NCBI GenBank assembly: GCA_030522375.1
Contig: CP130488.1
Coordinates: 1,408,569 to 1,472,568, forward strand
Reading direction: 5' to 3'
Source: Methanosuratincola petrocarbonis
Lineage (GTDB): Archaea > Thermoproteota > Methanomethylicia > Methanomethylicales > Methanomethylicaceae
DNA: 64,000 nucleotides
In this document: positions 1-64,000 of the stretch, piece by piece
How the letters are laid out: the number at the start of each line of letters is the position of its first letter
Numbering within the stretch: position 1 is the stretch's first letter
The notes under the pieces: model-generated
The model's input: only the letters and a program-made list of their open reading frames with translations
Databases searched by the model: none
What the model was told of the DNA's origin: nothing
Position numbers and translations under genes: made by a program

Positions 1-2080
<2,080 letters not shown>

Positions 2081-2298
2081 GGACTACTAGACCTGGGTGA
2101 AACTGGAAAACTGGAACCTGTGTGTGGTGATCCGATATTTTCCCATCTTATTTTTGTTTAGCTGGCAAAGCTAAGCTGCAATGCAACTAGCCAGCGCCTA
2201 ACAGAAAAAAAGCTGCTTGCTTTAGAAAGCGAGCCCGCAGTTTATATTAAAACTCGCCCTAAACTATAGCAGCATGAATTAAGCGGGAGTTTGGATCT

Positions 2299-3825
2299 AT
2301 GGAAAAAGACACATTGGAAGATTATGAGAGGCTTCTTTTGAAGTACAGGGACCTCGCCGTTCTGGGTTCTGCGAAAGGGGTTCTCCAATGGGACACGGAG
2401 ACGATGATGCCCCCGGGCGCTTTCGAACTGCGCGGACAGCAGTTGGCGCTGCTTTCTAAGATAGAGCACAGCATGATCACAGACAGGGAGATAGGCGAAC
2501 TGCTGGAGAGAATAGAGAGAGGCCAAGGGTACGAATCCCTAAACCAGGTCCAGAAGCGGAATGTGTACCTGATAAGGAAGCAATATGACGAAAACACAAG
2601 GCTGCCAGAGGAGCTGGTAACGGAGACAGAGAGGCAGGCCATAGCCTGCTACAAGCAGTGGAGGGACGCGAAGGCCGCCAAGGACTTTAAGATCTTTGAG
2701 CCGGAGCTCAGGAAGATGTTTGAGCTGAAAAAGCGGGCCGCAGAGATACTCTCGGAAGTGAAGGGCGTCAAGACCCTTTATGATGCGCTTGTTGACTTCT
2801 TCGAGCCCAAAGTCTCGGAGGGTGCGATCGGAAACACTTTCGACCAGCTGAAAAGCAGGCTGATACCGATAATATCCAAGTATTCGTCCTGCCAGCCCAA
2901 CACGGATTGGTTAAAGCGGGTTGTGCCGCATAACGTGCAGGTCGAGATAGCGAAGAGGGTGGCGGAATTCATAAATTACGACATAGGCGGAGACGGCGCC
3001 AGGGGGAGGATCGACCCTACCGAACACCCATTCACAATCGGGTATTACGACGACGTCAGGATAACGACCCACTATTATGAGGACAACTTCACGTCCTCCA
3101 TTTTCTCGGTGCTCCACGAAGGGGGGCATGCGCTGTATGAGCTGAACCTGGATCCGAGCTGGAAGTACCAGCCCGTCGGCACGGCCTGCTCGTTCGGCTT
3201 TCATGAATCCCAGTCAAGGTTTGTCGAGAACGTGGTAGGGAGATCCAAGCACTTCTGGACGTATTTCCTCCCAATACTCAACAAGTTGACTTCGGGGCAG
3301 TTTTCAGATATCGACACAGCGAAGGCGCTAGAAGCTGTAAACAGCGTCAAGCCATCAAAGATCCGGATAGAGGCTGACGAAGCCACCTATGCGCTCCACA
3401 TAATAATAAGGTTCGAGATCGAGAGCGCCCTGTTCTCAGGAAAAGTGGACGTTAAAGAGCTCCCGCAAGTATGGAACGAAAAATACTCGAAATACCTGGG
3501 CGTAGAGATCCAAAATGACGCAGAGGGGGTCCTCCAGGATGTCCATTGGGCCCACGGATACTTCGGGTACTTCCCATCGTATGCCTTAGGCAACATCTAC
3601 TGCGCCCAGATACTCAACAAACTCGAGGAAGAGGTCAAGGACTGCTGGTCAGAGGTAGAGAGGGGGAACTTCGAGCCAACAAGGCAATGGTTGACCAGGA
3701 ACGTCCACAGGGCAGGCAACCTCTACGACCCCATGGACCTCCTGGTGAAGGTAACAGGCGAAGGGATAAACCCGAACCATTTCGCAGATTACCTCGAAGG
3801 CAAATACAGAAGCATTTACGGTTGA
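2299..3825 (+). CDS. M32 carboxypeptidase (Taq-type metallocarboxypeptidase)
   Basis: 508 aa with HEGGHALYE (HExxH), GYYDDVRITT, HESQS and IRIEADE motifs typical of the M32 family. Confidence 0.8.
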   Translation: MEKDTLEDYERLLLKYRDLAVLGSAKGVLQWDTETMMPPGAFELRGQQLALLSKIEHSMITDREIGELLERIERGQGYESLNQVQKRNVYLIRKQYDENTRLPEELVTETERQAIACYKQWRDAKAAKDFKIFEPELRKMFELKKRAAEILSEVKGVKTLYDALVDFFEPKVSEGAIGNTFDQLKSRLIPIISKYSSCQPNTDWLKRVVPHNVQVEIAKRVAEFINYDIGGDGARGRIDPTEHPFTIGYYDDVRITTHYYEDNFTSSIFSVLHEGGHALYELNLDPSWKYQPVGTACSFGFHESQSRFVENVVGRSKHFWTYFLPILNKLTSGQFSDIDTAKALEAVNSVKPSKIRIEADEATYALHIIIRFEIESALFSGKVDVKELPQVWNEKYSKYLGVEIQNDAEGVLQDVHWAHGYFGYFPSYALGNIYCAQILNKLEEEVKDCWSEVERGNFEPTRQWLTRNVHRAGNLYDPMDLLVKVTGEGINPNHFADYLEGKYRSIYG

Positions 3826-3883
3826 GCGGGCTTTCAATCCCTAAAAACAATTTTTTTAATTTTTGTTCAAGCAGGCCTGATTT

Positions 3884-4729
3884 TCAGCTCGACCCGCTTT
3901 TGTTGGAAAGTGCCTTTTCCAAAATCAGAAATGCATCCTCCAAGCTGGTTGGGATCTCGTCGACCAAACCCCTTTCCTTCAGCCTCATTAAGAGGCGCGA
4001 GATCGCAGGAGGCTCCAATGAAGCCTTGTCCAGGAGCTGCTCGTTTGTTATTATCGACTTGACGGGGCCCTCAGATATCACCTTCCCACTTTCCATTATC
4101 AAGACCCTTTCCACAAGCTCTGGGAGTGCCTCGACATCGTGTGTGGAGACAATGAGGGTCATCCCCTGCTTGTTCAGGAGGCTAACGAGTTGGACAAGCC
4201 CTCTCCTCGACTTTAGGTCGAGATTTGCAGTCGGCTCGTCGAGTATGAGCACCTCGGGGGAGTTGACCAGCACAGTCGCTACGGAGACGCGCTTCTTCTC
4301 GCCGTAGCTGAGGCGGTAGGGAGATCGATCCTTCAGGTGGGAAATCCCGAGCATCTCGAGGGTTTCCACAGAACGCCTGTCGGCGGACGCTCTGTCGAGC
4401 CCAAGATTCCTGAGCGAATATGAAACATCCTCTATCACCGTATTGTTGAACAGCTGATCTTCAGGATCCTGGAAAACTATGCCGATCTTCGATCTCAGGC
4501 GCTCGAACTCCTTTGATCTCGTCGAGACCCCGAACACCCTCACGTCACCAGAAGTCGGCAGAAATAGCCCTGCGAGTAGCATCGCGAGTGTGGACTTGCC
4601 TGCACCATTAGGGCCAAGGATTCCGATGCGCTCCCCCTTCCTGACTTTGAAGGAGACGCCCCTGACCGCCTCTAGGTTTGCAGAATACTTGTAGTTTACC
4701 CCTTCCACCTCGATGATAGCTTCTTGCAA
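3884..4729 (-). CDS. cbiO: ECF transporter ATPase (cobalt/nickel CbiO/NikO-like)
   Basis: Walker A GPNGAGKST, ABC signature LSYGEKKRV and Walker B LILDEPT. Last gene of a cbiMNQO operon on the minus strand. Confidence 0.8.
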   Translation of the reverse strand: MQEAIIEVEGVNYKYSANLEAVRGVSFKVRKGERIGILGPNGAGKSTLAMLLAGLFLPTSGDVRVFGVSTRSKEFERLRSKIGIVFQDPEDQLFNNTVIEDVSYSLRNLGLDRASADRRSVETLEMLGISHLKDRSPYRLSYGEKKRVSVATVLVNSPEVLILDEPTANLDLKSRRGLVQLVSLLNKQGMTLIVSTHDVEALPELVERVLIMESGKVISEGPVKSIITNEQLLDKASLEPPAISRLLMRLKERGLVDEIPTSLEDAFLILEKALSNKSGSS

Positions 4730-4732
4730 GCG

Positions 4733-5554
4733 CTACACCTGCATGCTGAGGATTATCAACAGAAAAGATGACAACAGAGCTAAAAAAGATATGTCTGAAG
4801 GGGTTGGACGCCACCTGTACGGTCGCGCAGTCGATGCGATCGAGAAGCCCCTGGCGCGCATTGCAAGATAGACCCGATCGGAACGTTCATGAATCCTAAC
4901 CAGCAGGGCGGCTATGACCCCGGAGAGCCCTCTAAGATCCTCCAAGCTAAGCCGATTCCGCTTCCTGAAAGTCCTGGCTTCCCTGGCAAGAAGCATTCGC
5001 ATGGATTCGTTTATGGAGAGGAAGACGTAGCGGTATGTGAGCGCCAGCGTCTGCGTAAAAAAGCCAGGGAGCCTGATAGCCCCCAAAAACGAGAGCAGCC
5101 CGTTTATGCCGCCGACCATGGTGATCAGAACCGCCACGCCCACGCACAACCACACCCTCATCACGAACTCAGCGACCCGCAGCATCCCCTCGTAACTAAC
5201 AGCCAAGAGCAAAGGCCCTATGCTCGCAGACCAGAGGGGCACCCCCGGCGTGATGAACGGGATCGGGATGGCGATCACCAACGAGAACAGGGGTATAACC
5301 GAAGTCTTTAGGACGTAGCTCCTGATCGCGATCCCCGAGATAACGACTAATGCTGCCAGCAGCAGGAGCATTAAAGACAGAGCAATGAACGAGTGCGTGA
5401 ATAGTGAGGCGAAGATAATCGAGACGAGCGAAATGTTCCTTATCAGCGGATCGATCCTGTTGAGGATCCCGGGATGCGAGACGCTCTCCTCGACATAGAG
5501 CAGAGACTCCAGCCCGGAAAGCAGCCCCCTCACGGAGATCGGAGCATACTTCAA
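4733..5554 (-). CDS. cbiQ: ECF transporter T component (CbiQ-like)
   Basis: 273 aa polytopic membrane protein between cbiN and cbiO. Stop/start tightly coupled to both neighbours. Confidence 0.7.
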   Translation of the reverse strand: MKYAPISVRGLLSGLESLLYVEESVSHPGILNRIDPLIRNISLVSIIFASLFTHSFIALSLMLLLLAALVVISGIAIRSYVLKTSVIPLFSLVIAIPIPFITPGVPLWSASIGPLLLAVSYEGMLRVAEFVMRVWLCVGVAVLITMVGGINGLLSFLGAIRLPGFFTQTLALTYRYVFLSINESMRMLLAREARTFRKRNRLSLEDLRGLSGVIAALLVRIHERSDRVYLAMRARGFSIASTARPYRWRPTPSDISFLALLSSFLLIILSMQV

Positions 5555-5895
5555 GACGAGGATACTCCCTTTAATTTATGCGATGATGACAGCAGCTTGC
5601 CTATTGCGAATGTTGCGACCAAGACTATCAGGACGGAGAACACTCCGAGCAAGTAGTTCACCAATGGGTCCTCGAACCCCGGCATAGTGTACTCGGGGAA
5701 TGGCGCAGGGAGCAACGAGAAACCTTCGAACCCCAGCTCCTCTGCCTTGACGTCGAGGGTCTCAATCGACTCGGAGAACACAAAAGTGCCCAGCGCCACC
5801 AGGACTGCTGCCAGAATGACCCCTGCCAACAGCACTTTTTTGTTGGAATGGTCGTTCCTGCTCATTCCCGGCTTTTCAACAGAATCCTCACTCAT
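5551..5895 (-). CDS. cbiN: Small membrane component CbiN/NikN-like
   Basis: 114 aa with two TM segments, overlapping cbiM and cbiQ by 4 nt each. The position matches cbiN. Confidence 0.55.
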   Translation of the reverse strand: MSEDSVEKPGMSRNDHSNKKVLLAGVILAAVLVALGTFVFSESIETLDVKAEELGFEGFSLLPAPFPEYTMPGFEDPLVNYLLGVFSVLIVLVATFAIGKLLSSSHKLKGVSSS

Positions 5896-6571
5896 TCATT
5901 ACACCACCTGGAGAAGGCATCAGAACCGAAAGACCTCTGTTGAGATTCAGTATGGAGGGCCTGATCTTTACCGTGCTGTAGACGACAGCCAGGGTTACGA
6001 AACCTTCCGCGAGACCGATCACCGAGTGGTGGATCCCCATGGCAGGGACCGCGATTGACACACCATACTGGAAAATCGGGGCGGAAAGGCCCAGCTCAAG
6101 CCCTGCAGCTACAGCGCCCAGCACGTCCCCAAGGAATGCTCCGAGGAATATCCCGACACCAATCGCGCCTCGCCCTCCTTTTTTGGAGATGAGAGAGTAT
6201 ACGGCATAGGGGACCATCACCCCGATTATAGCCATGTTCAGTATGTTCGCCCCCAGGGCAGTGACTCCGCCGTCTGCGAACAGGAAACACTGGAGCACGA
6301 GGATGATTGTCATCGAAATGCTGCCGAGCCACGGACCCAGGAGGATGCCCAGGGCGGGTGCGCCCAGCAGGTGTGCAGTAGTCCCGCCTATTATGGGGTA
6401 GTTGATCATCTGGACAGCGAAAAAGAGCGCCGTCAGGAGCGCCATTAGCGGGATGAGGCGCTCGTCCACACTGCCCTTGACCCTCCTGAAAGAGACCGCC
6501 AAGGCGGAAAGGGCGAGGATGTACGTAACCGCTATTATCGGCAAAGAGAGGAACCCATCAGGTATGTGCAT
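5888..6571 (-). CDS. cbiM: ECF substrate-capture component CbiM/NikM
   Basis: Begins MHIPDGF, the characteristic CbiM N-terminus. 227 aa polytopic membrane protein. Confidence 0.8.
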   Translation of the reverse strand: MHIPDGFLSLPIIAVTYILALSALAVSFRRVKGSVDERLIPLMALLTALFFAVQMINYPIIGGTTAHLLGAPALGILLGPWLGSISMTIILVLQCFLFADGGVTALGANILNMAIIGVMVPYAVYSLISKKGGRGAIGVGIFLGAFLGDVLGAVAAGLELGLSAPIFQYGVSIAVPAMGIHHSVIGLAEGFVTLAVVYSTVKIRPSILNLNRGLSVLMPSPGGVMNE

Positions 6572-6690
6572 AACAATCGTGTTATTTTTGTTAAAAAAGG
6601 TAATACTTAAGGATTTTGTTACATATGGAACTACAACGGAGGCTGCATGGATGAATAAGGAAAGGATTTATCATAGGCTGCGCAAGCTTA

Positions 6691-6996
6691 ACGGGGCGAG
6701 TTGGCGGGCGACCGACGGGCCCTTCGGGGCCTGAGGAAACTCCACCCTCCATGTGGAACCGCGATGCCGCGAGGCATAGGGGGAGACCCCTGCTCTTGGA
6801 TCAGAAACGGTACGCCCGGAAGCGGATGCCAATGACGTGGCTCTAGCCATCGAGAATGCTTCCGGTCACGTTGAAACGGCCAATCCGCGGGGAGCAAGGG
6901 CAAATAGAGGTCCATGAGGTCCACGCGAGACCCGGGTAGCCTGCATAGTCGAATGTCGCCTAAAACAGAAGGTGGGTTACGGCCAACACGCCCCAA
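6691..6996 (+). ncRNA. rnpB: RNase P RNA (archaeal type)
   Basis: About 305 nt GC-rich region with no credible ORF. A terminal P1 helix pairs GGGGCGAGUUGGC (6693-6705) with GCCAACACGCCCC (6982-6994). A P4-like pairing joins GAGGAAACUCCACCCUCC with ACAGAAGGUGGGUUA and covaries relative to the bacterial GUCCGGG/CCCGGC while keeping the AGGAAA and ACAGAA hallmarks. Confidence 0.55.
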
Positions 6997-7156
6997 CTTG
7001 GGGTCCTTTTTCTTTGGATTCAACCAGGATGCATTTTTCCTTTCGGCAATTTGTCATTTTTGCTCCAATGGGACAACAATCAGCAAAGACGGATAATATT
7101 CATAAAAACTATTTTAAGACATAAGATGAAAAATAAAAACGAGTTGATGTAGAAAA

Positions 7157-7369
7157 ATGAAGTTCAATAAGGTGCTTATAGGAGAGACTATTCTCTTATT
7201 CTCCTCGATTTTGATTTTCCGAAGCGTCTGGACTATGCTCGACAATTACTTAGGCGAAAGCTACCTTTTGGAGAGCCTTGCAATCGGCATGTTATTTACG
7301 GCATTCGCTCTATACATACTCAACCGTGAGGCTGAATGCAAGATGAATGAGCTTAAAAACCAACGATAA
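7157..7369 (+). CDS. Small membrane protein (70 aa)
   Basis: Two predicted TM helices. No recognisable family. Confidence 0.3.
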   Translation: MKFNKVLIGETILLFSSILIFRSVWTMLDNYLGESYLLESLAIGMLFTAFALYILNREAECKMNELKNQR

Positions 7370-7440
7370 AAGTTTTTTAAAAACAAAAGGCGCCAAGCAG
7401 ATACTAAAGCATATTAAAAGGGCAGATTTTTAACCCCCTT

Positions 7441-8127
7441 ATGGAAGCGAGATCGATCCCAATCGTCGGTCTAATGGCAGCCGTATATGCCGTAGTCACG
7501 CTCCTGCCAGGATTTCCGGTCATCGGCGCGCCAGGGTCTGAGATAGATCTAGCAAGGAGCCTGGAGCCCATATACGGCATCATGATGGGCACATACTTCG
7601 GTCCATTGGCTGCCTTCCTGGGGGCGATCCTGGGCAAGATAATAAGCGGGGAGAGCGGGAGCCTTCTTTTCACCCCCCTCGCGCTAGTATCGACATTGAG
7701 CGCCGCACTCATCTACAGAGGCAGAATTGCGAGGGTCCCTGGCTGGGCTGTGTCTGGTCTGATTTTGACAGCCATGATTGCTATTTGGAGCACCACACAG
7801 CAAGCACAGAATGCGCCCTATTTTGCGGTACCGCACATCGCAGCGGCAGCAATGGCTTTCGGCCTCGGTGGCAGACTCCACAAATCACTGAAGAGCGGCA
7901 GGATGGGGATGGCTCTGGGGCTATTCCTTGTCAGCTTCATATCCACAATGACAGGAAACATGCTCGGGAATTTGATTTTTGTGGCGGTATATAGCCCAAG
8001 CCCGTATTTCTTCGTCCCAATGCTTGCCATAACATTGCCTGAAAGGCTGTCGATATCCCTGGCGTCGACAGCGATTGGAGTGCCGCTTATAATGGCGGTC
8101 AGAAAGCTAGCCAAGCCGAGCCCATAA
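7441..8127 (+). CDS. Polytopic membrane protein, ECF S-component-like
   Basis: 228 aa with about 6 TM helices, Gly/Ala-rich. Topology resembles BioY/ECF substrate-specific components. The function is inferred only. Confidence 0.45.
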   Translation: MEARSIPIVGLMAAVYAVVTLLPGFPVIGAPGSEIDLARSLEPIYGIMMGTYFGPLAAFLGAILGKIISGESGSLLFTPLALVSTLSAALIYRGRIARVPGWAVSGLILTAMIAIWSTTQQAQNAPYFAVPHIAAAAMAFGLGGRLHKSLKSGRMGMALGLFLVSFISTMTGNMLGNLIFVAVYSPSPYFFVPMLAITLPERLSISLASTAIGVPLIMAVRKLAKPSP

Positions 8128-8349
8128 AGGAAGGGAGCTCAGAGCTGCGGCTCATAGTCCTCTGGAGCTTCCCAAGCATGCTCCAGTCTTTTCGCTACAC
8201 TCTTAACTGCCTTAGAGCGCTTGGGGCTTCTTCTGATTCTGGGGATCCTTCTTTTAAGTACTAGAGCCATTTTAAGTCATATAATAGTTCGCTGTCGAAG
8301 TATTTAATGTTATTCCAAGGCATTAAACGAAATAAAAATCGACTATTGT

Positions 8350-8886
8350 CTAACTCCTCCTCTCAGGGCCGGCTATCCCATAGAGCGACAGGTACTCCTT
8401 CTCGATTTCCCTGATCTCTTTCTGGGACTTTGCTTTGGAGTATAGGGAAAGGGGCTCGGCATTCAGAGCAAGGAAGGTGGCACCCCACTTCACCTTTGAG
8501 AGCAGCAAAGAGGACTCTTCAGCGAAGCCCAATATGTACAGGGCCCCGGCCAGAGCCTCAAGGGTACTCAGCCGGTAAGGGACAGAGTAGTTAACAGGGT
8601 TGGCTGCCAGCAGAAACGGGAGCTTTCTTGGTGCTAGGCTACGCGGGATCCTTTCGGACTGGAACTGGTTCCAAGAGCAGTCTATCGCTGCGAGAGCCCC
8701 CCTGGAGGCGATTTCCTTGTCTTCCGGTGAGAGGACATCCTCACAGAACGGGTACAGCAAAAGACTAGCCCGGGGTATCTCGCGGATGCTGTAAACGATC
8801 TCAGCGAGGCGGAACTTCCCCAGTTTGAGCGCTGTGCACTTTTTCACATCGCACTCGCGTTTATGGTAAATGTATATCCTTGGCAA
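8350..8886 (-). CDS. tsr3: 16S rRNA aminocarboxypropyltransferase Tsr3 (DUF367)
   Basis: HKRECDVKKCTALKL motif and a length of 178 aa fit archaeal Tsr3. Confidence 0.7.
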   Translation of the reverse strand: MPRIYIYHKRECDVKKCTALKLGKFRLAEIVYSIREIPRASLLLYPFCEDVLSPEDKEIASRGALAAIDCSWNQFQSERIPRSLAPRKLPFLLAANPVNYSVPYRLSTLEALAGALYILGFAEESSLLLSKVKWGATFLALNAEPLSLYSKAKSQKEIREIEKEYLSLYGIAGPERRS

Positions 8887-8953
8887 GAACCGCGCCCCGA
8901 ATCAGGATTTAAAATACTTAAGCGGCATATAACATTGATTTGACTGTGGGAAA

Positions 8954-9190
8954 ATGATTGCTTTCATAATGATAAACACTTCTGCCGGGGCGGAGGAGGA
9001 AGTCTTCGACCAGCTCCAAAAAATGGAGGGCGTTCTGGAAGCCCACCTGGTGTACGGCGTCTACGACATAATAGTCAAGGCGGAAATCGAAGAGGCAAAG
9101 GACAAAGAGAAAGAGGGCATCGTCGAAAGGATCCGCCAGCTTAAAAAAGTGCAGTCCACAATGACTCTAGTCGTCTTAAAAAGCCATTGA
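8954..9190 (+). CDS. Stand-alone Lrp/AsnC-type ligand-binding (RAM) domain protein
   Basis: 78 aa with a beta-alpha-beta-beta-alpha-beta pattern like AsnC C-terminal domains (VYGVYDIIVKAE). Confidence 0.45.
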   Translation: MIAFIMINTSAGAEEEVFDQLQKMEGVLEAHLVYGVYDIIVKAEIEEAKDKEKEGIVERIRQLKKVQSTMTLVVLKSH

Positions 9191-9203
9191 AAGGTAGCGC
9201 GAT

Positions 9204-10535
9204 ATGCCGACATACCACCTGGGCATCGACGACACCGATTCCCTCAAGAGGGGTTGCACGACCTATGTCGGCGCCCTACTCGTGGAGAGGCTGCTCCCGC
9301 AAGCTGCATTCATTGATTTCCCCAACCTCATCCGGCTGAACCCAAACATCCCATGGAAGTCGAGGGGGAACGCGGCGATCTGCCTGAGGATCTCGACCCA
9401 AAGGGACTGCGATTATCTTCTTGAGCTGGCGGAGGAGGTCGTCGAGGAGAACAGGGATCGGCAGGACGAAAAGAACCAGCCAGGCATCGCTCTCCTCCAG
9501 GGCGAAGTGCCCGACAGGCTGAAACTATTCGGGAGGAGGGCGCTGTATGACGTCCTTTCCGTCGAGGATGCCATTAGCCTGGCGCGCGAGCTGGGCGTGA
9601 AGTACAAGACGATTAAAGGCGGTAGGGGGCTGGTCGGGGCACTTGCAGCGATAGGAAACACGCTCGAGGGCGACCACACATATGAATTGATAGTCTACAG
9701 GAAAAAAGAGACTTGGGACCGGATGAGGCAGGTCGACCGAGAAAGCGTAGTGGAGATGGACAAGGAGACGTCCCCCTACACCTTCAACAACCTAGATTAC
9801 GAGACGGGCAGAGTCCTGATCACGCCCCACGGATCCGACCCGATACTCTTCGGGGTGAGGGGGGAGAGCCCCGGCGTGCTCAGGCAAGCCCTGAAAGTCC
9901 TGAGGTTCTCAGGCGGGGATAGATGGATCATCTACCGCTCCAACCAAGGGACAGATGCCCACCTGATAAACAACGCAGCAGTGGCTGGGCTGAGGCCGTA
10001 CCAAGCCGCAGTGATAGAGGGGGAGCTGACGGTCGCCCCCAAAGTAATCCGCGGCGGGCACACGATAGCAGAGCTCGGCGACGCGACGGGCAGAATCGAC
10101 ATTGTGGCTTACGAAAAGTCCGGGGGGATCCAGAGGGTCTTGAGGGGGCTCCTTCCAGGGGACCGCGTACGAGCGTACGGCGGGGTGAGCCCCCAAGAGG
10201 AGAGGTCGCCAAAGCTGACGCTCAACCTGGAAAAACTCGAGGTACTGGAGCTGGTAAAGACCGCAGCCAGGAACCCGCTTTGCGAAAAATGCAAGGTCAG
10301 GATGAAAGCCAAGGGGAGGAACAAGGGCTACAAATGCGAAAAATGCGGCCTGGAGGCGAAGGAGCCCGTCTTTGAGAGCCTGGACAGGAAGGCAAAAGAA
10401 GGCGTTTATCTGCCGCCCCCGAGGTCGGTCCGGCACCTCACGAAGCCACTGCAGAGGTACGGGATGGAAAAGAGCTGGTGCGGCGGCTCAGCAGATTCCT
10501 TTTTTGGCTTTATCGATCCCAAGGGCTCGCCTTAG
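9204..10535 (+). CDS. tiaS: tRNA(Ile2) 2-agmatinylcytidine synthetase TiaS
   Basis: N-terminus MPTYHLGIDDTDS...GCTTY...LIRLNPNIPWKSRGNAA matches the TiaS kinase-like domain. C-terminal zinc ribbon CEKCKV...CEKCG. Confidence 0.8.
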   Translation: MPTYHLGIDDTDSLKRGCTTYVGALLVERLLPQAAFIDFPNLIRLNPNIPWKSRGNAAICLRISTQRDCDYLLELAEEVVEENRDRQDEKNQPGIALLQGEVPDRLKLFGRRALYDVLSVEDAISLARELGVKYKTIKGGRGLVGALAAIGNTLEGDHTYELIVYRKKETWDRMRQVDRESVVEMDKETSPYTFNNLDYETGRVLITPHGSDPILFGVRGESPGVLRQALKVLRFSGGDRWIIYRSNQGTDAHLINNAAVAGLRPYQAAVIEGELTVAPKVIRGGHTIAELGDATGRIDIVAYEKSGGIQRVLRGLLPGDRVRAYGGVSPQEERSPKLTLNLEKLEVLELVKTAARNPLCEKCKVRMKAKGRNKGYKCEKCGLEAKEPVFESLDRKAKEGVYLPPPRSVRHLTKPLQRYGMEKSWCGGSADSFFGFIDPKGSP

Positions 10536-10766
10536 GAATCCGGGGTCGGAGCCTACGGGAGGCACGACCAGGTCAGTATGCCTGAGAGCCTCCACAGGGA
10601 TTCCCTTCGCTATGACAGAGGAGTGCAGTTCGGCCAGCTTTTCCTTGAATTCCTCATCCTTGCCCTCTTCCAAGAGCTGGAACAGATACTCCCCAGCCTG
10701 GATGATTTCTCTTTCCAGGGGGGCAGGGACGTCATACTTGCCCTTGCTCGAGAGGAGGACGATCAT
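10488..10766 (-). CDS. Hypothetical small protein
   Basis: ORF overlapping the TiaS 3' end. Start taken at internal Met (MIVLL). No family recognised. Confidence 0.25.
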   Translation of the reverse strand: MIVLLSSKGKYDVPAPLEREIIQAGEYLFQLLEEGKDEEFKEKLAELHSSVIAKGIPVEALRHTDLVVPPVGSDPGFLRRALGIDKAKKGIC

Positions 10767-10816
10767 TCTCCGCACGGGAGTAAATGAAGCGCCCAAGCTT
10801 ATAGGAATTTCTTAAT

Positions 10817-10912
10817 TGGTAGCGGGGGGTGGATTTGAACCACCGATCTCGGGGTTTCTCAACCGACGGGGCTTATGAGCCCCGCGGGATAACCTGGCTA
10901 CCCCACCCCGCT
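10817..10912 (-). tRNA. Initiator tRNA-Met (anticodon CAU) with an 18-nt anticodon-loop intron
   Basis: Reverse complement reads AGCGGGGTGGGGTAGCCAGGTTATCCCGCGGGGCTCATAA[intron]CCCCGAGATCGGTGGTTCAAATCCACCCCCCGCTACCA. It has an A1:U72 pair, a GGG:CCC anticodon stem and a CUCAUAA loop. The intron lies at canonical 37/38 (about 10856-10873). CCA is encoded. Confidence 0.75.
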
Positions 10913-11073
10913 ATTCCGGCATAAAAGTACCTTTTTCAGAAAAGAAAACAATGGGCTAAACTTATAAACTTTTCATAATCGCCAGGGAGCGGGAATTTGG
11001 GCTGACGGCTAGGAAGAATGGGGACGGGCACCAAAGCTTTAGTGCGGGACAGAGGGACATATTACTGGTCAAA

Positions 11074-11403
11074 ATGCGCGCGCTCGAACACGTCAGAAAG
11101 GAAGGCAAGCTGATCCCCCTGGAAAAAGGAGGGGAGAGGTTCTTCCTGAAGGTATTCGAACGGGATTCGGGTTTCTCGGCTGACCTATGGGTATTCGACA
11201 CATACCCTGGCGAGGAGTTCAGGGGGATCCCGGTCAGGCTAGACCATCTGGGCGCCGCGGCACCGTCCTTTGATGAGCTGATCGCAGTTTACAAGCGAAT
11301 GGGGTTCAAGGTGCTTCACCCATACCACAAGAGCCCGAAGTGGTTCGAGGACAACGGGCTTGAGGAGAAGATCAACACGCTGTATCGCGGGATGCGGGAT
11401 TGA
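11074..11403 (+). CDS. Hypothetical protein (109 aa)
   Basis: Intact ORF with protein-like composition. No motif recognised. Confidence 0.4.
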   Translation: MRALEHVRKEGKLIPLEKGGERFFLKVFERDSGFSADLWVFDTYPGEEFRGIPVRLDHLGAAAPSFDELIAVYKRMGFKVLHPYHKSPKWFEDNGLEEKINTLYRGMRD

Positions 11404-11693
11404 AGAACCGCAGCAGGTCCAAGATCTCCGATTCCCCGGCTCCCAAGAGATCGGACAGGGCGCTGCCCAATTCTTCTAGCGCCTTCGCATCAATCTTCTC
11501 CAAGCGCACTAATAGGGAACTGATGCTGGCGAGAACCTCGACAGGGCTGGGGGGAGTTCTTTTGACCAAAGGAAGCTCCTCATTTTAACTCGGATTGTTC
11601 TGTTAATAAGCTTTAACAGCAAATGTGCTATTTTTGCACGGCGCAACCATCCGGGCGGCAGCTATTTTATAGAAGGCTGCGGATCCTACCAAT

Positions 11694-11960
11694 ATGAGAC
11701 TCGAACTCTTCACCAGCAAGACCTGCGCGAACTGCAAGGTGCTGAAGAAACACCTGAAGGAACTCCTAGGCGAACTCGGGGAGGACTATGACAGGGTCGT
11801 CTCAGAGAGGAGCATCGAGGACAGCGAGGTCATGGCTGAGCTGCTGATGCTCAACGTCGACTCGGTGCCGGTAATCCGGATCGGGGGAGAGCTCTTCGGG
11901 TGGGACAGGATAAGGGACAAGGCGAGCCTGAAGAAGATACTGACTGAACACAAAAAATGA
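11694..11960 (+). CDS. Glutaredoxin/NrdH-like thioredoxin-fold protein
   Basis: 88 aa with N-terminal CANC (CxxC) in a beta-alpha context, then VPVIRIGGELFGWD. Confidence 0.6.
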   Translation: MRLELFTSKTCANCKVLKKHLKELLGELGEDYDRVVSERSIEDSEVMAELLMLNVDSVPVIRIGGELFGWDRIRDKASLKKILTEHKK

Positions 11961-11976
11961 GTTGGTTGTTCCGCCA

Positions 11977-12549
11977 TCATACCATAGCCAGGGCACTGAT
12001 TATGCGGCCTATCAGCAAGTCCACCTTCCCGAAACTATCCCTCAATTTTTCAAGATCGTTGGTGTAGTAATAGTCCCCCTCGTCGTTGACCAGAAAGTCC
12101 CCGCCCTTGTAGGTAACCATAGCCTCGACAAGCTTCAGGACGTCGCATATCAGCAGGTGCGCAGAAAGCGGCGCGAACTGGGTCTTCACGAAGGTGTAAG
12201 GAAGCTGCCAGACGCCCTCGCCGCCCAGCTCGTAGAAGGTGACCTCAAATGACTCGCAGCCAGGGTGCACATTAGCCAGGATGCCCTTCTTCTTTGTGGG
12301 TGTGCGCGGCTCCTTTGAGTTGGGCTTGAATGTGTAGACGAACGAGCCCTTCTGCACCCAAGACGGCACGGGCTTGAGGTTGACCAGCGACTTTGCTTTT
12401 TTAAAGTCCTCATCCGAATCGAAGCCGTCCAAGCGCTTGATGTCTGTCACCTTGTTCTCCCTGAGCATGTCCTCGACCTGGGCGAGTATTTTTGAGATGT
12501 ACTCCTCAGCGCAGCAAACAACGCCTCGGTAGTGGATGGTGATCCCCAT
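11977..12549 (-). CDS. Hypothetical protein (190 aa)
   Basis: Intact ORF. No family recognised. Confidence 0.45.
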   Translation of the reverse strand: MGITIHYRGVVCCAEEYISKILAQVEDMLRENKVTDIKRLDGFDSDEDFKKAKSLVNLKPVPSWVQKGSFVYTFKPNSKEPRTPTKKKGILANVHPGCESFEVTFYELGGEGVWQLPYTFVKTQFAPLSAHLLICDVLKLVEAMVTYKGGDFLVNDEGDYYYTNDLEKLRDSFGKVDLLIGRIISALAMV

Positions 12550-12629
12550 TATGAATCCCCCTAATAGCAGGGGCGCTTTTTAAAAACAGACGCTGCGGGT
12601 GTGAAAGGTTTTTATTTTCAAGGCTGGAG

Positions 12630-12818
12630 ATGTTTTCGATCAACATGGTGAAAGGGGTCTGCTGCGTCTGCCACAAGAACATCGGAGGGTTTTTCGAGGA
12701 GAGGGCATGGAGGTGCGAAGGGTGCGGCAGGCTTTACTGCAAAAAGTGCGCGCCCAAGAGGAAAGGGCTACTATCAGACCACCCGGTATGCCCAAGGTGC
12801 GGCAGGATGCTGAAGTAA
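12630..12818 (+). CDS. Double zinc-ribbon small protein
   Basis: 62 aa with four CxxC pairs (CCVC, CEGC, CKKC, CPRC). Confidence 0.5.
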   Translation: MFSINMVKGVCCVCHKNIGGFFEERAWRCEGCGRLYCKKCAPKRKGLLSDHPVCPRCGRMLK

Positions 12819-12910
12819 GGGAATGCTCAGCACGATCATTGGCAATTGGATAATGCTTCGTACGTTGAGAATGGAAAAGGCAAAGCATTGGCTGTTTATC
12901 AAGAAACTTC

Positions 12911-13055
12911 ATGGATTGCGAGGGGAGAGCTCTTCGGGAACAAAATCGAGCCGTAGGTGTAGGGAGCGACGCGTTCCCTGGCTGGGCTCGCGGTCCACTG
13001 GGGGAAAGTCCCACGGGAGGCGCGCCGGGCCGGAAGTGGAGGGGGGCGCTGAGGG
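12911..13055 (+). pseudogene. Decayed copy of the C2H2 zinc-finger ORF (junction cassette copy A, gene 1)
   Basis: Nucleotide homology to 58025-58186 (MDCEG... vs VDCGEELFGG...). A frameshift removes the CxxxxC...HxxxxH finger and the stop codon. Confidence 0.4.
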
Positions 13056-13256
13056 TTGAGCTGGAGGGAGGGCGAGGGCGTTCTGGAGCTCCTGCTCCTG
13101 AGGATGCGCGGGTGCGGGTCGAAGGAGGAGTGCCGGGAGGCGGTGGAAGAGGTCCTGACCCTCGTGAAGGAAAGGAAGCTCGAGAGATTAAAAGAGGACC
13201 TATGGATGATGGGAGAGATGTTTTTAAAAACAGTGCTTAATGAATTCTATTCTTAG
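13056..13256 (+). CDS. Small helical protein (junction cassette copy A, gene 2); TTG start
   Basis: LSWREGEGVLELLLLRMRGCGSKEECREAVEEVLTLVKERKLERLKEDL is paralogous to 58186-58347 and to the remnant at 16258-16353. High GC. Confidence 0.45.
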   Translation: MSWREGEGVLELLLLRMRGCGSKEECREAVEEVLTLVKERKLERLKEDLWMMGEMFLKTVLNEFYS

Positions 13257-13304
13257 CAAATAAGAACTAAACTTTTTATATAACAAACATTCATATTCTG
13301 CTGC

Positions 13305-14564
13305 ATGTCCAGTCTCAAGACCTTCTATGAATACGGCAAGGTCAGCAAGGATGATCTTGGACTGGACAGGCAAGACGTGAAGATTCTCGACAGGCTTGCT
13401 GACGAGAAGGCAGGCGTCCTCGATCATTCCAAAGGCGGGTACAGGTTAAAGCAGTACGTCGGGGCCATACCGCTCCACTCCTGCGTGCTTGAAGTTCTGC
13501 CAAAGATCTACAGGGGTGAGGGCGGCACGGTGCAAAACAGGTTGGCGCTATTCTGGCTGCTTTCGTTCGTAGGGGCCTTTGAAATAAAGGAGTCTGACTT
13601 TCTTAAGAAGGGCCTCGAGAAGATGGACTTCTTCGATCTGATGAAGTACGTATTCGCGAGGAACTTGAACGACCAGGTCAAGGACGGGGTCTACAGGGAC
13701 TACGTGCCGGCTGAGGGGAACGAGAGGTACCTCAAGGGCCGCCTAGACTTTGTGAAGGACATTCGCCACAACTACGCCGACAGGTCGAGGTTCTATGTCA
13801 GGTACGACGAGTATACGGAAGACAACCCGATGAACCGCACCCTTGCTGCTGCCGTCAGGGGCATGGTGCCGGGGTCGGGCGTGATGAGCAGGCAGCTGCT
13901 GGCTCGGCTCTCAGCCGCATTCTGCGACGTGGGTTACGAGAACGGGAACGGCCTACTAGTGCAGAGGGTCACGAAGAACCGCCTCAACGAAAGGTACTGG
14001 CCCTCTTATGAGATGGCAAAGATCTTCCTCTCGGGGAAGGTGCCACAGATCTATTCAGGGAAGGACCTGCTGACTTATGGATTCCTCTTCGACATGAACA
14101 GGCTATTCGAGGAGTTCGTGGGGAAATTCTTGAAGAGGCATGCGAACGAGATCTTCGGCGAGGGGGCCGAGGCGCTTGTTCAGCCGGGATACCGTTTCGG
14201 CGATCTCGCGATCAGACCCGACGTGATAATCCGCCTGAAAGACCGGACTATTGTTTTGGACACGAAGTACAAGGGCATCCCAGAAGAGACGGAGCGATCC
14301 AACGCCGACATCTTCCAAGTCTACACGTATTGCATGGCCATGAAAGAAAGAGATCCTTCGAACGAAGCGGTAGGCATCCTTCTCTATCCGAAGCACGTCG
14401 GCGAAGATGTAAACCAAAAATGCGAGACGAAGAGTGTAGGAAAAGTAAGCGAATACCATGCGAAGATATGCCGCCGGTTGATCGACTTGGATGTTGGCTA
14501 TGGCAGGGGCAATCTCGAAAAATTCGTCGAGAGGTTTGAAGAATTGTTTAAAGGAGCGATATGA
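13305..14564 (+). CDS. mcrC: McrC-like subunit of a Type IV (McrBC-like) restriction system
   Basis: 419 aa. C-terminal PD-(D/E)xK core IRPDVIIRLKDRTIVLDTKYKGI matches the McrC DxK nuclease motif. Stop overlaps the downstream McrB start (ATGA). Confidence 0.7.
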   Translation: MSSLKTFYEYGKVSKDDLGLDRQDVKILDRLADEKAGVLDHSKGGYRLKQYVGAIPLHSCVLEVLPKIYRGEGGTVQNRLALFWLLSFVGAFEIKESDFLKKGLEKMDFFDLMKYVFARNLNDQVKDGVYRDYVPAEGNERYLKGRLDFVKDIRHNYADRSRFYVRYDEYTEDNPMNRTLAAAVRGMVPGSGVMSRQLLARLSAAFCDVGYENGNGLLVQRVTKNRLNERYWPSYEMAKIFLSGKVPQIYSGKDLLTYGFLFDMNRLFEEFVGKFLKRHANEIFGEGAEALVQPGYRFGDLAIRPDVIIRLKDRTIVLDTKYKGIPEETERSNADIFQVYTYCMAMKERDPSNEAVGILLYPKHVGEDVNQKCETKSVGKVSEYHAKICRRLIDLDVGYGRGNLEKFVERFEELFKGAI

Positions 14565-16201
14565 AAATGAGCGATGAATCGTTCAATGAAACTATGAATA
14601 AAAAAGAAGATCCAGCAAGTAAATACAACTTTGGCGTAAATTTTTGGAAGGTTTCGCTAGGTCAAGGAGGCGTATACACAGAGGAGTTTATAGACAAAGA
14701 GATCTTTGCAATGGGAAGTTACAGAGTCATTTCTCTTCGTAATTTAAACGACTATGGAACTCCTGAGAAACTAGAAAAAGAAGTGCCCGAACTCTACTTT
14801 GGGGCTGAACACTATGGCGGAAATCAACTTGTCTGCATTTGGAAGAAAATGAAACGTGGTGACGTACTGTTAGCCTATAAAACAGGGACGATAACAGCTT
14901 TTGGAGTGGTTAATAGCGATTACAAATTTACTGATGAGTGGAAGTACTGGTGGTATTATGGAAATAGGTTGGGGTCGCATTATCGCAAAGTTAAATGGAT
15001 CAATCTTCTTCCTAATCCGATCCCTCTCGATGACAATGAAATAAAATTTTTAAAAGAACCTCAAAACACTATAAAGTCCTTCGAGGGACACGAAGACCTG
15101 CTATATAAAATCCTTGACAGGGCACCTTCAAAATTAATAGAAGAATTGCGAGAGCTCGTACAGAAATGCAAGTCAGTTGAACAGGAAGTTGAGCAGGAAG
15201 TGGAACCGGAAGTTGAGCAGGGATCAAAAGTGAAGAACCCTTTGAACGTCATCCTGTACGGCCCGCCGGGGACAGGGAAGACCTACGCGACTGAAGCGGC
15301 CATAATCGCGGTAGAAAAGGGGGATGACGTTCGCGAAGTTTTGCGCGAAGGGAACCTAAAGGATTACATTGAGAACAACGCAGAGAAATTAGAGGCATCC
15401 AAGCAAAGGATAAGGCGCGTAACATTCCACCCCAGCTACTCTTACGAGGACTTTATCGAGGGGATCACGGTCAGGACGGGCAACAACGGCCAGGTTGTTT
15501 ACGAAGTCAAGAAAGGCGCGTTCAGAGAGCTGGCGGAGGAGGCGCTGGATCACCTGGATAACAAGTACTATCTGGTGATCGACGAGATAAACAGGGGGAA
15601 CATTTCCAAGATATTCGGCGAGCTGGTGACGCTGATAGAGGAGGACAAAAGGTGTGGCAACCCGAATGACGGATACTGCGCCACGCTGCCTTACTCAAAA
15701 GAAGAGTTTAGGGTCCCGAAGAACCTCTACCTGATAGGGACGATGAATACATCCGACAGGAGCATTGCGCTGGTGGACCTGGCCCTCAGGAGGCGCTTCG
15801 AGTTCATAGAACTGATGCCGAGACCGGAAATCCTGGGCGGTGTGCAATTCAATGGAATCGACCTTGAGGGGCTGCTGGAAACAATCAATGAAAGGATCAA
15901 AAAGCTAGGTGAGAGAGACAAGCAGATAGGCCACGCCTACTTCATGGATGGTGAAGAACCCATCAGAGACCTCCGCAGACTGAAAGACGTATGGTTCAAC
16001 AAGGTACTGCCACTTCTCAATGAGTACTTCTACGGCCGGTGGGAGGACATTGCCTATGTATTGGGCGGCGAAAAGGGAGGCGAAGCCCCCTTCCTGGAAA
16101 GGTTGACGGAGGAAGACGCAGACCTTTACGACTTTAAGGGCTACATGGAGGACGAGGAGTTCATCGATGAGTTGAATAAGGTAATCCAAAGGCAGGAATA
16201 G
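14561..16201 (+). CDS. mcrB: McrB-like AAA+ GTPase with N-terminal EVE/PUA-like reader domain
   Basis: Walker A ILYGPPGTGKT. McrB signature LVIDEINRGNISKIFGELVTLIE and GTMNTSDRS..DLALRRRFEF. The N-terminal ~200 aa are AT-rich with an EVE-like pattern (NFWKVSLGQG...MKRGDVLLAYKTGTITAFGVVNSDYKF). Linker repeat QEVEQEVEPEVEQ. Confidence 0.85.
   Translation: MKMSDESFNETMNKKEDPASKYNFGVNFWKVSLGQGGVYTEEFIDKEIFAMGSYRVISLRNLNDYGTPEKLEKEVPELYFGAEHYGGNQLVCIWKKMKRGDVLLAYKTGTITAFGVVNSDYKFTDEWKYWWYYGNRLGSHYRKVKWINLLPNPIPLDDNEIKFLKEPQNTIKSFEGHEDLLYKILDRAPSKLIEELRELVQKCKSVEQEVEQEVEPEVEQGSKVKNPLNVILYGPPGTGKTYATEAAIIAVEKGDDVREVLREGNLKDYIENNAEKLEASKQRIRRVTFHPSYSYEDFIEGITVRTGNNGQVVYEVKKGAFRELAEEALDHLDNKYYLVIDEINRGNISKIFGELVTLIEEDKRCGNPNDGYCATLPYSKEEFRVPKNLYLIGTMNTSDRSIALVDLALRRRFEFIELMPRPEILGGVQFNGIDLEGLLETINERIKKLGERDKQIGHAYFMDGEEPIRDLRRLKDVWFNKVLPLLNEYFYGRWEDIAYVLGGEKGGEAPFLERLTEEDADLYDFKGYMEDEEFIDELNKVIQRQE
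15170..15225 (+). repeat. 12-nt tandem repeat encoding the (Q/P)EVE linker in McrB
   Basis: gaacaggaagtt gagcaggaagtg gaaccggaagtt gagcagg. Confidence 0.6.
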
Positions 16202-16257
16202 TTCAACTTTTTTATTTTTATGAACTCGGGAGTTCGTTTGGCAGTTGAGATAGAGAT

Positions 16258-16353
16258 TGGATGCGAGGGCGAGTAAATTATGCTCTCGTCCTGGCTTTGG
16301 TCAAGGAAAGGAAGCTCGAGAGGCTGAAGGAGGAGCTGGGGATGATGGAGTAA
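16258..16353 (+). pseudogene. 3' remnant of the cassette small gene (copy B)
   Basis: ...CEGE* then a frame shift to LVLALVKERKLERLKEELGMME*. The core ggtcaaggaaaggaagctcgagaggctgaaggaggagctgggg is near-identical to the copies at 13151-13215 and 58275-58340. It sits between the convergent mcrB and RM genes. Confidence 0.5.
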
Positions 16354-16355
16354 AC

Positions 16356-19235
16356 TCAGACTCTGGTCCTGGCCCTGCGGAGCTCCTGCAGCTCTTTCAG
16401 CCCCTCTTCGACCTGGCGCCTTTCCTTTTCCGTCAGACCCAGGATGTCGTAGACGGCTTCGTCCAGCTCTTTCTGGGCCTTCTTCTCGGCTTCGATGGCC
16501 TCTTCCAGCTGTTTCCTGGCTTCGATCTCGAGGATGCCGGGTTGATCCTTCTTTTTGGAGCGGAGCGATTCCAAGGTCTCTTCGGCTTTGATGCTTTTGT
16601 TGATGGTGTTTGCAAGTTTCAAAAAGGCATTGCGCAGTTCCTGTTTTTCTGACGCGTTTATGCAATTCATGTCTATTACAGGCATTTTTTTAAGCTCGTA
16701 TACTTCGATTTTCAAAACTCCGCCACCGTAGGAACGACCAAACAGCTCAACTATTAGATGCAAAATCGATGAGTTAAGAAAAGCAGCATACGAAAACCTA
16801 TCCTCATGATTACGGAGTTTGATAAAATGAAGCACGTTAGGCGCATAAATTGTGCCTTCTAATAGATATGCTTTTGATTTTGTATCGATCATATACTGGA
16901 AAATAAGGTCAGGGTCCAACAATCTAGGCAGCACATACCACAACTTCCTCCCCTTTAAGGTCTCTAGTTCAGGCAGCCGCCTCCTTTCCTGCTTCGATCC
17001 CCTGGTGACCTCTACCTCCATCCTCTCGCCGTACTCGATGTACTTCAGGGCATTCGTCCCCTTCAGCTCCTCCTTCGGCTTGTCGCACATGAAGAAGTAT
17101 TCGTCGACTTCCTCCGGCTTTATGACCAAGCCGCGGACCTTCTTGGGCGAAGAGACGCACGGGACAAGGAACTCGGGCTCTATGCCCCACTCCTCCGCTT
17201 TTTCTTTGGAAAGTATGAAGAAGTCGTTGCATCCCGTAGTCGGTCCCCTCACGACTTCAGCAACTTCGCCGAGCGGCCTCATTTTCGGGTGTTTCATCAG
17301 CTTCTTGAATACGGGCGGGGCCCTCAGGTAAACGTTCCACTTCCCCGGCTTGAGCTTGCCCTGCTTCACGACGGTGACCCTTATCCTATCGTCCTCGATG
17401 TCCTCCTCTGACTCAAGGAGCTTCAGCAGCTCCTCATTACTGATCCTCTTCTTTACCCTCACGAACCTAGCCAGGTTCTCTTCCCTCTTCTTCTCGTCCT
17501 TTTCCTTCTGCAAGATCGTGATTGCAGTGTTCACTTCAGCGTCCGGGAAGACAGCCCTGTCGAACTCGATTACGTAGAGGATTTTTGTGTTCCTAAGCAG
17601 GAACTCCTGGAAGGGCTCGCCGTACCCGACCTCCAGCCACTTGTTCGAGGATATGTAACCGAGCATCCCTCCCTGCTTCAGGAAGCGTATCGAGTGGATG
17701 TAGAAGTAGACGTAGATGTCGCTCATCCTGTCCAGGACGATCCCCTTCTTGTTCTTTGCCTGCCCCACGAAGAGCTGGTCCTTGTACTCCTCCTGCACCA
17801 GCTGGAAGATCTTCCTCTTTTCCGAGTCGCCAAGAAGCTCCTGGCGTATGTACGGCGGGTTGGCTACGACGGCGTCGAAAGCCCCGGGGATCTTGATCAG
17901 CATCTGCTTCCCCTCGGTGTCCATGCTCCTGAAGCCCATCAGGGTTTCCTGGCGGGGCTTGAGGTCGAAGAAGTCCTTCACGGCGACGTTTATCTTTTCC
18001 ACCTTCGCCTTCGGGTTCTGTATCGCCAGGTTGATTACAGATAAGTGGGCGGGGAACTGGTTTATGTCCACGCCGTATACCTGCGCTAAAAGCTGCCTGT
18101 GGAAGATCTCGCCCAGGGGCCCCGACATCTCTTTTGGTATCCCGTTGAGCTCCCTCAGGCGCTGGTAGACTTTTACGAGGAACGACCCTGAACCACAAGC
18201 GGGGTCGAGTACCTTGGCGTCCTTCTTAGTGACGGTGAGCCTGACGATCAGGTCCACTATCTCGGGAGGGGTGTAGAACTGCCCGAGGCGCTTCCGCTCT
18301 GTGGGCGGGATGAGCTTCTCGTAGACCCTCCCGAGGAAGTCGCTTTCCATCTTCGAATAGTCGTACTCGTTCAGCGAGTCGATGAGCGTTCTGAACCTTT
18401 CCTTCGCCCTCTCGGTGAATGGGATCTCGTTCATGAGGTCAGGCTGGTATATCGGCTCGTAGTCGATGTTCCTCACTTTCTCGTAATAGTGCATCAAAGA
18501 GTCGTAGACGTCCTCCTCTTCGCCTATCGCTATCCCGGGGAGCTTGTTTGGGTATATCGTCCTGATGACGTCGTAGAAGAGGAGCTTGTTGAGCTGGAGG
18601 TAAGTAGTCTGGTCTGCGATCTTCCTGACGTCCTCCGGATCGTCGGGCCTGAGGCCCTGGTCGAGCATCCACTTTTCGAACCTGGCTCTGAAGCTGTCGT
18701 CCTGGAGCCTCTTCTTGAGCGACGAATGGAACTCTTCCCTGAGGTCCTCGTAAGCCTCGTGGAGGAGCTCGACCAGCGAGTCGTCCACGGCCTTGAGCGA
18801 GACCGGGACTATTCCGAGGACCATCTTAAGCAGCTGCTCGGCCCAGCCATCGTTCCCCTCTACGTCGATGGAAGCAACCTCGCTCTCGTAGGGCTTCTTC
18901 CCCGGCATCAACTTGAACAGGACGAGGCGCTTCGGGTTGCACGTGGCGTAGTAGGGGTAGCCGCCGTTGGAAGCGTAGGAAACGGCTTGAGAGATCACAT
19001 CCGGATCCCTTGGCTCTATGTCCCTTTTGACTCCGCCCACCTTCTTCTTGTACTTCGCCTCTATGACCAGGAGGCGCCTCCCCGACTGCTCGACTACGAG
19101 GTCGGCTTTACCACCGTTGACCTGCTTCTCTGTGTGTAAGTCGAGGTCCAAGCTAAGCTCTTTGGCTGCCTCCTTAAGATTGTAAAAGAGCCTGTTGGTG
19201 ACGAAGTCGGACTCGGACACGAGCTGGGCGGGCAT
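16356..19235 (-). CDS. Type IIG restriction-modification enzyme (N-terminal PD-(D/E)xK nuclease fused to gamma-class N6-adenine MTase and TRD)
   Basis: 959 aa. N-terminal D...LLVIEAKYKKK nuclease motif. MTase motifs in gamma order: FYTPPEIV (X), LDPACGSGSFL (I), VVANPPY (IV). Large C-terminal region consistent with a target-recognition domain. Confidence 0.75.
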   Translation of the reverse strand: MPAQLVSESDFVTNRLFYNLKEAAKELSLDLDLHTEKQVNGGKADLVVEQSGRRLLVIEAKYKKKVGGVKRDIEPRDPDVISQAVSYASNGGYPYYATCNPKRLVLFKLMPGKKPYESEVASIDVEGNDGWAEQLLKMVLGIVPVSLKAVDDSLVELLHEAYEDLREEFHSSLKKRLQDDSFRARFEKWMLDQGLRPDDPEDVRKIADQTTYLQLNKLLFYDVIRTIYPNKLPGIAIGEEEDVYDSLMHYYEKVRNIDYEPIYQPDLMNEIPFTERAKERFRTLIDSLNEYDYSKMESDFLGRVYEKLIPPTERKRLGQFYTPPEIVDLIVRLTVTKKDAKVLDPACGSGSFLVKVYQRLRELNGIPKEMSGPLGEIFHRQLLAQVYGVDINQFPAHLSVINLAIQNPKAKVEKINVAVKDFFDLKPRQETLMGFRSMDTEGKQMLIKIPGAFDAVVANPPYIRQELLGDSEKRKIFQLVQEEYKDQLFVGQAKNKKGIVLDRMSDIYVYFYIHSIRFLKQGGMLGYISSNKWLEVGYGEPFQEFLLRNTKILYVIEFDRAVFPDAEVNTAITILQKEKDEKKREENLARFVRVKKRISNEELLKLLESEEDIEDDRIRVTVVKQGKLKPGKWNVYLRAPPVFKKLMKHPKMRPLGEVAEVVRGPTTGCNDFFILSKEKAEEWGIEPEFLVPCVSSPKKVRGLVIKPEEVDEYFFMCDKPKEELKGTNALKYIEYGERMEVEVTRGSKQERRRLPELETLKGRKLWYVLPRLLDPDLIFQYMIDTKSKAYLLEGTIYAPNVLHFIKLRNHEDRFSYAAFLNSSILHLIVELFGRSYGGGVLKIEVYELKKMPVIDMNCINASEKQELRNAFLKLANTINKSIKAEETLESLRSKKKDQPGILEIEARKQLEEAIEAEKKAQKELDEAVYDILGLTEKERRQVEEGLKELQELRRARTRV

Positions 19236-19399
19236 ACGGACACCGAGTGGTCGTTAATTATGATGTTAAGGTGTATAAAACGATAATTGGTTTAGAAGTT
19301 GTAAGATCTTCCAAAGTAAACAAAACCCGTACGCGCTAAAAGGTGGTGTAGGATTTGCGTTTTGTTGATTAGGGAGTTTAATTTTCACAATGTTAGATG

Positions 19400-20419
19400 C
19401 TATGGGATTGAATTTAATAGATTTTTAAATGCTGATATGAATATTTCGATCTCATACTCAGAAATTTCCCCTTTACGGGTGCCCATCCCGGGCTGTTTCA
19501 TAGTGTCATACCTGTTTTGTAAACCGCGGATTTTCACAACTTCATCGCGAAATTTTGCTGCTGCTTCTGGCGGAAATTTAGCATTTATAGTCGATTTATA
19601 CAGATATATCGAATTAGACCATAACGTTAAAAGGCAGAATCCCGAACCTTTTGAAGTCACGTAGTATGAAAATGCTTGTTTTCCTGGCCTGAGCTCGTGT
19701 CCTTTTTCTTTGGCTATTGCCTTCAATCGTTCATATAATACGCGATTTGGTTCCTCGCATCCCTTAAGAAACTCATGCTCTGATATCAGCTTTGATATCG
19801 ATGGCGTTTCGCCTTCGTCTTTCGTTTCTGGCTGTATTTTAACCCTTTGATCGATTCTGTAAGCTACATCTTTACCACCATCTTCGGCGTATTTCTCAAT
19901 TGTCAAAAGCACCACGTCCCGTGCTAGAGACTGAGTTCGTGCCCACACGGTGAGGTCGGCCGGTATGACGTCTATGGCTATGACTACCACCGGTGTATTT
20001 TCAATAATTTTTTCCAAAGTTCTGTGTATTTCAATCTCAGGTATTCCTCTATCCGTAAACTTTTTTTTCAACTCCTCGGATTTTTTGATTATGTCAAACG
20101 CCCTTTTAACAAAGTCGTTTTTGGTTTGATAGTTGTCCGCGGCCACTATCTGCTTTGATACTTGCGGGACTATGTGATGCCATGTGTCATGTTCTGCCAG
20201 CTCCGCTTCAACGATATACCATCTCTCAGCTTCAAGGTCTATAACAATGCCATCAGGAATAGTCCCGCTGCCGCCTGCCGTTACCATGGATTGTTGAGGA
20301 ATATATATGACATCGCCATCAAAAACGGCCTCCGGATTGGAACTCACGACTTTCTCTAACTCCGCCTCGTTATCAAATGCAGTCTTATTAAAGAGACGCG
20401 AACCAAGCACAAGACTCAC
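19400..20419 (-). CDS. Low-GC nuclease-like protein (Mrr-cat/PD-(D/E)xK-like N-domain plus uncharacterised C-domain)
   Basis: 339 aa. PDGIVIDLEAERWYIVEAEL resembles the Mrr catalytic core (PDGxID...VQCK), but Glu replaces the usual Lys. About 40% GC, sharply lower than flanking genes. Confidence 0.45.
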   Translation of the reverse strand: MSLVLGSRLFNKTAFDNEAELEKVVSSNPEAVFDGDVIYIPQQSMVTAGGSGTIPDGIVIDLEAERWYIVEAELAEHDTWHHIVPQVSKQIVAADNYQTKNDFVKRAFDIIKKSEELKKKFTDRGIPEIEIHRTLEKIIENTPVVVIAIDVIPADLTVWARTQSLARDVVLLTIEKYAEDGGKDVAYRIDQRVKIQPETKDEGETPSISKLISEHEFLKGCEEPNRVLYERLKAIAKEKGHELRPGKQAFSYYVTSKGSGFCLLTLWSNSIYLYKSTINAKFPPEAAAKFRDEVVKIRGLQNRYDTMKQPGMGTRKGEISEYEIEIFISAFKNLLNSIP

Positions 20420-20521
20420 AAACGCCCACCATTTATACTAATGATCTGGCGGTGATTAATTATGGTGATATGGGTATAAAACGATTATCATTTGAACTTT
20501 TCTAATTTTATTAACAAATTC

Positions 20522-21028
20522 TCAATTTCCTCCATCTTTGTATATTTCCTCTACCAGGCTCTTTGACGACAGGTCGTAGGTGTAGCACAAGCTCCGACCC
20601 TCGCCGTAGCTGGTTATATTGAACAACCCGCCCTGGACCTCCACGGTCAGGTAATTTGACCAGCCCCTGAAGCCGCAGGCATCGCCTACCGGGAAGGTCA
20701 CGGATCCGTTGGCGTCCAGCTGGATACTAATTTTATAGGATTTGTGGCGCAACGCCAGGCTCCCGTTTGCCAGGGGCGTACCCTCCCTCAGGATCCGAAC
20801 CGTGACCCAGTCAACGGGGACGTAGTCCTGCGTCCTCAAGATAATGGATCCGTTCGCGTTCGAGCAGTAAGCGACCGAAAGCCCACCCGTCTCTTCAATG
20901 CGCCTCTGGTCGCGCTCCCACGTACTTAGTAATTGGCAGCCAGGATAGCCAGGGTCCGAGGACGTCCAGGTGCCGTTCTCAGGAATCGATAAAAATGTGA
21001 ATCTCTTGGAAGCCGACTTTTCTTCTCT
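20522..21028 (-). pseudogene. GC-rich gene fragment lacking a start codon (secreted/beta-rich protein remnant)
   Basis: Open frame of about 168 codons with no ATG/GTG between the upstream stop (21029-21031) and the sequence ...NANGSIILRTQDYV. GC-rich island inside AT-rich DNA. Confidence 0.3.
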
Positions 21029-21192
21029 CTAATACGAGCCTGCTAAGAATGTCATGTTTGATGAATGAGAACTCGCCGCGAACCGAGAAGCCGTGAATAC
21101 CATCTTGTTTTAGAATATTCCAATCAAGCCAGAAAAAAGGATTCCATGCAAGAGATTTAGTATAATTCTGAAGTGGTTGTAGACTGATACTA

Positions 21193-21507
21193 TTATATCT
21201 TATTTACAATGTCATTGAATTCCTTTGAGAGTTGTTTCAGCTGGTCTTTCGTCCAAGCGCGCTTTATCTCCAAGAGTGCTTGGAGTATCCTGGCTGTAAC
21301 CTCGTCATTAGGGTAACACTTCTTTTCTGTAGCCAGATACCTGTAGAGCTGCGGCCTTGAGATCTTTGTCATTTTCGAGGTCTTGTATATGGAGCCGTAG
21401 ACTTCAAGGAGGCTTTTCAGGAATAGAATCCGATATTCGTTCGGGATGTATTGAGAAATCAGCTGTATTATCTCAAATGAAGAGTTGACCCTGGACATTT
21501 TGATCAA
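21193..21507 (-). CDS. Small HTH-containing protein (104 aa)
   Basis: AT-rich ORF. ISRPQLYRYLATEKK resembles an HTH recognition helix. Borders a 1.1-kb non-coding region. Confidence 0.35.
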   Translation of the reverse strand: MIKMSRVNSSFEIIQLISQYIPNEYRILFLKSLLEVYGSIYKTSKMTKISRPQLYRYLATEKKCYPNDEVTARILQALLEIKRAWTKDQLKQLSKEFNDIVNKI

Positions 21508-22606
21508 ATTATTCTTGAGATTTGGGTTATAAGAGGGTGACCCCTGCCTTTCAATTGGACTTTGTTGCCTTAACAGGAGGGTTGAAATGAAGTAAATGTG
21601 TAAATTTAAGAGATCCTTTACAAAAATTCTCGACTGAAAGTCTTTTATATAGACTGGCGGTTATTAACATTTACACTGTCTTTTCTAAAGGTAGTAAATA
21701 ATACCTAAGTAATATACACTTCCAAGCGAAGAATAGGGGTGCCAGGGTTTGATGATCTGCCTTTGGGCTTCTACCCATTCTATTTAAAGTTAATCCTTCT
21801 TTTTTTAAATGGTTGTTGAAAAAGGACTTCCAGTAGAAATTTGAGCAAACCCCGCAGCAAAACTCGTAAAATACTTCCCAAGTCCAATTAGTAAGGCTTG
21901 ATCGGCAGGACCAAACTAAATGCCAGTCATGCGTTTAGGCACTCTCCGGGGCCAGCTGCCGCACATTTATGTAACATATTCGATACATAAAAATGCCTGA
22001 TTCAAGCCCTCTGAGGTCGTGTAAAACACTGTAAAATTGTTCGTTTTATGTAACTATTCTGTTACAACTTACCATCAAAATGCCATATAATAATTCATTT
22101 TAAAGCGGTCTATTTTCGTCTCACATCGGCATCATAAATTCTAATATTTAAACTTATCTATCATTAACGCCTGCTTTGATGGTGTTTTTAAATTTTTCAT
22201 GGTGTATTTAGATCATCAAGTCCGGAAGTCTTAGTAAAAAACAATCTAGGTGCTTTGCTTTCTGATCCGTAAAAGTGACTTTGTAATAGTTCATTCTAGA
22301 GCGGCGCTATTACAGAACCTTGTTTTCGCGTCATTTTTACATCATAGTCACAGTGTGATATTAACGTTTTGGCCTTATGTGCTGGTTTGATACAATTCAC
22401 CCCTTCACTTCCACTCGAACCCAGTGAATGAACCCATTATGAATTTATTTTGTCCAGATTCACTTGTGATTTACTCCAGTGAACCTAAACAGTGGAATTT
22501 TTCCTTTTTTCTACATAATGACCATCAAAATTTGCTTATTTAACAACGCTATGTAAACCACAATACGCTCATATACCTATGAAGAAGTTAACTTTAGGCT
22601 GCTACT
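21508..22606. other. 1.1-kb AT-rich non-coding region with a GTGAA(T/C)/ATTCAC motif cluster at 22390-22500
   Basis: No ORF above 60 aa on either strand. At least six copies of (C)AGTGAA(T/C) or its complement lie within 110 bp just upstream of the 22607 gene. Confidence 0.5.
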
Positions 22607-23029
22607 GTGGTGGGGTATGTGAAACGCATTAAAATCGAAATCTGTGATACCAACGGTGAGCAAATCACAGTAGCCTTGAGTGGGCAAACGGCCAAGGATA
22701 AGCTTCTCAAGATCCTGCAAATAATAGATAATGAGACACCTACCCCGCCGACTACGACGTCCACGGTTACAAAGACCACAAAGGACAAGCTCCTCGATGT
22801 GATTGCGACGGACTTGAGCAAGGTCTGGTTCACTAGCAAGGACCTTTCTTTGCTGTTCCAAGAGCGTTTCCATGAGCCAATTAAGCCGAGCACCATCTCC
22901 ACATACTTGACGCGTCTTTACAGCAACGGGTATCTAGAGCGAAAGGGCAACAGGGCATGTTGGCAATACAGGCTTGTATCGAACATATCTGCCGATAAGA
23001 TAGACTTGAAGATGGTCAACGAGCTGTGA
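22607..23029 (+). CDS. Winged-helix protein with Thr/Pro-rich linker
   Basis: 140 aa. C-terminal wHTH (SKDLSLLFQERFHEPIKPSTISTYLTRLYSNGYLERKG) preceded by a TPTPPTTTSTVTKTTK linker. Confidence 0.5.
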   Translation: MVGYVKRIKIEICDTNGEQITVALSGQTAKDKLLKILQIIDNETPTPPTTTSTVTKTTKDKLLDVIATDLSKVWFTSKDLSLLFQERFHEPIKPSTISTYLTRLYSNGYLERKGNRACWQYRLVSNISADKIDLKMVNEL

Positions 23030-23033
23030 TATT

Positions 23034-23750
23034 TTAGCCCTGTGCTGCAGGTTGAGCTTCCTCTAGCACCGCCTTCTTGATCTCTTCTGGCACGATGTAC
23101 GAATAGGGCCAGGTCGTTTCGTCCCTTATTATCTTCTTCTCGTCCGCCAGCTTCTTCAAAGTCCTGGCGACGTGTTCCCTGGCTTTGTTGATTGCAGCTG
23201 CAATTGGCGTAGCGCTCTTTGTGCCGGGGTTCTCGATAAGATACTTTATGATGGCGATTTCGGTCTGATTCAGGAACTCTCTGCGTTCAGGTGCCTTCTG
23301 TAATGGAACGCTGTTTTGCGCCGTGGACGTTTGTGTCGTTGCGGGGGTGGGTGGCGGCTGTTCCGGTAACGGGACTTGAGTCTGCAAGGGGACTTGGAGC
23401 CTGGGCGGCTCTGTTTTAATTATCTCCTGCGGCTTTGAGGTGGGTGTTATGATGCTTGCCTTGGGATATGCTGCATCTCTATTGGCAAAGTCTGAGAGTT
23501 TATCATTAATCCTCTGTAGATCCAGCCTTATTCTGCCGATATCCGACTCTAGAAAAGTGATGTACTCCTCTATGCGTCTGAGCCTTTCAACCAAATCCCT
23601 TCTTAGAAGCGCGAGCTCTACTTTGAATTCGTCTATCCCTCTCTCGCTTCCATCTTGAAAGCTCACTCGTGACACCTTTGTAACGCATTTTAATATCCCT
23701 TTGTAATTTTGATATTTTAAGGTTTTTGGTTGTGAGTGACTTATTGTCAC
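23034..23750 (-). CDS. Coiled-coil protein with Pro/Thr-rich linker and C-terminal MarR-like wHTH
   Basis: 238 aa. Heptad-like N-terminal region, then PPRLQVPLQTQVPLPEQPPPTPATTQTST linker, then LNQTEIAIIKYLIENPGTKSATPIAAAINKAREHVARTLKKL wHTH. Confidence 0.5.
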   Translation of the reverse strand: MTISHSQPKTLKYQNYKGILKCVTKVSRVSFQDGSERGIDEFKVELALLRRDLVERLRRIEEYITFLESDIGRIRLDLQRINDKLSDFANRDAAYPKASIITPTSKPQEIIKTEPPRLQVPLQTQVPLPEQPPPTPATTQTSTAQNSVPLQKAPERREFLNQTEIAIIKYLIENPGTKSATPIAAAINKAREHVARTLKKLADEKKIIRDETTWPYSYIVPEEIKKAVLEEAQPAAQG

Positions 23751-23816
23751 TAAAATTTATTTACTTGTGCCCTGTTAATCACATTAATGTGATTTATTAT
23801 CACTATTATCTCACAA

Positions 23817-24380
23817 TCACAACGAATGCTTGGCTATCAAGTCTATTTTTGTCACGATTCCTACCATCGTTCCATGGTCACTCACTAGGACCGCAGGGCT
23901 CTTAGCAGACAGTATGCGCGCAACCTCATCAAGATCCATATCAATGCTCACAATGGGAAAGCCTTCTTCCACGAACCTTCCGACCTTCTGCTTGAAGAGG
24001 TCTTTTATTGATCCCTTGGCGACTTCTTTCAGGATCGTCTCCTCTCGAAGGCTCCCCACTATCTTGCCGTTCTCTACTACGGGCAGCTGTGAAATGCCGT
24101 TTTTCCACATCAACTCTACTGCCTTCTCGAGGGGTTCGTCTATTCCAACGGTAATTATTGGTGCATGCATCACGTCCTTGATTTTGGCCTTTTTTCCCTC
24201 GCCGGTATCTAGCGCTACAAGGATCTTGCGCAATGTAGAGATCCGGGGATCTATTGTCCCTGCCTCTATCCTGGCAATCAGTGCCTGGCTCACGCCCGCC
24301 TTTTTCGCCAGCTGTTCCTGAGTCAGCCCCGCCTTCTTTCTCATTGCCCTTATCTCGTGCGGAGTGGGCAAAGAGACCAT
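23817..24380 (-). CDS. XRE-HTH plus tandem CBS-domain transcriptional regulator
   Basis: N-terminal HTH (LTQEQLAKKAGVSQALIARIE) followed by a CBS pair. Divergent from hypF. Confidence 0.7.
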   Translation of the reverse strand: MVSLPTPHEIRAMRKKAGLTQEQLAKKAGVSQALIARIEAGTIDPRISTLRKILVALDTGEGKKAKIKDVMHAPIITVGIDEPLEKAVELMWKNGISQLPVVENGKIVGSLREETILKEVAKGSIKDLFKQKVGRFVEEGFPIVSIDMDLDEVARILSAKSPAVLVSDHGTMVGIVTKIDLIAKHSL

Positions 24381-24425
24381 ATAATAACCTCTCTTGATAA
24401 TATCTAACTAATGATTATTTAGTTT

Positions 24426-26756
24426 ATGGTGCAGCTTATGGGGATGCGGCGCGTTCATCTATACATCCGTGGGCTGGTGCAGGGTGTCGGTTTCAGGCCA
24501 TATGTCTATAGCCTGGCGACTTCCAAAGGACTTTGCGGTTTTGTCTCTAATTTGGCTGATGCTGGCGTTGAGGTTGTTGTTGAAGGCGATGAAACTGCCC
24601 TTAGGGAGTTTCTTGAAGAGCTTCCTAAAAAGCACCCCTCAGTTTCGAGAATAGATGAGATGGAAGTCGAATGGGGTGCGCCCAGCTATGCCTTCTCCAG
24701 TTTCGAAATCTCAGATAGCCAGGAGAGGCGGATTTCTGTGAGATCTGTGATTCCTGTGGATCTGGGGATTTGTGATTTATGCGTCACAGAAATTACCGGT
24801 AATACCAGGTACGGCGGCTACCCTTTCACATCGTGTGCGCAATGTGGTCCGCGCTTCACAATGATTCGCAGGCTACCCTATGATCGTGTGAACACATCGA
24901 TGGACGTCTTTCCATTCTGCCCTGAATGCTTGCGCGAGTATCTCGACCCGAAAAATCGCAGATATGATGCGCAGGGGTTTGCATGTCCCCTTTGCGGCCC
25001 CAAATTGACGCTTTTGGACGCCTCTGGAGAAGCCGTAGAGTCCAAGGACCCGATTATTTCCGCAGCCAGGTTGCTCTCAGAGGGGTCGATCATCGCGGTG
25101 AAGGGGCTCGGCGGCTTCCACCTGGCTGTGAATGCCCTTGACGAATCCTCAGTGTCCGAGCTGAGGAAGAGGCGGCGCCGCCCCAACCAGCCATTCGCAA
25201 TAATGTCCCCTTCAATCGAAGAAATAACGCGCTTTGCAGAAGTCAGCGAGGGCGAGGCTCAGCTGCTCCTGTCCCCTGCCCGCCCAATTGTTGTCCTGAA
25301 AAAATCGGATAATTGCAACCTCGCAGACTCTGTTGCCCCCGGTCTCAACTCCATCGGCGTCATGTTGCCTTACACCGGGATCCACCTGCTCCTATTGCGC
25401 GCATTCCGCAGGGAAGCCCTGGTGATGACTTCAGCAAATTATCCTGGCAAGCCCATGATGATCGACGAAAGATCCGCTCTAAGCGAACTGAAAGGCGTTG
25501 CTGACTACTACCTGGTCCACAACCGGGAAATCGTAAACCGCTGTGACGACTCTGTGATTAAGTCCATCGGTGGGGACAGGGTCTTTCTGAGGAAATCCCG
25601 GGGGTACTCCCCTTCCTACCTGCGAGCTGGGTGGTCGGTGGGAGACAAATACATACTCGGTCTTGGCGGGGAACTGAACAACAATGCTTCTCTCTTTGTA
25701 AAAGATCAGATCATAACAACACAGCATATAGGAGATGTTGACGAACTCGAGACTTTGGATTTTATGAAAAATGCAATAAAATTTATCGAAAAGACATATG
25801 ACCTTAGAAAGCCGGACGTGATCGCTTGCGACATGAATCCTGCCTTTTTGACCAGGCGCTACGCAGAAGAGCTCTCCGCCGAGCTGGGGTCGCCTCTGGT
25901 CCGGGTTCAGCATCACCATGCGCATGCTGCCGCTTTGATGGCTGAGAATGGGATTGGCTTGGATGGGGAGGTTGTATCAATAGTAATCGACGGAACCGGC
26001 TACGGGCTGGACGGCAATTCGTGGGGCGGCGAGATTTTAGTTGCAGGGTACCGCGATTTCAAGCGGGCCGCCCACCTTGAGCCCCATCCAATGCCAGGTG
26101 GGGACGCGTGCGCCTATTACCCAGCCAGGATGCTAGCCTCGTTCCTAAGCTCAAAACTTTCTGATTCAGATGTCGAAAAACTGTTAGAAAAAGATGCAAC
26201 TAAATACTTTAAACATGGAATCGAAGAATTGAAATTAGTTCTTAAACAGTGTAAGGAAACACGTTCATTAAAGACGACGAGTTTGGGCAGGCTTCTGGAC
26301 GCACTTGCTGTTGCACTTGATGTCTGCTGGCTCAGGACTTACGAGGGGGAGCCTCCTATGCGTCTAGAGTCTTTGGCCCTCCGTGGCGGACCAAGCGAAA
26401 TTAAACTTGAGCTGGAGTATCGAAAAGAAAATGGGATGTATATATTCGATACTTCTTCATTCGTAAATGCCGTGTTTGATCTGAAAAATAGTTATGACAG
26501 AAAAGACATGGCTTTTGCAATACATAAAAGCATAGGAGATGCTTTTGCAGAGGTTGCGTGCCTGCTGGCCGAGGAATGCGGAGTCCAAACAATCGGCCTC
26601 ACCGGAGGGGCTGCCGTAAACACATTAATAAATCATTCCATAAAAGAAAAAATTATAAAAAATAACAAAAAGCTCATAGTCCATATAAATTATCCTTGTG
26701 GAGATGGTTGCGTTTCGTTGGGGCAATCCGTTGTTGCTTCTTCACGCATTCTGTGA
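24426..26756 (+). CDS. hypF: [NiFe]-hydrogenase maturation carbamoyltransferase HypF
   Basis: 776 aa. Acylphosphatase domain (VQGVGFRPYVYSLA), two CxxC zinc-finger pairs, a YrdC-like domain (GLGGFHLAVNALDE) and a Kae1/HypF C-terminal carbamoyltransferase domain. Confidence 0.85.
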   Translation: MVQLMGMRRVHLYIRGLVQGVGFRPYVYSLATSKGLCGFVSNLADAGVEVVVEGDETALREFLEELPKKHPSVSRIDEMEVEWGAPSYAFSSFEISDSQERRISVRSVIPVDLGICDLCVTEITGNTRYGGYPFTSCAQCGPRFTMIRRLPYDRVNTSMDVFPFCPECLREYLDPKNRRYDAQGFACPLCGPKLTLLDASGEAVESKDPIISAARLLSEGSIIAVKGLGGFHLAVNALDESSVSELRKRRRRPNQPFAIMSPSIEEITRFAEVSEGEAQLLLSPARPIVVLKKSDNCNLADSVAPGLNSIGVMLPYTGIHLLLLRAFRREALVMTSANYPGKPMMIDERSALSELKGVADYYLVHNREIVNRCDDSVIKSIGGDRVFLRKSRGYSPSYLRAGWSVGDKYILGLGGELNNNASLFVKDQIITTQHIGDVDELETLDFMKNAIKFIEKTYDLRKPDVIACDMNPAFLTRRYAEELSAELGSPLVRVQHHHAHAAALMAENGIGLDGEVVSIVIDGTGYGLDGNSWGGEILVAGYRDFKRAAHLEPHPMPGGDACAYYPARMLASFLSSKLSDSDVEKLLEKDATKYFKHGIEELKLVLKQCKETRSLKTTSLGRLLDALAVALDVCWLRTYEGEPPMRLESLALRGGPSEIKLELEYRKENGMYIFDTSSFVNAVFDLKNSYDRKDMAFAIHKSIGDAFAEVACLLAEECGVQTIGLTGGAAVNTLINHSIKEKIIKNNKKLIVHINYPCGDGCVSLGQSVVASSRIL

Positions 26757-27002
26757 TTAATATCACGAATCACAAACACTTAAGATTGGACGCCTTGGAG
26801 ATCCGTCCCTTTGAGATTGCCCCCGTTCTGGTCTCCATAGGGGACTCGAAAGCATCATCATAAAACATCATGCCGCCCCATGATTAGCCCCAGGGCCTCT
26901 CTCTCTTATCATGACTTGATGATGATCCTATGAAAAACCTTCATTTTTCATGAATAACGTGACTCCGTTTGTCAAGTGTGACTCACCGGTCTAGTGTGTG
27001 AT

Positions 27003-28787
27003 TCAGAGCAGCAGGAAAAGTACGGCGGCACAAATGATCGGGACTCCAAGCAGCCAAACCAGCCCCCTCTTCGCTACATGTATCGACTCCTCAGTTATTG
27101 CCCAGAGCATCCCCAGCCCCTCCTGCCCGAGCAGGCTCACGCCCTCCACGACGTGTTTAGAAAATTCGACTCTGCACTCCGAGATTCTAGACTCTGCTTC
27201 CCTTATCGCCTGCACTATTTTCTCGACGAGTACTTTTTCCGAAATGACCTTTCCCAGGACGTGGTACCCTTGGCCCCCTGCAGTCCCGGTTACCACGTGC
27301 GTGTCTGTGGTCGCTACCTCGGAAATCCCGTAGCCAAGCTTGAAGAGTTCTTCTTTTATTCTCTCCCTGATTCCGCAGAGGAGATTATTTCCATCCAGTG
27401 AGACGAAAGCCGCCTTATGGCCGTTGACTCGGGTCACTATGACCATGACCCCTCCTTCCCCGATCCCGTCCCTCCTGGAGAACCCTTCGAGCCTCGACTG
27501 GGCGAAGCCAGCAAACAATTCCCCCTTTTCCGAGCCAGCCTCCCTCAAGGCTCCCTCCAACGCGACGAGAAGATCCTCCTCGTCCTGTTTTTCGAACTCC
27601 TCATATGTCGCGTCCATCGAATTATGTGCATCCACTATAACACCATCAGAATAGCCGTATTCAGCCAATTTTTCAATGCAAATTTCGTGCACGTGCCGGG
27701 GCAGATCCTCGGTGGGGATCGGGGACCTGGTAATCACAATTAGGGGGGTGCTGCCAAAAATCTGGACGGTGACTGTGACTCTCCCAACTTTGCAGCTCGC
27801 CGGCTTTGACGCATTGGCATTCCCTTCTGAGTAATTGGCGTTAACTACCGCACTGATTATCCTCCTGCAGTCCTCGCCTGAGACTGGGTCATCTTCGTGA
27901 GTCGTGGGCGTGTGGAATATGACCGGGACTCTCCCGGCGCCTGCCAGGCTTTCAGCGAGGGCAGTCGGCAAGGCTGCGCCTCCTAGGTTCCTAAAAGGCC
28001 CGGGGTGAACGAGGGGTGCTACCAGCACACATATCCCATTTTCGTTTTTGAAACTGAGGGTCCTCACTTCGACATCCTTTTTCACAGCGATCCTTTTCAG
28101 ATCATTTTCAAGAAACTCGCTTTCGTCAAGAATTAGTGAGGCTATGAGAGACCTGAATAGCGAGACGCTTCCAACGCCAAGGATTTTTTTCCCCACCCCT
28201 TCTATCCTCGAATAATAGAGTTTCGCGGTCACGATTGACGCGATACAGGTCAGCCCAAACATGATGAACCTGTCAGCAAAAAAAGTCCTTTCAAAAAGGT
28301 AGAGCACTATTGAATGTGCGAATACTATTGATGCTGGCTGCACCAGGCTCTCCAATCCGCCCCTAAAGTCTTTGGTCTTTGAAACTGCCGCGAGGACGAT
28401 GTATTCGTAAACCACTACAACTCCACACGACAGAAAATATGTTCTTTCCAGTATCGCACCATTGCCAAATGCCTTTGCGAGAAATCCGCCTATCAGTATC
28501 CCTATGCCAACAAAAATAATTCCGAAGAGCATCAGTCCGAGGGCTCTCCTCGCAGTCAAAAAGCCATCCTTCTTGCTTACTATGTGCCCGCAAATTATCC
28601 CGGACAACCCCAGTGAGATTGCCCCATCGATTAAACCTATTGCCATCCCTTCAGAACCGAAAGCCAGCCAGTATGAAAAAGTGCAAAAAAACATTCCAAT
28701 GAGCATGATTTGGGCTGCTAACTTTGACTTGCTGGGCAAACTAAAAAAAGACCTGTACTTCTTCATCAGCTGCGAAGTAAAGTCCAA
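27003..28787 (-). CDS. Large membrane protein with cytoplasmic C-terminal domain (DUF2070-like)
   Basis: 594 aa. About 8 N-terminal TM helices, then a soluble domain (HPGPFRNLGGAALPTALAESLAGAG). Family assignment is tentative. Confidence 0.5.
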   Translation of the reverse strand: MDFTSQLMKKYRSFFSLPSKSKLAAQIMLIGMFFCTFSYWLAFGSEGMAIGLIDGAISLGLSGIICGHIVSKKDGFLTARRALGLMLFGIIFVGIGILIGGFLAKAFGNGAILERTYFLSCGVVVVYEYIVLAAVSKTKDFRGGLESLVQPASIVFAHSIVLYLFERTFFADRFIMFGLTCIASIVTAKLYYSRIEGVGKKILGVGSVSLFRSLIASLILDESEFLENDLKRIAVKKDVEVRTLSFKNENGICVLVAPLVHPGPFRNLGGAALPTALAESLAGAGRVPVIFHTPTTHEDDPVSGEDCRRIISAVVNANYSEGNANASKPASCKVGRVTVTVQIFGSTPLIVITRSPIPTEDLPRHVHEICIEKLAEYGYSDGVIVDAHNSMDATYEEFEKQDEEDLLVALEGALREAGSEKGELFAGFAQSRLEGFSRRDGIGEGGVMVIVTRVNGHKAAFVSLDGNNLLCGIRERIKEELFKLGYGISEVATTDTHVVTGTAGGQGYHVLGKVISEKVLVEKIVQAIREAESRISECRVEFSKHVVEGVSLLGQEGLGMLWAITEESIHVAKRGLVWLLGVPIICAAVLFLLL

Positions 28788-28802
28788 CTGATTTTCATCT
28801 CA

Positions 28803-29858
28803 TTGATAACTTGCTATTCAATAAAAGTTAAAAACTTATTCAGAAGAACCCTGTATGTCGGGTGCGGTTGTTTGTTCTCGGTTAAATGGCAGAATGGGGT
28901 TCTGGTGGAATCAAAAGGGTTTTCCATGGTTCTTGACCCCATGAAGAAGGTGGGGTCCGCGGACAGCGCGTTCATATCCCATGCCCACATGGATCACACC
29001 GGCGCTTTTACCGATTCCGACAAAATCAAGTATTCGACCAAAGAGACAACCGCACTCTATGAGGCAGTCGCTGATCGGAAGACGAAGAACGTCGTACCAT
29101 GCGCCTATGGTCAAAGTCTCTCCGTCCATGAAACACGATTAAAAGTGGTGAATTCGGGGCATGTCTTTGGCTCTGCGGCGCTCCTTTTGACTAGCGGGGA
29201 TGTGACTTTTTTTTACACGGGCGACTTCAATTTCACTGATTCGTTGACCCAGCGTGCAATATCCCCGCAGGAATGTGATATCTTAGTGATTGAAACGACC
29301 TATGGGCGTCCCGACTTTGTGTTCCCCAACCGGGAGGATGTCTATGACCAGATCGTTCAGTGGGCGGCTTCAACCATAATGCAGGGGGACGTCCCTTGCT
29401 ATTTGGTCTACCCGGTCGGAAAGGCGCAGGAGATTACACGGCTTTTCAACCTCTTCACCTCAATCCCAGTGGTGACTCACCCTTCGGTCACAAGGGCAAA
29501 TAGCATCGTAAACTCGTTCGGCGGCAACCTGGCTTTTTATGACCTCGCCGGTGCGGGGGAGGAACTGCTAAAGTCCGGGAACTGTGTCTGCCTCTTCCCC
29601 ACTTCTCTTAATTCCAGGGCTGTAAAGATGGTCTACCCCAGAGCCAGGGTGGCTACAGTGACAGGTTGGGGGCTGACCTTTGGCAAGAGGAGCGCGGACG
29701 CGACTTTCGCACTCAGCAGCCACGCGGATTACCTGCAGCTCCTGACATTCGTCAAGGAATGCAAGCCTAAGAAGGTCTATACGATCCACGGATACTCGGA
29801 GATCTTCGCGAACAAACTCAAAAGGATGGGATTCGATTCGGCTCCACTCGAGCACTAG
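28803..29858 (+). CDS. Metallo-beta-lactamase-fold hydrolase (beta-CASP-like)
   Basis: HAHMDHTG (HxHxDH) and a downstream SSHADY motif. TTG start at 28803, or ATG at 28926. Confidence 0.6.
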   Translation: MITCYSIKVKNLFRRTLYVGCGCLFSVKWQNGVLVESKGFSMVLDPMKKVGSADSAFISHAHMDHTGAFTDSDKIKYSTKETTALYEAVADRKTKNVVPCAYGQSLSVHETRLKVVNSGHVFGSAALLLTSGDVTFFYTGDFNFTDSLTQRAISPQECDILVIETTYGRPDFVFPNREDVYDQIVQWAASTIMQGDVPCYLVYPVGKAQEITRLFNLFTSIPVVTHPSVTRANSIVNSFGGNLAFYDLAGAGEELLKSGNCVCLFPTSLNSRAVKMVYPRARVATVTGWGLTFGKRSADATFALSSHADYLQLLTFVKECKPKKVYTIHGYSEIFANKLKRMGFDSAPLEH

Positions 29859-29862
29859 TCGT

Positions 29863-30000
29863 TTACCCGAATAGAACGTGGGCCAGAATGACCGTTCCCA
29901 TCAGCATGATTGAAGCAAGAACGACGTAGTGGGGCCTTATCTTCACACCGTGCGTCTCGTCTTCAAAGAACCTCATCAACCCTGCGCCGGACATTGGCAT
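29863..30000 (-). CDS. Preprotein translocase subunit Sec61beta (archaeal SecG)
   Basis: MPMSGAGLMRFFEDETHGVKIRPHYVVLASIMLMGTVILAHVLFG matches the archaeal Sec61beta pattern (AGLxRFFEE...I.P..V plus a C-terminal TM). The ORF in the track extends upstream to 30060. Confidence 0.6.
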   Translation of the reverse strand: MPMSGAGLMRFFEDETHGVKIRPHYVVLASIMLMGTVILAHVLFG

Positions 30001-30131
30001 TGGTGACCTGTCTTTCTGCTTTCCTGGCAAAGCGACCACCCCTTCAAAACGGCACTCCATTGTTTTTAAACATTATGTATATTACGCGCTTAACCCAATA
30101 ATAAGTTGTTTCTCGTTAGGAGGCATGCTTT

Positions 30132-31451
30132 ATGCCAGAGTCAAACAGAGAGAAGTTCGAGCGCGTATTGAGGAGTATTGAGGATCACCACAGGGCATTG
30201 AGGGACTCCCTGCCCATGATTGCCAGCGAAAACGTACCGAGTCCGGCAGTCAGAGAGGCCTTGGCATGCGATTTTGGAAATAGGTACGCTGAGGGTTGGG
30301 TTGGCGAGCGTGTTTACGCTGGGTGCAAGTATCTTGATGAAGTCGAGAGCATAGCGATCGAATTGGGCAAGGCTCTCTTTCATGGCGAATATGTCGATGT
30401 AAGGCCCATCTCAGGGGTCTTCGCAAACCTGGCAACCTTCTCTGTCTTCGCTAACCCGGGGGACGTGATCCTTTCGTGCTCCATACCGACTGGGGGGCAC
30501 ATAAGCCATGCCAAGGAGAAATTAGGCGGCACGGCTGGTTTGATAAGGAAACTTGATGTCCAGAATTACCCCTTTGACATAGAAGAGTTCAACATCGATC
30601 TGGACGAGACCGAGAAGATGGTGCGTGAGTTGGACGCCCAAGGTAAAAAACCGAAGATGTTCATCCTTGGCGCGAGCGTGTTTCTTTTCCCCCATCCCGT
30701 AAAGGAAATTGTGGATCTTGCAAAGACTTACGATGCGAAGGTGGTCTATGACGCCGCGCATGTTGCCGGTCTCATCGCTGGTGGGATCTTTCAGGACCCC
30801 ATAAACGACGGCGTGGACGCTATGACCATGAGCACCCACAAGACCCTGGCAGGTCCGCAGCACGGCACCATCGTTTCATGGGAAAAGTACGCGGAACCAT
30901 TAAAGAAGGCAATTTTCCCCGGTTTGTCGAGCAATCACCACCTCCACGCGGTGGCTGGGGTCGCCATAGCCTTCGCGGAGGCGATGGAATTCTACAAGGA
31001 CTACGCACGAGCCATTGTGACGAATTCCAAGACCCTGGCACAGGCTCTTTACGAGCGCGGCATAGACGTCCTCTATGAAAAGAAAGGATTCACGGAATCT
31101 CACATTGTCCTTGTCGACGTCACCAAGTACGGGAATGGCTTTGAGATCGAGAAGAAGCTGGAGGCTGCCAACATAATCGTGAACAGGAACCTTCTGCCCT
31201 ACGACAAGAAGATGGGGCGGGACTACAGGGCCCCCGGTGGCATACGGATTGGGACCCAGGAACTGACCCACCTTGGGATGAAGAAGTCGGAGATGGTAGA
31301 GATCGCAGAGTTGATGAAATCGGTCATAGTCGACGGGGACGATCCAAGGGAAGTCGCGCAAAAGGTTTCGGAGCTGCGCGCCCCCTTCCAGAAGGTCCAA
31401 TATTGCTTCTCAAACCAAACCGATGCCTATCAGCATATTAAGATAAGATAG
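30132..31451 (+). CDS. glyA: Serine hydroxymethyltransferase
   Basis: 439 aa. PLP-lysine region MSTHKTLAGPQHG and other conserved SHMT blocks. Confidence 0.85.
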   Translation: MPESNREKFERVLRSIEDHHRALRDSLPMIASENVPSPAVREALACDFGNRYAEGWVGERVYAGCKYLDEVESIAIELGKALFHGEYVDVRPISGVFANLATFSVFANPGDVILSCSIPTGGHISHAKEKLGGTAGLIRKLDVQNYPFDIEEFNIDLDETEKMVRELDAQGKKPKMFILGASVFLFPHPVKEIVDLAKTYDAKVVYDAAHVAGLIAGGIFQDPINDGVDAMTMSTHKTLAGPQHGTIVSWEKYAEPLKKAIFPGLSSNHHLHAVAGVAIAFAEAMEFYKDYARAIVTNSKTLAQALYERGIDVLYEKKGFTESHIVLVDVTKYGNGFEIEKKLEAANIIVNRNLLPYDKKMGRDYRAPGGIRIGTQELTHLGMKKSEMVEIAELMKSVIVDGDDPREVAQKVSELRAPFQKVQYCFSNQTDAYQHIKIR

Positions 31452-31484
31452 ATCTAGCCAAAAACAGTTGTAAGGGGATATGAT

Positions 31485-32315
31485 GTGAAAGTATCTGATT
31501 TGATGAATCCGAATGTAATTTATGCAGAAGTCCCCGGGAGCAGGGATCAGGTCCTCAGGACATTACAGGAAAAGAACATTTCCGGGATGCCCGTTGTCAA
31601 GAAGGGCACAAAACAGCTGGTGGGCATCGTCACCAGGGAGGACATTCTGAGGCGCCCGGATGAAGAGCAAATTGCCCTTATAATGAACAGGAACGTCATC
31701 AGTTTGGATTACGGGGCTTCTTTCGATGAGTGCCTGAGGGTAATGAAGGAGAGCGGCTATCGCCGGATTCCGGTTGTATCGCAGGGTGAGTTAAAGGGGA
31801 TCATAACGGTAGGCGATATTGTCCACAAAGTAATCGCCAATTCTTCCTCCACAGCCAAAGTTTCTGACTACATGCGCAAAAGAATGTTGGCCGTCTGGGG
31901 CGTGACCCCTGTAAACATTGCAAGCCGAATAATGCACATGGCAGGCGAATACGTCGTTCTTGTGTTGGACAATGAAGAGAGAGTTGCCGGAATCGTTTCA
32001 AACACGGATCTTATACGACTCGTGGAGATGAAGTTGGAAGAGAAGAAGTCGGTCTTAAAGTCTGGGTCCGAGTCGCAGGAATGGGATTGGGAGACTTCCT
32101 CAGTCCTCTATATTTCCAAACAGAGGATTTCTTTGCCTTCCATTCCTCTCCATCAGATCATGTCCGCCCCATGCGTTACCATAAGCGAATCATCAACTAT
32201 AGCAGAATGCGCAAACAAAATGTTGAAGCACAACATCGATCAGTTGCCTGTCACAAACCTCCGGGATGAGGTGATTGGGATGATCTTCGACATCGATTTG
32301 CTAAAATCACTGTGA
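31485..32315 (+). CDS. Four-CBS-domain protein
   Basis: Four repeats of the CBS pattern. 4-nt overlap with the convergent polD end. Confidence 0.6.
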   Translation: MKVSDLMNPNVIYAEVPGSRDQVLRTLQEKNISGMPVVKKGTKQLVGIVTREDILRRPDEEQIALIMNRNVISLDYGASFDECLRVMKESGYRRIPVVSQGELKGIITVGDIVHKVIANSSSTAKVSDYMRKRMLAVWGVTPVNIASRIMHMAGEYVVLVLDNEERVAGIVSNTDLIRLVEMKLEEKKSVLKSGSESQEWDWETSSVLYISKQRISLPSIPLHQIMSAPCVTISESSTIAECANKMLKHNIDQLPVTNLRDEVIGMIFDIDLLKSL

Positions 32316-35300
32316 CCCCATAAACTGCTTTAAACCAATAGGTCCTTCTGAATGGATCTTTGAGTCTCTCTTTTCTTCGCTCTCTTGATTTTCACTGATC
32401 AATGATTTGAGCCCTCTGCCTATCAGCGCTATCTGCTGCCTGACAAAGGGGCTCAAATTGTATCTCTCGGCGAGGGAGGTCGCCGCCTCGAGGTATTTCT
32501 TGACGTTTCCCTGGTGAACCGTCAGTATTACATTCCCTTGGCACTTCAGGCAAATCCCTTTTAGTGGCATTCTCCGGTACTTCGCCCCGCACTTTGTGCA
32601 CCTCAGGTTCTGGGTCGAAAACGCCCTCAGATTGCCCGCCAAGTCTGGTATGAAGTGGTGCTTGAGCAGCCTTTCTGCAACGTCCGTACAATCGACCGCC
32701 AGAATTTTGTCTGCTAGACGGAGCTGCCTATCGACTTTGTCGATCATCGACTTAATTTCGTCATAAAGCGTCGTGAGGGGCCCACCATCGATCCTTTCGG
32801 TGTATATGGAGAATTTCAGACCGCTGTACTGCTCTGGGGTTCTCAACCTGTCTTTCACGATATTCAGGCATTTCAAGGCTTCTTTGGGCTCCCGGTACTC
32901 TTCACACATCCTGTAAAATTCGAGCGGAAGCGGAGCAGTCGTCTCCATGTTGTGGCACTCATCATCGACTTCAGTAGGGTCAATTGTGGTCGTTACCACG
33001 AGTGGGGCGTCCATCAGGCCCCCTATCTTGTCAGGCAGATAGGCTTTTGAAAAGTCTATGAACGCCTCCAGCGCAAGCATTATTGCATCTTCGTCGCCGT
33101 CGCAGTTTCTCCTTTTTGCCGCATGCCAGAAGGGGTGGGCGTAGCAGACCTTGGCATCGGTAAACCCTATCACCCTGCCTATTATACCCGCTGAGGTGTG
33201 CGGTGCCAAACCAATTACTATGTGCCCAATCAACTCTTCATAGTTGTTGAGATTATAAAACGGTCTCATCCCGTAGGTCTTGGTCAGCATCTCGTCTACA
33301 TACTTTGCGGTCCTTAGCAGGTACTCTCCGCAGCTCCTTGGTACTATGATGTCTTGAACCTTCAATTCAAGAATTTGGTCGGGCGTCTTCAGCTCTTTTC
33401 CAAAGACGTCTTGGGTATAGCCCAACTCTTTAAGCTTTTCTACGCTGACGTGGGCTTCAGCTGGTTTGAAGTGGGTCAAAGGGGCATTTGTAATGTCATA
33501 TCTTACCGTCCCATCCTTGTACACGAATATTTTGTGCTTGCTTCTTAGGAACCCCTTGTCCAATATCTCGGGCACTTTTGTAGGGTTGGAAAGTCCTTTC
33601 ACGCCCTTTATGATAGTGTCTTTCCCGACCCCGTACTTTCTTGCTAGTTTGGGGAATTCTTCTAGAGAGATTGACCTTTGTTCAAATGGTACCGCCTCAG
33701 CCCCGCAATTGGGGCAAACCTCCTTCCCGCTTTCGCAAGTGAAGTAATTCTTTTGGTTGCAGTTGTTGCACCTATAGACCTTAATGGTCATTTCTCCGCA
33801 TATCGAACACAATCTTTCATAGGTTGTTCGGTTGCATTTTTTGCAGTGCCTTATGTTGATGGTCGTAACGAAGCTCTTGTTTGACGCGGCTTTGACTAGG
33901 TCTCTCTGCGGTCCCCCAGCCAAACCAACCGGGAACAGGACATGGGTCGGGGGGCTCATCACTCTCTCCCGTGCCTTCTCCGGTCTTCCCATTCGAGCAC
34001 CTATGAAGCTCCTTCCCTTTGCCCTCAAAACAATTCCCGAGATCTCCCTCAAAAACTCGAGCGGGGAGAGCAGCGTTGAGTTCTTCTCTGTGGATAGCAG
34101 CGCCTCTAAAATCGGCAGATCATCAAAAACCAACATGCCTTCCACTATGCGGTGTGGTATGCAGGCCAGTTCCAGAAGACCCTTCAACTCTTTTTGCGGC
34201 AGCCTGAATCTGTCATCTTCGCGTTCAGTGTTGAACCATTTCTTGAGTGCGATGATCTCCTCCACACTCAGCCTTTCCCAGAAATATGTATACCTGGGGT
34301 GAAGGGGCGTTCCCAGCCCCCTCGAGATTAAAAGAGCCTCTTCAGGTGTTGGTTTTACCATGGTCGGATGGCTTATGAAATTGTCGAGCCTTTCCACCAT
34401 TATTCCAAGGCGATCCGAAGCGAGATCATTGCGACCATTGAATTTCTGCTTAATCGCAAGCTTAGTCTCCTCAGCCCATATCTCTTCGCAGTACCCGGGA
34501 GGCATCAGTCTGTGATTATTCTCAAGGAACTCGCCATATGCAACAGACATATCCCCAAGAAAAAGTATCTTGTCGACCTGATCTTTCACCAGCTCGGCTG
34601 TGATTTCATCCTCCAGCCTCAGGACATCCCCGTTTTTAAGCCTCACAATCGGTCCCTCGATGCCGTCAACTGGAGTGATGGTTGCACTTTTGCCCGGTCT
34701 CTCGACCCTCAACTGGGTTCCAACCGCTATGAAGCTTTCCAGGATGATCATGGTGACCGGGTTTATCCCCACGCAAGCCAAGCCTGTGTTCCTCGACCTC
34801 CCATACCGCAGCCTGAAGCCGCCGAACCTCGAGGGGTGGGAGAAGATCGGCCTGCCGCCGACTATATCCACAAGGTATTTGATGTCTGGAGAAATCCCGG
34901 TAAATTCTTTTTCTTCCTTCTTTTCTTCCTTCTTTATTTTGGTTAACCAATCCCAATCAGTGAAGCCTAATTTGTCGACCACTTTTTTCAGCTTTGAAGC
35001 TTTTCCGTAAATTCCATCATTGACAACTCTGAGTGCCCCGCCTCGAACGCAGTTGGTTTCGATCCTCGGGAGGTTCCTGTATACAGAAACTTGAATGTTG
35101 TCGGTCTGAGGACCGGTGATCTCGATTGGTATATTCGGGAGTAGTCGCCTCAAATCGTCGTCCGAAGGGTGGTATTGGAAGTTAGAGACCTTCCTCTCGT
35201 ACAGCCTCAACTCTTCTATGAATCTCCCGATCTCTTCCTCAGTTATCTTGTACCTGTCTAAATGAAGCAGCTTCCTGATCTTCTCGGCGAAAAGGACTGT

Positions 35301-35759
35301 TAGTGCCTGCTCAGTACCGCCAGCCGACCTCATAGGTCCTGCATAGTAGACTGCAAGGTACTTGCTCCCGTCTGGGTTAGTTTTAATTTTCAGCTTCTCA
35401 ATGCCTTGGAGGGGCGCCGCTGTGATCCCCTCGGTGACGATAGCCAGGGCTGTCCGCATTGCGTAATCCGCCGCTTTCTCATCCTCGAACTTCCCATACT
35501 TTCCGTTGATTATTTCCTCAATTATTGTGAATCCGGTCTGCTCCCGAGAATACTTGAGGTCCAACTCTCTGATCCTTTCAGCCACTCCGTTCAGACCAAT
35601 CAAACCCTCAACCCTTGAAGCCAAATCCTGGGCCTTGTAGATCTCAACATACTCCTTGGGATCCAGACCCTTTTTCCTGACCTCCTGTGCTAGGGAGTAA
35701 AGCTCCGAGGTGCTCTTCTCTAATAACTGAAAATACTCTGAACATCCAGTCGAAGTCAC
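32307..35759 (-). CDS. DNA polymerase II (PolD) large subunit DP2
   Basis: 1150 aa. Catalytic NCDGDEDAIML region and multiple CxxC zinc-binding clusters (CKKCNRTT..C..C, CNNCNQ..C..C). No intein. Confidence 0.85.
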   Translation of the reverse strand: MTSTGCSEYFQLLEKSTSELYSLAQEVRKKGLDPKEYVEIYKAQDLASRVEGLIGLNGVAERIRELDLKYSREQTGFTIIEEIINGKYGKFEDEKAADYAMRTALAIVTEGITAAPLQGIEKLKIKTNPDGSKYLAVYYAGPMRSAGGTEQALTVLFAEKIRKLLHLDRYKITEEEIGRFIEELRLYERKVSNFQYHPSDDDLRRLLPNIPIEITGPQTDNIQVSVYRNLPRIETNCVRGGALRVVNDGIYGKASKLKKVVDKLGFTDWDWLTKIKKEEKKEEKEFTGISPDIKYLVDIVGGRPIFSHPSRFGGFRLRYGRSRNTGLACVGINPVTMIILESFIAVGTQLRVERPGKSATITPVDGIEGPIVRLKNGDVLRLEDEITAELVKDQVDKILFLGDMSVAYGEFLENNHRLMPPGYCEEIWAEETKLAIKQKFNGRNDLASDRLGIMVERLDNFISHPTMVKPTPEEALLISRGLGTPLHPRYTYFWERLSVEEIIALKKWFNTEREDDRFRLPQKELKGLLELACIPHRIVEGMLVFDDLPILEALLSTEKNSTLLSPLEFLREISGIVLRAKGRSFIGARMGRPEKARERVMSPPTHVLFPVGLAGGPQRDLVKAASNKSFVTTINIRHCKKCNRTTYERLCSICGEMTIKVYRCNNCNQKNYFTCESGKEVCPNCGAEAVPFEQRSISLEEFPKLARKYGVGKDTIIKGVKGLSNPTKVPEILDKGFLRSKHKIFVYKDGTVRYDITNAPLTHFKPAEAHVSVEKLKELGYTQDVFGKELKTPDQILELKVQDIIVPRSCGEYLLRTAKYVDEMLTKTYGMRPFYNLNNYEELIGHIVIGLAPHTSAGIIGRVIGFTDAKVCYAHPFWHAAKRRNCDGDEDAIMLALEAFIDFSKAYLPDKIGGLMDAPLVVTTTIDPTEVDDECHNMETTAPLPLEFYRMCEEYREPKEALKCLNIVKDRLRTPEQYSGLKFSIYTERIDGGPLTTLYDEIKSMIDKVDRQLRLADKILAVDCTDVAERLLKHHFIPDLAGNLRAFSTQNLRCTKCGAKYRRMPLKGICLKCQGNVILTVHQGNVKKYLEAATSLAERYNLSPFVRQQIALIGRGLKSLISENQESEEKRDSKIHSEGPIGLKQFMGSQ

Positions 35760-36334
35760 GGGAGCACCCCTCCTATTTCAACAACTGCTGCCATTAATAA
35801 AGGTATTATAAAATTGTCATCAAAGCCGAAATCTATCAGATCAATTAAACAGAAGACAAGTCCTAAAACTATTGAAATGGTCAGACTCGCACCTAATAAT
35901 GAAGATATGATAAATGCGGAAAACGCGCCTGCAGCCGTGCCCTCCAAACTCTTTCCATTTTTCAAGCGGTGCCTTCCTGCGCCGGTTCCAATTATTGCGG
36001 CTGCTGCATCTGAGAGTAGTGCTGTACTTAACCCGACCACCACGGAAAATTCCTTAAAGAAGTAGATCGAGACGACTGCTGCGACGCAAAAATATACGTT
36101 GGCGGCTATAGCAGTCCTCTCTTTCATCCTCTGGATCAAGGAAGCCATGCGTGGCAAAGGAAAGAGAAGGTGCACCCTGACCCTGACATATTCCAAAACA
36201 ACAAACAGCAAAAGCGCTATTGCAGCAAATAGTATGGTCAAATCCCTGTCAAAAAAGTTATAAAATAATGGAACCGAGATCCCGGTCAAATGTATGGTTT
36301 TTCTGATGAGTTCTTTCCTAAGCTCCTCTCTCAT
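35756..36334 (-). CDS. CTP-transferase-family membrane protein (CDP-archaeol synthase CarS / polyprenol kinase-like)
   Basis: 192 aa with 5-6 TM helices. C-terminal KNGKSLEGTAAGAFSAFI resembles the CdsA/CarS/dolichol-kinase KxxEGxxGG motif. Adjacent to the GGGP synthase gene. Confidence 0.45.
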   Translation of the reverse strand: MREELRKELIRKTIHLTGISVPLFYNFFDRDLTILFAAIALLLFVVLEYVRVRVHLLFPLPRMASLIQRMKERTAIAANVYFCVAAVVSIYFFKEFSVVVGLSTALLSDAAAAIIGTGAGRHRLKNGKSLEGTAAGAFSAFIISSLLGASLTISIVLGLVFCLIDLIDFGFDDNFIIPLLMAAVVEIGGVLP

Positions 36335-37079
36335 TTACTCCTTCCTCGATTCCCCCAATGATCTCTTTCAGCCCGTCAACGCCTCTCTCTTCAACAATAT
36401 TTCCAGTCACTATGATGTCTGCCCCTGCTTTAGCCAGCTCCTTGGATTGCTCCCTTGTCTTAATTCCTCCCCCGACCACCAGCTTGACTTCTGATGCTGC
36501 TTTCCTTACGATCTGAACCATATTTGGCGGAATGGGCGCGTCCACGCCAGAGCCTCTTTCTAGATACACGAATCTCATGCCCATGTATTGGGCAGCCAAG
36601 GAGTAGATGGCAGCAACCTCTGGCTTGTCGTGGGGGATGGCCATCGCCTGGCTTATGAACCCCGCAGTCCCCCCTGGGCTTACTATGATGTATCCGAGCG
36701 GTATTGCCTCAAGATCATACGCCCTTACCATTCTAGCGCCGATGGCTTGCGCTCCAGTGATGTAGTAAACATTCGTTGAGTTGAGCACGGACATGAACCA
36801 CACTGCGTCGGCGTACTTGCTTATTCCGAAAAGGCTGCCAGGAAAGAGGATCACAGGGAGGCTAGACCCTGCCTTCAAACCCTTTATCAGTTCATCAAGC
36901 AATTCCCCGCCCATGCATGTGGAACCGCCTATCATGAATGCGCTGGTTCCGAGCTTCTCCCCTTCGCTGGCAAGCGAACGTGCTTGTACGGGATTACATT
37001 TGTCAGGGTCGATTAGCGTTATGTGTATGCATCCCATTTTCTTTATCTGGTCGTTAAGGTAGCTCTCAACCCGTCGCAT
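36318..37079 (-). CDS. Geranylgeranylglyceryl phosphate synthase (PcrB family)
   Basis: IHITLIDPDK N-terminal motif, GGS...GG glycine-rich phosphate-binding regions and VVGGGIKTREQ. Start taken at MRRVESY (37079). In-frame upstream alternatives reach 37127. Confidence 0.8.
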   Translation of the reverse strand: MRRVESYLNDQIKKMGCIHITLIDPDKCNPVQARSLASEGEKLGTSAFMIGGSTCMGGELLDELIKGLKAGSSLPVILFPGSLFGISKYADAVWFMSVLNSTNVYYITGAQAIGARMVRAYDLEAIPLGYIIVSPGGTAGFISQAMAIPHDKPEVAAIYSLAAQYMGMRFVYLERGSGVDAPIPPNMVQIVRKAASEVKLVVGGGIKTREQSKELAKAGADIIVTGNIVEERGVDGLKEIIGGIEEGVNERGA

Positions 37080-37326
37080 TCTTGTCCCCGCCGTAGTATT
37101 TGTCCACAAATTTTCCGTAGGCATCAACTGCCTGTTCTACCGACGAGATCGTAACCTCATCATTGATGTTGCACTTTCCGCATTTGACCGCGGCAACCCC
37201 CGACTCCCTGTTGATTTCTATTACCAGAGTTTTCTCTCCGCAATTGGGGCAAGGGAAAATCTTCGGTATGCTCTTCTTTATCCTGCGTACTGTCTTTTTC
37301 CTCTTCCTTCCACCCACAATGATCAT
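37066..37326 (-). CDS. Elf1-like transcription elongation factor (zinc ribbon)
   Basis: 86 aa. Basic N-terminus RKRKKTVRRIKKSIPKIFPCPNCG...VKCGKCN matches the Elf1 C4 zinc-ribbon architecture, whose archaeal homologs are confined to TACK lineages. Confidence 0.6.
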   Translation of the reverse strand: MIIVGGRKRKKTVRRIKKSIPKIFPCPNCGEKTLVIEINRESGVAAVKCGKCNINDEVTISSVEQAVDAYGKFVDKYYGGDKNATG

Positions 37327-37388
37327 CCCTTTGAGCGTCTTGCTTACCCTCTAAAAACATTCATTAATAACCTTTCTACAGCCCTCTT

Positions 37389-38477
37389 TCATCCAAGTTT
37401 TATCCTGCTCCATCGGTTGACCGTAAGTTCAAGGCCATTCGATCCATACCTTGCGCTGCAACCGTCTATTCTTAAACGCATGCCGGGTCTTGCAGACTGT
37501 TTGATTTTAACCGCCTTCTCGTTCCAAAATACAACCGGTATTACTGTCTCTTGATCTCTAAGTAGGATGCGGCAGTAGTTCTTTCCCGTCTGGGTCGTGG
37601 CTAGATCGGGATCGTTTTCGATAATGCCTTCCACTAGCAGATCTGGCTCCTCGCTCTTGATATCAAAGAGCCTAGTTGCCCCTCTCCCCCCAACATCGGC
37701 TATGTCCGCAAGATCTATGATCACCCCGTTTTCTTTGTTTATGTGAAGCTCCGCCTCCCCATTGTAATCCTTTTTAATCGTACCGCCGAAGATCTCGACC
37801 GTCGCGCCTTCTCTGAGTTTAGATAAAATCTGATCTGACGGGTTCCAAATCAAAACCCTCTGCGGTCTTTCACTTTTCACAACAAAAGCCACGACCCTGC
37901 CCCGCCTTCCGTCGCTTGTAGTAAAATCAATAGGGTCGAAGATCCTCTCGATCCTCCCTCTTATCGAGTTCGAGGACTCGGGCACGACTTCGATCTTCCC
38001 CTTTTGACCGATATGCACTTCCAGGCCATTCAATCCCGTCTTCGTGTAGGCGGCAGTTACGGCTATCTTGCACCCTTCACACAAGCCTGAAAGCAACGCC
38101 GTTTTTTCATCCCAAATGACAAGGTTGCATGTCCCAGTCTCATCTGCTATCCTTATCCTCAATACTTTCCCGCTGCTCCCGTCTTTTCTCTTGAATTCCC
38201 TTAGGTCCCCGATCCTCAGAATTTTTGCTTTGAGTGAGACATTGCCCAGGCCTGGGACCAGATCATCGATCTTTAATGAAGGTCTTTCTGGTCTGCTATC
38301 ATAAAGGCTGATTTCATTTTCCCTTGCCACAAGTCTAAGCGCGACATCATCATTAACAAGGTACCCTAAATCCTTCTTCTTCAATTCAACGAGCCTGAGA
38401 ATTTCGTCATCTGGCAGACCTGTTATTTCTCTGTATTTTTTCAAGAGCTCATCAAAGTTTGACATTCCAATCGCCAT
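37389..38477 (-). CDS. Replication protein A (three OB folds)
   Basis: Three OB-fold repeats, each with the pattern ...V.L.AKI......REF.RKDGS.GKV..I.IADETG...LVIWDEK. Confidence 0.75.
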   Translation of the reverse strand: MAIGMSNFDELLKKYREITGLPDDEILRLVELKKKDLGYLVNDDVALRLVARENEISLYDSRPERPSLKIDDLVPGLGNVSLKAKILRIGDLREFKRKDGSSGKVLRIRIADETGTCNLVIWDEKTALLSGLCEGCKIAVTAAYTKTGLNGLEVHIGQKGKIEVVPESSNSIRGRIERIFDPIDFTTSDGRRGRVVAFVVKSERPQRVLIWNPSDQILSKLREGATVEIFGGTIKKDYNGEAELHINKENGVIIDLADIADVGGRGATRLFDIKSEEPDLLVEGIIENDPDLATTQTGKNYCRILLRDQETVIPVVFWNEKAVKIKQSARPGMRLRIDGCSARYGSNGLELTVNRWSRIKLG

Positions 38478-38531
38478 TTTAGCCCAACAAACGAGCGCAG
38501 CTCACCTGGATGGCAATGCCCATTAGCCCAC

Positions 38532-38942
38532 CTACAGGGTTTGCCCCTTCCATTCCTTATTGAGTCTTATAAAATCGCTGTCAAGCAGCTCATAGCTCTC
38601 GAAAATCCCTCTCTCTTCAGCGATTGCCTGCGCAAGCATGTGGTAACAAGCACGCGTCTTCCTCTTGATCACAACATTGATGTAAAAGTCATCGCATTGG
38701 CAGAAGATTCTTGGTATCACCTGATATTCCCGCTCTTTGCCCACCACTATCCAGATTGTTCTCATGCTGGGTTTGAACACATACCTCTTTACCGCATACT
38801 TCTCAACTGCTTCCATTGCCCTGACAATCTTTGGTTCGTAGTTCTCCAAGACCCCTTCGTCGTTGGTTCCAAGAAATTTTTCAAGAAAAATCCTTTGGTA
38901 TTCTTCCATCTGGAACACTTTTTGAAGTATTGTTGACAACAA
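38532..38942 (-). CDS. SWIM zinc-finger protein
   Basis: FCQCDDFYINVVIKRKTRACYHM fits CxC...CxH (SWIM). Located directly upstream of RPA on the same strand. Confidence 0.5.
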   Translation of the reverse strand: MLSTILQKVFQMEEYQRIFLEKFLGTNDEGVLENYEPKIVRAMEAVEKYAVKRYVFKPSMRTIWIVVGKEREYQVIPRIFCQCDDFYINVVIKRKTRACYHMLAQAIAEERGIFESYELLDSDFIRLNKEWKGQTL

Positions 38943-38973
38943 AATAAATAACTGTCTGTTTATCTGAAGCTCT

Positions 38974-40365
38974 GTGGTGTCGTCTTTGGACTATGACGTT
39001 ATAATAGTCGGCGCTGGACCCGCGGGCATGTTTGCGGCTTACGAGATTGTAGACAAGGCCAAGGATAAGCTTTCAGTTCTGGTTATCGACCAGGGATACG
39101 ATGTCGAAAAACGGAAATGCCCAGTTCAGAATTACAAGAGCTGCACCCGGTGCCCGGTCTGCAGCATCATGAGCGGTGTGGGCGGGGCAGGAACGCTTTC
39201 CAGCGGGCTACTTAACCTGAGGCCAGACATAGGCGGCGATCTGACTGAGTTCACCAACAGCGAAAAGGAAGCCTGGGATTTAGTGAACTATGTGGATGCC
39301 ATATTTGTCAAATATGGTGCCCCCACGAAGGTTTACAGCGGGGATGTTGACGAAGCTGTGAACCTCCAACGCAGAGCCGCCTCAGTAGGCATAAAGTTCC
39401 TTCCAATTACGCAACGGCATATGGGCAGCGACGGCGCCCCCAGGGTAATCAACAACTTCAAATCTGACCTCGAAAGCAAAGGGGTAAAGTTCCTTTTGGG
39501 AACACACGTTACAGATGTAAAACCTGGCAAGGTTATCCTTGATGACGGAACCGAGAAGACTGGAAAATACGTGCTCCTGGCACCTGGAAGGGTCGGAGCC
39601 AATTGGGCAGCCGAAATCGCCAAAAAACTTTCAATTCCAGCAAAGCATGAACCTATCGATATTGGGGTCAGGGTAGAGGTTCCTGCTTTCGTAATGGAGC
39701 CTATTATCCAAGTGAACCGCGACCCTAAGTTCCACATTTATACTGACACCTATGATGACTTTGTCAGGACATTCTGCGTGAACCACCAGGGGTATGTGGT
39801 GAAGGAGGTCTACGACGGGTTCGTGGGCGTGAATGGGCATTCGATGACCGAGACGCTCTCGGAAAACAGCAACTTCGCGTTTTTAGTCAGGGTAGTTCTG
39901 ACCGAGCCGGTTGAGGATACGACTGCCTACGGGCGTTCAGTAGTCCAACAGGCGACAATACTTGGCGGCGGGGAACCTCTGATACAGCGGCTCGGCGATC
40001 TCCGGATGGGCAGAAGATCTACGTGGACTCGGATATCCCATAGCCAGATAAAGCCTACGCTGCATTCCGCTACGCCTGGGGACATAGCGATGGCGATGCC
40101 GCATAGGATAGTGTCAGACATCATTGAGGGTCTTGAGAAGCTGGACGAGATCATCCCAGGAGTTGCAAGCTCCTCTACACTTCTTTATGCGCCTGAAATC
40201 AAGTTCTCTGCCAATAAATTCCAAGTCAACAAGGATCTGGAGACTAATGTAGAAAATCTATTCGTGGCTGGGGACGGGGTTGGGCTGTCCAGAGGGATCG
40301 TAGGGGCCGCTGCGAATGGCATATTGGCGGGCAGGGGTATTTTGAAGAAAGCATCTCTGCTTTGA
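38974..40365 (+). CDS. FAD-dependent oxidoreductase (COG2509-like)
   Basis: N-terminal DVIIVGAGPAGMFAA Rossmann dinucleotide motif. 463 aa. Confidence 0.65.
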   Translation: MVSSLDYDVIIVGAGPAGMFAAYEIVDKAKDKLSVLVIDQGYDVEKRKCPVQNYKSCTRCPVCSIMSGVGGAGTLSSGLLNLRPDIGGDLTEFTNSEKEAWDLVNYVDAIFVKYGAPTKVYSGDVDEAVNLQRRAASVGIKFLPITQRHMGSDGAPRVINNFKSDLESKGVKFLLGTHVTDVKPGKVILDDGTEKTGKYVLLAPGRVGANWAAEIAKKLSIPAKHEPIDIGVRVEVPAFVMEPIIQVNRDPKFHIYTDTYDDFVRTFCVNHQGYVVKEVYDGFVGVNGHSMTETLSENSNFAFLVRVVLTEPVEDTTAYGRSVVQQATILGGGEPLIQRLGDLRMGRRSTWTRISHSQIKPTLHSATPGDIAMAMPHRIVSDIIEGLEKLDEIIPGVASSSTLLYAPEIKFSANKFQVNKDLETNVENLFVAGDGVGLSRGIVGAAANGILAGRGILKKASLL

Positions 40366-40427
40366 TTCCGATTTTTTTTCCTGATAAGGTTATATGCTCG
40401 TTCATTTTTTATTAAAAATGAAGTAAT

Positions 40428-41144
40428 ATGTTGGACCTAGGTAAGAACCTAAATGACGCTTTTCAATACGCGCAGAAGCTCTTCAGCGACCTTGGACGAC
40501 TATTGATCCTTGTAATTCTAAGCATAATACCGATACTTAATTTCATAGTGGTTGGATACGCCGCAAAAGTTGCCAGCGAAACCCCGGAGGGCAACGCACC
40601 GCCTCAACTAACGGGGTATGCTTCATTGTTCATTGAAGGTCTTAAGGTAGTGGTGGTCGGAATAGTGTACATGATTATCCCGCTGATTCTAATAGGGCCT
40701 TCAATAATAGGCTTCATGTCGATTCCAATGCTCCCTGCCGCCCCTGGGCTATTCGTGGGAGGTCTTGCATTGATCGCTCTCTTTGCAGGGATAATCCTGG
40801 CAATCCTTGCGAGCATACTGTTCTACATGGGCGTAATGAACATGATCAAGAAGAATAGCTTCGGAAAGGCATTTGCATTCGGAGAGATCCTTGAGATAAT
40901 TAGAAATGTCGGCTGGGGCATGTACATACTTTGGATTATTGCCTTGATAATCATCGTAGCAATTGTAGGGCTAATTTCAGCGATCCCTGTTGTCGGCTGG
41001 CTCATTTCTTTGATAATTTCGCCTGCTGTCAGCGTATTCATCTTCAGATCTGCTGCGCTCGTGTACTCTGCAGGCAGGTCGATCCCCGCAACTGAAGGAA
41101 CCGCAGCCGTTCCACCACCGCCAGCACCGCCAGCAACTCAATGA
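40428..41144 (+). CDS. Polytopic membrane protein (DUF4013-like)
   Basis: 238 aa with 5-6 TM helices and a Pro/Ala-rich C-terminal tail. Confidence 0.45.
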   Translation: MLDLGKNLNDAFQYAQKLFSDLGRLLILVILSIIPILNFIVVGYAAKVASETPEGNAPPQLTGYASLFIEGLKVVVVGIVYMIIPLILIGPSIIGFMSIPMLPAAPGLFVGGLALIALFAGIILAILASILFYMGVMNMIKKNSFGKAFAFGEILEIIRNVGWGMYILWIIALIIIVAIVGLISAIPVVGWLISLIISPAVSVFIFRSAALVYSAGRSIPATEGTAAVPPPPAPPATQ

Positions 41145-41229
41145 CTTGGCTCTGCACCACATGAATCGAGCCGGGCTCCGGGTCTTTGGGGTTTGGCAAA
41201 AACTCAATTTTTTTATCTTTTAGGAATTT

Positions 41230-41307
41230 TTGGTGGGGCTGCCCGGATTTGAACCGGGGTCACCAGGGCCCGAGCCTGACAGTCTAGACCAAGCTAGCCT
41301 ACAGCCC
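41230..41307 (-). tRNA. tRNA-Pro (anticodon CGG)
   Basis: Reverse complement GGGGCTGTAGGCTAGCTTGGTCTAGACTGTCAGGCTCGGGCCCTGGTGACCCCGGTTCAAATCCGGGCAGCCCCACCA. Loop CUCGGGC. CCA is encoded. Confidence 0.8.
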
Positions 41308-41400
41308 CTTAAGGAAATAAAAGAAAAGCGTGCCCTCTTTATACTTTTTTATAGAAATAGTTTTTTACTGCCAGCCATAAATCTTCAGCCGGTGTAATGG

Positions 41401-42105
41401 GTGGAAGCTGCCAAGGAGCTGCTCATGAAGCGGATTATAGGCGAAATCATCCTCTCGAATGAGCCTGGGGAGATCATGCGGCGCTGGAGGGAGATCTTCG
41501 GAATCACCCAGCTTGAGATCGCAGAGAAAATGGGGATCTCCCCCTCGGTGATTAGCGATTACGAGGGGGGCAGGCGCCACTCCCCAGGAGCGACTTTCAT
41601 AAAGAAGTTTGTAACTGGGATGGTCGATATCGATACTGCGCACGGGTCCAAGATCCTGAAGCAATTTTCTTCAATAATGAGGACGACTTCCGACGCAATA
41701 CTTGATCTCTACGAGTTTCCATCGCCTTTCTCCTTGGCTGAAGTCGCCAGAGCAATCGACGGGGAGTTCCTTGCGTGCGAAGCCTATTCAGAAAAGAAAA
41801 TCCTTGGTTACACCGTAGTCGATAGCATAAAGGCCATCCTCTCGATGTCTGGAGCAGATTTCTATCAGCTGATGGGATCCACGGCTGAAAGGGCACTCAT
41901 ATTTACAAAGACCTCTACCGGGCGATCTCCTATGGTGGCAGTCCGGGTCACCCCATTAAAGCCCGCTGCTATAGTTTTTCATGGAATCACAAGGCTCGAC
42001 AGGATTGCTGTCGCCCTAGCGAAGGCGGAGGATATCCCTCTGATACTTTCTAAGAAAGCCAGCGTTGATGACCTTGTGAAGGCACTGCATCAGCTCCACT
42101 CATGA
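41401..42105 (+). CDS. Archaeal HTH transcriptional regulator (COG1395-like)
   Basis: N-terminal XRE-type HTH (GITQLEIAEKMGISPSVISDYE) plus a conserved C-terminal domain. Confidence 0.55.
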   Translation: MEAAKELLMKRIIGEIILSNEPGEIMRRWREIFGITQLEIAEKMGISPSVISDYEGGRRHSPGATFIKKFVTGMVDIDTAHGSKILKQFSSIMRTTSDAILDLYEFPSPFSLAEVARAIDGEFLACEAYSEKKILGYTVVDSIKAILSMSGADFYQLMGSTAERALIFTKTSTGRSPMVAVRVTPLKPAAIVFHGITRLDRIAVALAKAEDIPLILSKKASVDDLVKALHQLHS

Positions 42106-42191
42106 TTCGTTAAAAGTCGATTTTATAATAAGGCAAAAATCGAAGTCCTAATATACTTGAGAGCAAAAAGGTTCTAGCCACGTGGTGGCTT

Positions 42192-43256
42192 ATGCGCCCA
42201 GTCATAGACGCTGTCATAACAGGATGGGGATCCTACATACCTAGATATCGTGTAGCAGCAGAAGAGATCGCGAAGGTATGGGGGAAGTCCGCCAAGCACT
42301 TCAAAGAAGATCTTCTCATCGATGAGAAAGCGGTTGCCGGGCTGGACGAAGATGTCGCAACAATCGCTGTAGAGGCTGCAAAGAACGCCGTCAGGAGGGC
42401 TGGAGTCGCACCAAATGAATTGGGGGCGATATTCGTAGGCTCTGAATCCAAGCCCTATGCCGTTAAACCTACTGGCACAATTGTCGCTGAGGCAATCGGG
42501 GCTACCCCCAGGCTCCTTTCGGCAGATCTTGAATTTGCCTGCAAGGCAGGAACAGAGGCCCTCCAATGCTGCATCGGCTTGGTCGGCTCCGGAATGATAA
42601 ATTATGGAATGGCTATTGGAGCGGACACTGCGCAGGGCGCTCCTGCTGATGCATTGGAATTCTCCGCTGGCTGTGGGGGCACTGCCATAATCATGGGCCG
42701 CGGCGATAGGGTGACCGATCCGGTTGCCAAATTAGATGCGTCAGTCTCCTTTGTAACCGACACTCCCGATTTCTGGAGGCGACCAAAAAAAGACTATCCT
42801 TCTCATGCGGAAGCCTTCACCGGTGAGCCAGCCTACTTCCAACACGTAATCTCTGCTGGAAAGATGTTGATGGAAGAATTATCTCTACGGCCAGAGGATT
42901 TCACTTATGCGGTTTTCCATCAGCCCAATGGCAAGTTCCCGATAAGGGCTGCCAAGATTCTGGGCTTCAAAAAAGAGCAGATCGAGGCTGGCTTTTTAGT
43001 CCCATGTATAGGGAACCTCTACGCGGGCTCTTCAGTTACGGGTCTATCGGCAGTCCTTGACGTAGCGAAGCCAGGCGAGCGCATCTTCTTGGTGAGCTTC
43101 GGCTCTGGTGCAGGGAGCGATGCGTTTAGCTTCACTGTGTGCGATGGGATCGTCTCTAAACGTGACAAAGCTCCCCGGATTGCAGACTACATAAGCCGTA
43201 AGAAGAACCTTGATTACGCGATCTACGCCAAGATGCGGCGTAAGATCGTCATGTAG
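42192..43256 (+). CDS. Archaeal hydroxymethylglutaryl-CoA synthase
   Basis: 354 aa thiolase-fold condensing enzyme ([11 protein letters not shown]...; catalytic Cys region ACKAGTEAL). First gene of the HMGCS/thiolase/DUF35 trio. Confidence 0.8.
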
Positions 43257-43276
43257 GAGAGGAGGGGGTCTAAGAA

Positions 43277-44430
43277 TGCGTAAGGTAGCTATAATCGGAA
43301 CAGGGATGACGAAAGTTGACAAGCATTGGCGGAAGTCGCTCAAAGAGCTGTTTGGAGATGCCGGGATTGCTGCGTTGAACCAGGCCGGATCCCCCGCAAT
43401 AGACGCCCTGATAGTTGGCAACATGTGTGCGTCAGACCTGTCGGATCAGAACAACATCGGAGCTCTGCTAGCCGATTACCTCGGCTTTGTCCCCAATACT
43501 GCCTATCGCGTGGAGGCTGCCTGCGGCTCAGGCGGCGCAGCCTTCCTTGCTGCTTACTCTGCAGTCGCGTCCGGCATGTATGATGTTGTAATGACAGGCG
43601 GGGTCGAAAAGCTGACCGATGGGGTTGGCGGAAATACGACGCTTTCCTTAGGCAAGGCTGCTGATGCCGAGTATGAGCTGTTTTATGGTTCAAGCTTTGT
43701 TTCGCTGAATGCGATGATAATGCGCTACTACATGGATCATTATGGTGTGCCAAGAGAAGCTTTTGCTGATTTCTCCGTTTTGATGCACAGGAATGGATCG
43801 AGGAACCCGTTCGCACAGTTGCCTTTTGAGATAAAGCGCGAAACCGTCCTCAATTCCGATATGATCTCGGACCCGATAACCCTTTTTGATTGCGCCCCAG
43901 TTGGCGACGGGGCAGCCGCGTTGATTTTATGCCCTCTTGAAGACGCCAAAAAATACTCAGACGATTTCGTCGAAGTCGCAGGCATCTCTGGCGCAACGGA
44001 CACGATCAACATCGCCTCAAGAGAGAGCCTTTTGACATTCAAATCGACCGTTACTGCAGCAGACCGCGCATACAGGATGGCGCACATCTCGCCTGCGGAT
44101 GTTGATGTTGCTGAGATCCATGACACCTTCACCATTACCGGGGTGCTTTCTTTGGAGGATCTTGGTTTCTGCGAGAGGGGTAAATTCCACAAAATGATGA
44201 TGAATGGCGCTTTTGAGCCTGGTGGCGTGGTTGCGGTGAACCCGAGCGGGGGGTTGAAGTCCAGGGGGCACCCTGTGGGCGCCACTGGAGCTTATCAGAT
44301 CGCGGAGCTGTTTCTACAGTTAACAGGGAGGGCAGGTAAAATGCAAGTCCCAGACGCATCTATTGGCGTTGCACAGAATATAGGCGGCTCAGGATCGAGC
44401 ACATATGTCACGGTTCTCAGGAGGGTCTAA
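43277..44430 (+). CDS. Acetyl-CoA C-acetyltransferase (thiolase)
   Basis: MRKVAIIGTGMTK, active-site region VEAACGSGGAAF and C-terminal GGSGSSTY. Start at ATG 43277, preceded by GGAGAGGAGGGGG. Confidence 0.85.
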
Positions 44431-44431
44431 A

Positions 44432-44827
44432 GTGTCGGTGCCAAGGTACTGGAGAGAGATCCCAAGGCGCAGTCGGCTTGAGACAGTAAGATGTTCTGAA
44501 TGCGGAACAGTTGCCTATCCCCCTAGGGCACGCTGTGGAAAGTGCGGCTCGAGCAACTTCGAGAACTATAGGCTGCCAGAAAAGGGGCGGCTGGTCACCT
44601 TCACAATCGTTAGGAATCCGCCAAAAGGCTTCGAAAAAATGCCGCCCTACATTATCGGCGTCGTGAGGCTTGATGACGGAACCACCATCACCTCTCAAAT
44701 AACTGACGTAGAGCCAGAGGATGTTGGTGTTGGCATGAAGGTTGAAGCCGTCTTCAGGAAGGTCGTCGAAGACGGGGACTCTGGAATAATACAATATGCA
44801 ATTAAGTTCAGGCCCGCGATTAAATGA
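44432..44827 (+). CDS. DUF35 OB-fold/zinc-ribbon scaffold protein of the archaeal HMGCS-thiolase complex
   Basis: CSECG...CGKCGS zinc ribbon followed by an OB fold. GTG start at 44432, adjacent to the thiolase stop. Confidence 0.7.
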   Translation: MSVPRYWREIPRRSRLETVRCSECGTVAYPPRARCGKCGSSNFENYRLPEKGRLVTFTIVRNPPKGFEKMPPYIIGVVRLDDGTTITSQITDVEPEDVGVGMKVEAVFRKVVEDGDSGIIQYAIKFRPAIK

Positions 44828-44876
44828 CCTACACCTTTTTTTACATCCTTGATATCTGTTAATCAGGTGCGGCGAG

Positions 44877-47147
44877 TTGTCCTCAGAGCGGCTCATGGAG
44901 TCGATTTTGTCAGCCCTTTCTAACGAAATACGGGCCGAGGTCCTCAAGATGATAAGCATGGGCGGCCCGCTCTCTTTCACAGAGATTATGGAACGACTGA
45001 ACATGAACCCGAAGAGTGACGCTGGCAAATTCGGATACCATCTTAGAACTTTGATTGATTCGGAGCTAGTCGCCTCGGACGAGGCAACTGGAAAGTACTA
45101 CTTGACGCTCCTGGGCCAGGATGTGGCTAACTTCATTTACGGAGTGGAGGAGGCTGTTAGAAGGAAAAAGGGAGAGATGCAGGTAAGAACTTCGAGTTTG
45201 ACAATAGAGCCATTCGATAGGAAGAAGATAATCCAGGCGCTGATCAGGGAGGCAAACGTGCCAAGAAAGCTGGCAGAGTCGATATCAAAAGAAGCTGAGG
45301 ATAGGCTTAAGAAACTACAGATAAGATACTTGACTGCCGCCCTTATCAGAGAGTTTGTGAACGCAATCCTGCTGGAGAAAGGCCTGGAGGAGTACAGGCA
45401 TTCTCTTACCCGCCTGGGGCAGCCCGTCTATGACGTTAGCTTGACAATAGAGAATGCAGCCTACAAAGGCCTCTCATCCCCAAACGAGGTCCATTCTCTC
45501 GCAGGCGATGCTGTTTATGAGGAGTATATGCTGCTCAAGGTGCTCCCAAGGACTATAGCGGATGCACACCTTAGCGGTGCAATCCACATCAACAATGCGA
45601 ACTACTGGGTTCTGCGCCCTGCTGATGTGCAGCATGACCTTCGCCCGATCTTAAATGGCGAATTGCCTCCTGACGGCACAGGCTCGTCAGTCCCTTCGCA
45701 TTATGCTCCTAAAAGTCTGAGGGGTGCCTTGTATGCTGCGCTTTGCCTCGTCAAGACCTCTTCAGGGCTCGTGTCCAACGCCCAGACGCTTCCTTTCTTC
45801 AATGTCTTTCTCGCACCATTCGTTTCAGGGATGAGCGATGAGGAGATCCGTTCTGAATTAAGAGATTTTGTGTATATCCTCAATGCGGTTATAAATGGTT
45901 CAAACACGCCTGTTGGGGTTCAGCTTGAAACTTCCATTCCTGACTTCTTGGCTGATTTGCCCGCCGGTAAAGGCTCTTTGAAATATGGGGATTTTTGCGA
46001 TGATTCGATTCGTCTACTGAAGCTATTCATGGAGGTGATGGGCGATTCAGATGGGTCGGGAAAGGCGTTCCTGAACCCTGCCCCTTTTCTAAAGATTAAC
46101 AGGAAAGCACTAATTACTGACGCTGGGCTTGAGTCTATTGCCAAGGCATGCTCAGTTACCCAAAAATGGGGGACTGTTTATTACATCAACCAGAACCCTG
46201 GATGGCAAACCGAAAATGTGGCGTACAATGCCGACCTTTCCAGGCTGGATTCTGGCTGGAGGGACTGGGAGCTTGGGACAATAAGGAACGGCGTCTTGGA
46301 CAATATAACGATCAACCTGCCAAGGATCTCCTATGCCGCCAAAGGCAATGACGATCGACTAATGGAACGGTTGAGGGAACTGGTCGAGCTCTCCAAGGAG
46401 GCGTTGCTGATAAAGAGACAGGTGATCCACAACAGGATGAGGGACAGGCTCCTCCCCCTTTTCCAAGAACAACTTTCTGGCACGCCTTATTACCGTGTGG
46501 ACGAATCGGCGGGGATCGTGAGTTTCATCGGGCTCCCGGAGGCTGTGCAATATCACACAGGGCTCGATCCTTCTGAGGATGCCGAGGCGCTTAAACTCTC
46601 AATGCGGATTGTCGAAACAATCAATGAGTTTTGCAAGGAATCTTCGCAATCGATACGGATCCTACCATCGTACATTACATTTGAACCGACTGCGCAAAGA
46701 TTAACGAGCCTTGACATCTCCAGCGGCTTGGTCGAGAGAAAGTCGGTTCTTCCATATACCGAGCATTCTGTGCTACCTCTCTCTAGACCGGTCCCTCTGA
46801 AGAAGAGGCTTCAAGTTGAAGAGCTTTTCCAAAAGTCGACTCTCGGCGGGCATTTCTTCAATATCCGACTAGAGGAACCCTTCCCCACGTCAGAGATGAT
46901 CTGCAACCACATAAAAAGGATCTCAGAGACCTCAGACATTGGAGCCTTCGGCTTCACCAGAGACTACATGTACTGTGGTAAATGCGGCAACGTTTCGTTT
47001 GGTTTTGAAGACAGGTGCCCCAGTTGCTCATACTCGGGGGATCGCCTGCTCAAGTACACGCGCATCTACGGGAGATACCTGCCTTCAATGAAATGGGGCA
47101 ATAATGAAAGGCTGTTTGCGATGGAAACCCAGCGCTTTATGCTTTAG
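44877..47147 (+). CDS. Class III (anaerobic) ribonucleotide reductase NrdD-like with N-terminal wHTH and ATP-cone
   Basis: N-terminal ArsR-like wHTH, then an ATP-cone (LTIEPFDRKKIIQALIREANV...). C-terminal CGKCG...CPSC zinc ribbon followed by TRIYGRYLPS...WGNNERLFAMETQR, which resembles the NrdD TRxxCGYLGS glycyl-radical tail. Confidence 0.55.
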   Translation: MSSERLMESILSALSNEIRAEVLKMISMGGPLSFTEIMERLNMNPKSDAGKFGYHLRTLIDSELVASDEATGKYYLTLLGQDVANFIYGVEEAVRRKKGEMQVRTSSLTIEPFDRKKIIQALIREANVPRKLAESISKEAEDRLKKLQIRYLTAALIREFVNAILLEKGLEEYRHSLTRLGQPVYDVSLTIENAAYKGLSSPNEVHSLAGDAVYEEYMLLKVLPRTIADAHLSGAIHINNANYWVLRPADVQHDLRPILNGELPPDGTGSSVPSHYAPKSLRGALYAALCLVKTSSGLVSNAQTLPFFNVFLAPFVSGMSDEEIRSELRDFVYILNAVINGSNTPVGVQLETSIPDFLADLPAGKGSLKYGDFCDDSIRLLKLFMEVMGDSDGSGKAFLNPAPFLKINRKALITDAGLESIAKACSVTQKWGTVYYINQNPGWQTENVAYNADLSRLDSGWRDWELGTIRNGVLDNITINLPRISYAAKGNDDRLMERLRELVELSKEALLIKRQVIHNRMRDRLLPLFQEQLSGTPYYRVDESAGIVSFIGLPEAVQYHTGLDPSEDAEALKLSMRIVETINEFCKESSQSIRILPSYITFEPTAQRLTSLDISSGLVERKSVLPYTEHSVLPLSRPVPLKKRLQVEELFQKSTLGGHFFNIRLEEPFPTSEMICNHIKRISETSDIGAFGFTRDYMYCGKCGNVSFGFEDRCPSCSYSGDRLLKYTRIYGRYLPSMKWGNNERLFAMETQRFML

Positions 47148-47487
47148 ACGAAAGGAGCATTATGGCTTGAGCGAGATCCCCGTTTGTGGACTCCAGGGCC
47201 TTTTTGGCCTCTTCAAGGGATGCGCCAGTCTGAGCTGAAACAAGCTGGGCGTCATCCTCGGAGATCTCGAGCTTTGCCCTCTCTTCAGTCTTTTCCTCGA
47301 CAGCCTCGCCGACTATCTGGTATATCGTCTGCCCGCTCACTTTCATCTGCGTTACCTGGGGATCGGGAATTACCAAGCTCTTGTCTTTGAGATGGATGGT
47401 GACCTTGAGAACCCCTTGCATCTCTTCGATTCCCATCCCCATCTTTTGCATCATTCTCCTCATTTCCCGGGGGTTCATGCGCTTCAT
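47137..47487 (-). CDS. nac: Nascent polypeptide-associated complex alpha subunit
   Basis: NAC domain (VLKVTIHLKDKSLVIPDPQVTQMKVSGQTIYQIVG) plus a C-terminal UBA-like tail. Confidence 0.7.
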   Translation of the reverse strand: MKRMNPREMRRMMQKMGMGIEEMQGVLKVTIHLKDKSLVIPDPQVTQMKVSGQTIYQIVGEAVEEKTEERAKLEISEDDAQLVSAQTGASLEEAKKALESTNGDLAQAIMLLSSKA

Positions 47488-47493
47488 ATTGAA

Positions 47494-48003
47494 TCACTCG
47501 TCACCGGTTCCTCTCCTTACATTTACAGCTAGCCCTTTTTTAAATTGTTTCATCTCCTTGCCGCTCAGCACTGCCTTGCCAACTGCCAATAGGTGCCCTT
47601 TTGTATCTGTTATGATGACTTCTTCTCCAGGTCTTATACTCGAGTCCACTTCCACTACGTGTTTGGCGAAAAGGTTTCTACCGCTTTTGATGAACTCGGC
47701 AACTTCGTCCATGATGACTACTCTGTGCCTTGGCGGCTGGAACGCTCTAAGCAATCTATTCCCTCCAGGTACGCTCAAAGCGAGGTAGCCATCAGAGGGC
47801 TTCAACGTTGCAAGGTGCTCGTGGTTTAGGAATATCCCTTTTATTTTGCCTGTTTTTCTGGACCTCACTACGCTTATTTCGTCTGGGAAGAGTGCCCTCC
47901 CCGCCCCTCTCCCGAATTGATAATCCGCCACAGCCCTTAGCCTGATGAGCTCCTCGGGTGTGGCTTGGTCAGAGGTAGGTGCCACTGGGTGCATCCTTGA
48001 CAT
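47494..48003 (-). CDS. PUA-domain RNA-binding protein
   Basis: 169 aa. C-terminal PUA-like block GEEVIITDTKGHLLAVGKAVLSGKEM. Confidence 0.5.
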   Translation of the reverse strand: MSRMHPVAPTSDQATPEELIRLRAVADYQFGRGAGRALFPDEISVVRSRKTGKIKGIFLNHEHLATLKPSDGYLALSVPGGNRLLRAFQPPRHRVVIMDEVAEFIKSGRNLFAKHVVEVDSSIRPGEEVIITDTKGHLLAVGKAVLSGKEMKQFKKGLAVNVRRGTGDE

Positions 48004-49156
48004 CCTCTTTCTTAAGGATCTTTTTTATCGCATTGGCGAAGTCTTCCATGATTATGTGATCTCTGGAGCTTCTAATTGCAAATAGCCCTGCTTCCGTGCA
48101 GATTGCCTTTATCGAGGCGCCTGTCGCTCCTTGGGTCAGGAGGGAAAGTTGCTTTGCGTCCACGTCATCCGAGACATTCATCCTCTTGAGATGGATCTTG
48201 AAGATCGCTTCTCTGCCCTTGGCGTCCGGCGGAGGTATCTCCAAAATCCTGTCGAATCTCCCGGGCCTAAGCAATGCTGTATCGAGCAGATCAATCCTGT
48301 TTGTGGCGCCTATTATTTTGACGTCCCCCCTGGCGCTAAACCCGTCAAGCTCGCTGAGCAGCTGCAAAAGGGTTCTCTGGACCTCCCTTTCGCCGCTGAT
48401 GTTGATGTCTGCCCTTCTGCTTCCGATAGCATCAATCTCATCGATGAAGACTATGCTAGGCGCTTTGCTTCTTGCCATCTGGAAAAGCTCGCGCACCATC
48501 CTGGCTCCTTCGCCAATATACTTCTGAACCAACTCTGAAGCCACTACCTTTATGAATCTGGCTTTGGTCTCGCTTGCTACTGCTTTAGCCAAAAGCGTTT
48601 TTCCACACCCTGGCGGACCGTGAAGCAGAACGCCCTTTGGCGGGTCTATCCCAACCTTCTCAAAAATATCTGGGTTAAGAAGAGGAAGCTCTATGAGCTC
48701 TCGGAGCTCTTTTATCTGCTCGTCAAGACCGCCGATATCTGAATAGCTGACCTTGGGCGTTTCTAATACTTCCATCACTTGCACATAAGAGTCTAGTGTG
48801 TCCGGCAGCACTTCTATTATTGCAAAGTTCCTTTGGCTCAAAGAGACCCTCTTTCCAGGAGCAAGTTTTGAACCGTCTACCGTCCTCATGACATTCACGA
48901 CTAGTGAGGGTCCCGTTGAGCTCTTGACAACTGCCCTCCCGTCTGGAAGCAAGTCTGTGATATAACCTTCTATGTAAGGCGGAACGGTCAACTTCTCTAT
49001 CTCGGCTCTAAGAACTTGGACCTCTCTCTGGAGCCTTTCCCTCTCGTAGAACCAGTCCCTCTTTTCGGCCTCAAGCTCTTGCGTACGCTGCTCAAGCTTC
49101 TTTATCTGAATCAAAAGGTGCGTACTATCATCCTTGAAACTAATATTTTCAGCCAT
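47969..49156 (-). CDS. pan: Proteasome-activating nucleotidase PAN (AAA+ ATPase)
   Basis: N-terminal coiled coil, OB region, Walker A GVLLHGPPGCGKTL and second region of homology (SRH). Start set at MAENISF (49156). The ORF in the track extends to 49309. Confidence 0.85.
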   Translation of the reverse strand: MAENISFKDDSTHLLIQIKKLEQRTQELEAEKRDWFYERERLQREVQVLRAEIEKLTVPPYIEGYITDLLPDGRAVVKSSTGPSLVVNVMRTVDGSKLAPGKRVSLSQRNFAIIEVLPDTLDSYVQVMEVLETPKVSYSDIGGLDEQIKELRELIELPLLNPDIFEKVGIDPPKGVLLHGPPGCGKTLLAKAVASETKARFIKVVASELVQKYIGEGARMVRELFQMARSKAPSIVFIDEIDAIGSRRADINISGEREVQRTLLQLLSELDGFSARGDVKIIGATNRIDLLDTALLRPGRFDRILEIPPPDAKGREAIFKIHLKRMNVSDDVDAKQLSLLTQGATGASIKAICTEAGLFAIRSSRDHIIMEDFANAIKKILKKEDVKDAPSGTYL

Positions 49157-49225
49157 CTCACTACGCCCACTAGGGATAAATTTAGATTTACCTTCTACAG
49201 CATAAGATTCAGAACAGTGACTTTT

Positions 49226-49714
49226 ATGAATTGTGAAATATGCGGCAAGAAGATCGTTGGTTTTCCTGCAAGGATCTCTATCGAGCAGTCCGTGTTGCTC
49301 GTGTGTCAAGACTGCTCAAAATTTGGGACAAAGATAGACCGAACGACCGCAAGGAAACTTGAAAGCGCAAGCCCCAAGCCCGGTCCGAGGAAACTTGTCT
49401 CCAGACCACAAAGGAAAGACAAGTTCGAGGAGTTCATATTGGTTGAGAATTATGGGGAGCTGATTAGAAAATCCAGGGAAAATGCGAAGATTAGCCGTGA
49501 AGAACTCGCCAAGCGACTTGGAGAAAAGGAATCTGTGCTCAGAAGGATCGAGTCGGGCGAGATGTATCCGACGGCAGAGCTAACGATAAAGCTCGAGCGC
49601 CTCCTCAAAATTAAATTAAAGGCTACTGTTGACCGTGTGGAATCCACCTCAAAGCCGCCCCTTACGAGCGTGACCCTGGGCGACGTAGCCATCCTCAAGG
49701 ATAGTAAACAATGA
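49226..49714 (+). CDS. mbf1: Multiprotein bridging factor 1 (zinc ribbon plus HTH_XRE)
   Basis: N-terminal CEICGK...CQDC zinc ribbon and C-terminal HTH (ISREELAKRLGEKESVLRRIESGE). Confidence 0.75.
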   Translation: MNCEICGKKIVGFPARISIEQSVLLVCQDCSKFGTKIDRTTARKLESASPKPGPRKLVSRPQRKDKFEEFILVENYGELIRKSRENAKISREELAKRLGEKESVLRRIESGEMYPTAELTIKLERLLKIKLKATVDRVESTSKPPLTSVTLGDVAILKDSKQ

Positions 49715-49732
49715 GAATTCCTCGACGATTGG

Positions 49733-50302
49733 GTGCTATCCGCCTTGCCAAAAATCGTAGTCTTAAGACTCGGGCACAGGCCCTCCCGCGACAAGCGCAT
49801 AACTACTCATGTGTGTTTAGTGGCAAGGGCATTTGGCGCAGAGGGCGTTTACATATCGGGAGTGGTCGATGCAACGATCCACTCGACTTTACAGAGAGTG
49901 ACAGAGACATGGGGCGGGGGCTTCTGGGTAGAATTCGTCAGCAGCCCTATGAAAGTGCTAGATAAATGGAAAGAGTCGGGAGGGGTCGTAGCACATCTCA
50001 CAATGTATGGAATCCCGATTAAAGAGATCAAGGATCTTATCCCTTCAGATAGGGATCTGCTTGTAGTTGTAGGCGGGGAGAAGGTTCCTGCTCAGTATTA
50101 TGAAAAAGCAGATTTCAATGTTGCAATCGGAAGTCAGCCTCATTCTGAAGTTGCTGCACTGGCAATATTTCTCGACAGAGTCACCGGTGGCGCTTGGGAA
50201 GGCATGCCCTTCAAAAACGCAAGACTTCGAATCGTCCCCTCGAAGAGGGGTAAAAATGTCGAACAGTGCCGATGTAATAAGAAAGCTTTTTCAGACATTT
50301 AG
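49733..50302 (+). CDS. tRNA (cytidine56-2'-O)-methyltransferase aTrm56 (SPOUT)
   Basis: IVVLRLGHRPSRDKRITTHVCLVARAFGA N-terminus and a 189-aa SPOUT fold. Confidence 0.7.
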   Translation: MLSALPKIVVLRLGHRPSRDKRITTHVCLVARAFGAEGVYISGVVDATIHSTLQRVTETWGGGFWVEFVSSPMKVLDKWKESGGVVAHLTMYGIPIKEIKDLIPSDRDLLVVVGGEKVPAQYYEKADFNVAIGSQPHSEVAALAIFLDRVTGGAWEGMPFKNARLRIVPSKRGKNVEQCRCNKKAFSDI

Positions 50303-50348
50303 TGGACTAATGTAATAGGTTGCACAGTAAGTAATCTGGTGAATACTG

Positions 50349-50852
50349 ATGCCCAATGATGCTTTGGCAATGCTCGTGAAGGAGCTAGTGGGCGATGAGG
50401 CTGTGCAGCTTATTATGTTGCTGACCGAACAGGAAGAAACCACGGACGATGAACTTATAACAAAAACAGGGATGAAGTTAAACAACTTGAGAAAATTGCT
50501 TTATCAGCTTTTCGAGCAGAACCTTGTCTCCTACAGGCGCGTCAGGGACAAGGAGGCAGGGTGGTTCAAGTACTATTGGCGTGTCAATAGGACTGGTCTC
50601 AGCATCCTGCTAAACACCAAGAAGAGGAAGGTTCTCAACAAACTGAAGGAGCGCCTCCAATACGAAACTGGGAATGTATTCTTTGTGTGCCCAAAAGACG
50701 GTGTACGTTTTTCTTTTGAGGATGCGATGGAAACCAATTTTCAATGCCCCTCGTGTGGAGGGAAACTGGAAAGCCTGAACAATCAGGACATTATCTTCAT
50801 TCTTAGGAAAAAGATTGAAGAAATTGAAAACAACCTCAAAGAGGCAGAATAA
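50349..50852 (+). CDS. tfe: Transcription factor E (TFE alpha: wHTH plus zinc ribbon)
   Basis: N-terminal wHTH (DDELITKTGMKLNNLRKLLYQLFEQNLVSY) and CPKDG...CPSCGG zinc ribbon. Confidence 0.7.
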   Translation: MPNDALAMLVKELVGDEAVQLIMLLTEQEETTDDELITKTGMKLNNLRKLLYQLFEQNLVSYRRVRDKEAGWFKYYWRVNRTGLSILLNTKKRKVLNKLKERLQYETGNVFFVCPKDGVRFSFEDAMETNFQCPSCGGKLESLNNQDIIFILRKKIEEIENNLKEAE

Positions 50853-50888
50853 AGTTTTAAAGCAGTTTTCCATTTTTACGGTTGCTAG

Positions 50889-50964
50889 GGGCCGATAGTC
50901 TAGCGGTTAGGATCCCGCCCTTACACGGCGGTGGTCGCCGGTTCGAATCCGGCTCGGCCCACCA
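50889..50964 (+). tRNA. tRNA-Val (anticodon UAC)
   Basis: GGGCCGATAGTCTAGCGGTTAGGATCCCGCCCTTACACGGCGGTGGTCGCCGGTTCGAATCCGGCTCGGCCCACCA. CCA is encoded. Confidence 0.85.
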
Positions 50965-51042
50965 TGTCCTTCATCTTTTAGTTTCTAAAGTACAATTTTT
51001 CCCCTTTTCCAAAATGCAGTTTAAAAAGTAAAAAGATAGGTT

Positions 51043-51471
51043 TCAGAATACCTCGTATTCGGCAGCGAGATAGATTAGCGAGTCTTCTTTACGCTTCCCT
51101 TTGGACACGTTCTTTACCAGGTCGTAGGTGGTTATTATTCCCACCAGCTTGCCCCCATCCAAAACAGGGAGCCGTCTGATCATCTTGCTCACCATAAGTT
51201 TCGCTGCATCAATTATGTCCGCTTCCGGGTCAATCGCAACCACCGGGCTGGACATTATCTCTGAAACCTTGGTCTTTGAAGGATCGCATCCTTTTGCTAT
51301 GCATTTTGTAATCATGTCCCTCTCGGTCAGGACCCCCACAATATTGCCATTGTCGGTAATTACTAATGATCCAACGCCCTTATCACCGATAATCTGCGCA
51401 GCCTCTACAATTGTTTTTTCCTTATTTATAGTGACTACGTCCTTAGTCATTAACTCCTTTACTTTTTTCAA
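51043..51471 (-). CDS. CBS-domain pair protein
   Basis: 142 aa with two CBS motifs. Confidence 0.6.
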   Translation of the reverse strand: MKKVKELMTKDVVTINKEKTIVEAAQIIGDKGVGSLVITDNGNIVGVLTERDMITKCIAKGCDPSKTKVSEIMSSPVVAIDPEADIIDAAKLMVSKMIRRLPVLDGGKLVGIITTYDLVKNVSKGKRKEDSLIYLAAEYEVF

Positions 51472-51515
51472 AGTTAGCCCCCATGGTTCAGTATTTTGCT
51501 TTTGTTATATTTGCT

Positions 51516-52709
51516 TTATGGGACTATCTCTGTACTGTTGTTGAATTTAGGGTAGTCCAGCGCCTCGTGCCCAATCCCTAAATTACTCATGATGGCAAAA
51601 ACCTCATCCTTCACATTACTGATCGCATCGATGGTCCGCTTTGTGACGTTGCATATCTTCCTGAACCCTTCGTCCCCCCAATAGCGCTCCCGGTTCATGT
51701 AAAGGCATCTTCCGCCGCAACCCCTGAGGTAAGCACAACCTTTGCATTCTCCTACTATGCCACAGCCGAGCATTTTGCGGCGCATCTCCGAATAGCCAGT
51801 CTGTCCTAGTTTCCCAAGGAGTGCCCATTCGGCGTCGTAAGCGATAGGGCAAGCCCTGATCTCGCCACTCGGCAGGATTGCAATTGCGTCCACTCCTGCT
51901 CCGCAGGGCGGATTGCTCCCTCCCTCCCTTAGCCTCTTTAGTATCCCAAGAAAGGGGACGATGCCCAGCACTTTCCCCCGCCTCAGCTCTTCGACCCAGA
52001 GTTTCACCAACCTGTCTATCCCGGGCTCATAGCTGTTTGAGCACCATCTGTCAAAATCAGTCCAGGAGTCGCTCCATCCCACATCCAATTGCCAGTGTAT
52101 GTGGTCGAATAGGCTAAGGCTAATGAGATGTAGGACATCGCGATAGATGTCCGTCCTCTCCGAAACTGCCATCCTTGCAATTAGGTCCCCTTCGTAGCCG
52201 GACTTTCTCAACCCCATAGCTGCTTGCGTGACCTTGCGATATACCCCCGCGCCCCTGTATCCATCGGTCGTTTTCTCGGTTCCGTCAATCGACAAAAGTA
52301 CGGCGTCCATCCTCTTCCAGTAATCCAACTCAAGCCTATCCCACAAAGTCCCGTTAGTCTGGATCACATATCTCGCTTCCATGTTGTCCATGACCTGCCT
52401 TATCACTCCTGTCTGTATGAGGGGTTCCCCTCCATAGAAAGCGACAATCGGCTCGGGATCGTTTTCAATGAACTCCTTCAGCAATGACAGGTCGTAAGTG
52501 GGCATTGCGGGCACGCGCTCCTCCGGGAAGCTCCCCCCGCAATAATTGCAACTGAGATTGCACTTCCCAGTAGTGAGCACGAAGAATAGCAATTTCCTCG
52601 CCTTTCGAATCAATTCATTTTTATTCCCGATTACATAATTATTGTGGTGTCGGATTTGGGCATCGAAAAATGCGAGTGTATTGGGGAATACATGTTCAGT
52701 ATACCTCAC
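51516..52709 (-). CDS. Radical SAM protein with SPASM-type C-terminal Cys cluster
   Basis: CNLSCNYC (CxxxCxxC) near the N-terminus. C-terminal CGAGVD...C...CKGCAYLRGCGGRC auxiliary-cluster cysteines. Confidence 0.7.
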   Translation of the reverse strand: MRYTEHVFPNTLAFFDAQIRHHNNYVIGNKNELIRKARKLLFFVLTTGKCNLSCNYCGGSFPEERVPAMPTYDLSLLKEFIENDPEPIVAFYGGEPLIQTGVIRQVMDNMEARYVIQTNGTLWDRLELDYWKRMDAVLLSIDGTEKTTDGYRGAGVYRKVTQAAMGLRKSGYEGDLIARMAVSERTDIYRDVLHLISLSLFDHIHWQLDVGWSDSWTDFDRWCSNSYEPGIDRLVKLWVEELRRGKVLGIVPFLGILKRLREGGSNPPCGAGVDAIAILPSGEIRACPIAYDAEWALLGKLGQTGYSEMRRKMLGCGIVGECKGCAYLRGCGGRCLYMNRERYWGDEGFRKICNVTKRTIDAISNVKDEVFAIMSNLGIGHEALDYPKFNNSTEIVP

Positions 52710-53081
52710 AACTCCGATCTTTTGTCTTCTTTAAAGGGGGCAGCCGAGCGGCTCGGAATTAGTGCTGGCATATTTACGGTGATTGGCGCTCTTAAGAAGG
52801 CTGTAATCCATTATTATCTCCAAGAGAAAAAGCAGTACCACAAGATTCTTCTGGAGGTCCCCTTGGAGATCGCCTCGGGCATTGGAAATATCGCGGTAAA
52901 GGACGGCGAGACAATTGTCCATTGCCACGTCGTTCTTGCGGACAAAGAAGGGCGATGCTTTGGCGGGCACCTGGGCGAGGGATCGATCGTCTTTGCAGGG
53001 GAGGCTTACATCAGGGCTCTAAGTCCAAAAATCATAAGAAAATATGATGAAACTACAGGTCTAAATCTTTTATCAATATAA
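52692..53081 (+). CDS. PPC/DUF296 domain protein
   Basis: GIFTVIGALKKAVIHYY...HCHVVLADKEGRCFGGHL is the typical PPC (DUF296) pattern. The track ORF starts at 52644 and overlaps the radical SAM gene. Confidence 0.5.
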   Translation: MFSIPHNSDLLSSLKGAAERLGISAGIFTVIGALKKAVIHYYLQEKKQYHKILLEVPLEIASGIGNIAVKDGETIVHCHVVLADKEGRCFGGHLGEGSIVFAGEAYIRALSPKIIRKYDETTGLNLLSI

Positions 53082-53125
53082 TTACATTTTTTTTATAAAA
53101 CAAAAAGGAATCCTTTTATCCTCTA

Positions 53126-54523
53126 ATGGGTAAATATGATGAGAGGTCAGCAACAACGTCAAAAAAACAACGCGTAGCCCTCTCTTCCGTGGTCGCTGCC
53201 ATTGCGCTTACTTCTATGAAGCTTATAGTGGGGATAGTCACTAACAGCCTCGGCATTCTCAGCGAGGCTCTGCATTCTGGGATCGATCTGATCGCAGCAT
53301 TCACGACTTTTTATGCGGTGAAAAAGTCCGAAGCGCCTCCCGACTCACTCCATATGTATGGGCATGCAAAGATCGAAAGTCTTGCAAGCCTTGTGGAGAC
53401 CGTTCTTTTGTTTTTGACATGTGTTTGGATTGTCTATGAGGCGATATCTAGGTTACTATTCAAAACCGTGGAGGTGGACCTTGGTCTTTCTGCGCTTGCA
53501 GTCATGTTGGTATCCATGGTAGTGGATTTTAGCCGTTCAAGAGTTCTCATGAAAACCGCAAAGGAGTACAAGAGCCAGGCGCTAGAGGCTGATGCGATTC
53601 ATTTTTCCACGGATCTTATTTCTTCAGCCGTCGTGATAATCGGCATCTTGATCTCAATGATCGGATTCGAACAATTCGACTCAATTGCAGGGCTCGGCGT
53701 AGCCGCAGTTACGGCTTTCATCGGATACCGGCTTCTGAAGAAATCTACCCACACTCTGCTCGATGGAGCGCCCGCAGGGGTTGTGCAGCAAATCATTGAG
53801 AATGCAAGTTCTGTAAAAGGGATCCAAAAGATAGGCAGGGTACGTGTCCGCGAGGCAGGAGCAAAAACTTTTGTCGACTTGGAAGTCCACGTAGACCGGG
53901 ATCTTAACTTGGAGGCCGCTCATGAACTGGCTGAGTCGGTGTGCCGCAACATTCAGGAGACCATCCCTGGCGCCGACGTGGTGGTACACGCCGAACCTGT
54001 TTCAACTTCTGAGGCCACGCTTGTTGACAGGATGCGGCGCGAGGCGTCCAAGATGAAAGAGATCAAGAGCATCAGCAAGATCCAGCTCTCTGAAACCGAT
54101 AATAAATTAGATGTTGAATTCAATGTAGAGATAGACGGGACGCAGAGCTTAGAGAGCGCTCATGAGATCGCATCGAATCTGGAAGATAGGATCAAGCAAC
54201 TTGACAAAAAGATCTCCACCGTCACATCCCATATAGAGCCTTATGTCGACAGAGTTTGTGCGGGGGCGCCCGTTTCATTCATGCAAGATCGCATTCAAAG
54301 GCTGTTGGAGTCAATTCTGCTTGCCTTTCCTTCTGTCAAATCCTTCAAGGACTTGCAGGTAAAAAAGATCGACGACACTTATTCTCTTACTCTCTGCTGT
54401 ATGTTCGATAAGGGGCTTTCTCTTTCGGAGGCACACCGTATAGCATCAAAAATTGAGGTCGAAATCAAGGCAAAATGCCCTGAAATCGAGTCAATCTCTC
54501 TCCACATGGAGCCTGCATCTTAA
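53126..54523 (+). CDS. Cation diffusion facilitator family transporter with extended cytoplasmic C-terminus
   Basis: Six TM helices with the HSGIDLI..F..DA.HF.TDL motif, then ferredoxin-like cytoplasmic domains. Confidence 0.75.
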   Translation: MGKYDERSATTSKKQRVALSSVVAAIALTSMKLIVGIVTNSLGILSEALHSGIDLIAAFTTFYAVKKSEAPPDSLHMYGHAKIESLASLVETVLLFLTCVWIVYEAISRLLFKTVEVDLGLSALAVMLVSMVVDFSRSRVLMKTAKEYKSQALEADAIHFSTDLISSAVVIIGILISMIGFEQFDSIAGLGVAAVTAFIGYRLLKKSTHTLLDGAPAGVVQQIIENASSVKGIQKIGRVRVREAGAKTFVDLEVHVDRDLNLEAAHELAESVCRNIQETIPGADVVVHAEPVSTSEATLVDRMRREASKMKEIKSISKIQLSETDNKLDVEFNVEIDGTQSLESAHEIASNLEDRIKQLDKKISTVTSHIEPYVDRVCAGAPVSFMQDRIQRLLESILLAFPSVKSFKDLQVKKIDDTYSLTLCCMFDKGLSLSEAHRIASKIEVEIKAKCPEIESISLHMEPAS

Positions 54524-54540
54524 GCAAAAAGGTCATGATC

Positions 54541-54756
54541 TTATTTTTTCTTGAAGAAGTTGCATGCTTTACTCGTCGCGCTCTTCTTAGCTGCCGTCTT
54601 TCTGCAGTACCCTTGCCCGCTCTTTCCCATCGCTGTAAACAACCCGCAATCTTTGCAAGTCATTTTCTTGAGGTCGATAGCTGGCTGCGCTGCAGATTGC
54701 TTTGCTTCTGCCCTGTTAGCAAACTTGCCCTCTGGCATCTTATCACCCTCTACCAT
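54541..54756 (-). CDS. Small Cys-rich protein (71 aa)
   Basis: CKDCG...C...C spacing suggests a zinc-binding knuckle. An antisense ORF of similar size also exists. Confidence 0.3.
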   Translation of the reverse strand: MVEGDKMPEGKFANRAEAKQSAAQPAIDLKKMTCKDCGLFTAMGKSGQGYCRKTAAKKSATSKACNFFKKK

Positions 54757-54997
54757 CCAGAGACCGCCACCATCCTATAAGGTTTGTTTAATTGGTTGAA
54801 ACTAACTGATGCGAAAGAGGGCTCTTTTCAGCGACGGGCACCGCCAGGGCTTGCTTTTTCCTCGTCAGATCTCAACGCTATGCCTAGGATCCAGATCAAC
54901 GTTCGTTGTATTCTCACTGCCGATGATCTTTTATAAACTTTTATAATATAAAAAGCATTAGTAGTGATTGCTGAATAATAAATCAGCGTTTGTTTAA

Positions 54998-55222
54998 TTA
55001 AAACTTGTGATAATTTGGTATTGATGCGATGGCGGGTCCGGAGGGATTTGAACCCTCGACCATTGACTTAGAAGGCCGCCGAAGGGGGGATTTTTCATCA
55101 GACACGGCAATTTTGATGATGTTTTGGGGGGTTGTACCGTACAGCTTCGAGAGTGCCAAGAGCTTCTCGTAGAGGTCCTCCGGGAGCGTCAAGGATCGGA
55201 AGCCTTTCCGGGGCATAAACAA
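54998..55222 (-). CDS. Ribbon-helix-helix (CopG-like) protein whose C-terminus reads through a tRNA 3' fragment
   Basis: RSLTLPEDLYEKLLALSKLYGTTPQNIIKIAV is an RHH fold. The last ~25 codons overlap the tRNA-like sequence at 55030-55078. Confidence 0.4.
   Translation of the reverse strand: MFMPRKGFRSLTLPEDLYEKLLALSKLYGTTPQNIIKIAVSDEKSPLRRPSKSMVEGSNPSGPAIASIPNYHKF
55030..55078 (-). other. tRNA 3'-half fragment (putative att site remnant)
   Basis: Reverse complement ...GGTCGAGGGTTCAAATCCCTCCGGACCCGCCA is a perfect T-arm, 7-nt acceptor 3' strand, discriminator and CCA. The matching 5' acceptor strand GGGTCCG is absent on either side. Confidence 0.45.
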
Positions 55223-55296
55223 ACACTGTTTTATATATTGAAAAATGATACCGAAAAACCTTCACCTTTGGAAGGAAAAGGACCTTTGAGCTGCGT

Positions 55297-55917
55297 TCAT
55301 GCTCTGCTTACATGGCACAACTCAATTATCCCCGACTGCCTGTAATGCCTACCAATCACCTGCAAGATCTGCCAGGAGTTCCTGAGGATGTCCTTCTGGT
55401 CGGTCGTAATGAACAAAAAGAAAATTCCTCGACTCTGGGCCCAGTCGGCGGCGTCGGCTATTATCTGGGCGTCGTTTTTGTTTCCTATGAAGTAAAGGCT
55501 GTCTACTAGTAAAAAGTCCTTAGAGCGGTCTATCAGCGGCTGGGCGGTCTTTTCCAGCGCTTCTTTTATGCTCTGCTTTATTGTGGAAAACAATAAGGTA
55601 AACCCGTAGTGCGCTTCTTCCTGGCTTTTACATTTTATTGATTTAGCCGCTTCTGATAAGAAAGCGCGGCGGTTCGGGTTCCGCTCGTTTTGCAGGGCGC
55701 GCTCTACGCTGCCCTGGCGCAGTATTTCTTTCAGAAACCTATCCATGTACCTGAAGAGCTCATCCAGCTCGCTCTTGACCGTGAGGCTGGTGTGCTTCCG
55801 ATACGCGCCTCCGTCAATGACCCTGCAGCAGTCGCTTTTATGTGGATTCCAATCCGTAGCGTACCCGTAGTAGATGCAGGTGTCTAGGAAGCAATCCGAA
55901 TGCACTTGGCTACCCAC
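55297..55917 (-). CDS. PIN-domain protein (206 aa)
   Basis: FLDTCIYY (first acidic motif), SELDELF, and C-terminal FFLFITTDQKDI (TxD motif). The extended middle region is unassigned. Confidence 0.5.
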   Translation of the reverse strand: MGSQVHSDCFLDTCIYYGYATDWNPHKSDCCRVIDGGAYRKHTSLTVKSELDELFRYMDRFLKEILRQGSVERALQNERNPNRRAFLSEAAKSIKCKSQEEAHYGFTLLFSTIKQSIKEALEKTAQPLIDRSKDFLLVDSLYFIGNKNDAQIIADAADWAQSRGIFFLFITTDQKDILRNSWQILQVIGRHYRQSGIIELCHVSRA

Positions 55918-57073
55918 GAGTCAGCGCCCCTATGAGCAACCCGGCGAGCGCCTCGCCGTCGCCGTACGACTCTTTGTAGAACTCCTTCATCTCTCTCGAC
56001 GATGCGAGTGAGCCGGCTTTAGACAGCATGATCTCGAATCCTTCAATATCCTTAGGGGCAGCCCTGAGCGCCCGCTCCAATTTAGACAGTTGGGCCTCTC
56101 TAATTTGATCGGCCCTCAACCCCTTCACCGTGGCTATAGAGAACAGGAGGGCGACGGGCTTCCAGACGTGCATGCTGTAAAATTCATACACGCGGCCCAG
56201 TTCCAGGAGTAACTTCCTGTCATGCGATGCCTTGATGGAGTACCTCTGGAAGACCTCGACGAATTTCTGGAATTGGTCGTACAGGCCAACGGATGTCATT
56301 TCCTGGCACGCCGGCGGTATCCGGTCGCCGGAGGAGCGCGCGTACTCTTCAAGCCGAGAGTAGAACTCGTCTTTTGCGAGCTCCGCAAGCATCTGGGCCA
56401 GCAGCAGGTTTTGGTTGTGGAGCGGATCGACCCGGGAGGGCACATCGATGAAGCGATCAATCCCAACGGTGCTGCAGTTTACGCCCTCCAAGAGCCTCTT
56501 TGTGGAGTAGCTCAGCTTACTATTGAGCTGGTAGAGTTTTTTGCAGAAGCCAGGGGCCTGATCGTAGAACTTTTCCAGGAAATCTTCAAGCTTTTTGAAG
56601 TATACCTCGGTCACAACCGTCTTGACTTCGCCGTAGTACTGCGCGCTCGGCAGCCCGAACTCCTCCGGGGCGATCCCGCCGACATCATTCTCACACGATT
56701 TAGGCTTCAGGTCCAGGTCGTATGACGCCATCAGCCCCTCGTCGATTTCGCCCCGGTCGTCGACGTCCAACAGGTCGCTGTGGACGTACCCGCCGTAGAG
56801 GTACCAGCTCCTCGTGATAGGGATGTCGAGCCTCTCTGCTATGAGGAAGACCATCTTCTGGAGCTTGACCTTAGATAAATAGGTCGTTCTCGGTCCGCGC
56901 CCCTCGATTTCCCGTCTCAAGTCCCTCAGGATCATTCTGAGGATCCTTTCCTCGTCCTGGGGGCTTAGGAGCGTTGGCAAAAAGGTCACCCGTAAATTGA
57001 GCAAATCATAATTTAACTTTTGTAATTGAAATATTTTTTGTTTTTTAGGTCGCTGGAGCGGCCGCACCCGCAT
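55910..57073 (-). CDS. Hypothetical protein (388 aa); start trimmed to MRVRPLQ
   Basis: The upstream part of the track ORF runs antisense through the neighbouring gene and looks spurious. No family recognised. Confidence 0.4.
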   Translation of the reverse strand: MRVRPLQRPKKQKIFQLQKLNYDLLNLRVTFLPTLLSPQDEERILRMILRDLRREIEGRGPRTTYLSKVKLQKMVFLIAERLDIPITRSWYLYGGYVHSDLLDVDDRGEIDEGLMASYDLDLKPKSCENDVGGIAPEEFGLPSAQYYGEVKTVVTEVYFKKLEDFLEKFYDQAPGFCKKLYQLNSKLSYSTKRLLEGVNCSTVGIDRFIDVPSRVDPLHNQNLLLAQMLAELAKDEFYSRLEEYARSSGDRIPPACQEMTSVGLYDQFQKFVEVFQRYSIKASHDRKLLLELGRVYEFYSMHVWKPVALLFSIATVKGLRADQIREAQLSKLERALRAAPKDIEGFEIMLSKAGSLASSREMKEFYKESYGDGEALAGLLIGALTRG

Positions 57074-57087
57074 ATCGTTTGCATCTT

Positions 57088-57893
57088 TCAGGCCGGTTTT
57101 TCCCTGATCTCGAAGACGCACCTCTTGTTGCCCTTCGCGATGCACTCGGTCTCTTCGACCTGGAAGGGCTTCCCGAAGACCTCCGCGAAGACACCGGCGA
57201 TTATCCCCCTCACCATGGCCCCGTATGGCTGCCCGGTCACTTTTGCACCATTGCACTCGAAGGAGTCGTAGACGGCGATCTTCCCGCCCGAGTCCCCGAG
57301 GTGGATCACCTCGATCCTGCCGAACCCCGCCCACTGGAATGCGGCGGTGCTGATGCGGCGGTAGATCTCTACTGGGTCCTTCAGCCCGACCGCTTCAGCG
57401 GCTGATCTGTGCAGCTTCCCGAACCCTTTGCCTGCCTCGAGCCCCTCGTAGTACAGGAAGGCCTCGCCGCCGGATCCGAACTGCTCCTTTATCCCCCTGA
57501 TGAGCCGCCTGTACCCGGCTGCTCTGAGGATTATCGCCCTGTCGCCCCCTGCCGTCAGAGGATGGGACAGGTTGTCGATGATCAAGCCTTCGGCGACGGG
57601 CTCGATGATCTTCACCTGGCTGGCCATCCCGGTGGACTCGAGCTCCTGAACGAGCTCGTTCATCGGGACGTCGCACTCCGTCACGTCCAGGAAGGTTATG
57701 ACGGGGTACGAATCGGTCGTCGCCGAGGGCGAGGAGGCGAAGTACATCGGCAGCGCCCTGTGCCTGGCCGCCGTCTTGGTCAGGGCGGGGAGGGTATCGG
57801 GGTCGGCCTTGATGATGAACCTCAGCCCCGCTAGCTTCCTGCCCGGCAGCACGAGCATTCTAGACAAGTCGAACTCATAGCTCATAGTGTTTA
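57088..57893 (-). CDS. V4R-domain protein (predicted small-molecule-binding regulator)
   Basis: C-terminal V4R pattern: SFECNGAKVTGQPYGAMVRGIIAGVFAEVFGKPFQVEETECIAKGNKRCVFEI. Start set at MSYEFDL. The track ORF extends spuriously to 58197. Confidence 0.5.
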
Positions 57894-58024
57894 ATTTCCG
57901 TTTTGCAAAAATAACACTTTCGCCCCCGAGTCCTGGCTTCCGCTTTCCGGAAATTCTTAAGCCTCCCGGAGGCGGATCGGCGTGGTGCTGGTGGGTTTCC
58001 GTGATCGGAAAGAGGCCGTCGCTC

Positions 58025-58186
58025 GTGGACTGCGGGGAGGAGCTCTTCGGCGGGAGGGTCAGGTGCAAGTACAGGGGGTGCAGGAAGTGGTGCGCCTCCT
58101 GGCTGGGTCTGGCCGTGCACCTGAGGAAGGGGCACGGGGTGTCGGCGTCGGAGGTGTCCTGGAAGGACCTGGAGGGGGAGCGGTGA
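58025..58186 (+). CDS. Small C2H2 zinc-finger protein (junction cassette copy C, gene 1)
   Basis: (V/M)DCGEELFGGRVRCKYRGCRKWCASWLGLAVHLRKGHGVS... contains C-x4-C-x12-H-x4-H. Its stop overlaps the gene 2 start (TGATG). GC about 65%. A longer ATG-initiated frame begins at 57887. Confidence 0.45.
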   Translation: MDCGEELFGGRVRCKYRGCRKWCASWLGLAVHLRKGHGVSASEVSWKDLEGER

Positions 58187-58347
58187 TGGGCTGGCACGAG
58201 TGCGAGGGCGTCCTTGAGCTGGTCCTTGTGAGGATGAAGAGGTGCGCAACGGCGGAGGAATGCCGCGGGGCCGTGGAGGAGGTCCTTGCGCTGGTCAAGG
58301 AAAGGAAGCTCGAGCGGCTGAGGGAGGAGCTGGGGGTGATTGGATAG
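58186..58347 (+). CDS. Small helical protein (junction cassette copy C, gene 2)
   Basis: MGWHECEGVLELVLVRMKRCATAEECRGAVEEVLALVKERKLERLREELGVIG is paralogous to 13056-13256 and the remnant at 16258-16353. AT-rich foreign DNA begins immediately downstream. Confidence 0.5.
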   Translation: MGWHECEGVLELVLVRMKRCATAEECRGAVEEVLALVKERKLERLREELGVIG

Positions 58348-58778
58348 ATTTTAAACTCTTTCTAAACGCTAATGAGGCAATTCGTGGCCCATATTTCTGT
58401 GATCGGGGAAACAATGATCTGCAACGACGATATCCTAAATGCAAATTATCTGAGAATTCAGCAGGTCTCATCATAACCCTCCACATCATGTGATTAATCA
58501 ATATCTTTTTTTGTCATGGAATCCGAAAAGATCGCCCCCCGATCATCTAATTACAGGAGCGCGCTCATCTTATAAAGGTCTACACATTTCATGGCGATCC
58601 ATGTCTCTATTAAACTTCGAAAAATAAAAGAAAGATTCTCTATATGATGTTTAATTTGTAGTAATGAGTCGCTCAAATAAACTAAAGGTTTCATCACGCA
58701 CTAGAGTTAGATAAAACATATATTTCCAATAGCTTATATGATGCTTACTTTTATATTAAAAATTAGGAGTGTTCTACA

Positions 58779-59375
58779 TTGAATCCAGACGATGCATTTG
58801 AGCAAAATAAAGAATGCATACCTTTTTCTGAGATAATCAAAAAAACTACCGGTCACGAAGTCCAACCACTTTCGAAAGAAGATAACGATGTGATAAATGA
58901 AATATCTGAAGCAGCTAAAAAAATTTTAGAGAGATACAAAAACGAAGTCTTTTCTGATCGACGACCTAATGAAGTTAGCAATCTTTTAGAAAGAGAATTA
59001 AGAGCTTCGCTTAAGGGTGCTAGCATACCAGAAAATAAAGCTGCAGGGTATCCAGACATCCTGATTGTAAGAGGACCTCGCTGTTTCTATATAGAAGTGA
59101 AACTGACCGGTGAAGAACAGACCGATAGTTCTTTAAGGTCTTTCTATTACGAGCCGGCAAAAAATGTTAAAATAAAAAAAGATGCGCGCCATATCCTAAT
59201 TGGATTTGAACACCGCAATAAAAATTTACATAAATTCAAAATTGTTGATCTTTCAAAAATAAATGTTTGTTTGAAAAAAGAATTCAATGCTAATAATAGA
59301 GAACTTTATAAAAAAGAGGCAATCGTGTTAGAATATCCCCCAGAAAAGTCAAATCAGTCGACTTTGGCAGGTTAA
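58779..59375 (+). CDS. Type II restriction endonuclease (PD-(D/E)xK)
   Basis: [20 protein letters not shown] gives a PD...ExK core. About 33% GC. TTG start preceded by AGGAG. Its 3' end overlaps the convergent MTase gene by 27 nt. Confidence 0.55.
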
Positions 59376-60194
59376 CCTCAATTCATTTATCCTCTTTTCT
59401 GCCTCTCTGGCATAGTATTCGTCTATCTCAAAACCTATCCAATCTATTCCCAGTTTTTTACAAGCTATGGCAGTATTACCAATGCCCATAAATGGATCGA
59501 GAACGAGTTGTGTCTTGCTAACCCCATGAAGTTTGATGCACGTCATTGGAACCTCAGGCGGAAATGACGAAGGATGAGGCCTTTGCTTTTCTTTTGATCT
59601 TATGGTATTATATGGAATAAACCAAGTGTTACCACGACATCTTAAATCTTTACTTACCGATTTCCATCTTCCTATGTTCGATTTATCTTGATAAGGCACA
59701 CCTATTGCCAGTCTATCAAGTTCAACATCCCCTTTTTTTGTAAAATGAAAAATGTATTCAAAGCAGTCATTAAGAAAGCGTTTCCCACCAATTGGTTTAA
59801 AATGCCCAACAGCAATATCGCCCTTTATGTTTGGATAATCCCCAACATCTTCTTTCTTTATGGCGATAGACTTGACCCAAATGATAATGTTCTGAAGCGT
59901 GAAGTATTTTCTTAACCTGAAAGCGACTTCCCATGGCACCCAAAGATCGGTAGGCTTGTGCCCAAAGTTAAGGAAGAATGATCCATCTTTGTGCAATACA
60001 CGCCTACACTCTTTTCCTACTTCGTCAATCCAAGCTAAGTAATCTTCCCGAGGTATAGTGTCGTCATATTTATTGTACTTCACCCCAATATTGTATGGAG
60101 GCGAAGTAACGATTACATCGACTTCTTCTGGGTTGAGAAGGGTTTTCATACCTTCCAAGCAATCCATTACATAGATTTTGTTTCTTTCAATCAT
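59349..60194 (-). CDS. Beta-class DNA methyltransferase (N4-cytosine/N6-adenine; SPPY motif)
   Basis: Motif [14 protein letters not shown] lies N-terminal to motif [14 protein letters not shown], i.e. beta-class order. N-terminal [13 protein letters not shown]. Confidence 0.85.
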
Positions 60195-60432
60195 CGTCTA
60201 AACCTCAAGCTCAATCCACTTTTTTCTTGCTCTTTCAATCTTTTAAGCACATACTCCATGGCATGGGTTCCATTAGCGAACCGTTAAGAGCTTATTAAAG
60301 TGCCTATCCATGAAAGTAAATTCTCATCTAAAGAGATGCTTGCCTTCATTTTTCCCATTTCATATACCTCATAATATTGATTATATTGGCTTTTTTATTG
60401 ATCAATTTTGAGTTGTGATAAGACATGGCAAA

Positions 60433-60699
60433 TTAATCCTCCGCCAGAGCTCTTATTTCCTCCAGCTTCTCGGCCACCTTCTTCCCCTTCTCGGTTAGCG
60501 AGATGAGTCTTCTAGGAGGGAAACTTTCTTCACGCTTCTCAGTAATTAGACCGAGACTCAAAAGAATTCTAAGATTATTGTAAACAGTCTGCCGGTTCAT
60601 TTTGCCAAATGAAACAATATCTGACAAAGTCCACTCTTTCTTCGAGTCGCTATTTAGTACTGTCAAAATCTCTTGAGCTGGACTAAGCAGGTTATTCAT
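60433..60699 (-). CDS. Small wHTH regulator upstream of the MTase (possible controller)
   Basis: 88 aa. NRQTVYNNLRILLSLGLITEK is a winged-helix recognition element. Same strand as the MTase. Confidence 0.45.
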   Translation of the reverse strand: MNNLLSPAQEILTVLNSDSKKEWTLSDIVSFGKMNRQTVYNNLRILLSLGLITEKREESFPPRRLISLTEKGKKVAEKLEEIRALAED

Positions 60700-60762
60700 A
60701 TTCTATCAAATAAGACTATATTAAATATGCTATTTTACCATTTTCCAGCTTATTGTCTATCT

Positions 60763-60802
60763 CATAGATGATAGATAAAGTTTATATATCCATCTATCAT
60801 TG
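60763..60802. promoter_or_regulatory. Inverted repeat flanking a TATA-like box (candidate operator/promoter of the RHH operon)
   Basis: CATAGATGATAGATA-aagTTTATATAt-CCATCTATCATTG. The arms ATAGATGATAGAT and ATCTATCAT are complementary. The site lies 36 nt upstream of the 60839 start. Confidence 0.4.
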
Positions 60803-60838
60803 TATATTGATTAGATAAAAGATAAATGGTGAAGAGAC

Positions 60839-61027
60839 ATGGCAAAAGTCGGAAAGCCAGGTTTCGAAGGCCAAGAGGTCTTGGTGAAGATCCCGAAGGA
60901 CCTCCTGGCTGAGGTGGACGAGCTCTGGCCCAGGGCGCAGTGCACCTCCAGGAACGAGTTCATCCGGAGGGCCCTGTGGAGGGCTGTCCGGGACGCCAGG
61001 CGATCGGCGGAGGTGCCCGCGGCTTGA
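60839..61027 (+). CDS. Ribbon-helix-helix (CopG/Arc) protein
   Basis: VLVKIPKDLLAEVDELWPRAQCTSRNEFIRRAL is a beta-alpha-alpha RHH signature. Confidence 0.55.
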   Translation: MAKVGKPGFEGQEVLVKIPKDLLAEVDELWPRAQCTSRNEFIRRALWRAVRDARRSAEVPAA

Positions 61028-61224
61028 CGTTCGTCTACGTCCTGAAGAGCCAGCGCCAGGAGGTCTACGAGCTCCGGAGGAACAGGTCCAGGCACGGGAA
61101 GCCTATCACCCGCGACGAGGCCAGGGAGCTGATCTCGCTGCCTGGGACTGTGAGGCTGATGCGCGTCGCCTGCGGCGACGGCTACCTGAACGAGGTCTAC
61201 GAGATAGGGGGTGGCCCGGCGTGA
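61024..61224 (+). CDS. Small protein translationally coupled to the RHH gene (possible toxin partner); TTG start
   Basis: 66 aa, LTFVYVLKSQRQEVYELRRNRSRHGKPITRDEAREL.... Its start overlaps the RHH stop (TTGA). The family is unclear. Confidence 0.3.
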   Translation: MTFVYVLKSQRQEVYELRRNRSRHGKPITRDEARELISLPGTVRLMRVACGDGYLNEVYEIGGGPA

Positions 61225-61982
61225 CGGAAGAAAGAGGTATGGGTCTGTCGTCCGCCGCGCCGGGAGGTCCCCATGATAATTTTTCACCGGGAGCAAATGA
61301 ACATGACGATTATAAATCTATAATGAATTGCAATACCTCCATTTCCACTCCATCCACTGGAACTCCACGCGGGTATAATATACGCCAAAATGCGTGTTAT
61401 AATTATAATGATTATAATTATAATGGTTATAATTATAACGAGAGCTCCTATAATAATATAGGCTCGCGCACTCCAGTGGCTCCAATGGAAATGGAGGTTC
61501 CGAGGAAGACCGTGGTCGTGAGTGCGGGAATTCCTCATGACCTCTTTGCAAAGCTGAGCGAGCGCGAGAAGATCACCGGTCGGTCCCGTTCCGAAATAAT
61601 CAAGGAAGCCCTTTCCCTCTACCTCAACGGCGACCCGCAAATAACCGACGTCCCGCCGCCAAGGCCGTCCCTGTCGTCCCAGCTGCAAGCAAGCAAAAGC
61701 CGGGAAGAGCTCCAGGACCTTTTGAAGTCGCTCACGAATACCCTGTTAGCCGTCCGCGATGGCATGTGCGAGCCGCTGTGGGTCAAGGAATGGTACCCGC
61801 GCTGGAACAAGCGCCTCATAAGTGCAGTCCAGAAGCTAGAGCCGATGGACGACTTCCAGGAGCGGCTCGTCAGGGTGATGTCATCGATTGCAAAAGAGCT
61901 TAGAAACATCGACCCGAGGTCCGAAGAAGCCTACGGGCGTACGAAGTCGCTCTTGGAACAACTCATGGAGGCGAGACCATGA
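61221..61982 (+). CDS. RHH-domain protein with N/Y-rich low-complexity insert and C-terminal helical domain
   Basis: RHH block RKTVVVSAGIPHDLFAKLSEREKITGRSRSEIIKEALSLYL. The insert NYNDYNYNGYNYNESSYNN is encoded by a (TATAAT)-like tandem repeat. Confidence 0.5.
   Translation: MTEERGMGLSSAAPGGPHDNFSPGANEHDDYKSIMNCNTSISTPSTGTPRGYNIRQNACYNYNDYNYNGYNYNESSYNNIGSRTPVAPMEMEVPRKTVVVSAGIPHDLFAKLSEREKITGRSRSEIIKEALSLYLNGDPQITDVPPPRPSLSSQLQASKSREELQDLLKSLTNTLLAVRDGMCEPLWVKEWYPRWNKRLISAVQKLEPMDDFQERLVRVMSSIAKELRNIDPRSEEAYGRTKSLLEQLMEARP
61385..61440 (+). repeat. Hexanucleotide (TATAAT/TATAAC-like) tandem repeat inside a coding region
   Basis: aattataatgattataattataatggttataattataac encodes NYNDYNYNGYNYN. 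Confidence 0.6.
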
Positions 61983-62104
61983 GCTACAAGTTCGAGTTCT
62001 TCTGCATATTCTGCGGGAAGCCCGAGGACCCGAAGGGCCCCACCTCGTGCCCGGAGTGCCGCGAGAAGCTCAAGGCGAAGCAGGAGGCTGCTCAACCACA
62101 ATGA
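61979..62104 (+). CDS. Zinc-ribbon mini-protein (41 aa)
   Basis: MSYKFEFFCIFCGKPEDPKGPTSCPECREKLKAKQEAAQPQ with CxxC...CxxC. Start and stop overlap the neighbouring genes (ATGA, ATGATGA). Confidence 0.4.
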   Translation: MSYKFEFFCIFCGKPEDPKGPTSCPECREKLKAKQEAAQPQ

Positions 62105-62607
62105 TGACGGTCTTCCAGCAGGCGTACAAGGGCAGGTGGGAGGAGTCTAACCTCTGCGAGGAAATAGCCTTCAGGGTCCTGCGCCTTAACTTCGGCCTCG
62201 GCCCAGAAGACATAATCGTGACCGGCAAAGGCGCCCTCTCGGGCAAGCTCCTGGACGACCCGCTCGAGTCGCCCCCCGACTTCTACGTCCCCAAATTGAA
62301 CCTGTGGTTCGAGGTGACGTCGAGCAACCTGACGAGCGAGGAGTCTCACTGCCGCTGCACGCGATACGGTCTGAATTTCCCCCATATTTTCGTGAGGGAG
62401 GGGAAGCTCGAGGTCCTGAGGATGAACCGGGCGCTTTCCAGGGCGTACTTCGTGAGCGTGAACTGGGCGGACGGGTCCGTCCTCTTCCTCCCGGCTAAGA
62501 AGGCACTTCAGCATGACACTGTGGACTGGTACGAGCGCGGGGGGCGGGAGCGGTACTACGCGATTCCTTGGAGGGAGTGGCTCAAGCCGGGGCAGGTGAG
62601 GGCGTGA
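62101..62607 (+). CDS. Hypothetical protein (168 aa), possible nuclease-like fold
   Basis: Start at MMTV. DFYVPKLNLWFEVTSSN is weakly PD-(D/E)xK-like with Thr in place of Lys. Tentative. Confidence 0.4.
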   Translation: MMTVFQQAYKGRWEESNLCEEIAFRVLRLNFGLGPEDIIVTGKGALSGKLLDDPLESPPDFYVPKLNLWFEVTSSNLTSEESHCRCTRYGLNFPHIFVREGKLEVLRMNRALSRAYFVSVNWADGSVLFLPAKKALQHDTVDWYERGGRERYYAIPWREWLKPGQVRA

Positions 62608-62616
62608 GCGGTTAAC

Positions 62617-62814
62617 ATGGGCGGAAAGAATCAAGCTTCTCTTCGCAAAATCCGCGAGAACAGGAGCACCACCCACATCAGGGTAAAAAAGCAGGTCAAG
62701 TTCGCCCTGGAAAGGTGGATGAGGAAGCACCACGTGAAGACCTACAGCCAGGCGGTCAGGAAGCTTTTGGATGGGGCGGGGGACTATAGGAGTGGAAATA
62801 AATGGGAGCCGTAA
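62617..62814 (+). CDS. Ribbon-helix-helix protein
   Basis: THIRVKKQVKFALERWMRKHHVKTYSQAVRKLL. Confidence 0.45.
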   Translation: MGGKNQASLRKIRENRSTTHIRVKKQVKFALERWMRKHHVKTYSQAVRKLLDGAGDYRSGNKWEP

Positions 62815-62971
62815 ACAAAGTCTCGGTTTCTGTTAAGCTCGACCCGGAAATACGCGACCTCGCCGTCCAGGTCGCGAGGGCGAAGGGCATGGACCTTTCC
62901 GAGCACATCAGGGGGCTGATCGTGGAGGACCTCGACAGGCGGGGGCTCCTGAAAGTGCTGCCCATCAGGTA
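62802..62971 (+). CDS. Ribbon-helix-helix protein (56 aa, not in the ORF track)
   Basis: MGAVNKVSVSVKLDPEIRDLAVQVARAKGMDLSEHIRGLIVEDLDRRGLLKVLPIR. Overlaps the 3' end of the previous gene in another frame. Confidence 0.4.
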
Positions 62972-63043
62972 ATCCCTGCGTATTCTCTGCGGAATCACCA
63001 TCATTTTTTGCCATCACCATGTAAAATTTTTCATGGTGATAAA

Positions 63044-63514
63044 ATGGAAAGGAATAAACTGATGCCCATTATGGCAGCCTTCGCAGCCTTCGCCGTCCTC
63101 TTTTCGATCGCAGCCCCAGCAGCCCTCGCAGCCGCTACCAACGTGACTTTCACGGTAAAGAAGGACACGGTGGCGGCAGCCAATGCGACTATAGCCGTGT
63201 ACGAGATCGAGAGCAAGTACTTCGGCCTGTACCAGAAGGTCGGCGCATATGCCGGCTCCGCGATCACCGACGCCAACGGCACCGCGACAATAAGCGGGCT
63301 CGACAGCGCCAAGACCTACCTTGCGAAGATAACCTACGCCGGCAGGACATATGAACACAAGTTCGCCCCAGCCACCGAGGTCGCCATTTCGCTCACTGAG
63401 ACCAGCTGGATACGGGGCAACATAGTGCCGCTGCTCCTGGGAGGCGCCGCCGTTTTCGTGCTGCTCTTCATCATCGCGCAGGTGAACCCGAGGGCGGTCA
63501 GGTTCGGGAGGTGA
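63044..63514 (+). CDS. Secreted Ig-like/carboxypeptidase-regulatory-like domain protein with C-terminal TM anchor
   Basis: Signal peptide MERNKLMPIMAAFAAFAVLFSIAAPAALA. Beta-rich domain (TFTVKKDTV...TDANGTATISGL). C-terminal hydrophobic helix plus basic tail (RAVRFGR). Confidence 0.5.
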   Translation: MERNKLMPIMAAFAAFAVLFSIAAPAALAAATNVTFTVKKDTVAAANATIAVYEIESKYFGLYQKVGAYAGSAITDANGTATISGLDSAKTYLAKITYAGRTYEHKFAPATEVAISLTETSWIRGNIVPLLLGGAAVFVLLFIIAQVNPRAVRFGR

Positions 63515-63550
63515 GGGGCGCTTTTTAGCCCCTTCTTTGGAGGTGACGCG

Positions 63551-64000
63551 ATGCGCAAAGAAAGGAGCTTTGCGGTAATCGCCCTGGCGCTGTTTTGCTG
63601 CTTCCTGGTCGGGTCAGCCCAGCCCGTCCACGCAGTTATCCCGCTTATTCCTTTTGCGTTAGGGATGTTGGCGGGATCGGTGCTAGTCGGATGGCTTTTG
63701 GGAGTTTTCACAACACCATATCCAGGCATATCCCCGCTAGATTTATTGCAAAATTTCTACTCCGCCAAAGTAAACGAATTTAGAGCATTAACGACAGGGC
63801 TAAACAACACAGCCGAAGCCTTGGAAGGTGTGAGCTATTACCTTTCAAGGAAGGCCACAACCACGGCGCAAATGTATATCAACGAAAGCACTTTTCCAGC
63901 CAACAAAGTATTGAACGTAAGCGGAATTTTGACCGAGGCATCAAACGAATATTTCTCATATATTCAGTCCTATCAATACATATTTGACGACATAAGAAGA
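63551..64000 (+). CDS. Secreted/membrane protein, 3' end beyond window
   Basis: N-terminal signal/TM segments. The ORF continues past position 64000. Confidence 0.4.
   Translation, partial: MRKERSFAVIALALFCCFLVGSAQPVHAVIPLIPFALGMLAGSVLVGWLLGVFTTPYPGISPLDLLQNFYSAKVNEFRALTTGLNNTAEALEGVSYYLSRKATTTAQMYINESTFPANKVLNVSGILTEASNEYFSYIQSYQYIFDDIRR

Follow-up and report, generated by a model that had tools for sequence, protein, structure and literature searches.

The gene pair g1-g2 is probably, with a probability that we put at roughly 0.6, a backbone operon of small (~5–10 kb) elements that integrate into tRNA genes of Methanomethylicia (Ca. Methanosuratincola and relatives), in which it would have a regulatory role. 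The Methanomethylicia, methanogens that do not belong to the Euryarchaeota, were brought into culture only recently, and literature searches for mobile elements in this group found nothing. What emerges is a compact family of elements that integrate into tRNA genes and ferry restriction-modification systems between strains, with a strictly conserved small-protein pair as part of the element backbone. The pair can also serve as a practical marker for defence-carrying islands and strain-variable junctions in Methanomethylicia genomes. The window, meaning here the whole stretch of 64,000 nucleotides that was analysed, includes one intact copy of the pair (copy B), a degraded one (copy A) and a partial g2 (copy C). 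Copy B and its upstream region are made up as follows:

58001–58186, forward strand: g1, 61 aa, GTG start, single C-x4-C-x12-H-x4-H finger
58186–58347, forward strand: g2, 53 aa, MGWHECEGV...LGVIG, predicted helical hairpin
57915–57962, forward strand: conserved upstream region of g1-g2, from 29 distinct upstream regions compared
57915–57924, forward strand: CACTTTCGCC box upstream of g1
57944–57953, forward strand: palindrome TTTCCGGAAA, abutting the TATA-like box at the position expected for a BRE
57954–57961, forward strand: TATA-like TTCTTAAG upstream of g1

A coupled two-gene cassette had been described in a sequence-only reading of this DNA, and both the TGA/ATG overlap and the single C-x4-C-x12-H-x4-H finger were found where it had placed them, the g1 TGA (58184–58186) and the g2 ATG having one base in common (58186). 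The start that it had used for g1 did not hold. The mechanical ORF at 57887–58186, whose translation contains ...DCGEELFGGRVRCKYRGCRKWCASWLGLAVHLRKGHG..., begins too far upstream, as the g1 homologues are 54–66 aa long and start at the position matching GTG 58001, which on this comparison is the likely start of a 61 aa protein. This GTG is preceded by a TATA-like box and a GGTGG Shine-Dalgarno-like motif, and 57887–58000 is an intergenic promoter region common to g1 and a divergent V4R gene. The positions of the upstream motifs relative to the g1 start recur in the 29 distinct upstream regions, with the TATA-like box ~46 nt and the GGTGG-like motif ~12 nt before the start; the palindrome TTTCCGGAAA is confined to 8 of the 29 upstream variants, in the Methanosuratincola subgroup.

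Judged by their substitutions, g1 and g2 are genuine translated reading frames under purifying selection in the proposed frames only. The pN/pS ratio is 0.35 for g1 in its proposed frame (1.38 and 1.43 in the other frames) and 0.36 for g2 (0.83 and 1.24 in the others). Among 31 distinct g2 loci with sufficient sequence upstream, 23 have an intact finger ORF directly 5′ of g2, the distance from the g1 stop to the g2 start varies between −1 and +5 nt, and the indels at the junction leave both frames open. Because these indels differ between loci and selection is seen in the two proposed frames only, the possibility that g1 and g2 are a single frameshifted gene was rejected, as was a 121 aa ORF at 57982–58347, since purifying selection is confined to the g1 and g2 frames.

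The g1-g2 pair of copy B has a GC content of 66.6% versus a window mean of 50.3%, and such a GC-rich block might instead be a DNA or RNA element (a repeat, an att site or a structured RNA) that includes spurious ORFs. In keeping with this, repeats of the g2 3′ end occur where cargo begins or ends, all 11 copies compared have GAA as codon 39 while GAG is preferred elsewhere in g2, and many metagenome contigs (~20 of 45) end at the g1-g2 pair. However, the substitutions are frame-specific with a synonymous excess in both genes, the junction indels preserve both frames, the zinc-ligand positions are conserved, and the synonymous rate of g2 is 0.42 in both its C-terminal and N-terminal halves. Rfam models found only rRNA, RNase P RNA and tRNAs in the whole window and had no match at the cassette. 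As a full explanation, a nucleic acid element is essentially refuted. Conservation of the Cys and His positions, set beforehand as the check on whether g1 is a spurious GC-rich frame, was seen in ~25 homologues, so g1 is not such a frame. A 21-nt core, GTSAAGGAAAGGAAGCTCGAG, occurs exactly 3 times versus 0 expected by chance; a match to the core with 3 mismatches at 62392 was rejected as a g2 copy as it lies inside the ORF of a VirArc nuclease gene present in the window. The value of about 65% GC earlier given to both copies is right for copy B (66.6%) and too high for copy A, which has 59.8% overall and 53.7% in its g2.

In ligand spacing and predicted fold, the g1 product resembles a classical C2H2 finger. 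A total of ~28 relatives were found, with fingers of the C-x4-C and C-x2-C subtypes, and the ligands C22, C27 and H40 are invariant while H45 is present in at least 90% (25 sequences). C31 and W34 are also invariant in the family alignment. Among the core positions Leu is kept (L37), and the Phe position is taken by the invariant Cys31; the Ikaros/Helios fingers aligned with g1 likewise have Cys at the Phe position. The AF2 model has a pLDDT of 82 overall, with an average >90 for residues 11–40, and predicts strands at 12–14 and 20–22, a two-residue strand at ~30–31 and then a helix at 34–45 that carries the His ligands. A g1 profile searched against the PDB recovered the Helios/Ikaros/Eos C2H2 fingers (E = 0.0075–0.05), the best of these (Helios/Ikaros) aligned across the ligands, and most of the top Foldseek matches of the model are C2H2 fingers, all at E > 0.1. 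The Pfam zf-C2H2 model did not match g1 even at E ≤ 1, and there were zero matches to g1 in Pfam, NCBIfam, PADLOC or PHROGs.

The g2 protein is more conserved than g1. There are ~43 distinct full-length copies, all in Methanomethylicia, and distant solo relatives in Bathyarchaeia. Cys6, Cys20 and Cys26 are conserved and the C-terminus, EEVLALVKERKLERLxEELG, is near-invariant. AF2 predicts a two-helix hairpin (helices 3–17 and 23–49) with a pLDDT of 90. A g2 profile had no match among PDB sequences, Foldseek against the PDB and BFVD returned only generic helical hairpins (all E > 0.7), and the core DNA motif had no match in IMG/VR viral contigs. A likeness to the helical hairpin of SSV1 D-63 found no support, as no fusellovirus protein was returned by Foldseek from either structure set. 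The sole match in Pfam, NCBIfam, PADLOC and PHROGs was a weak one to phrog_36808, which has no known function (E = 0.002). The earlier statement that neither protein belongs to a nameable family is borne out: apart from the PDB profile matches of g1, neither has a sequence match in Pfam, NCBIfam, PADLOC or the solved structures.

Sequence comparison places copy B in an SSV-integrase-type element that is inserted at a tRNA-Arg(TCT) site and has its left end within the window. The remaining features of this element are:

54998–55222, reverse strand: Int(N) fragment, the N-terminus of an SSV-type integrase, 74 aa ORF, identified by tblastn to the intact L018 integrase
55030–55077, within Int(N): att site, a 48-nt stretch with 100% identity to the tRNA-Arg(TCT) 3′ part
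57088–57885, reverse strand: V4R-domain gene between Int(N) and g1 (Pfam V4R, E = 5e-17)
58779–59375, forward strand: MjaV-like type II restriction enzyme (PF27324 MjaV; PADLOC REase_II, E = 2.5e-22)
59349–60194, reverse strand: N4/N6 DNA methyltransferase (Pfam N6_N4_Mtase, E = 1e-45)
60433–60699, reverse strand: 88 aa winged-helix regulator, a second conserved backbone gene, which elsewhere adjoins the integrase 3′ end

The Int(N) fragment, 2.8 kb from copy B, aligns in tblastn with residues 1–63 of the 361 aa L018 integrase at 60% identity (L-numbers denote loci in related genomes). Between the left end of the element and base 64000 neither an Int(C) nor a full tRNA-Arg was found; the right end would lie beyond the window, and contigs matching the methyltransferase of this element were all shorter than 5 kb and did not extend to it. 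The tRNA-Val site in the window is empty, the element being at the tRNA-Arg 3′ fragment. The V4R gene is also found inside the att-bounded L001 element and in L027 and L044, and is hence cargo in a subset of elements. The restriction-modification genes 3′ of g2 (58779–60194) have a GC content of 37.9%. The 88 aa winged-helix protein has weak HxlR/ArnR1 and MarR-type matches; its gene is common to L001, L002 and L006, and to 9 of the 16 loci with ≥6 kb of downstream sequence.

In L018 the integrase is intact (361 aa, PF00589 and PF16795), lies ~130 bp from g1 and is divergent from it. It matches the phrog_5127 integrase (E = 1e-24), and its closest viral relatives are the integrases of SSV, SSV-RH (fusellovirus) and APSV1. 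An Int(N) is found upstream of g1-g2 in the window, L001, L003, L004, L017, L019, L026, L027, L033, L039 and L051, and an Int(C) next to a tRNA marks the opposite end in L001, L003, L006, L026 and L044; when a single integrase query was used, only 9 of 27 loci had an integrase or Int(N) ≤4 kb upstream. L001 is bounded by perfect 48-nt tRNA-Val 3′-end repeats (8027–8074 and 15764–15811) that are 7.7 kb apart, with Int(N) at 8095–8214 and Int(C) at 15418–15772, and L003 by perfect 43-nt tRNA-Gly 3′-end repeats (7109–7151 and 16851–16893) that are 9.7 kb apart; in each, one of the two repeats is part of an intact tRNA gene. Where both ends are seen, the elements are 7.7–9.8 kb. A segment of 44–48 nt at positions ~141–193 of the integrase ORF is 100% identical to tRNA-Val in L026, tRNA-Arg in the window and tRNA-Pro in L051, and the corresponding segment in L039 is 91% identical to tRNA-Gly.

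In an all-against-all comparison of 14 regions the most-shared families were g2, the integrase, g1, an MmeI-like enzyme, V4R and the winged-helix gene. The last recurs in many copies, just 3′ of the integrase C-terminal fragment where this is present. Between g2 and the winged-helix gene the cargo is variable and mostly consists of restriction-modification or McrBC genes; MmeI-like type IIG enzymes, MjaV-like type II restriction-modification genes and McrBC are among the cargo found downstream of g2. Most elements do not have recognisable replication or virion genes, and a DnaA-like gene was seen in L018 only. The pair was earlier suspected of travelling with defence genes, and the loci in related genomes agree with this; it would accompany them because tRNA-integrating elements that use an SSV-type integrase have this operon in their backbone. 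It is not an ordinary housekeeping operon, as it is found in strain-variable, multi-copy loci.

The frequent company of restriction genes raises the question of whether g1-g2 is a controller comparable to the C proteins, which would time or limit the MmeI-like enzyme or other cargo via convergent transcription or promoter binding. The g2 stop codon is 2–17 nt from the stop codon of a convergent MmeI-like gene in many loci, and restriction-modification or McrBC genes are 3′ of g2 in nearly all of those with enough sequence. The pair is, however, unchanged whether the cargo is MmeI-like, MjaV-type, McrBC or small ORFs of unknown function. C proteins are helix-turn-helix proteins encoded upstream of the restriction gene and co-oriented with it, whereas here the genes are convergent, the predicted folds are a zinc finger for g1 and a helical hairpin for g2, and the surroundings of the cargo genes showed no C-box-like repeat. 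A controller of this type is improbable.

The second region of interest in the window contains copies A and C:

12911–13256, forward strand: copy A, g1 remnant and g2 variant
12911–13055, forward strand: copy A g1 remnant, frameshifted
13056–13256, forward strand: copy A g2 variant, TTG start, 66 aa, altered C-terminus, Cys6 replaced by Gly, stop codon lost
13305–14564, forward strand: McrC (Pfam McrBC, E = 3e-59)
14561–16201, forward strand: McrB-like AAA protein (Pfam AAA_5)
16283–16353, forward strand: copy C, partial g2 3′ end, …VLALVKERKLERLKEELGMME followed by the stop codon, a direct repeat of the copy A 3′ end
16356–19235, reverse strand: MmeI-like type IIG restriction-methyltransferase, 959 aa (Pfam N6_Mtase, MmeI_Mtase, Eco57I; PADLOC MTase_II, REase_MTase_IIG)

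Copy A, together with the partial copy C, is an older, decaying relic that has no integrase and in which g2 was split by an McrBC insertion. The McrC and McrB-like genes (13305–16201) are inserted into the 3′ end of the copy A g2, which is AT-richer from ~13141, and copies A and C flank them on either side. McrBC is missing from the syntenic locus in L011–L016, and in M. petrocarbonis MAGs the locus orthologous to copy A has an intact g2 (P0016) and no McrBC. Copy C and the L012 g2 3′ end share 92.5% identity, and the stop codon of copy C is 2 nt from that of the convergent 959 aa gene. The MmeI-like gene is the commonest neighbour of g2 in other loci, the same convergent layout being found in L001, L009, L027, L034, L038, L041, L056 and L057. 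The L017 counterpart of copy B, a V4R-linked locus, has McrC 3′ of g2. Around copy A, searches for remains of an integrase or att site with tblastn (E ≤ 20) and with all tRNA sequences gave one chance-level match, to a 109 aa ORF. For copy A, the TTG start of g2, its altered C-terminus and the frameshifted g1 had all been described correctly. The loss of g1 had been singled out; g1 is indeed degraded, as part of a general decay that also took Cys6 and the stop codon of g2 and includes the McrBC disruption. The partial copy C (16283–16353) and the Int(N)/att fragment (54998–55222) had not been mentioned in the sequence-only reading.

Insertion at the g2 3′ end has occurred in two independent cases, with McrBC in the window and with a 120 aa ORF in L059. 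In both, the incoming DNA supplies an AT-richer 3′ end that still encodes g2, and the resident GC-rich 3′ end now lies beyond the insert. The inserted cargo is thus framed by g2 3′ ends in direct repeat in the window and L059, and by degenerate ones in L012. This pattern mirrors the way in which tRNA-targeting elements rebuild their target gene, and it is conceivable, though rather unlikely, that the last 50–70 nt of g2 (core AAGGAAAGGAAGCTCGAGAG) are a dedicated secondary insertion site for swapping defence cassettes. If so, g1-g2 would be the landing pad, and possibly encode a recruiting factor, of an archaeal cassette-exchange system with an integron-like logic. An integron-like platform in the strict sense (IntI-type integrase and attC-bounded cassettes) was rejected, as the sole integrase targets tRNA genes.

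Intact g2 stands beside a degraded g1 in 5 of the 31 loci, and loss of g1 is more frequent among the loci than loss of g2. As g2 is the more conserved gene and is found in Bathyarchaeia with no g1, it may function independently of g1. This asymmetry bears on a further possibility, that the pair is a toxin-antitoxin (addiction) module that stabilises the island. Two small genes with an overlapping stop and start, present in several copies on mobile DNA and with one putative DNA binder, resemble the type II modules, which are likewise bicistronic, translationally coupled and multi-copy on mobile DNA, and the more frequent loss of g1 could fit g1 as toxin and g2 as antitoxin. In Pfam, NCBIfam and PADLOC, though, neither protein has a match among the toxin and antitoxin families, and no toxin is known to fold as a 61 aa C2H2 finger. 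That g2 is intact next to degraded g1 genes and has solo homologues in Bathyarchaeia speaks against a toxic g2. A separate addiction module is also unneeded because the restriction-modification cargo can itself act as one. We consider such a module very improbable, and the earlier suggestion of a stand-alone addiction cassette gives way to a backbone operon of tRNA-integrating elements with no indication of a toxin.

It is doubtful, if somewhat easier to envisage, that g1-g2 is an anti-defence operon of the Acr-Aca type, in which g2 would be an anti-restriction or anti-CRISPR effector that aids establishment and g1 a DNA-binding autorepressor. Two small co-transcribed genes lie at one end of the element and adjoin the integrase, and the elements move among hosts rich in restriction-modification systems. 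The g2 protein belongs to no known family, and the strong conservation of its surface helix is what a binder of a conserved target would show. The palindrome abuts the TATA-like box at the BRE position, and predicted archaeal anti-defence genes have inverted repeats over the BRE (PMC11065993). Against this, g1 and g2 have no similarity to known Acr or Aca proteins and no PADLOC or PHROG function. Known Acrs are fast-evolving and patchy, whereas few genes of these elements are as conserved as g2, and purifying selection on the pair persists in long-immobilised relics.

Most likely, g1-g2 would act as the small DNA-binding regulatory module of the element. The sequence specificity of one lone finger is usually low, and g1 may be a zinc-dependent DNA binder either alone or partnered by g2. 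The backbone consists of an SSV-type 'suicidal' tyrosine integrase, with an attP in its own ORF that matches the 3′ 43–48 nt of a tRNA, and of g1-g2 divergent from it. With or without g2, g1 would regulate transcription at the int/g1 intergenic region and would, through this, control how the integrase is expressed and how the element is maintained or confers immunity. For g1, the candidate operator is the palindrome TTTCCGGAAA beside the TATA-like box; in archaeal viruses, inverted repeats over the BRE have been read as repressor sites (PMC11065993). The near-invariant C-terminal helix of g2 may contact g1 or a conserved host factor. The pair is under selection where the integrase is split, which fits a role in the integrated state and not specifically one in integrase control.

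Parts of this arrangement have counterparts in known systems. Acr-Aca operons of archaeal viruses share with g1-g2 small early-type mobile-element genes, one DNA binder (putative for g1) and an inverted repeat at the core promoter, though the described archaeal Aca8 is a winged-helix protein and g1 a zinc finger with no sequence link to it (PMC11065993). The AFV1p06-type fingers of crenarchaeal viruses and plasmids are, like g1, ~60 aa proteins with one eukaryote-like beta-beta-alpha finger and short flanking tails that are encoded on mobile elements. AFV1p06, the characterised example of a viral single C2H2-type finger, binds zinc and DNA (PMC3541406). Ligand spacing and predicted fold are equal in the two, but the fourth ligand is Glu in AFV1p06 while g1 retains both His, and g1 differs in having the extra invariant Cys31 and in being always coupled to g2. 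No AFV1p06 chain was among the PDB profile matches of g1 at E ≤ 10, and when g1 and g2 were compared with 50,697 virus records by tblastn, the matches were at chance level only, none of them archaeal-viral for g1. If confirmed as a DNA-binding single C2H2 finger, g1 would be a second lineage among the very few prokaryotic classical zinc fingers that have been studied.

The elements as a whole are closest to the integrative elements with SSV-family 'suicidal' integrases, namely the fuselloviruses and pT26-2-like elements (PMC7253208, PMC8371274). In both, the integrase ORF contains an attP that is identical to a tRNA 3′ part, integration splits the integrase into flanking Int(N) and Int(C) parts, and the target tRNAs differ among relatives. 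The g1-g2 backbone operon is without a counterpart in the 50,697 virus records. The Methanomethylicia elements further differ from the known SSV-integrase elements in their hosts, in their very small size and in a cargo made up mainly of restriction-modification genes.

The window is archaeal (partial LSU rRNA at 1-2081, RNase P RNA at 6696-6991), and its genes share 99-100% identity with Candidatus Methanosuratincola petrocarbonis MAGs. The sequence-only reading had described two plus-strand frames joined by a TGA/ATG overlap, and these were found where it placed them. The first, g1 (58001-58186), encodes a 61-aa C2H2 zinc finger protein and translates to ...DCGEELFGGRVRCKYRGCRKWCASWLGLAVHLRKGHGVSASEVSWKDLEGER. 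The second, g2 (58186-58347), encodes a 53-aa helical protein, MGWHECEGVLELVLVRMKRCATAEECRGAVEEVLALVKERKLERLREELGVIG, and its ATG shares one base, the A, with the preceding g1 TGA. The start at 57887 assigned earlier to g1 had to be abandoned; it is a mechanical ORF start, homologues (54-66 aa) begin near the GTG at 58001, and 57887-58000 is an intergenic stretch between g1 and a divergent V4R-domain gene on the minus strand. A GC content of about 65%, reported for both an intact copy of the pair (copy B) and a decayed one (copy A, 12911-13256), is correct for copy B (66.6%) but not for copy A, which has only 59.8%; the window as a whole has 50.3%.

Searches recovered 25 relatives of g2 and, by use of a profile, approximately 28 of g1, together with 10 genomic loci, all in Methanomethylicia, and 45 metagenomic loci. 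For g2 (11 species-level copies), pN/pS is 0.36 in the proposed frame vs 0.83 and 1.24 in the other two, and for g1 (7 copies) the corresponding values are 0.35 vs 1.38 and 1.43. A purely nucleic-acid element is excluded by this frame-specific selection in both g1 and g2, and we regard it as extremely improbable. In an alignment of 25 g1 proteins, which form two subtypes (C-x4-C and C-x2-C), C22, C27, C31, S33, W34, G36 and H40 are invariant and H45 and G46 nearly so. The Cys and His ligands are thus conserved, and g1, which might have been a spurious frame, is a real gene. The g1-g2 junction differs between loci, with a 1-nt overlap at one extreme and a 5-nt gap at the other, and, hence, the two are separate coupled cistrons; a single frameshifted gene was considered and rejected on the same grounds. 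Directly upstream of g2, the finger ORF is intact at 23, degraded at five and absent from three of the 31 distinct loci with enough DNA. Two motifs recur among 29 distinct upstream regions, a TATA-like box and a GGTGG-type motif, which precede the g1 start by about 46 and about 12 nt, respectively, and in eight of these regions, including that in the window, a palindrome, TTTCCGGAAA, abuts the TATA-like box. The pair is a conserved, coupled operon under selection, and belongs to a family of elements that integrate at tRNA genes.

Neither gene of the pair is annotated in any library tried. Against solved structures, the g1 profile matched only classical C2H2 fingers (Helios/Ikaros finger 1, E = 0.0075, with an alignment spanning all ligands), and Pfam zf-C2H2 did not match g1. 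An AF2 model (pLDDT 82) predicts a strand pair followed by a helix, and most of its Foldseek neighbours are C2H2 fingers (Serrate/ARS2, CTCF, SWI5, KLF4, WT1, TFIIIA), all with weak E-values, as expected for only about 30 residues. The g2 model (pLDDT 90) is a two-helix hairpin (helices 3-17 and 23-49) with the predicted loop flanked by Cys20 and Cys26. Sequence and fold searches found no g2 relatives of known function, the sole library match being a weak one to an uncharacterised PHROG. An exhaustive profile search gave 24 representatives, including distant Bathyarchaeia homologues of 55-62 aa that lack the cysteines and have no g1 upstream.

Related genomes show the pair to be carried by a mobile element. 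On an M. petrocarbonis MAG contig (L018), g1 and the gene for an intact 361-aa tyrosine integrase (PF00589 + PF16795) point away from each other, with about 130 bp between them; the closest viral relatives of this integrase are fusellovirus and APSV1 integrases, and a virus-type DnaA-like protein is also encoded there. With this integrase as the query, an N-terminal fragment, Int(N), was found upstream of g1-g2 in the window and at ten other loci (L001, L003, L004, L017, L019, L026, L027, L033, L039 and L051), and the C-terminal fragment, Int(C), at the far end beside a tRNA gene at five (L001, L003, L006, L026 and L044). In L001, from the complete chromosome of M. verstraetei LCB70, perfect 48-nt repeats of the tRNA-Val 3' end (8027-8074 and 15764-15811) enclose a 7.7-kb segment with genes or fragments for Int(N), V4R, g1, g2, an MmeI-like enzyme, a small winged-helix protein and Int(C), and in L003 9.7 kb lies between perfect 43-nt tRNA-Gly repeats. 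Within the integrase ORFs, a stretch of 44-48 nt matches the 3' part of tRNA-Val, tRNA-Arg or tRNA-Pro at 100%, or that of tRNA-Gly at 91% (L039), the signature of the SSV-family 'suicidal' integrases, in which attP lies inside the integrase gene and the gene is split on integration (PMC7253208). Of the gene families in 14 compared regions, those of g2, the integrase, g1, the MmeI-like enzyme, V4R and the winged-helix protein are shared most widely.

About 20 of the 45 metagenome contigs (L026-L070) end within about 250 nt of g1-g2, which acts as an assembly breakpoint, as would be expected of a sequence present in several copies at strain-variable junctions. Some g2 ORFs are truncated or chimeric (P0021-P0025; L065-L070). 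In P0024 an internal deletion joins the g1 N-terminus straight to the g2 C-terminus, and P0025, on a contig binned as Jordarchaeaceae, has only the last 25 g2 residues, joined to unrelated sequence; mis-binning or transfer may explain this.

The tRNA-Val site in the window (50889-50964) is empty, the same site holding the 7.7-kb element in LCB70 (L001 8027-15839). Since 48 nt of the window Int(N) ORF (55030-55077) match the 3' part of tRNA-Arg(TCT) at 100%, copy B lies in an element inserted at tRNA-Arg. With tRNA-Val used in LCB70 and tRNA-Pro or tRNA-Gly segments carried by fragments elsewhere, the integrase has switched targets. Neither a full tRNA-Arg nor Int(C) was found to the right of copy B up to base 64000, and the element therefore extends rightwards beyond the window end. 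Its visible part, from left to right, is as follows.

54998-55222, Int(N), identified with the L018 integrase as query
55297-57334, minus strand, two genes of 206 aa and 474 aa with no family match
57088-57885, minus strand, V4R-domain gene, divergent from g1
58001-58347, plus strand, g1-g2
next after g1-g2, low-GC restriction cargo, an MjaV-type restriction enzyme and an N4/N6 methyltransferase
60433-60699, minus strand, 88-aa winged-helix gene, HxlR/MarR-like
61221-61982, RHH-domain protein
61888-62607, VirArc_Nuclease protein (PF12187)

The M. verstraetei element lacks the 206-aa and 474-aa genes, which are probably additional cargo. The 88-aa winged-helix gene recurs in these elements, just downstream of Int(C) wherever Int(C) is seen; besides being a second conserved backbone gene, it is one more candidate regulator. 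The low-GC restriction-modification cargo is followed on its right by a 55-60% GC block with the virus- or plasmid-like RHH and VirArc_Nuclease genes (61221-62607), which may belong to the copy-B element or to a second one. Three 15-bp units in tandem, TTATAATTATAATGR (61396-61439), lie in the AT-rich gap that separates a 161-aa ORF from the RHH gene, and may represent iterons, an origin or a promoter array. That the pair controls the restriction-modification cargo beside it is quite unlikely, as it is indifferent to cargo type and convergent with the cargo.

Copy A has the layout first described for it, a frameshifted g1 remnant (12911-13055) followed by g2 (13056-13256) with a TTG start and a longer, different C-terminus. 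A third, partial g2 (copy C, 16283-16353), encoding ...VLALVKERKLERLKEELGMME*, had been overlooked; a 21-nt core, GTSAAGGAAAGGAAGCTCGAG, occurs three times in the window as an exact match and never in shuffles. Five M. petrocarbonis MAGs have an orthologous locus, in which the finger of a g1-like ORF is broken and g2 (P0016) is intact; four other genes come next and then a 959-aa MmeI-like gene, the same gene as in the window (99.8% identity), where McrC and McrB genes replace the four. Copy A matches the MAG allele perfectly over 13091-13140 and from about 13141 diverges into an AT-richer 3' end lacking the normal stop, and copy C, 2 nt from the MmeI-like stop, is the resident GC-rich g2 3' end (92.5% identity to the MAG allele). 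L017, from a different strain, has McrC, preceded by the same DNA, after the g2 of its V4R-linked locus, the counterpart of copy B. L059 is a second, independent case, in which a full g2 ends in AT-rich sequence that still encodes g2, and behind it lie a 450-bp AT-rich insert (120-aa ORF) and a partial GC-rich g2 end, and in L012 a degenerate g2 3'-end relic lies inside the island. Direct repeats of the last 50-70 nt of g2 thus bracket McrCB in the window, the 450-bp insert in L059 and three genes in L012:

window 13141-13222 and 16283-16353
L059 2323-2481 and 2940-2986
L012 12123-12199

In the window and L059, the proximal repeat is the AT-richer 3' end, with a still g2-like C-terminus, and the distal partial repeat the GC-rich resident end. 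Bracketing of inserts in three cases makes the g2 3' end a recurrent recombination point for cargo, by either a site-specific or a homology-driven route; it is unlikely to be a dedicated site for the insertion of cassettes. Near copy A, searches detected neither an integrase nor an att relic. A plus-strand gene directly upstream of this copy (12630-12818), kept in the syntenic M. petrocarbonis locus, encodes a 62-aa protein rich in Cys pairs with weak B-box/FYVE/RING-like matches. A 96-nt minus-strand tRNA gene (10817-10912), which has a CAT anticodon and apparently contains an intron, 'tRNA-???' in ARAGORN and recognised by Rfam, has no element integrated at it.

The pair had been likened to an addiction or regulatory module, and a toxin-antitoxin role now appears very unlikely, being without family support and a poor fit to the pattern of decay. 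We favour a regulatory role, in which g1 would bind DNA via its zinc finger and, with g2 as partner, regulate the divergent int/g1 promoter region and so control maintenance of the element. The pair adjoins the integrase gene, and the palindrome beside the TATA-like box resembles putative repressor sites over BRE in archaeal viruses (PMC11065993), which suggests such a role by analogy; DNA binding by g1 is likewise suggested by AFV1p06, a viral single finger that binds DNA (PMC3541406). Counting against it, the palindrome is confined to a single subgroup, g2 is better conserved than g1 and is sometimes found alone, and selection on the pair persists in elements in which the integrase is already split. 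An Acr-Aca-like anti-defence operon is a serious alternative, albeit an unlikely one.

In predicted fold and putative mode of action, g1 resembles the small C2H2 fingers of crenarchaeal viruses, though PDB profile, PHROG and virus-record searches did not detect it as a member of the AFV1p06 family. The g1-g2 elements of related loci have all of the defining features of SSV-type integrase elements that were tested, the window showing the left end only, but are unusually small and laden with restriction-modification genes. We found no literature on mobile elements of Methanomethylicia, their host lineage.

Follow-up and report, generated by a model that had tools for sequence, protein, structure and literature searches.

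A MjaV-family restriction–modification gene pair at a site of defence gene exchange in the archaeon Methanosuratincola petrocarbonis

Genes of the AT-rich stretch

The DNA analysed here, referred to as the window, is a 64,000-nucleotide stretch of M. petrocarbonis (contig CP130488.1, positions 1,408,569 to 1,472,568) in which two convergent genes, for a Type II restriction endonuclease and a DNA methyltransferase, lie in DNA of low GC content. When GC content was plotted in 300-nt intervals, it fell from 0.66 (58050–58349) to values of 0.31–0.41 (58350–60899) and was 0.52–0.67 beyond. Between 58351 and ∼60802/60835 the GC content is 36.5%, compared with 57.1% in the left flank (55300–58350), 56.2% in the right flank (60836–64000), and a window mean of 50.3%, and this stretch contains the lowest GC content of any 2.1-kb segment in the window (36.2% versus a mean of 50.1%, S.D. 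3.8). The plot reproduces the drop reported in the initial annotation, although the values given there (33% versus 60%) were slightly exaggerated. The foreign composition attributed to the gene pair is also seen in the individual genes, as the endonuclease and methyltransferase genes have a GC content of 34.3 and 39.1% and a GC3 of 0.26 and 0.37, respectively, compared with a GC3 of 0.5–0.76 in neighbouring genes.

The endonuclease gene (58779–59375, + strand) encodes a protein of 198 amino acids, with a TTG as the sole possible start codon. Three lines of evidence place this protein in the MjaV family (PF27324) of Type II restriction endonucleases with a PD-(D/E)xK fold, and the initial proposal that it is an endonuclease, which a contrary REBASE or HMM result was to have refuted, is upheld by them. 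The PADLOC model REase_II (PDLC03511) matches residues 9–185 (E = 2.5e-22). In addition, PF27324 (“MjaV”) is annotated for exactly this protein and for all of its relatives, an assignment that was taken from precomputed annotation without recomputing the score. Finally, a structure model of the protein (pLDDT 90.2) places the PD…ExK residues on a central sheet, and a Foldseek search with this model returned R.SwaI as the top match (E = 2.8e-4, TM-score 0.55), followed by SfiI, HincII, EcoRV (TM-score 0.45), and Hjc. The SwaI, SfiI, HincII, and EcoRV class thus provides the best structural matches, but the TM-scores are modest, sequence identity is 11–18%, and a sequence search against PDB chains found nothing significant, so that at the level of sequence the protein cannot be related to any solved structure. 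Searches of the local Pfam and NCBIfam collections returned only noise (YezG-like, E = 0.013; TFSII, E = 0.003).

The endonuclease family has 499 representatives. In the translation, the motif reads GYPD93…E106-V-K108, and an alignment of 50 diverse family members shows P92 and K108 without exception, E71 and E106 in at least 90% of the sequences, and D93 as the consensus at its position. The M. petrocarbonis protein has each of these residues, and G90-Y91-P92 is also conserved throughout the family. Based on this pattern, E71, D93, E106, and K108 are the putative catalytic residues.

The 281-aa product of the second gene (59349–60194, − strand) is a β-class (N4/N6) DNA methyltransferase, as judged by a full-length match to PF01555 (E = 1.3e-45), a match to the PADLOC model MTase_II (PDLC03295, E = 4.9e-131), and its relatives in the PDB. 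Motif IV (SPPY, residues 31–34) precedes motif I (FxGxG, here DPFMGIGNT, residues 244–252) in the translation, the order that had been described in the initial annotation. The target-recognition region lies between these two motifs, and the protein aligns end to end with MboIIA (1g60, residues 1–274). Among the PDB relatives are the N4-cytosine enzymes 8s9m and PvuII, together with MboIIA, CcrM, and RsrI. The product of the enzyme is probably N4-methylcytosine, as the SPPY motif and the relatives 8s9m and PvuII suggest, a reading to be set beside the facts that the adenine methyltransferases MboIIA, CcrM, and DpnA score similarly and that sources label relatives “adenine-specific.”

The convergent endonuclease and methyltransferase genes overlap at their 3′ ends by exactly 27 nt (59349–59375), in agreement with the overlap originally reported. 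Upstream of the endonuclease gene is a non-coding leader (58348–58778) with a GC content of 35% and no open reading frame longer than 48 codons. It contains a run of seven T residues (58506–58512) and an AGGAG sequence 9 nt before the TTG start codon, and it may carry promoter and terminator functions. The leader has no DNA similarity to other restriction–modification loci, and zero Rfam families were matched across 57.8–61.3 kb.

Upstream of the methyltransferase gene is a small open reading frame of 55 codons (60191–60358, − strand) that was absent from the initial annotation. Its TGA stop codon overlaps the ATG of the methyltransferase gene (ATGA), and it is interrupted by an in-frame TAA (60284–60286) that is also present in L001 to L003. 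In loci L019 to L021, an intact 58-aa open reading frame has a matching ATGA overlap with the methyltransferase gene. The interrupted frame is probably the remnant of a small gene that belonged to the module and preceded the methyltransferase gene. Neither this frame nor its 58-aa counterpart in L019 has a Pfam match, and BLAST detected no similarity between them; a ribbon–helix–helix-like reading of both, suggested by a pattern in their sequences, was dropped on these grounds.

Junctions of the module with the flanking genes

To the left of the module are two small genes that belong to the flanking backbone. One encodes a C2H2-like zinc-finger protein (57887–58186, + strand), and its TGA stop codon overlaps by one base the ATG start codon of the other, a 53-codon frame (58186–58347, + strand) that is copy C of a repeated cassette and has direct repeats with 13057–13222 and 16288–16346. 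Neither of the two proteins has a Pfam match. The zinc-finger protein and the product of a frame upstream of the cassette in L042 share 59% identity (E = 8e-21), and a paralogous zinc-finger/cassette pair is found at 12823–13256 and in L028.

Homology among all cassette copies ends at the stop codon of the 53-codon frame, also when copy C is compared with L028 and L042, which places the left junction where the initial annotation had drawn it. The cassette core is GTSAAGGAAAGGAAGCTCGAG. The final ∼60 nt of the 53-codon frame can be duplicated, as seen at 16288–16354. The cargoes that border the end of this frame are McrBC, a Type IIG enzyme, and the MjaV-type gene pair, and in sister strains an HSDR_N/SeqA_C nuclease module.

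On the right side of the module, a spacer (60359–60450) leads to the junction with a gene for an 88-aa winged-helix protein of the HxlR/PadR/HTH_45-like type (60433–60699, − strand; HxlR score 25.2 bits versus a cut-off of 20.8). The spacer is AT-rich and contains a Shine–Dalgarno-like sequence, and it may act as a promoter. Beyond the winged-helix gene are a divergent intergenic region (60700–60838, 24.5% GC) and a gene for a 62-aa ribbon–helix–helix protein (60839–61027, + strand; RHH_1, E = 7.3e-6). These features are also found together on contig L015, where positions 1–523 are 89% identical by blastn to 60967–60450 of the window, covering the ribbon–helix–helix gene, the intergenic region, and the winged-helix gene. 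In L015, this block adjoins unrelated genes, without a restriction–modification system, and its homology to the window stops at ∼60450, within the final codons of the winged-helix gene.

The initial annotation had counted the winged-helix gene as part of the restriction–modification module and had taken a palindrome at 60768–60800 as the right border. One can extend this to a three-gene, controller-regulated module in which the winged-helix protein acts like a C protein and the palindrome is both operator and border. The winged-helix gene lies upstream of the methyltransferase gene in the same orientation, is AT-rich (42.3% GC, with the low-GC stretch reaching ∼60835), and in strain L001 is contained with the gene pair and the ribbon–helix–helix gene in a single segment (58142–61230) that matches the window exactly, with divergence on either side of it, which means that these genes currently travel together in these strains. 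However, the gene is present in L015 without the module, it is absent from the related restriction–modification loci L006–L008, L011, and L019–L021, and in L042 a 49%-identical winged-helix gene shares an operon with the zinc-finger and cassette genes. Because of these three observations, we assign the winged-helix gene to the backbone that holds the module. It is also separated from the methyltransferase gene by 238 nt that hold another frame with its own Shine–Dalgarno-like sequence. Comparison with C-protein systems such as PvuII, BamHI, and Esp1396I leads in the same direction. Those systems resemble this locus in that a gene for a small DNA-binding protein is close by and that a short frame is translationally coupled to an enzyme gene, but the winged-helix protein here is HxlR/PadR-like rather than Xre-type, does not accompany the module in its relatives, and is encoded upstream of the methyltransferase gene on the strand opposite the endonuclease gene, whereas the coupled small frame precedes the methyltransferase rather than the endonuclease gene, has no HTH or RHH Pfam match, and is interrupted.

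The palindrome itself is a 9-bp perfect inverted repeat (60768–60776 and 60792–60800) that flanks TTTATATA and surrounds a TATA-like box. Since 15% of shuffled sequences gave an inverted repeat of equal size, the repeat alone does not exceed chance, and in the alignment of the intergenic region with L015 conservation is seen in the left half but does not include the right arm of the repeat. A GATAGA/TCTATC hexamer, in contrast, occurs four times in this intergenic region, a count reached by 0 of 2000 shuffles. With the cargo ending at ∼60450, the palindrome does not mark its right border, and we regard the controller-regulated three-gene module as very improbable.

An empty site, in which cassette C is joined to the winged-helix gene, was not found by exact-protein look-ups with the 62-aa ribbon–helix–helix protein, the winged-helix protein, a 121-aa cassette protein, and the cation-efflux and PCC proteins, which gave only contigs that bear the restriction–modification system or that end at 55054–60. 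Viral contigs scanned for the cassette and winged-helix proteins gave no match, and when a single metagenome scan was made for the cassette core, the one match was a 1.8-kb contig that ends 113 nt past the cassette. Since the empty site was not found, we use the word insertion on the strength of base composition and of the paralogous and orthologous junctions. On this evidence it is very probable that the DNA from 58348 to ∼60450 is a self-contained Type II restriction–modification module that was acquired horizontally.

Several other readings of the region were rejected. The Type IIG and winged-helix loci are ∼4 kb apart in L015, and we considered whether the ∼39 kb between them in the window (21–60 kb) is a single large insert; this DNA carries housekeeping genes (HypF, SHMT, PolD, HMG-CoA synthase) and is 99.9% collinear with sister strains. 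The idea that L001 has part of a tRNA gene at its left end was discarded when ARAGORN and Rfam found none. In the window, a tRNA fragment lies at 55030–55061. An integron-like cassette array was dropped as well, since there was no integrase or recombinase Pfam match among the frames tested in 9–21 kb and 55–64 kb, and since the repeat is the coding 3′ end of the 53-codon frame rather than an attC-like hairpin.

Relatives and predicted specificity of the gene pair

Genome contigs were searched for related loci with a 7-sequence alignment of the endonuclease, the 50-sequence alignment being too divergent for this use. A convergent, overlapping endonuclease/methyltransferase pair is also found in a Sulfolobales metagenome-assembled genome (MAG), Methanodesulfokora, an Anaerolineae MAG, a Methanococci MAG, and hot-spring contigs, with overlaps of 4–17 nt in L006, L007, L008, L011, and L019–L021. 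In these relatives, the pair has a GC content of 35–40%, even where that of the host is 45–58%. The presence of separate, adjacent, and convergent genes for a methyltransferase and a nuclease, in a pairing kept in at least five unrelated genomes, bears out the initial identification of a Type II restriction–modification system. In tblastn searches of plasmids (72,556) and of phage records (50,697), the endonuclease had no match.

The methyltransferases that are paired with MjaV-family endonucleases are 64–81% identical to the M. petrocarbonis enzyme (64% for the Methanococci MAG copy). Relatives that are 82–84% identical occur as orphans, beside a resolvase gene or among glycosyltransferase genes, and of the two enzyme families that of the methyltransferase is by far the larger and the more strongly conserved. 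Both M. petrocarbonis genes are identical across several independent assemblies. The endonuclease was found on 5 contigs, whereas housekeeping proteins of this species were found on 24–26. This low number, together with the lack of GTAC depletion in the window (139 observed versus 137 expected), points to a recent acquisition.

The closest described counterpart is the MjaV system of Methanocaldococcus jannaschii. Its endonuclease R.MjaV (MJ1500) is active (PMC2615612), and its methyltransferase M.MjaV produces m4C in GTAC (PMC11033074). The M. petrocarbonis endonuclease shares PF27324 with R.MjaV and shows 35% identity, along its whole length, to a family member from Methanocaldococcus (the enzyme of Methanocaldococcus sp. 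10A, E = 7e-32), and the β-class methyltransferase carries the SPPY motif that N4-cytosine methylases typically have. The two systems differ in that the host here is a methanogen of the Thermoproteota rather than the Methanococcales; the endonuclease has 198 residues rather than ∼230, lacks two insertions, and starts with TTG; and the locus has a broken small frame upstream of the methyltransferase gene and a composition foreign to its host. A second point of comparison is provided by RsaI-type systems. The methyltransferase of cyanophage Syn19 is 46% identical to the M. petrocarbonis enzyme over 268 residues (E = 2e-81), and its gene adjoins and overlaps one that the depositor annotated as “R.RsaI endonuclease.” The Syn19 endonuclease, however, is unrelated in sequence (E = 0.04), and the two Syn19 genes are co-directional, not convergent.

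From these homologies, the system is likely to recognize GTAC and to methylate it to m4C. An active Type II system with a different target is a less attractive reading that we consider unlikely. It would fit with the 35% identity of the endonuclease to the MjaV clade, a distance at which specificities can change, and with the window, which avoids GGCC (observed/expected 0.51) and not GTAC. On the other hand, the methyltransferase, including its central target-recognition region, is still 64% identical to its counterpart in the Methanococci MAG and 46% identical to that of the cyanophage, and avoidance of GGCC is more simply attributed to another, older host system. When the loci that carry the gene pair were pooled, GTAC was the most depleted 4-bp palindrome (69 observed versus 110.7 expected), a comparison that draws on short loci also carrying other restriction–modification systems, with CGCG and GCGC depleted nearly as much and no depletion of GTAC in L007.

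The interrupted upstream frame and the TTG start codon of the endonuclease gene indicate that the system could be partly decayed. A stronger version of this proposal, in which the endonuclease lacks activity or is hardly expressed and the methyltransferase is effectively an orphan, would also accommodate the occurrence of close methyltransferase relatives as orphans and the larger size and better conservation of the methyltransferase family. We judge it improbable given that the endonuclease is full-length compared with its relatives, retains all invariant and near-invariant residues, and yields a confident structure model, and that both genes are the same in several independent assemblies.

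Proposed function and biological context

By homology, the methyltransferase would protect GTAC sites of the host, and the endonuclease, which probably forms a homodimer built around an EcoRV/SwaI-like core, would cut unmethylated incoming DNA at GTAC. Enzymatic activity of both proteins is predicted from their sequences. No dedicated controller protein is evident at the restriction–modification locus, and the weak start codon of the endonuclease gene and the face-to-face transcription of the pair could hold expression of the nuclease below that of the methylase. The module lies exactly at the stop codon of the 53-codon backbone gene, a site that holds other defence cargo in this genome and in sister strains.

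M. petrocarbonis LWZ-6 is among the first cultured methanogens outside the Euryarchaeota, and its restriction barriers must be known for genetics in this organism. The window encodes three such barriers, namely the MjaV-type Type II system, McrBC, and the Type IIG enzyme. For the first of these, the predicted m4C methylation of GTAC is a methylome motif that can be tested directly, and it provides a recipe for transformation, which is to pre-methylate GTAC sites in the transforming DNA or to avoid them.

As a restriction–modification system, the gene pair is ordinary and of a known kind. Of greater interest is its location at a site where defence genes are repeatedly exchanged in this archaeon, a defined junction that follows a very small conserved gene and at which the lineage trades its defence cargo. 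The site resembles defence hotspots that lie between conserved backbone genes, such as those of P2/P4-like prophages and of defence islands, in that a conserved pair of small genes is followed by defence cargo that varies with each occurrence or strain, but it is archaeal, its junction is the stop codon of a 53-codon frame, and no integrase or recombinase was seen in 55–64 kb. Four cargoes abut the same ∼60-nt core, and a duplicated 67-nt core is present beyond the far side of the McrBC insert. We put forward, as a speculative proposal, that the stop-codon region of the zinc-finger/53-codon pair is the dedicated recombination site of a previously undescribed archaeal cargo-exchange system. If this is true, Methanosuratincola and its mobile elements would swap whole defence modules, the winged-helix and ribbon–helix–helix genes would be the other conserved border, and the MjaV-type system would be the latest arrival.

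The restriction-modification gene pair

The window contains a genuine, compositionally foreign Type II restriction-modification (RM) gene pair of the MjaV family, which was probably acquired recently. The initial annotation was right to call a Type II RM pair here, and its three ORFs lie where it placed them, with the restriction endonuclease (REase; 58779-59375, + strand, 198 aa) and methyltransferase (MTase; 59349-60194, - strand, 281 aa) genes converging in an overlap of exactly 27 nt (59349-59375). In 300-nt windows, GC content falls from 0.66 at 58050-58349 to 0.31-0.41 over 58350-60899 and returns to 0.52-0.67 beyond. The low-GC anomaly first estimated at ∼33% against ∼60% is therefore real, as 58351-60802 has 36.5% GC compared with 57.1% (55300-58350) and 56.2% (60836-64000) in its flanks and a window mean of 50.3%. 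The RM stretch is also the lowest-GC 2.1 kb of the window (36.2% versus a mean of 50.1%, S.D. 3.8), and third-position GC is 0.26 in the REase and 0.37 in the MTase gene, compared with 0.5-0.76 in neighboring genes.

The 198-aa protein is an endonuclease, as had been proposed. Searches of local Pfam and NCBIfam copies returned nothing for it; its residues 9-185 match the PADLOC Type II REase model (E 2.5e-22), and PF27324 ("MjaV") is precomputed for it and all its relatives in the protein collection. A profile built from its seven closest relatives retrieved 499 cluster representatives, of which 328 reached E ≤ 1e-10. The PD...ExK motif of the initial annotation can be read from the translation as GYPD93...E106-V-K108. 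Among 50 diverse members, Gly-90, Tyr-91, Pro-92, Tyr-104, Lys-108, Arg-120, Phe-122, His-138, Lys-166, and Glu-168 are invariant, and Arg-62, Asn-64, Glu-71, Glu-106, Pro-126, Lys-131, Phe-143, Asn-173, and Tyr-177 are nearly so; Asp-93 is the consensus residue and is replaced by Asn in three close relatives. An AlphaFold2 model on the family alignment is confident (mean pLDDT 90.2, pTM 0.86), and its best PDB matches, R.SwaI (E 2.8e-4, TM 0.55) followed by SfiI, HincII, and EcoRV, are EcoRV-like PD-(D/E)xK restriction enzymes; the archaeal resolvase Hjc is also among the matches. A family member from Methanocaldococcus sp. 10A is 35% identical over the full length (E 7e-32), and MjaV (MJ1500) is an enzyme with experimentally shown activity (PMC2615612). 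The REase ORF has a sole start, TTG, preceded at 9 nt by AGGAG, and the protein is recorded on 5 contigs compared with 24-26 for housekeeping proteins.

The MTase matches PF01555 (N6_N4_Mtase) end to end (E 1.3e-45) and the PADLOC Type II MTase model (E 4.9e-131), and GAGGT lies 7 nt ahead of its ATG. As initially reported, SPPY (residues 31-34) precedes DPFMGIGNT (residues 244-252), a motif order that makes it a β-class enzyme; its solved relatives are all β-class and include the N4-cytosine enzymes 8s9m/8s9n and PvuII as well as MboIIA, CcrM, DpnA, and RsrI. The SPPY motif, as opposed to DPPY, and the N4-cytosine relatives favor N4-cytosine methylation as the predicted product. The MTase belongs to a very large family with unusually high conservation; at least 7,994 proteins score E ≤ 1e-40, and 70-84%-identical members come from Hodarchaeota, Nitrososphaerota, Sulfolobales, Nitrosocaldus, and Pyrococcus. 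The family spreads independently of the nuclease.

The initial annotation had overlooked a small ORF of 55 codons (60191-60358, - strand) located between the wHTH gene and the MTase. This ORF ends in a TGA that overlaps the MTase start codon as ATGA, and it is broken at 60284-60286 by an in-frame TAA, the same in three independent assemblies, so that it looks decayed. In three hot-spring metagenome contigs (L019-L021) its position is occupied by an intact 58-aa ORF that likewise overlaps the MTase start by 4 nt, and we conclude that modules of this family can include, as an optional third component, a small gene upstream of the MTase and translationally coupled to it. The window ORF and the 58-aa protein have no detectable similarity, and neither has a Pfam match.

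Recurrence and probable target of the gene pair

The convergent REase and MTase genes, with a 3' overlap of 4-17 nt, recur in a number of unrelated genomes, namely three MAGs (L006, Sulfolobales; L008, Anaerolineae; L011, Methanococci), Ca. Methanodesulfokora washburnensis (L007), and the hot-spring contigs L019-L021. Across these loci the REases are 36-57% and the MTases 64-82% identical. The pair has 35-40% GC in every host, even where its surroundings have 45-58% (L008, genes of 0.37 and 0.39 within 0.52-0.58; L019, a module of 0.371 within 0.45-0.47), and it matches its host only in the Methanococci MAG (32% GC). These data indicate that the REase/MTase pair is a mobile unit. More distant REases (L009 and L010) are paired with a different, co-directional 400-aa MTase. 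MTases that are 82-84% identical to that of the window also occur without an REase, three of them (L016-L018) with flanking genes for a DUF5658 protein and a convergent serine recombinase (Resolvase), and one (L022) among glycosyltransferase genes in a Hodarchaeota MAG.

Three independent hints lead us to infer GTAC as the target of the system. One is the prototype of the REase family, MjaV, whose partner M.MjaV produces m4C in GTAC (PMC11033074). Another is the likeness of the MTase to that of cyanophage Syn19 (46% identity over 268 residues including the central region, E 2e-81), the gene for which overlaps one labeled "R.RsaI endonuclease" by its depositors; that REase is unrelated to the one in the window. 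The third is depletion of GTAC over six pooled carrier loci, where it is the most depleted 4-bp palindrome (69 observed versus 110.7 expected), these loci being short and CGCG and GCGC nearly as depleted. The depletion is greatest in L011 (2 versus 15.9 expected) and L008 (5 versus 14) and is not seen in L007. Within the window GTAC is at expectation (139 observed versus 137 expected), and the most under-represented 4-bp palindrome is GGCC (154 versus 299.5, ratio 0.51). This pattern fits a recent arrival of the RM pair and suggests that a system specific for GGCC has long been present at another place in the genome.

Genes to the right of the cargo

The initial annotation treated the wHTH gene (60433-60699, - strand) as part of the RM module and a palindromic operator beyond it as the right border. 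Neither proposal held. A contig from an unrelated sequencing run (L015, Logan DRR358089) is 89% identical to 60450-60967, which covers the RHH gene (60839-61027, + strand), the wHTH gene, and all of the divergent spacer that separates them; beyond the last wHTH codons it carries unrelated genes and no RM pair. The wHTH gene was not found in any RM relative compared, and on JGI contig L042 a 49%-identical wHTH (E 7e-18) lies directly upstream of homologs of the Zn-finger ORF (59% identical) and 53-aa cassette ORF found left of the RM pair, all on one strand. From these results we conclude that the wHTH gene is backbone, not RM, and therefore that the cargo ends on the right at ∼60450. An Xre-type C protein was ruled out as an identity for this HxlR/PadR/HTH_45-like protein.

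The proposed palindrome lies outside the cargo and consists of two inverted 9-bp arms on either side of a TATA-like box. Repeats of this size appeared in 15% of shuffles, and L015 does not conserve the right arm. Four copies of GATAGA/TCTATC in the wHTH/RHH spacer are non-random, a count reached by 0 of 2000 shuffles. Most simply, the spacer is a putative operator/promoter for the two divergent backbone genes, wHTH and RHH.

A backbone derived from a virus or plasmid would fit the genes found right of the RM locus, where there are several RHH genes and an ORF (61888-62607) with a Viral/Archaeal nuclease domain (PF12187, E 4.7e-6). A 253-aa RHH-domain protein (61221-61982) contains an AT-rich, low-complexity Asn/Tyr repeat, NYNDYNYNGYNYNESSYNN, encoded at ∼61350-61450, where GC dips to 44%, and adjoining a strain-hypervariable patch (61231-61279). 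In L015, which represents another organism, the RHH and wHTH block is only ∼4 kb from a homolog of a Type IIG enzyme (77% identical; window 17917-19235), with a radical-SAM SPL-like gene between them, so that variable loci 40 kb apart in the window are contiguous there.

Exchange of defense genes at a repeated junction

Housekeeping proteins encoded in the window show full identity to those from Ca. Methanosuratincola petrocarbonis MAGs. The type strain, LWZ-6, has a complete genome of 1.54 Mbp and 54.4% GC (PMC12244365), and 21.5-55 kb of the window is core genome. The 3' portion of a tRNA, comprising the T-arm, acceptor strand, and CCA, is present at 55030-55061 (- strand), where the Rfam tRNA score of 23.4 bits falls short of the threshold of 29; no intact copy of the tRNA occurs in the window. 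All metagenome contigs from the core side stop at 55054-55060, so the 57% GC region to the right, with the RM pair inside it, may be an integrated element that extends past the window on its far side, and this fragment possibly marks its left end as an att remnant. Among the ORFs scanned in 55-64 kb, no integrase was found. Elsewhere, a 96-nt tRNA (10817-10912) with the anticodon CAU, unassignable by ARAGORN and probably intron-containing, lies ∼280 nt away from tiaS (tRNA-Ile2 agmatidine synthase, 9204-10535) and may be the substrate of that enzyme.

To the left of the RM pair, a C2H2-like Zn-finger ORF (57887-58186, + strand) shares a base of its stop codon with the start of the 53-aa cassette ORF (58186-58347, + strand; copy C), the second half of a repeated gene pair. 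A paralogous pair lies at 12823-13256 (copy A), and the last 67 nt of the cassette are duplicated at 16288-16354 (remnant copy B). Homology among the copies ends at the stop codon in every case, in agreement with the left boundary originally drawn at the cassette end, and no two copies have the same cargo downstream. After copy A come McrC (13305-14564) and McrB (14561-16201; PF10117 at E 2.8e-59 and AAA_5 in this pair); copy B is abutted by the stop of a 959-aa Eco57I/MmeI-type Type IIG enzyme (16356-19235, - strand); and copy C precedes the MjaV-type RM pair.

McrBC is replaced in sister strains (L027-L032) by a set of four different genes, one of which encodes an HSDR_N + SeqA_C nuclease, between flanks that on either side are 99.9% identical to the window. 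The divergence of these strains from the window rises to ∼15% in the last 400 nt ahead of the junction, which suggests from sequence comparison that backbone genes are swapped together with the cargo. A second strain (L001), compared over 57915-62425, has no differences from the window over 58142-61230 (cassette core, RM, wHTH, and RHH), compared with 25 in the 214 nt before (57928-58141) and 26 in the 49 nt after (61231-61279); left of 57915 its DNA is unrelated. An identical block between clusters of differences points to a recent recombinational transfer between strains. Beyond the RM pair itself, the main interest of this locus is a repeated small-gene junction at which defense modules are exchanged.
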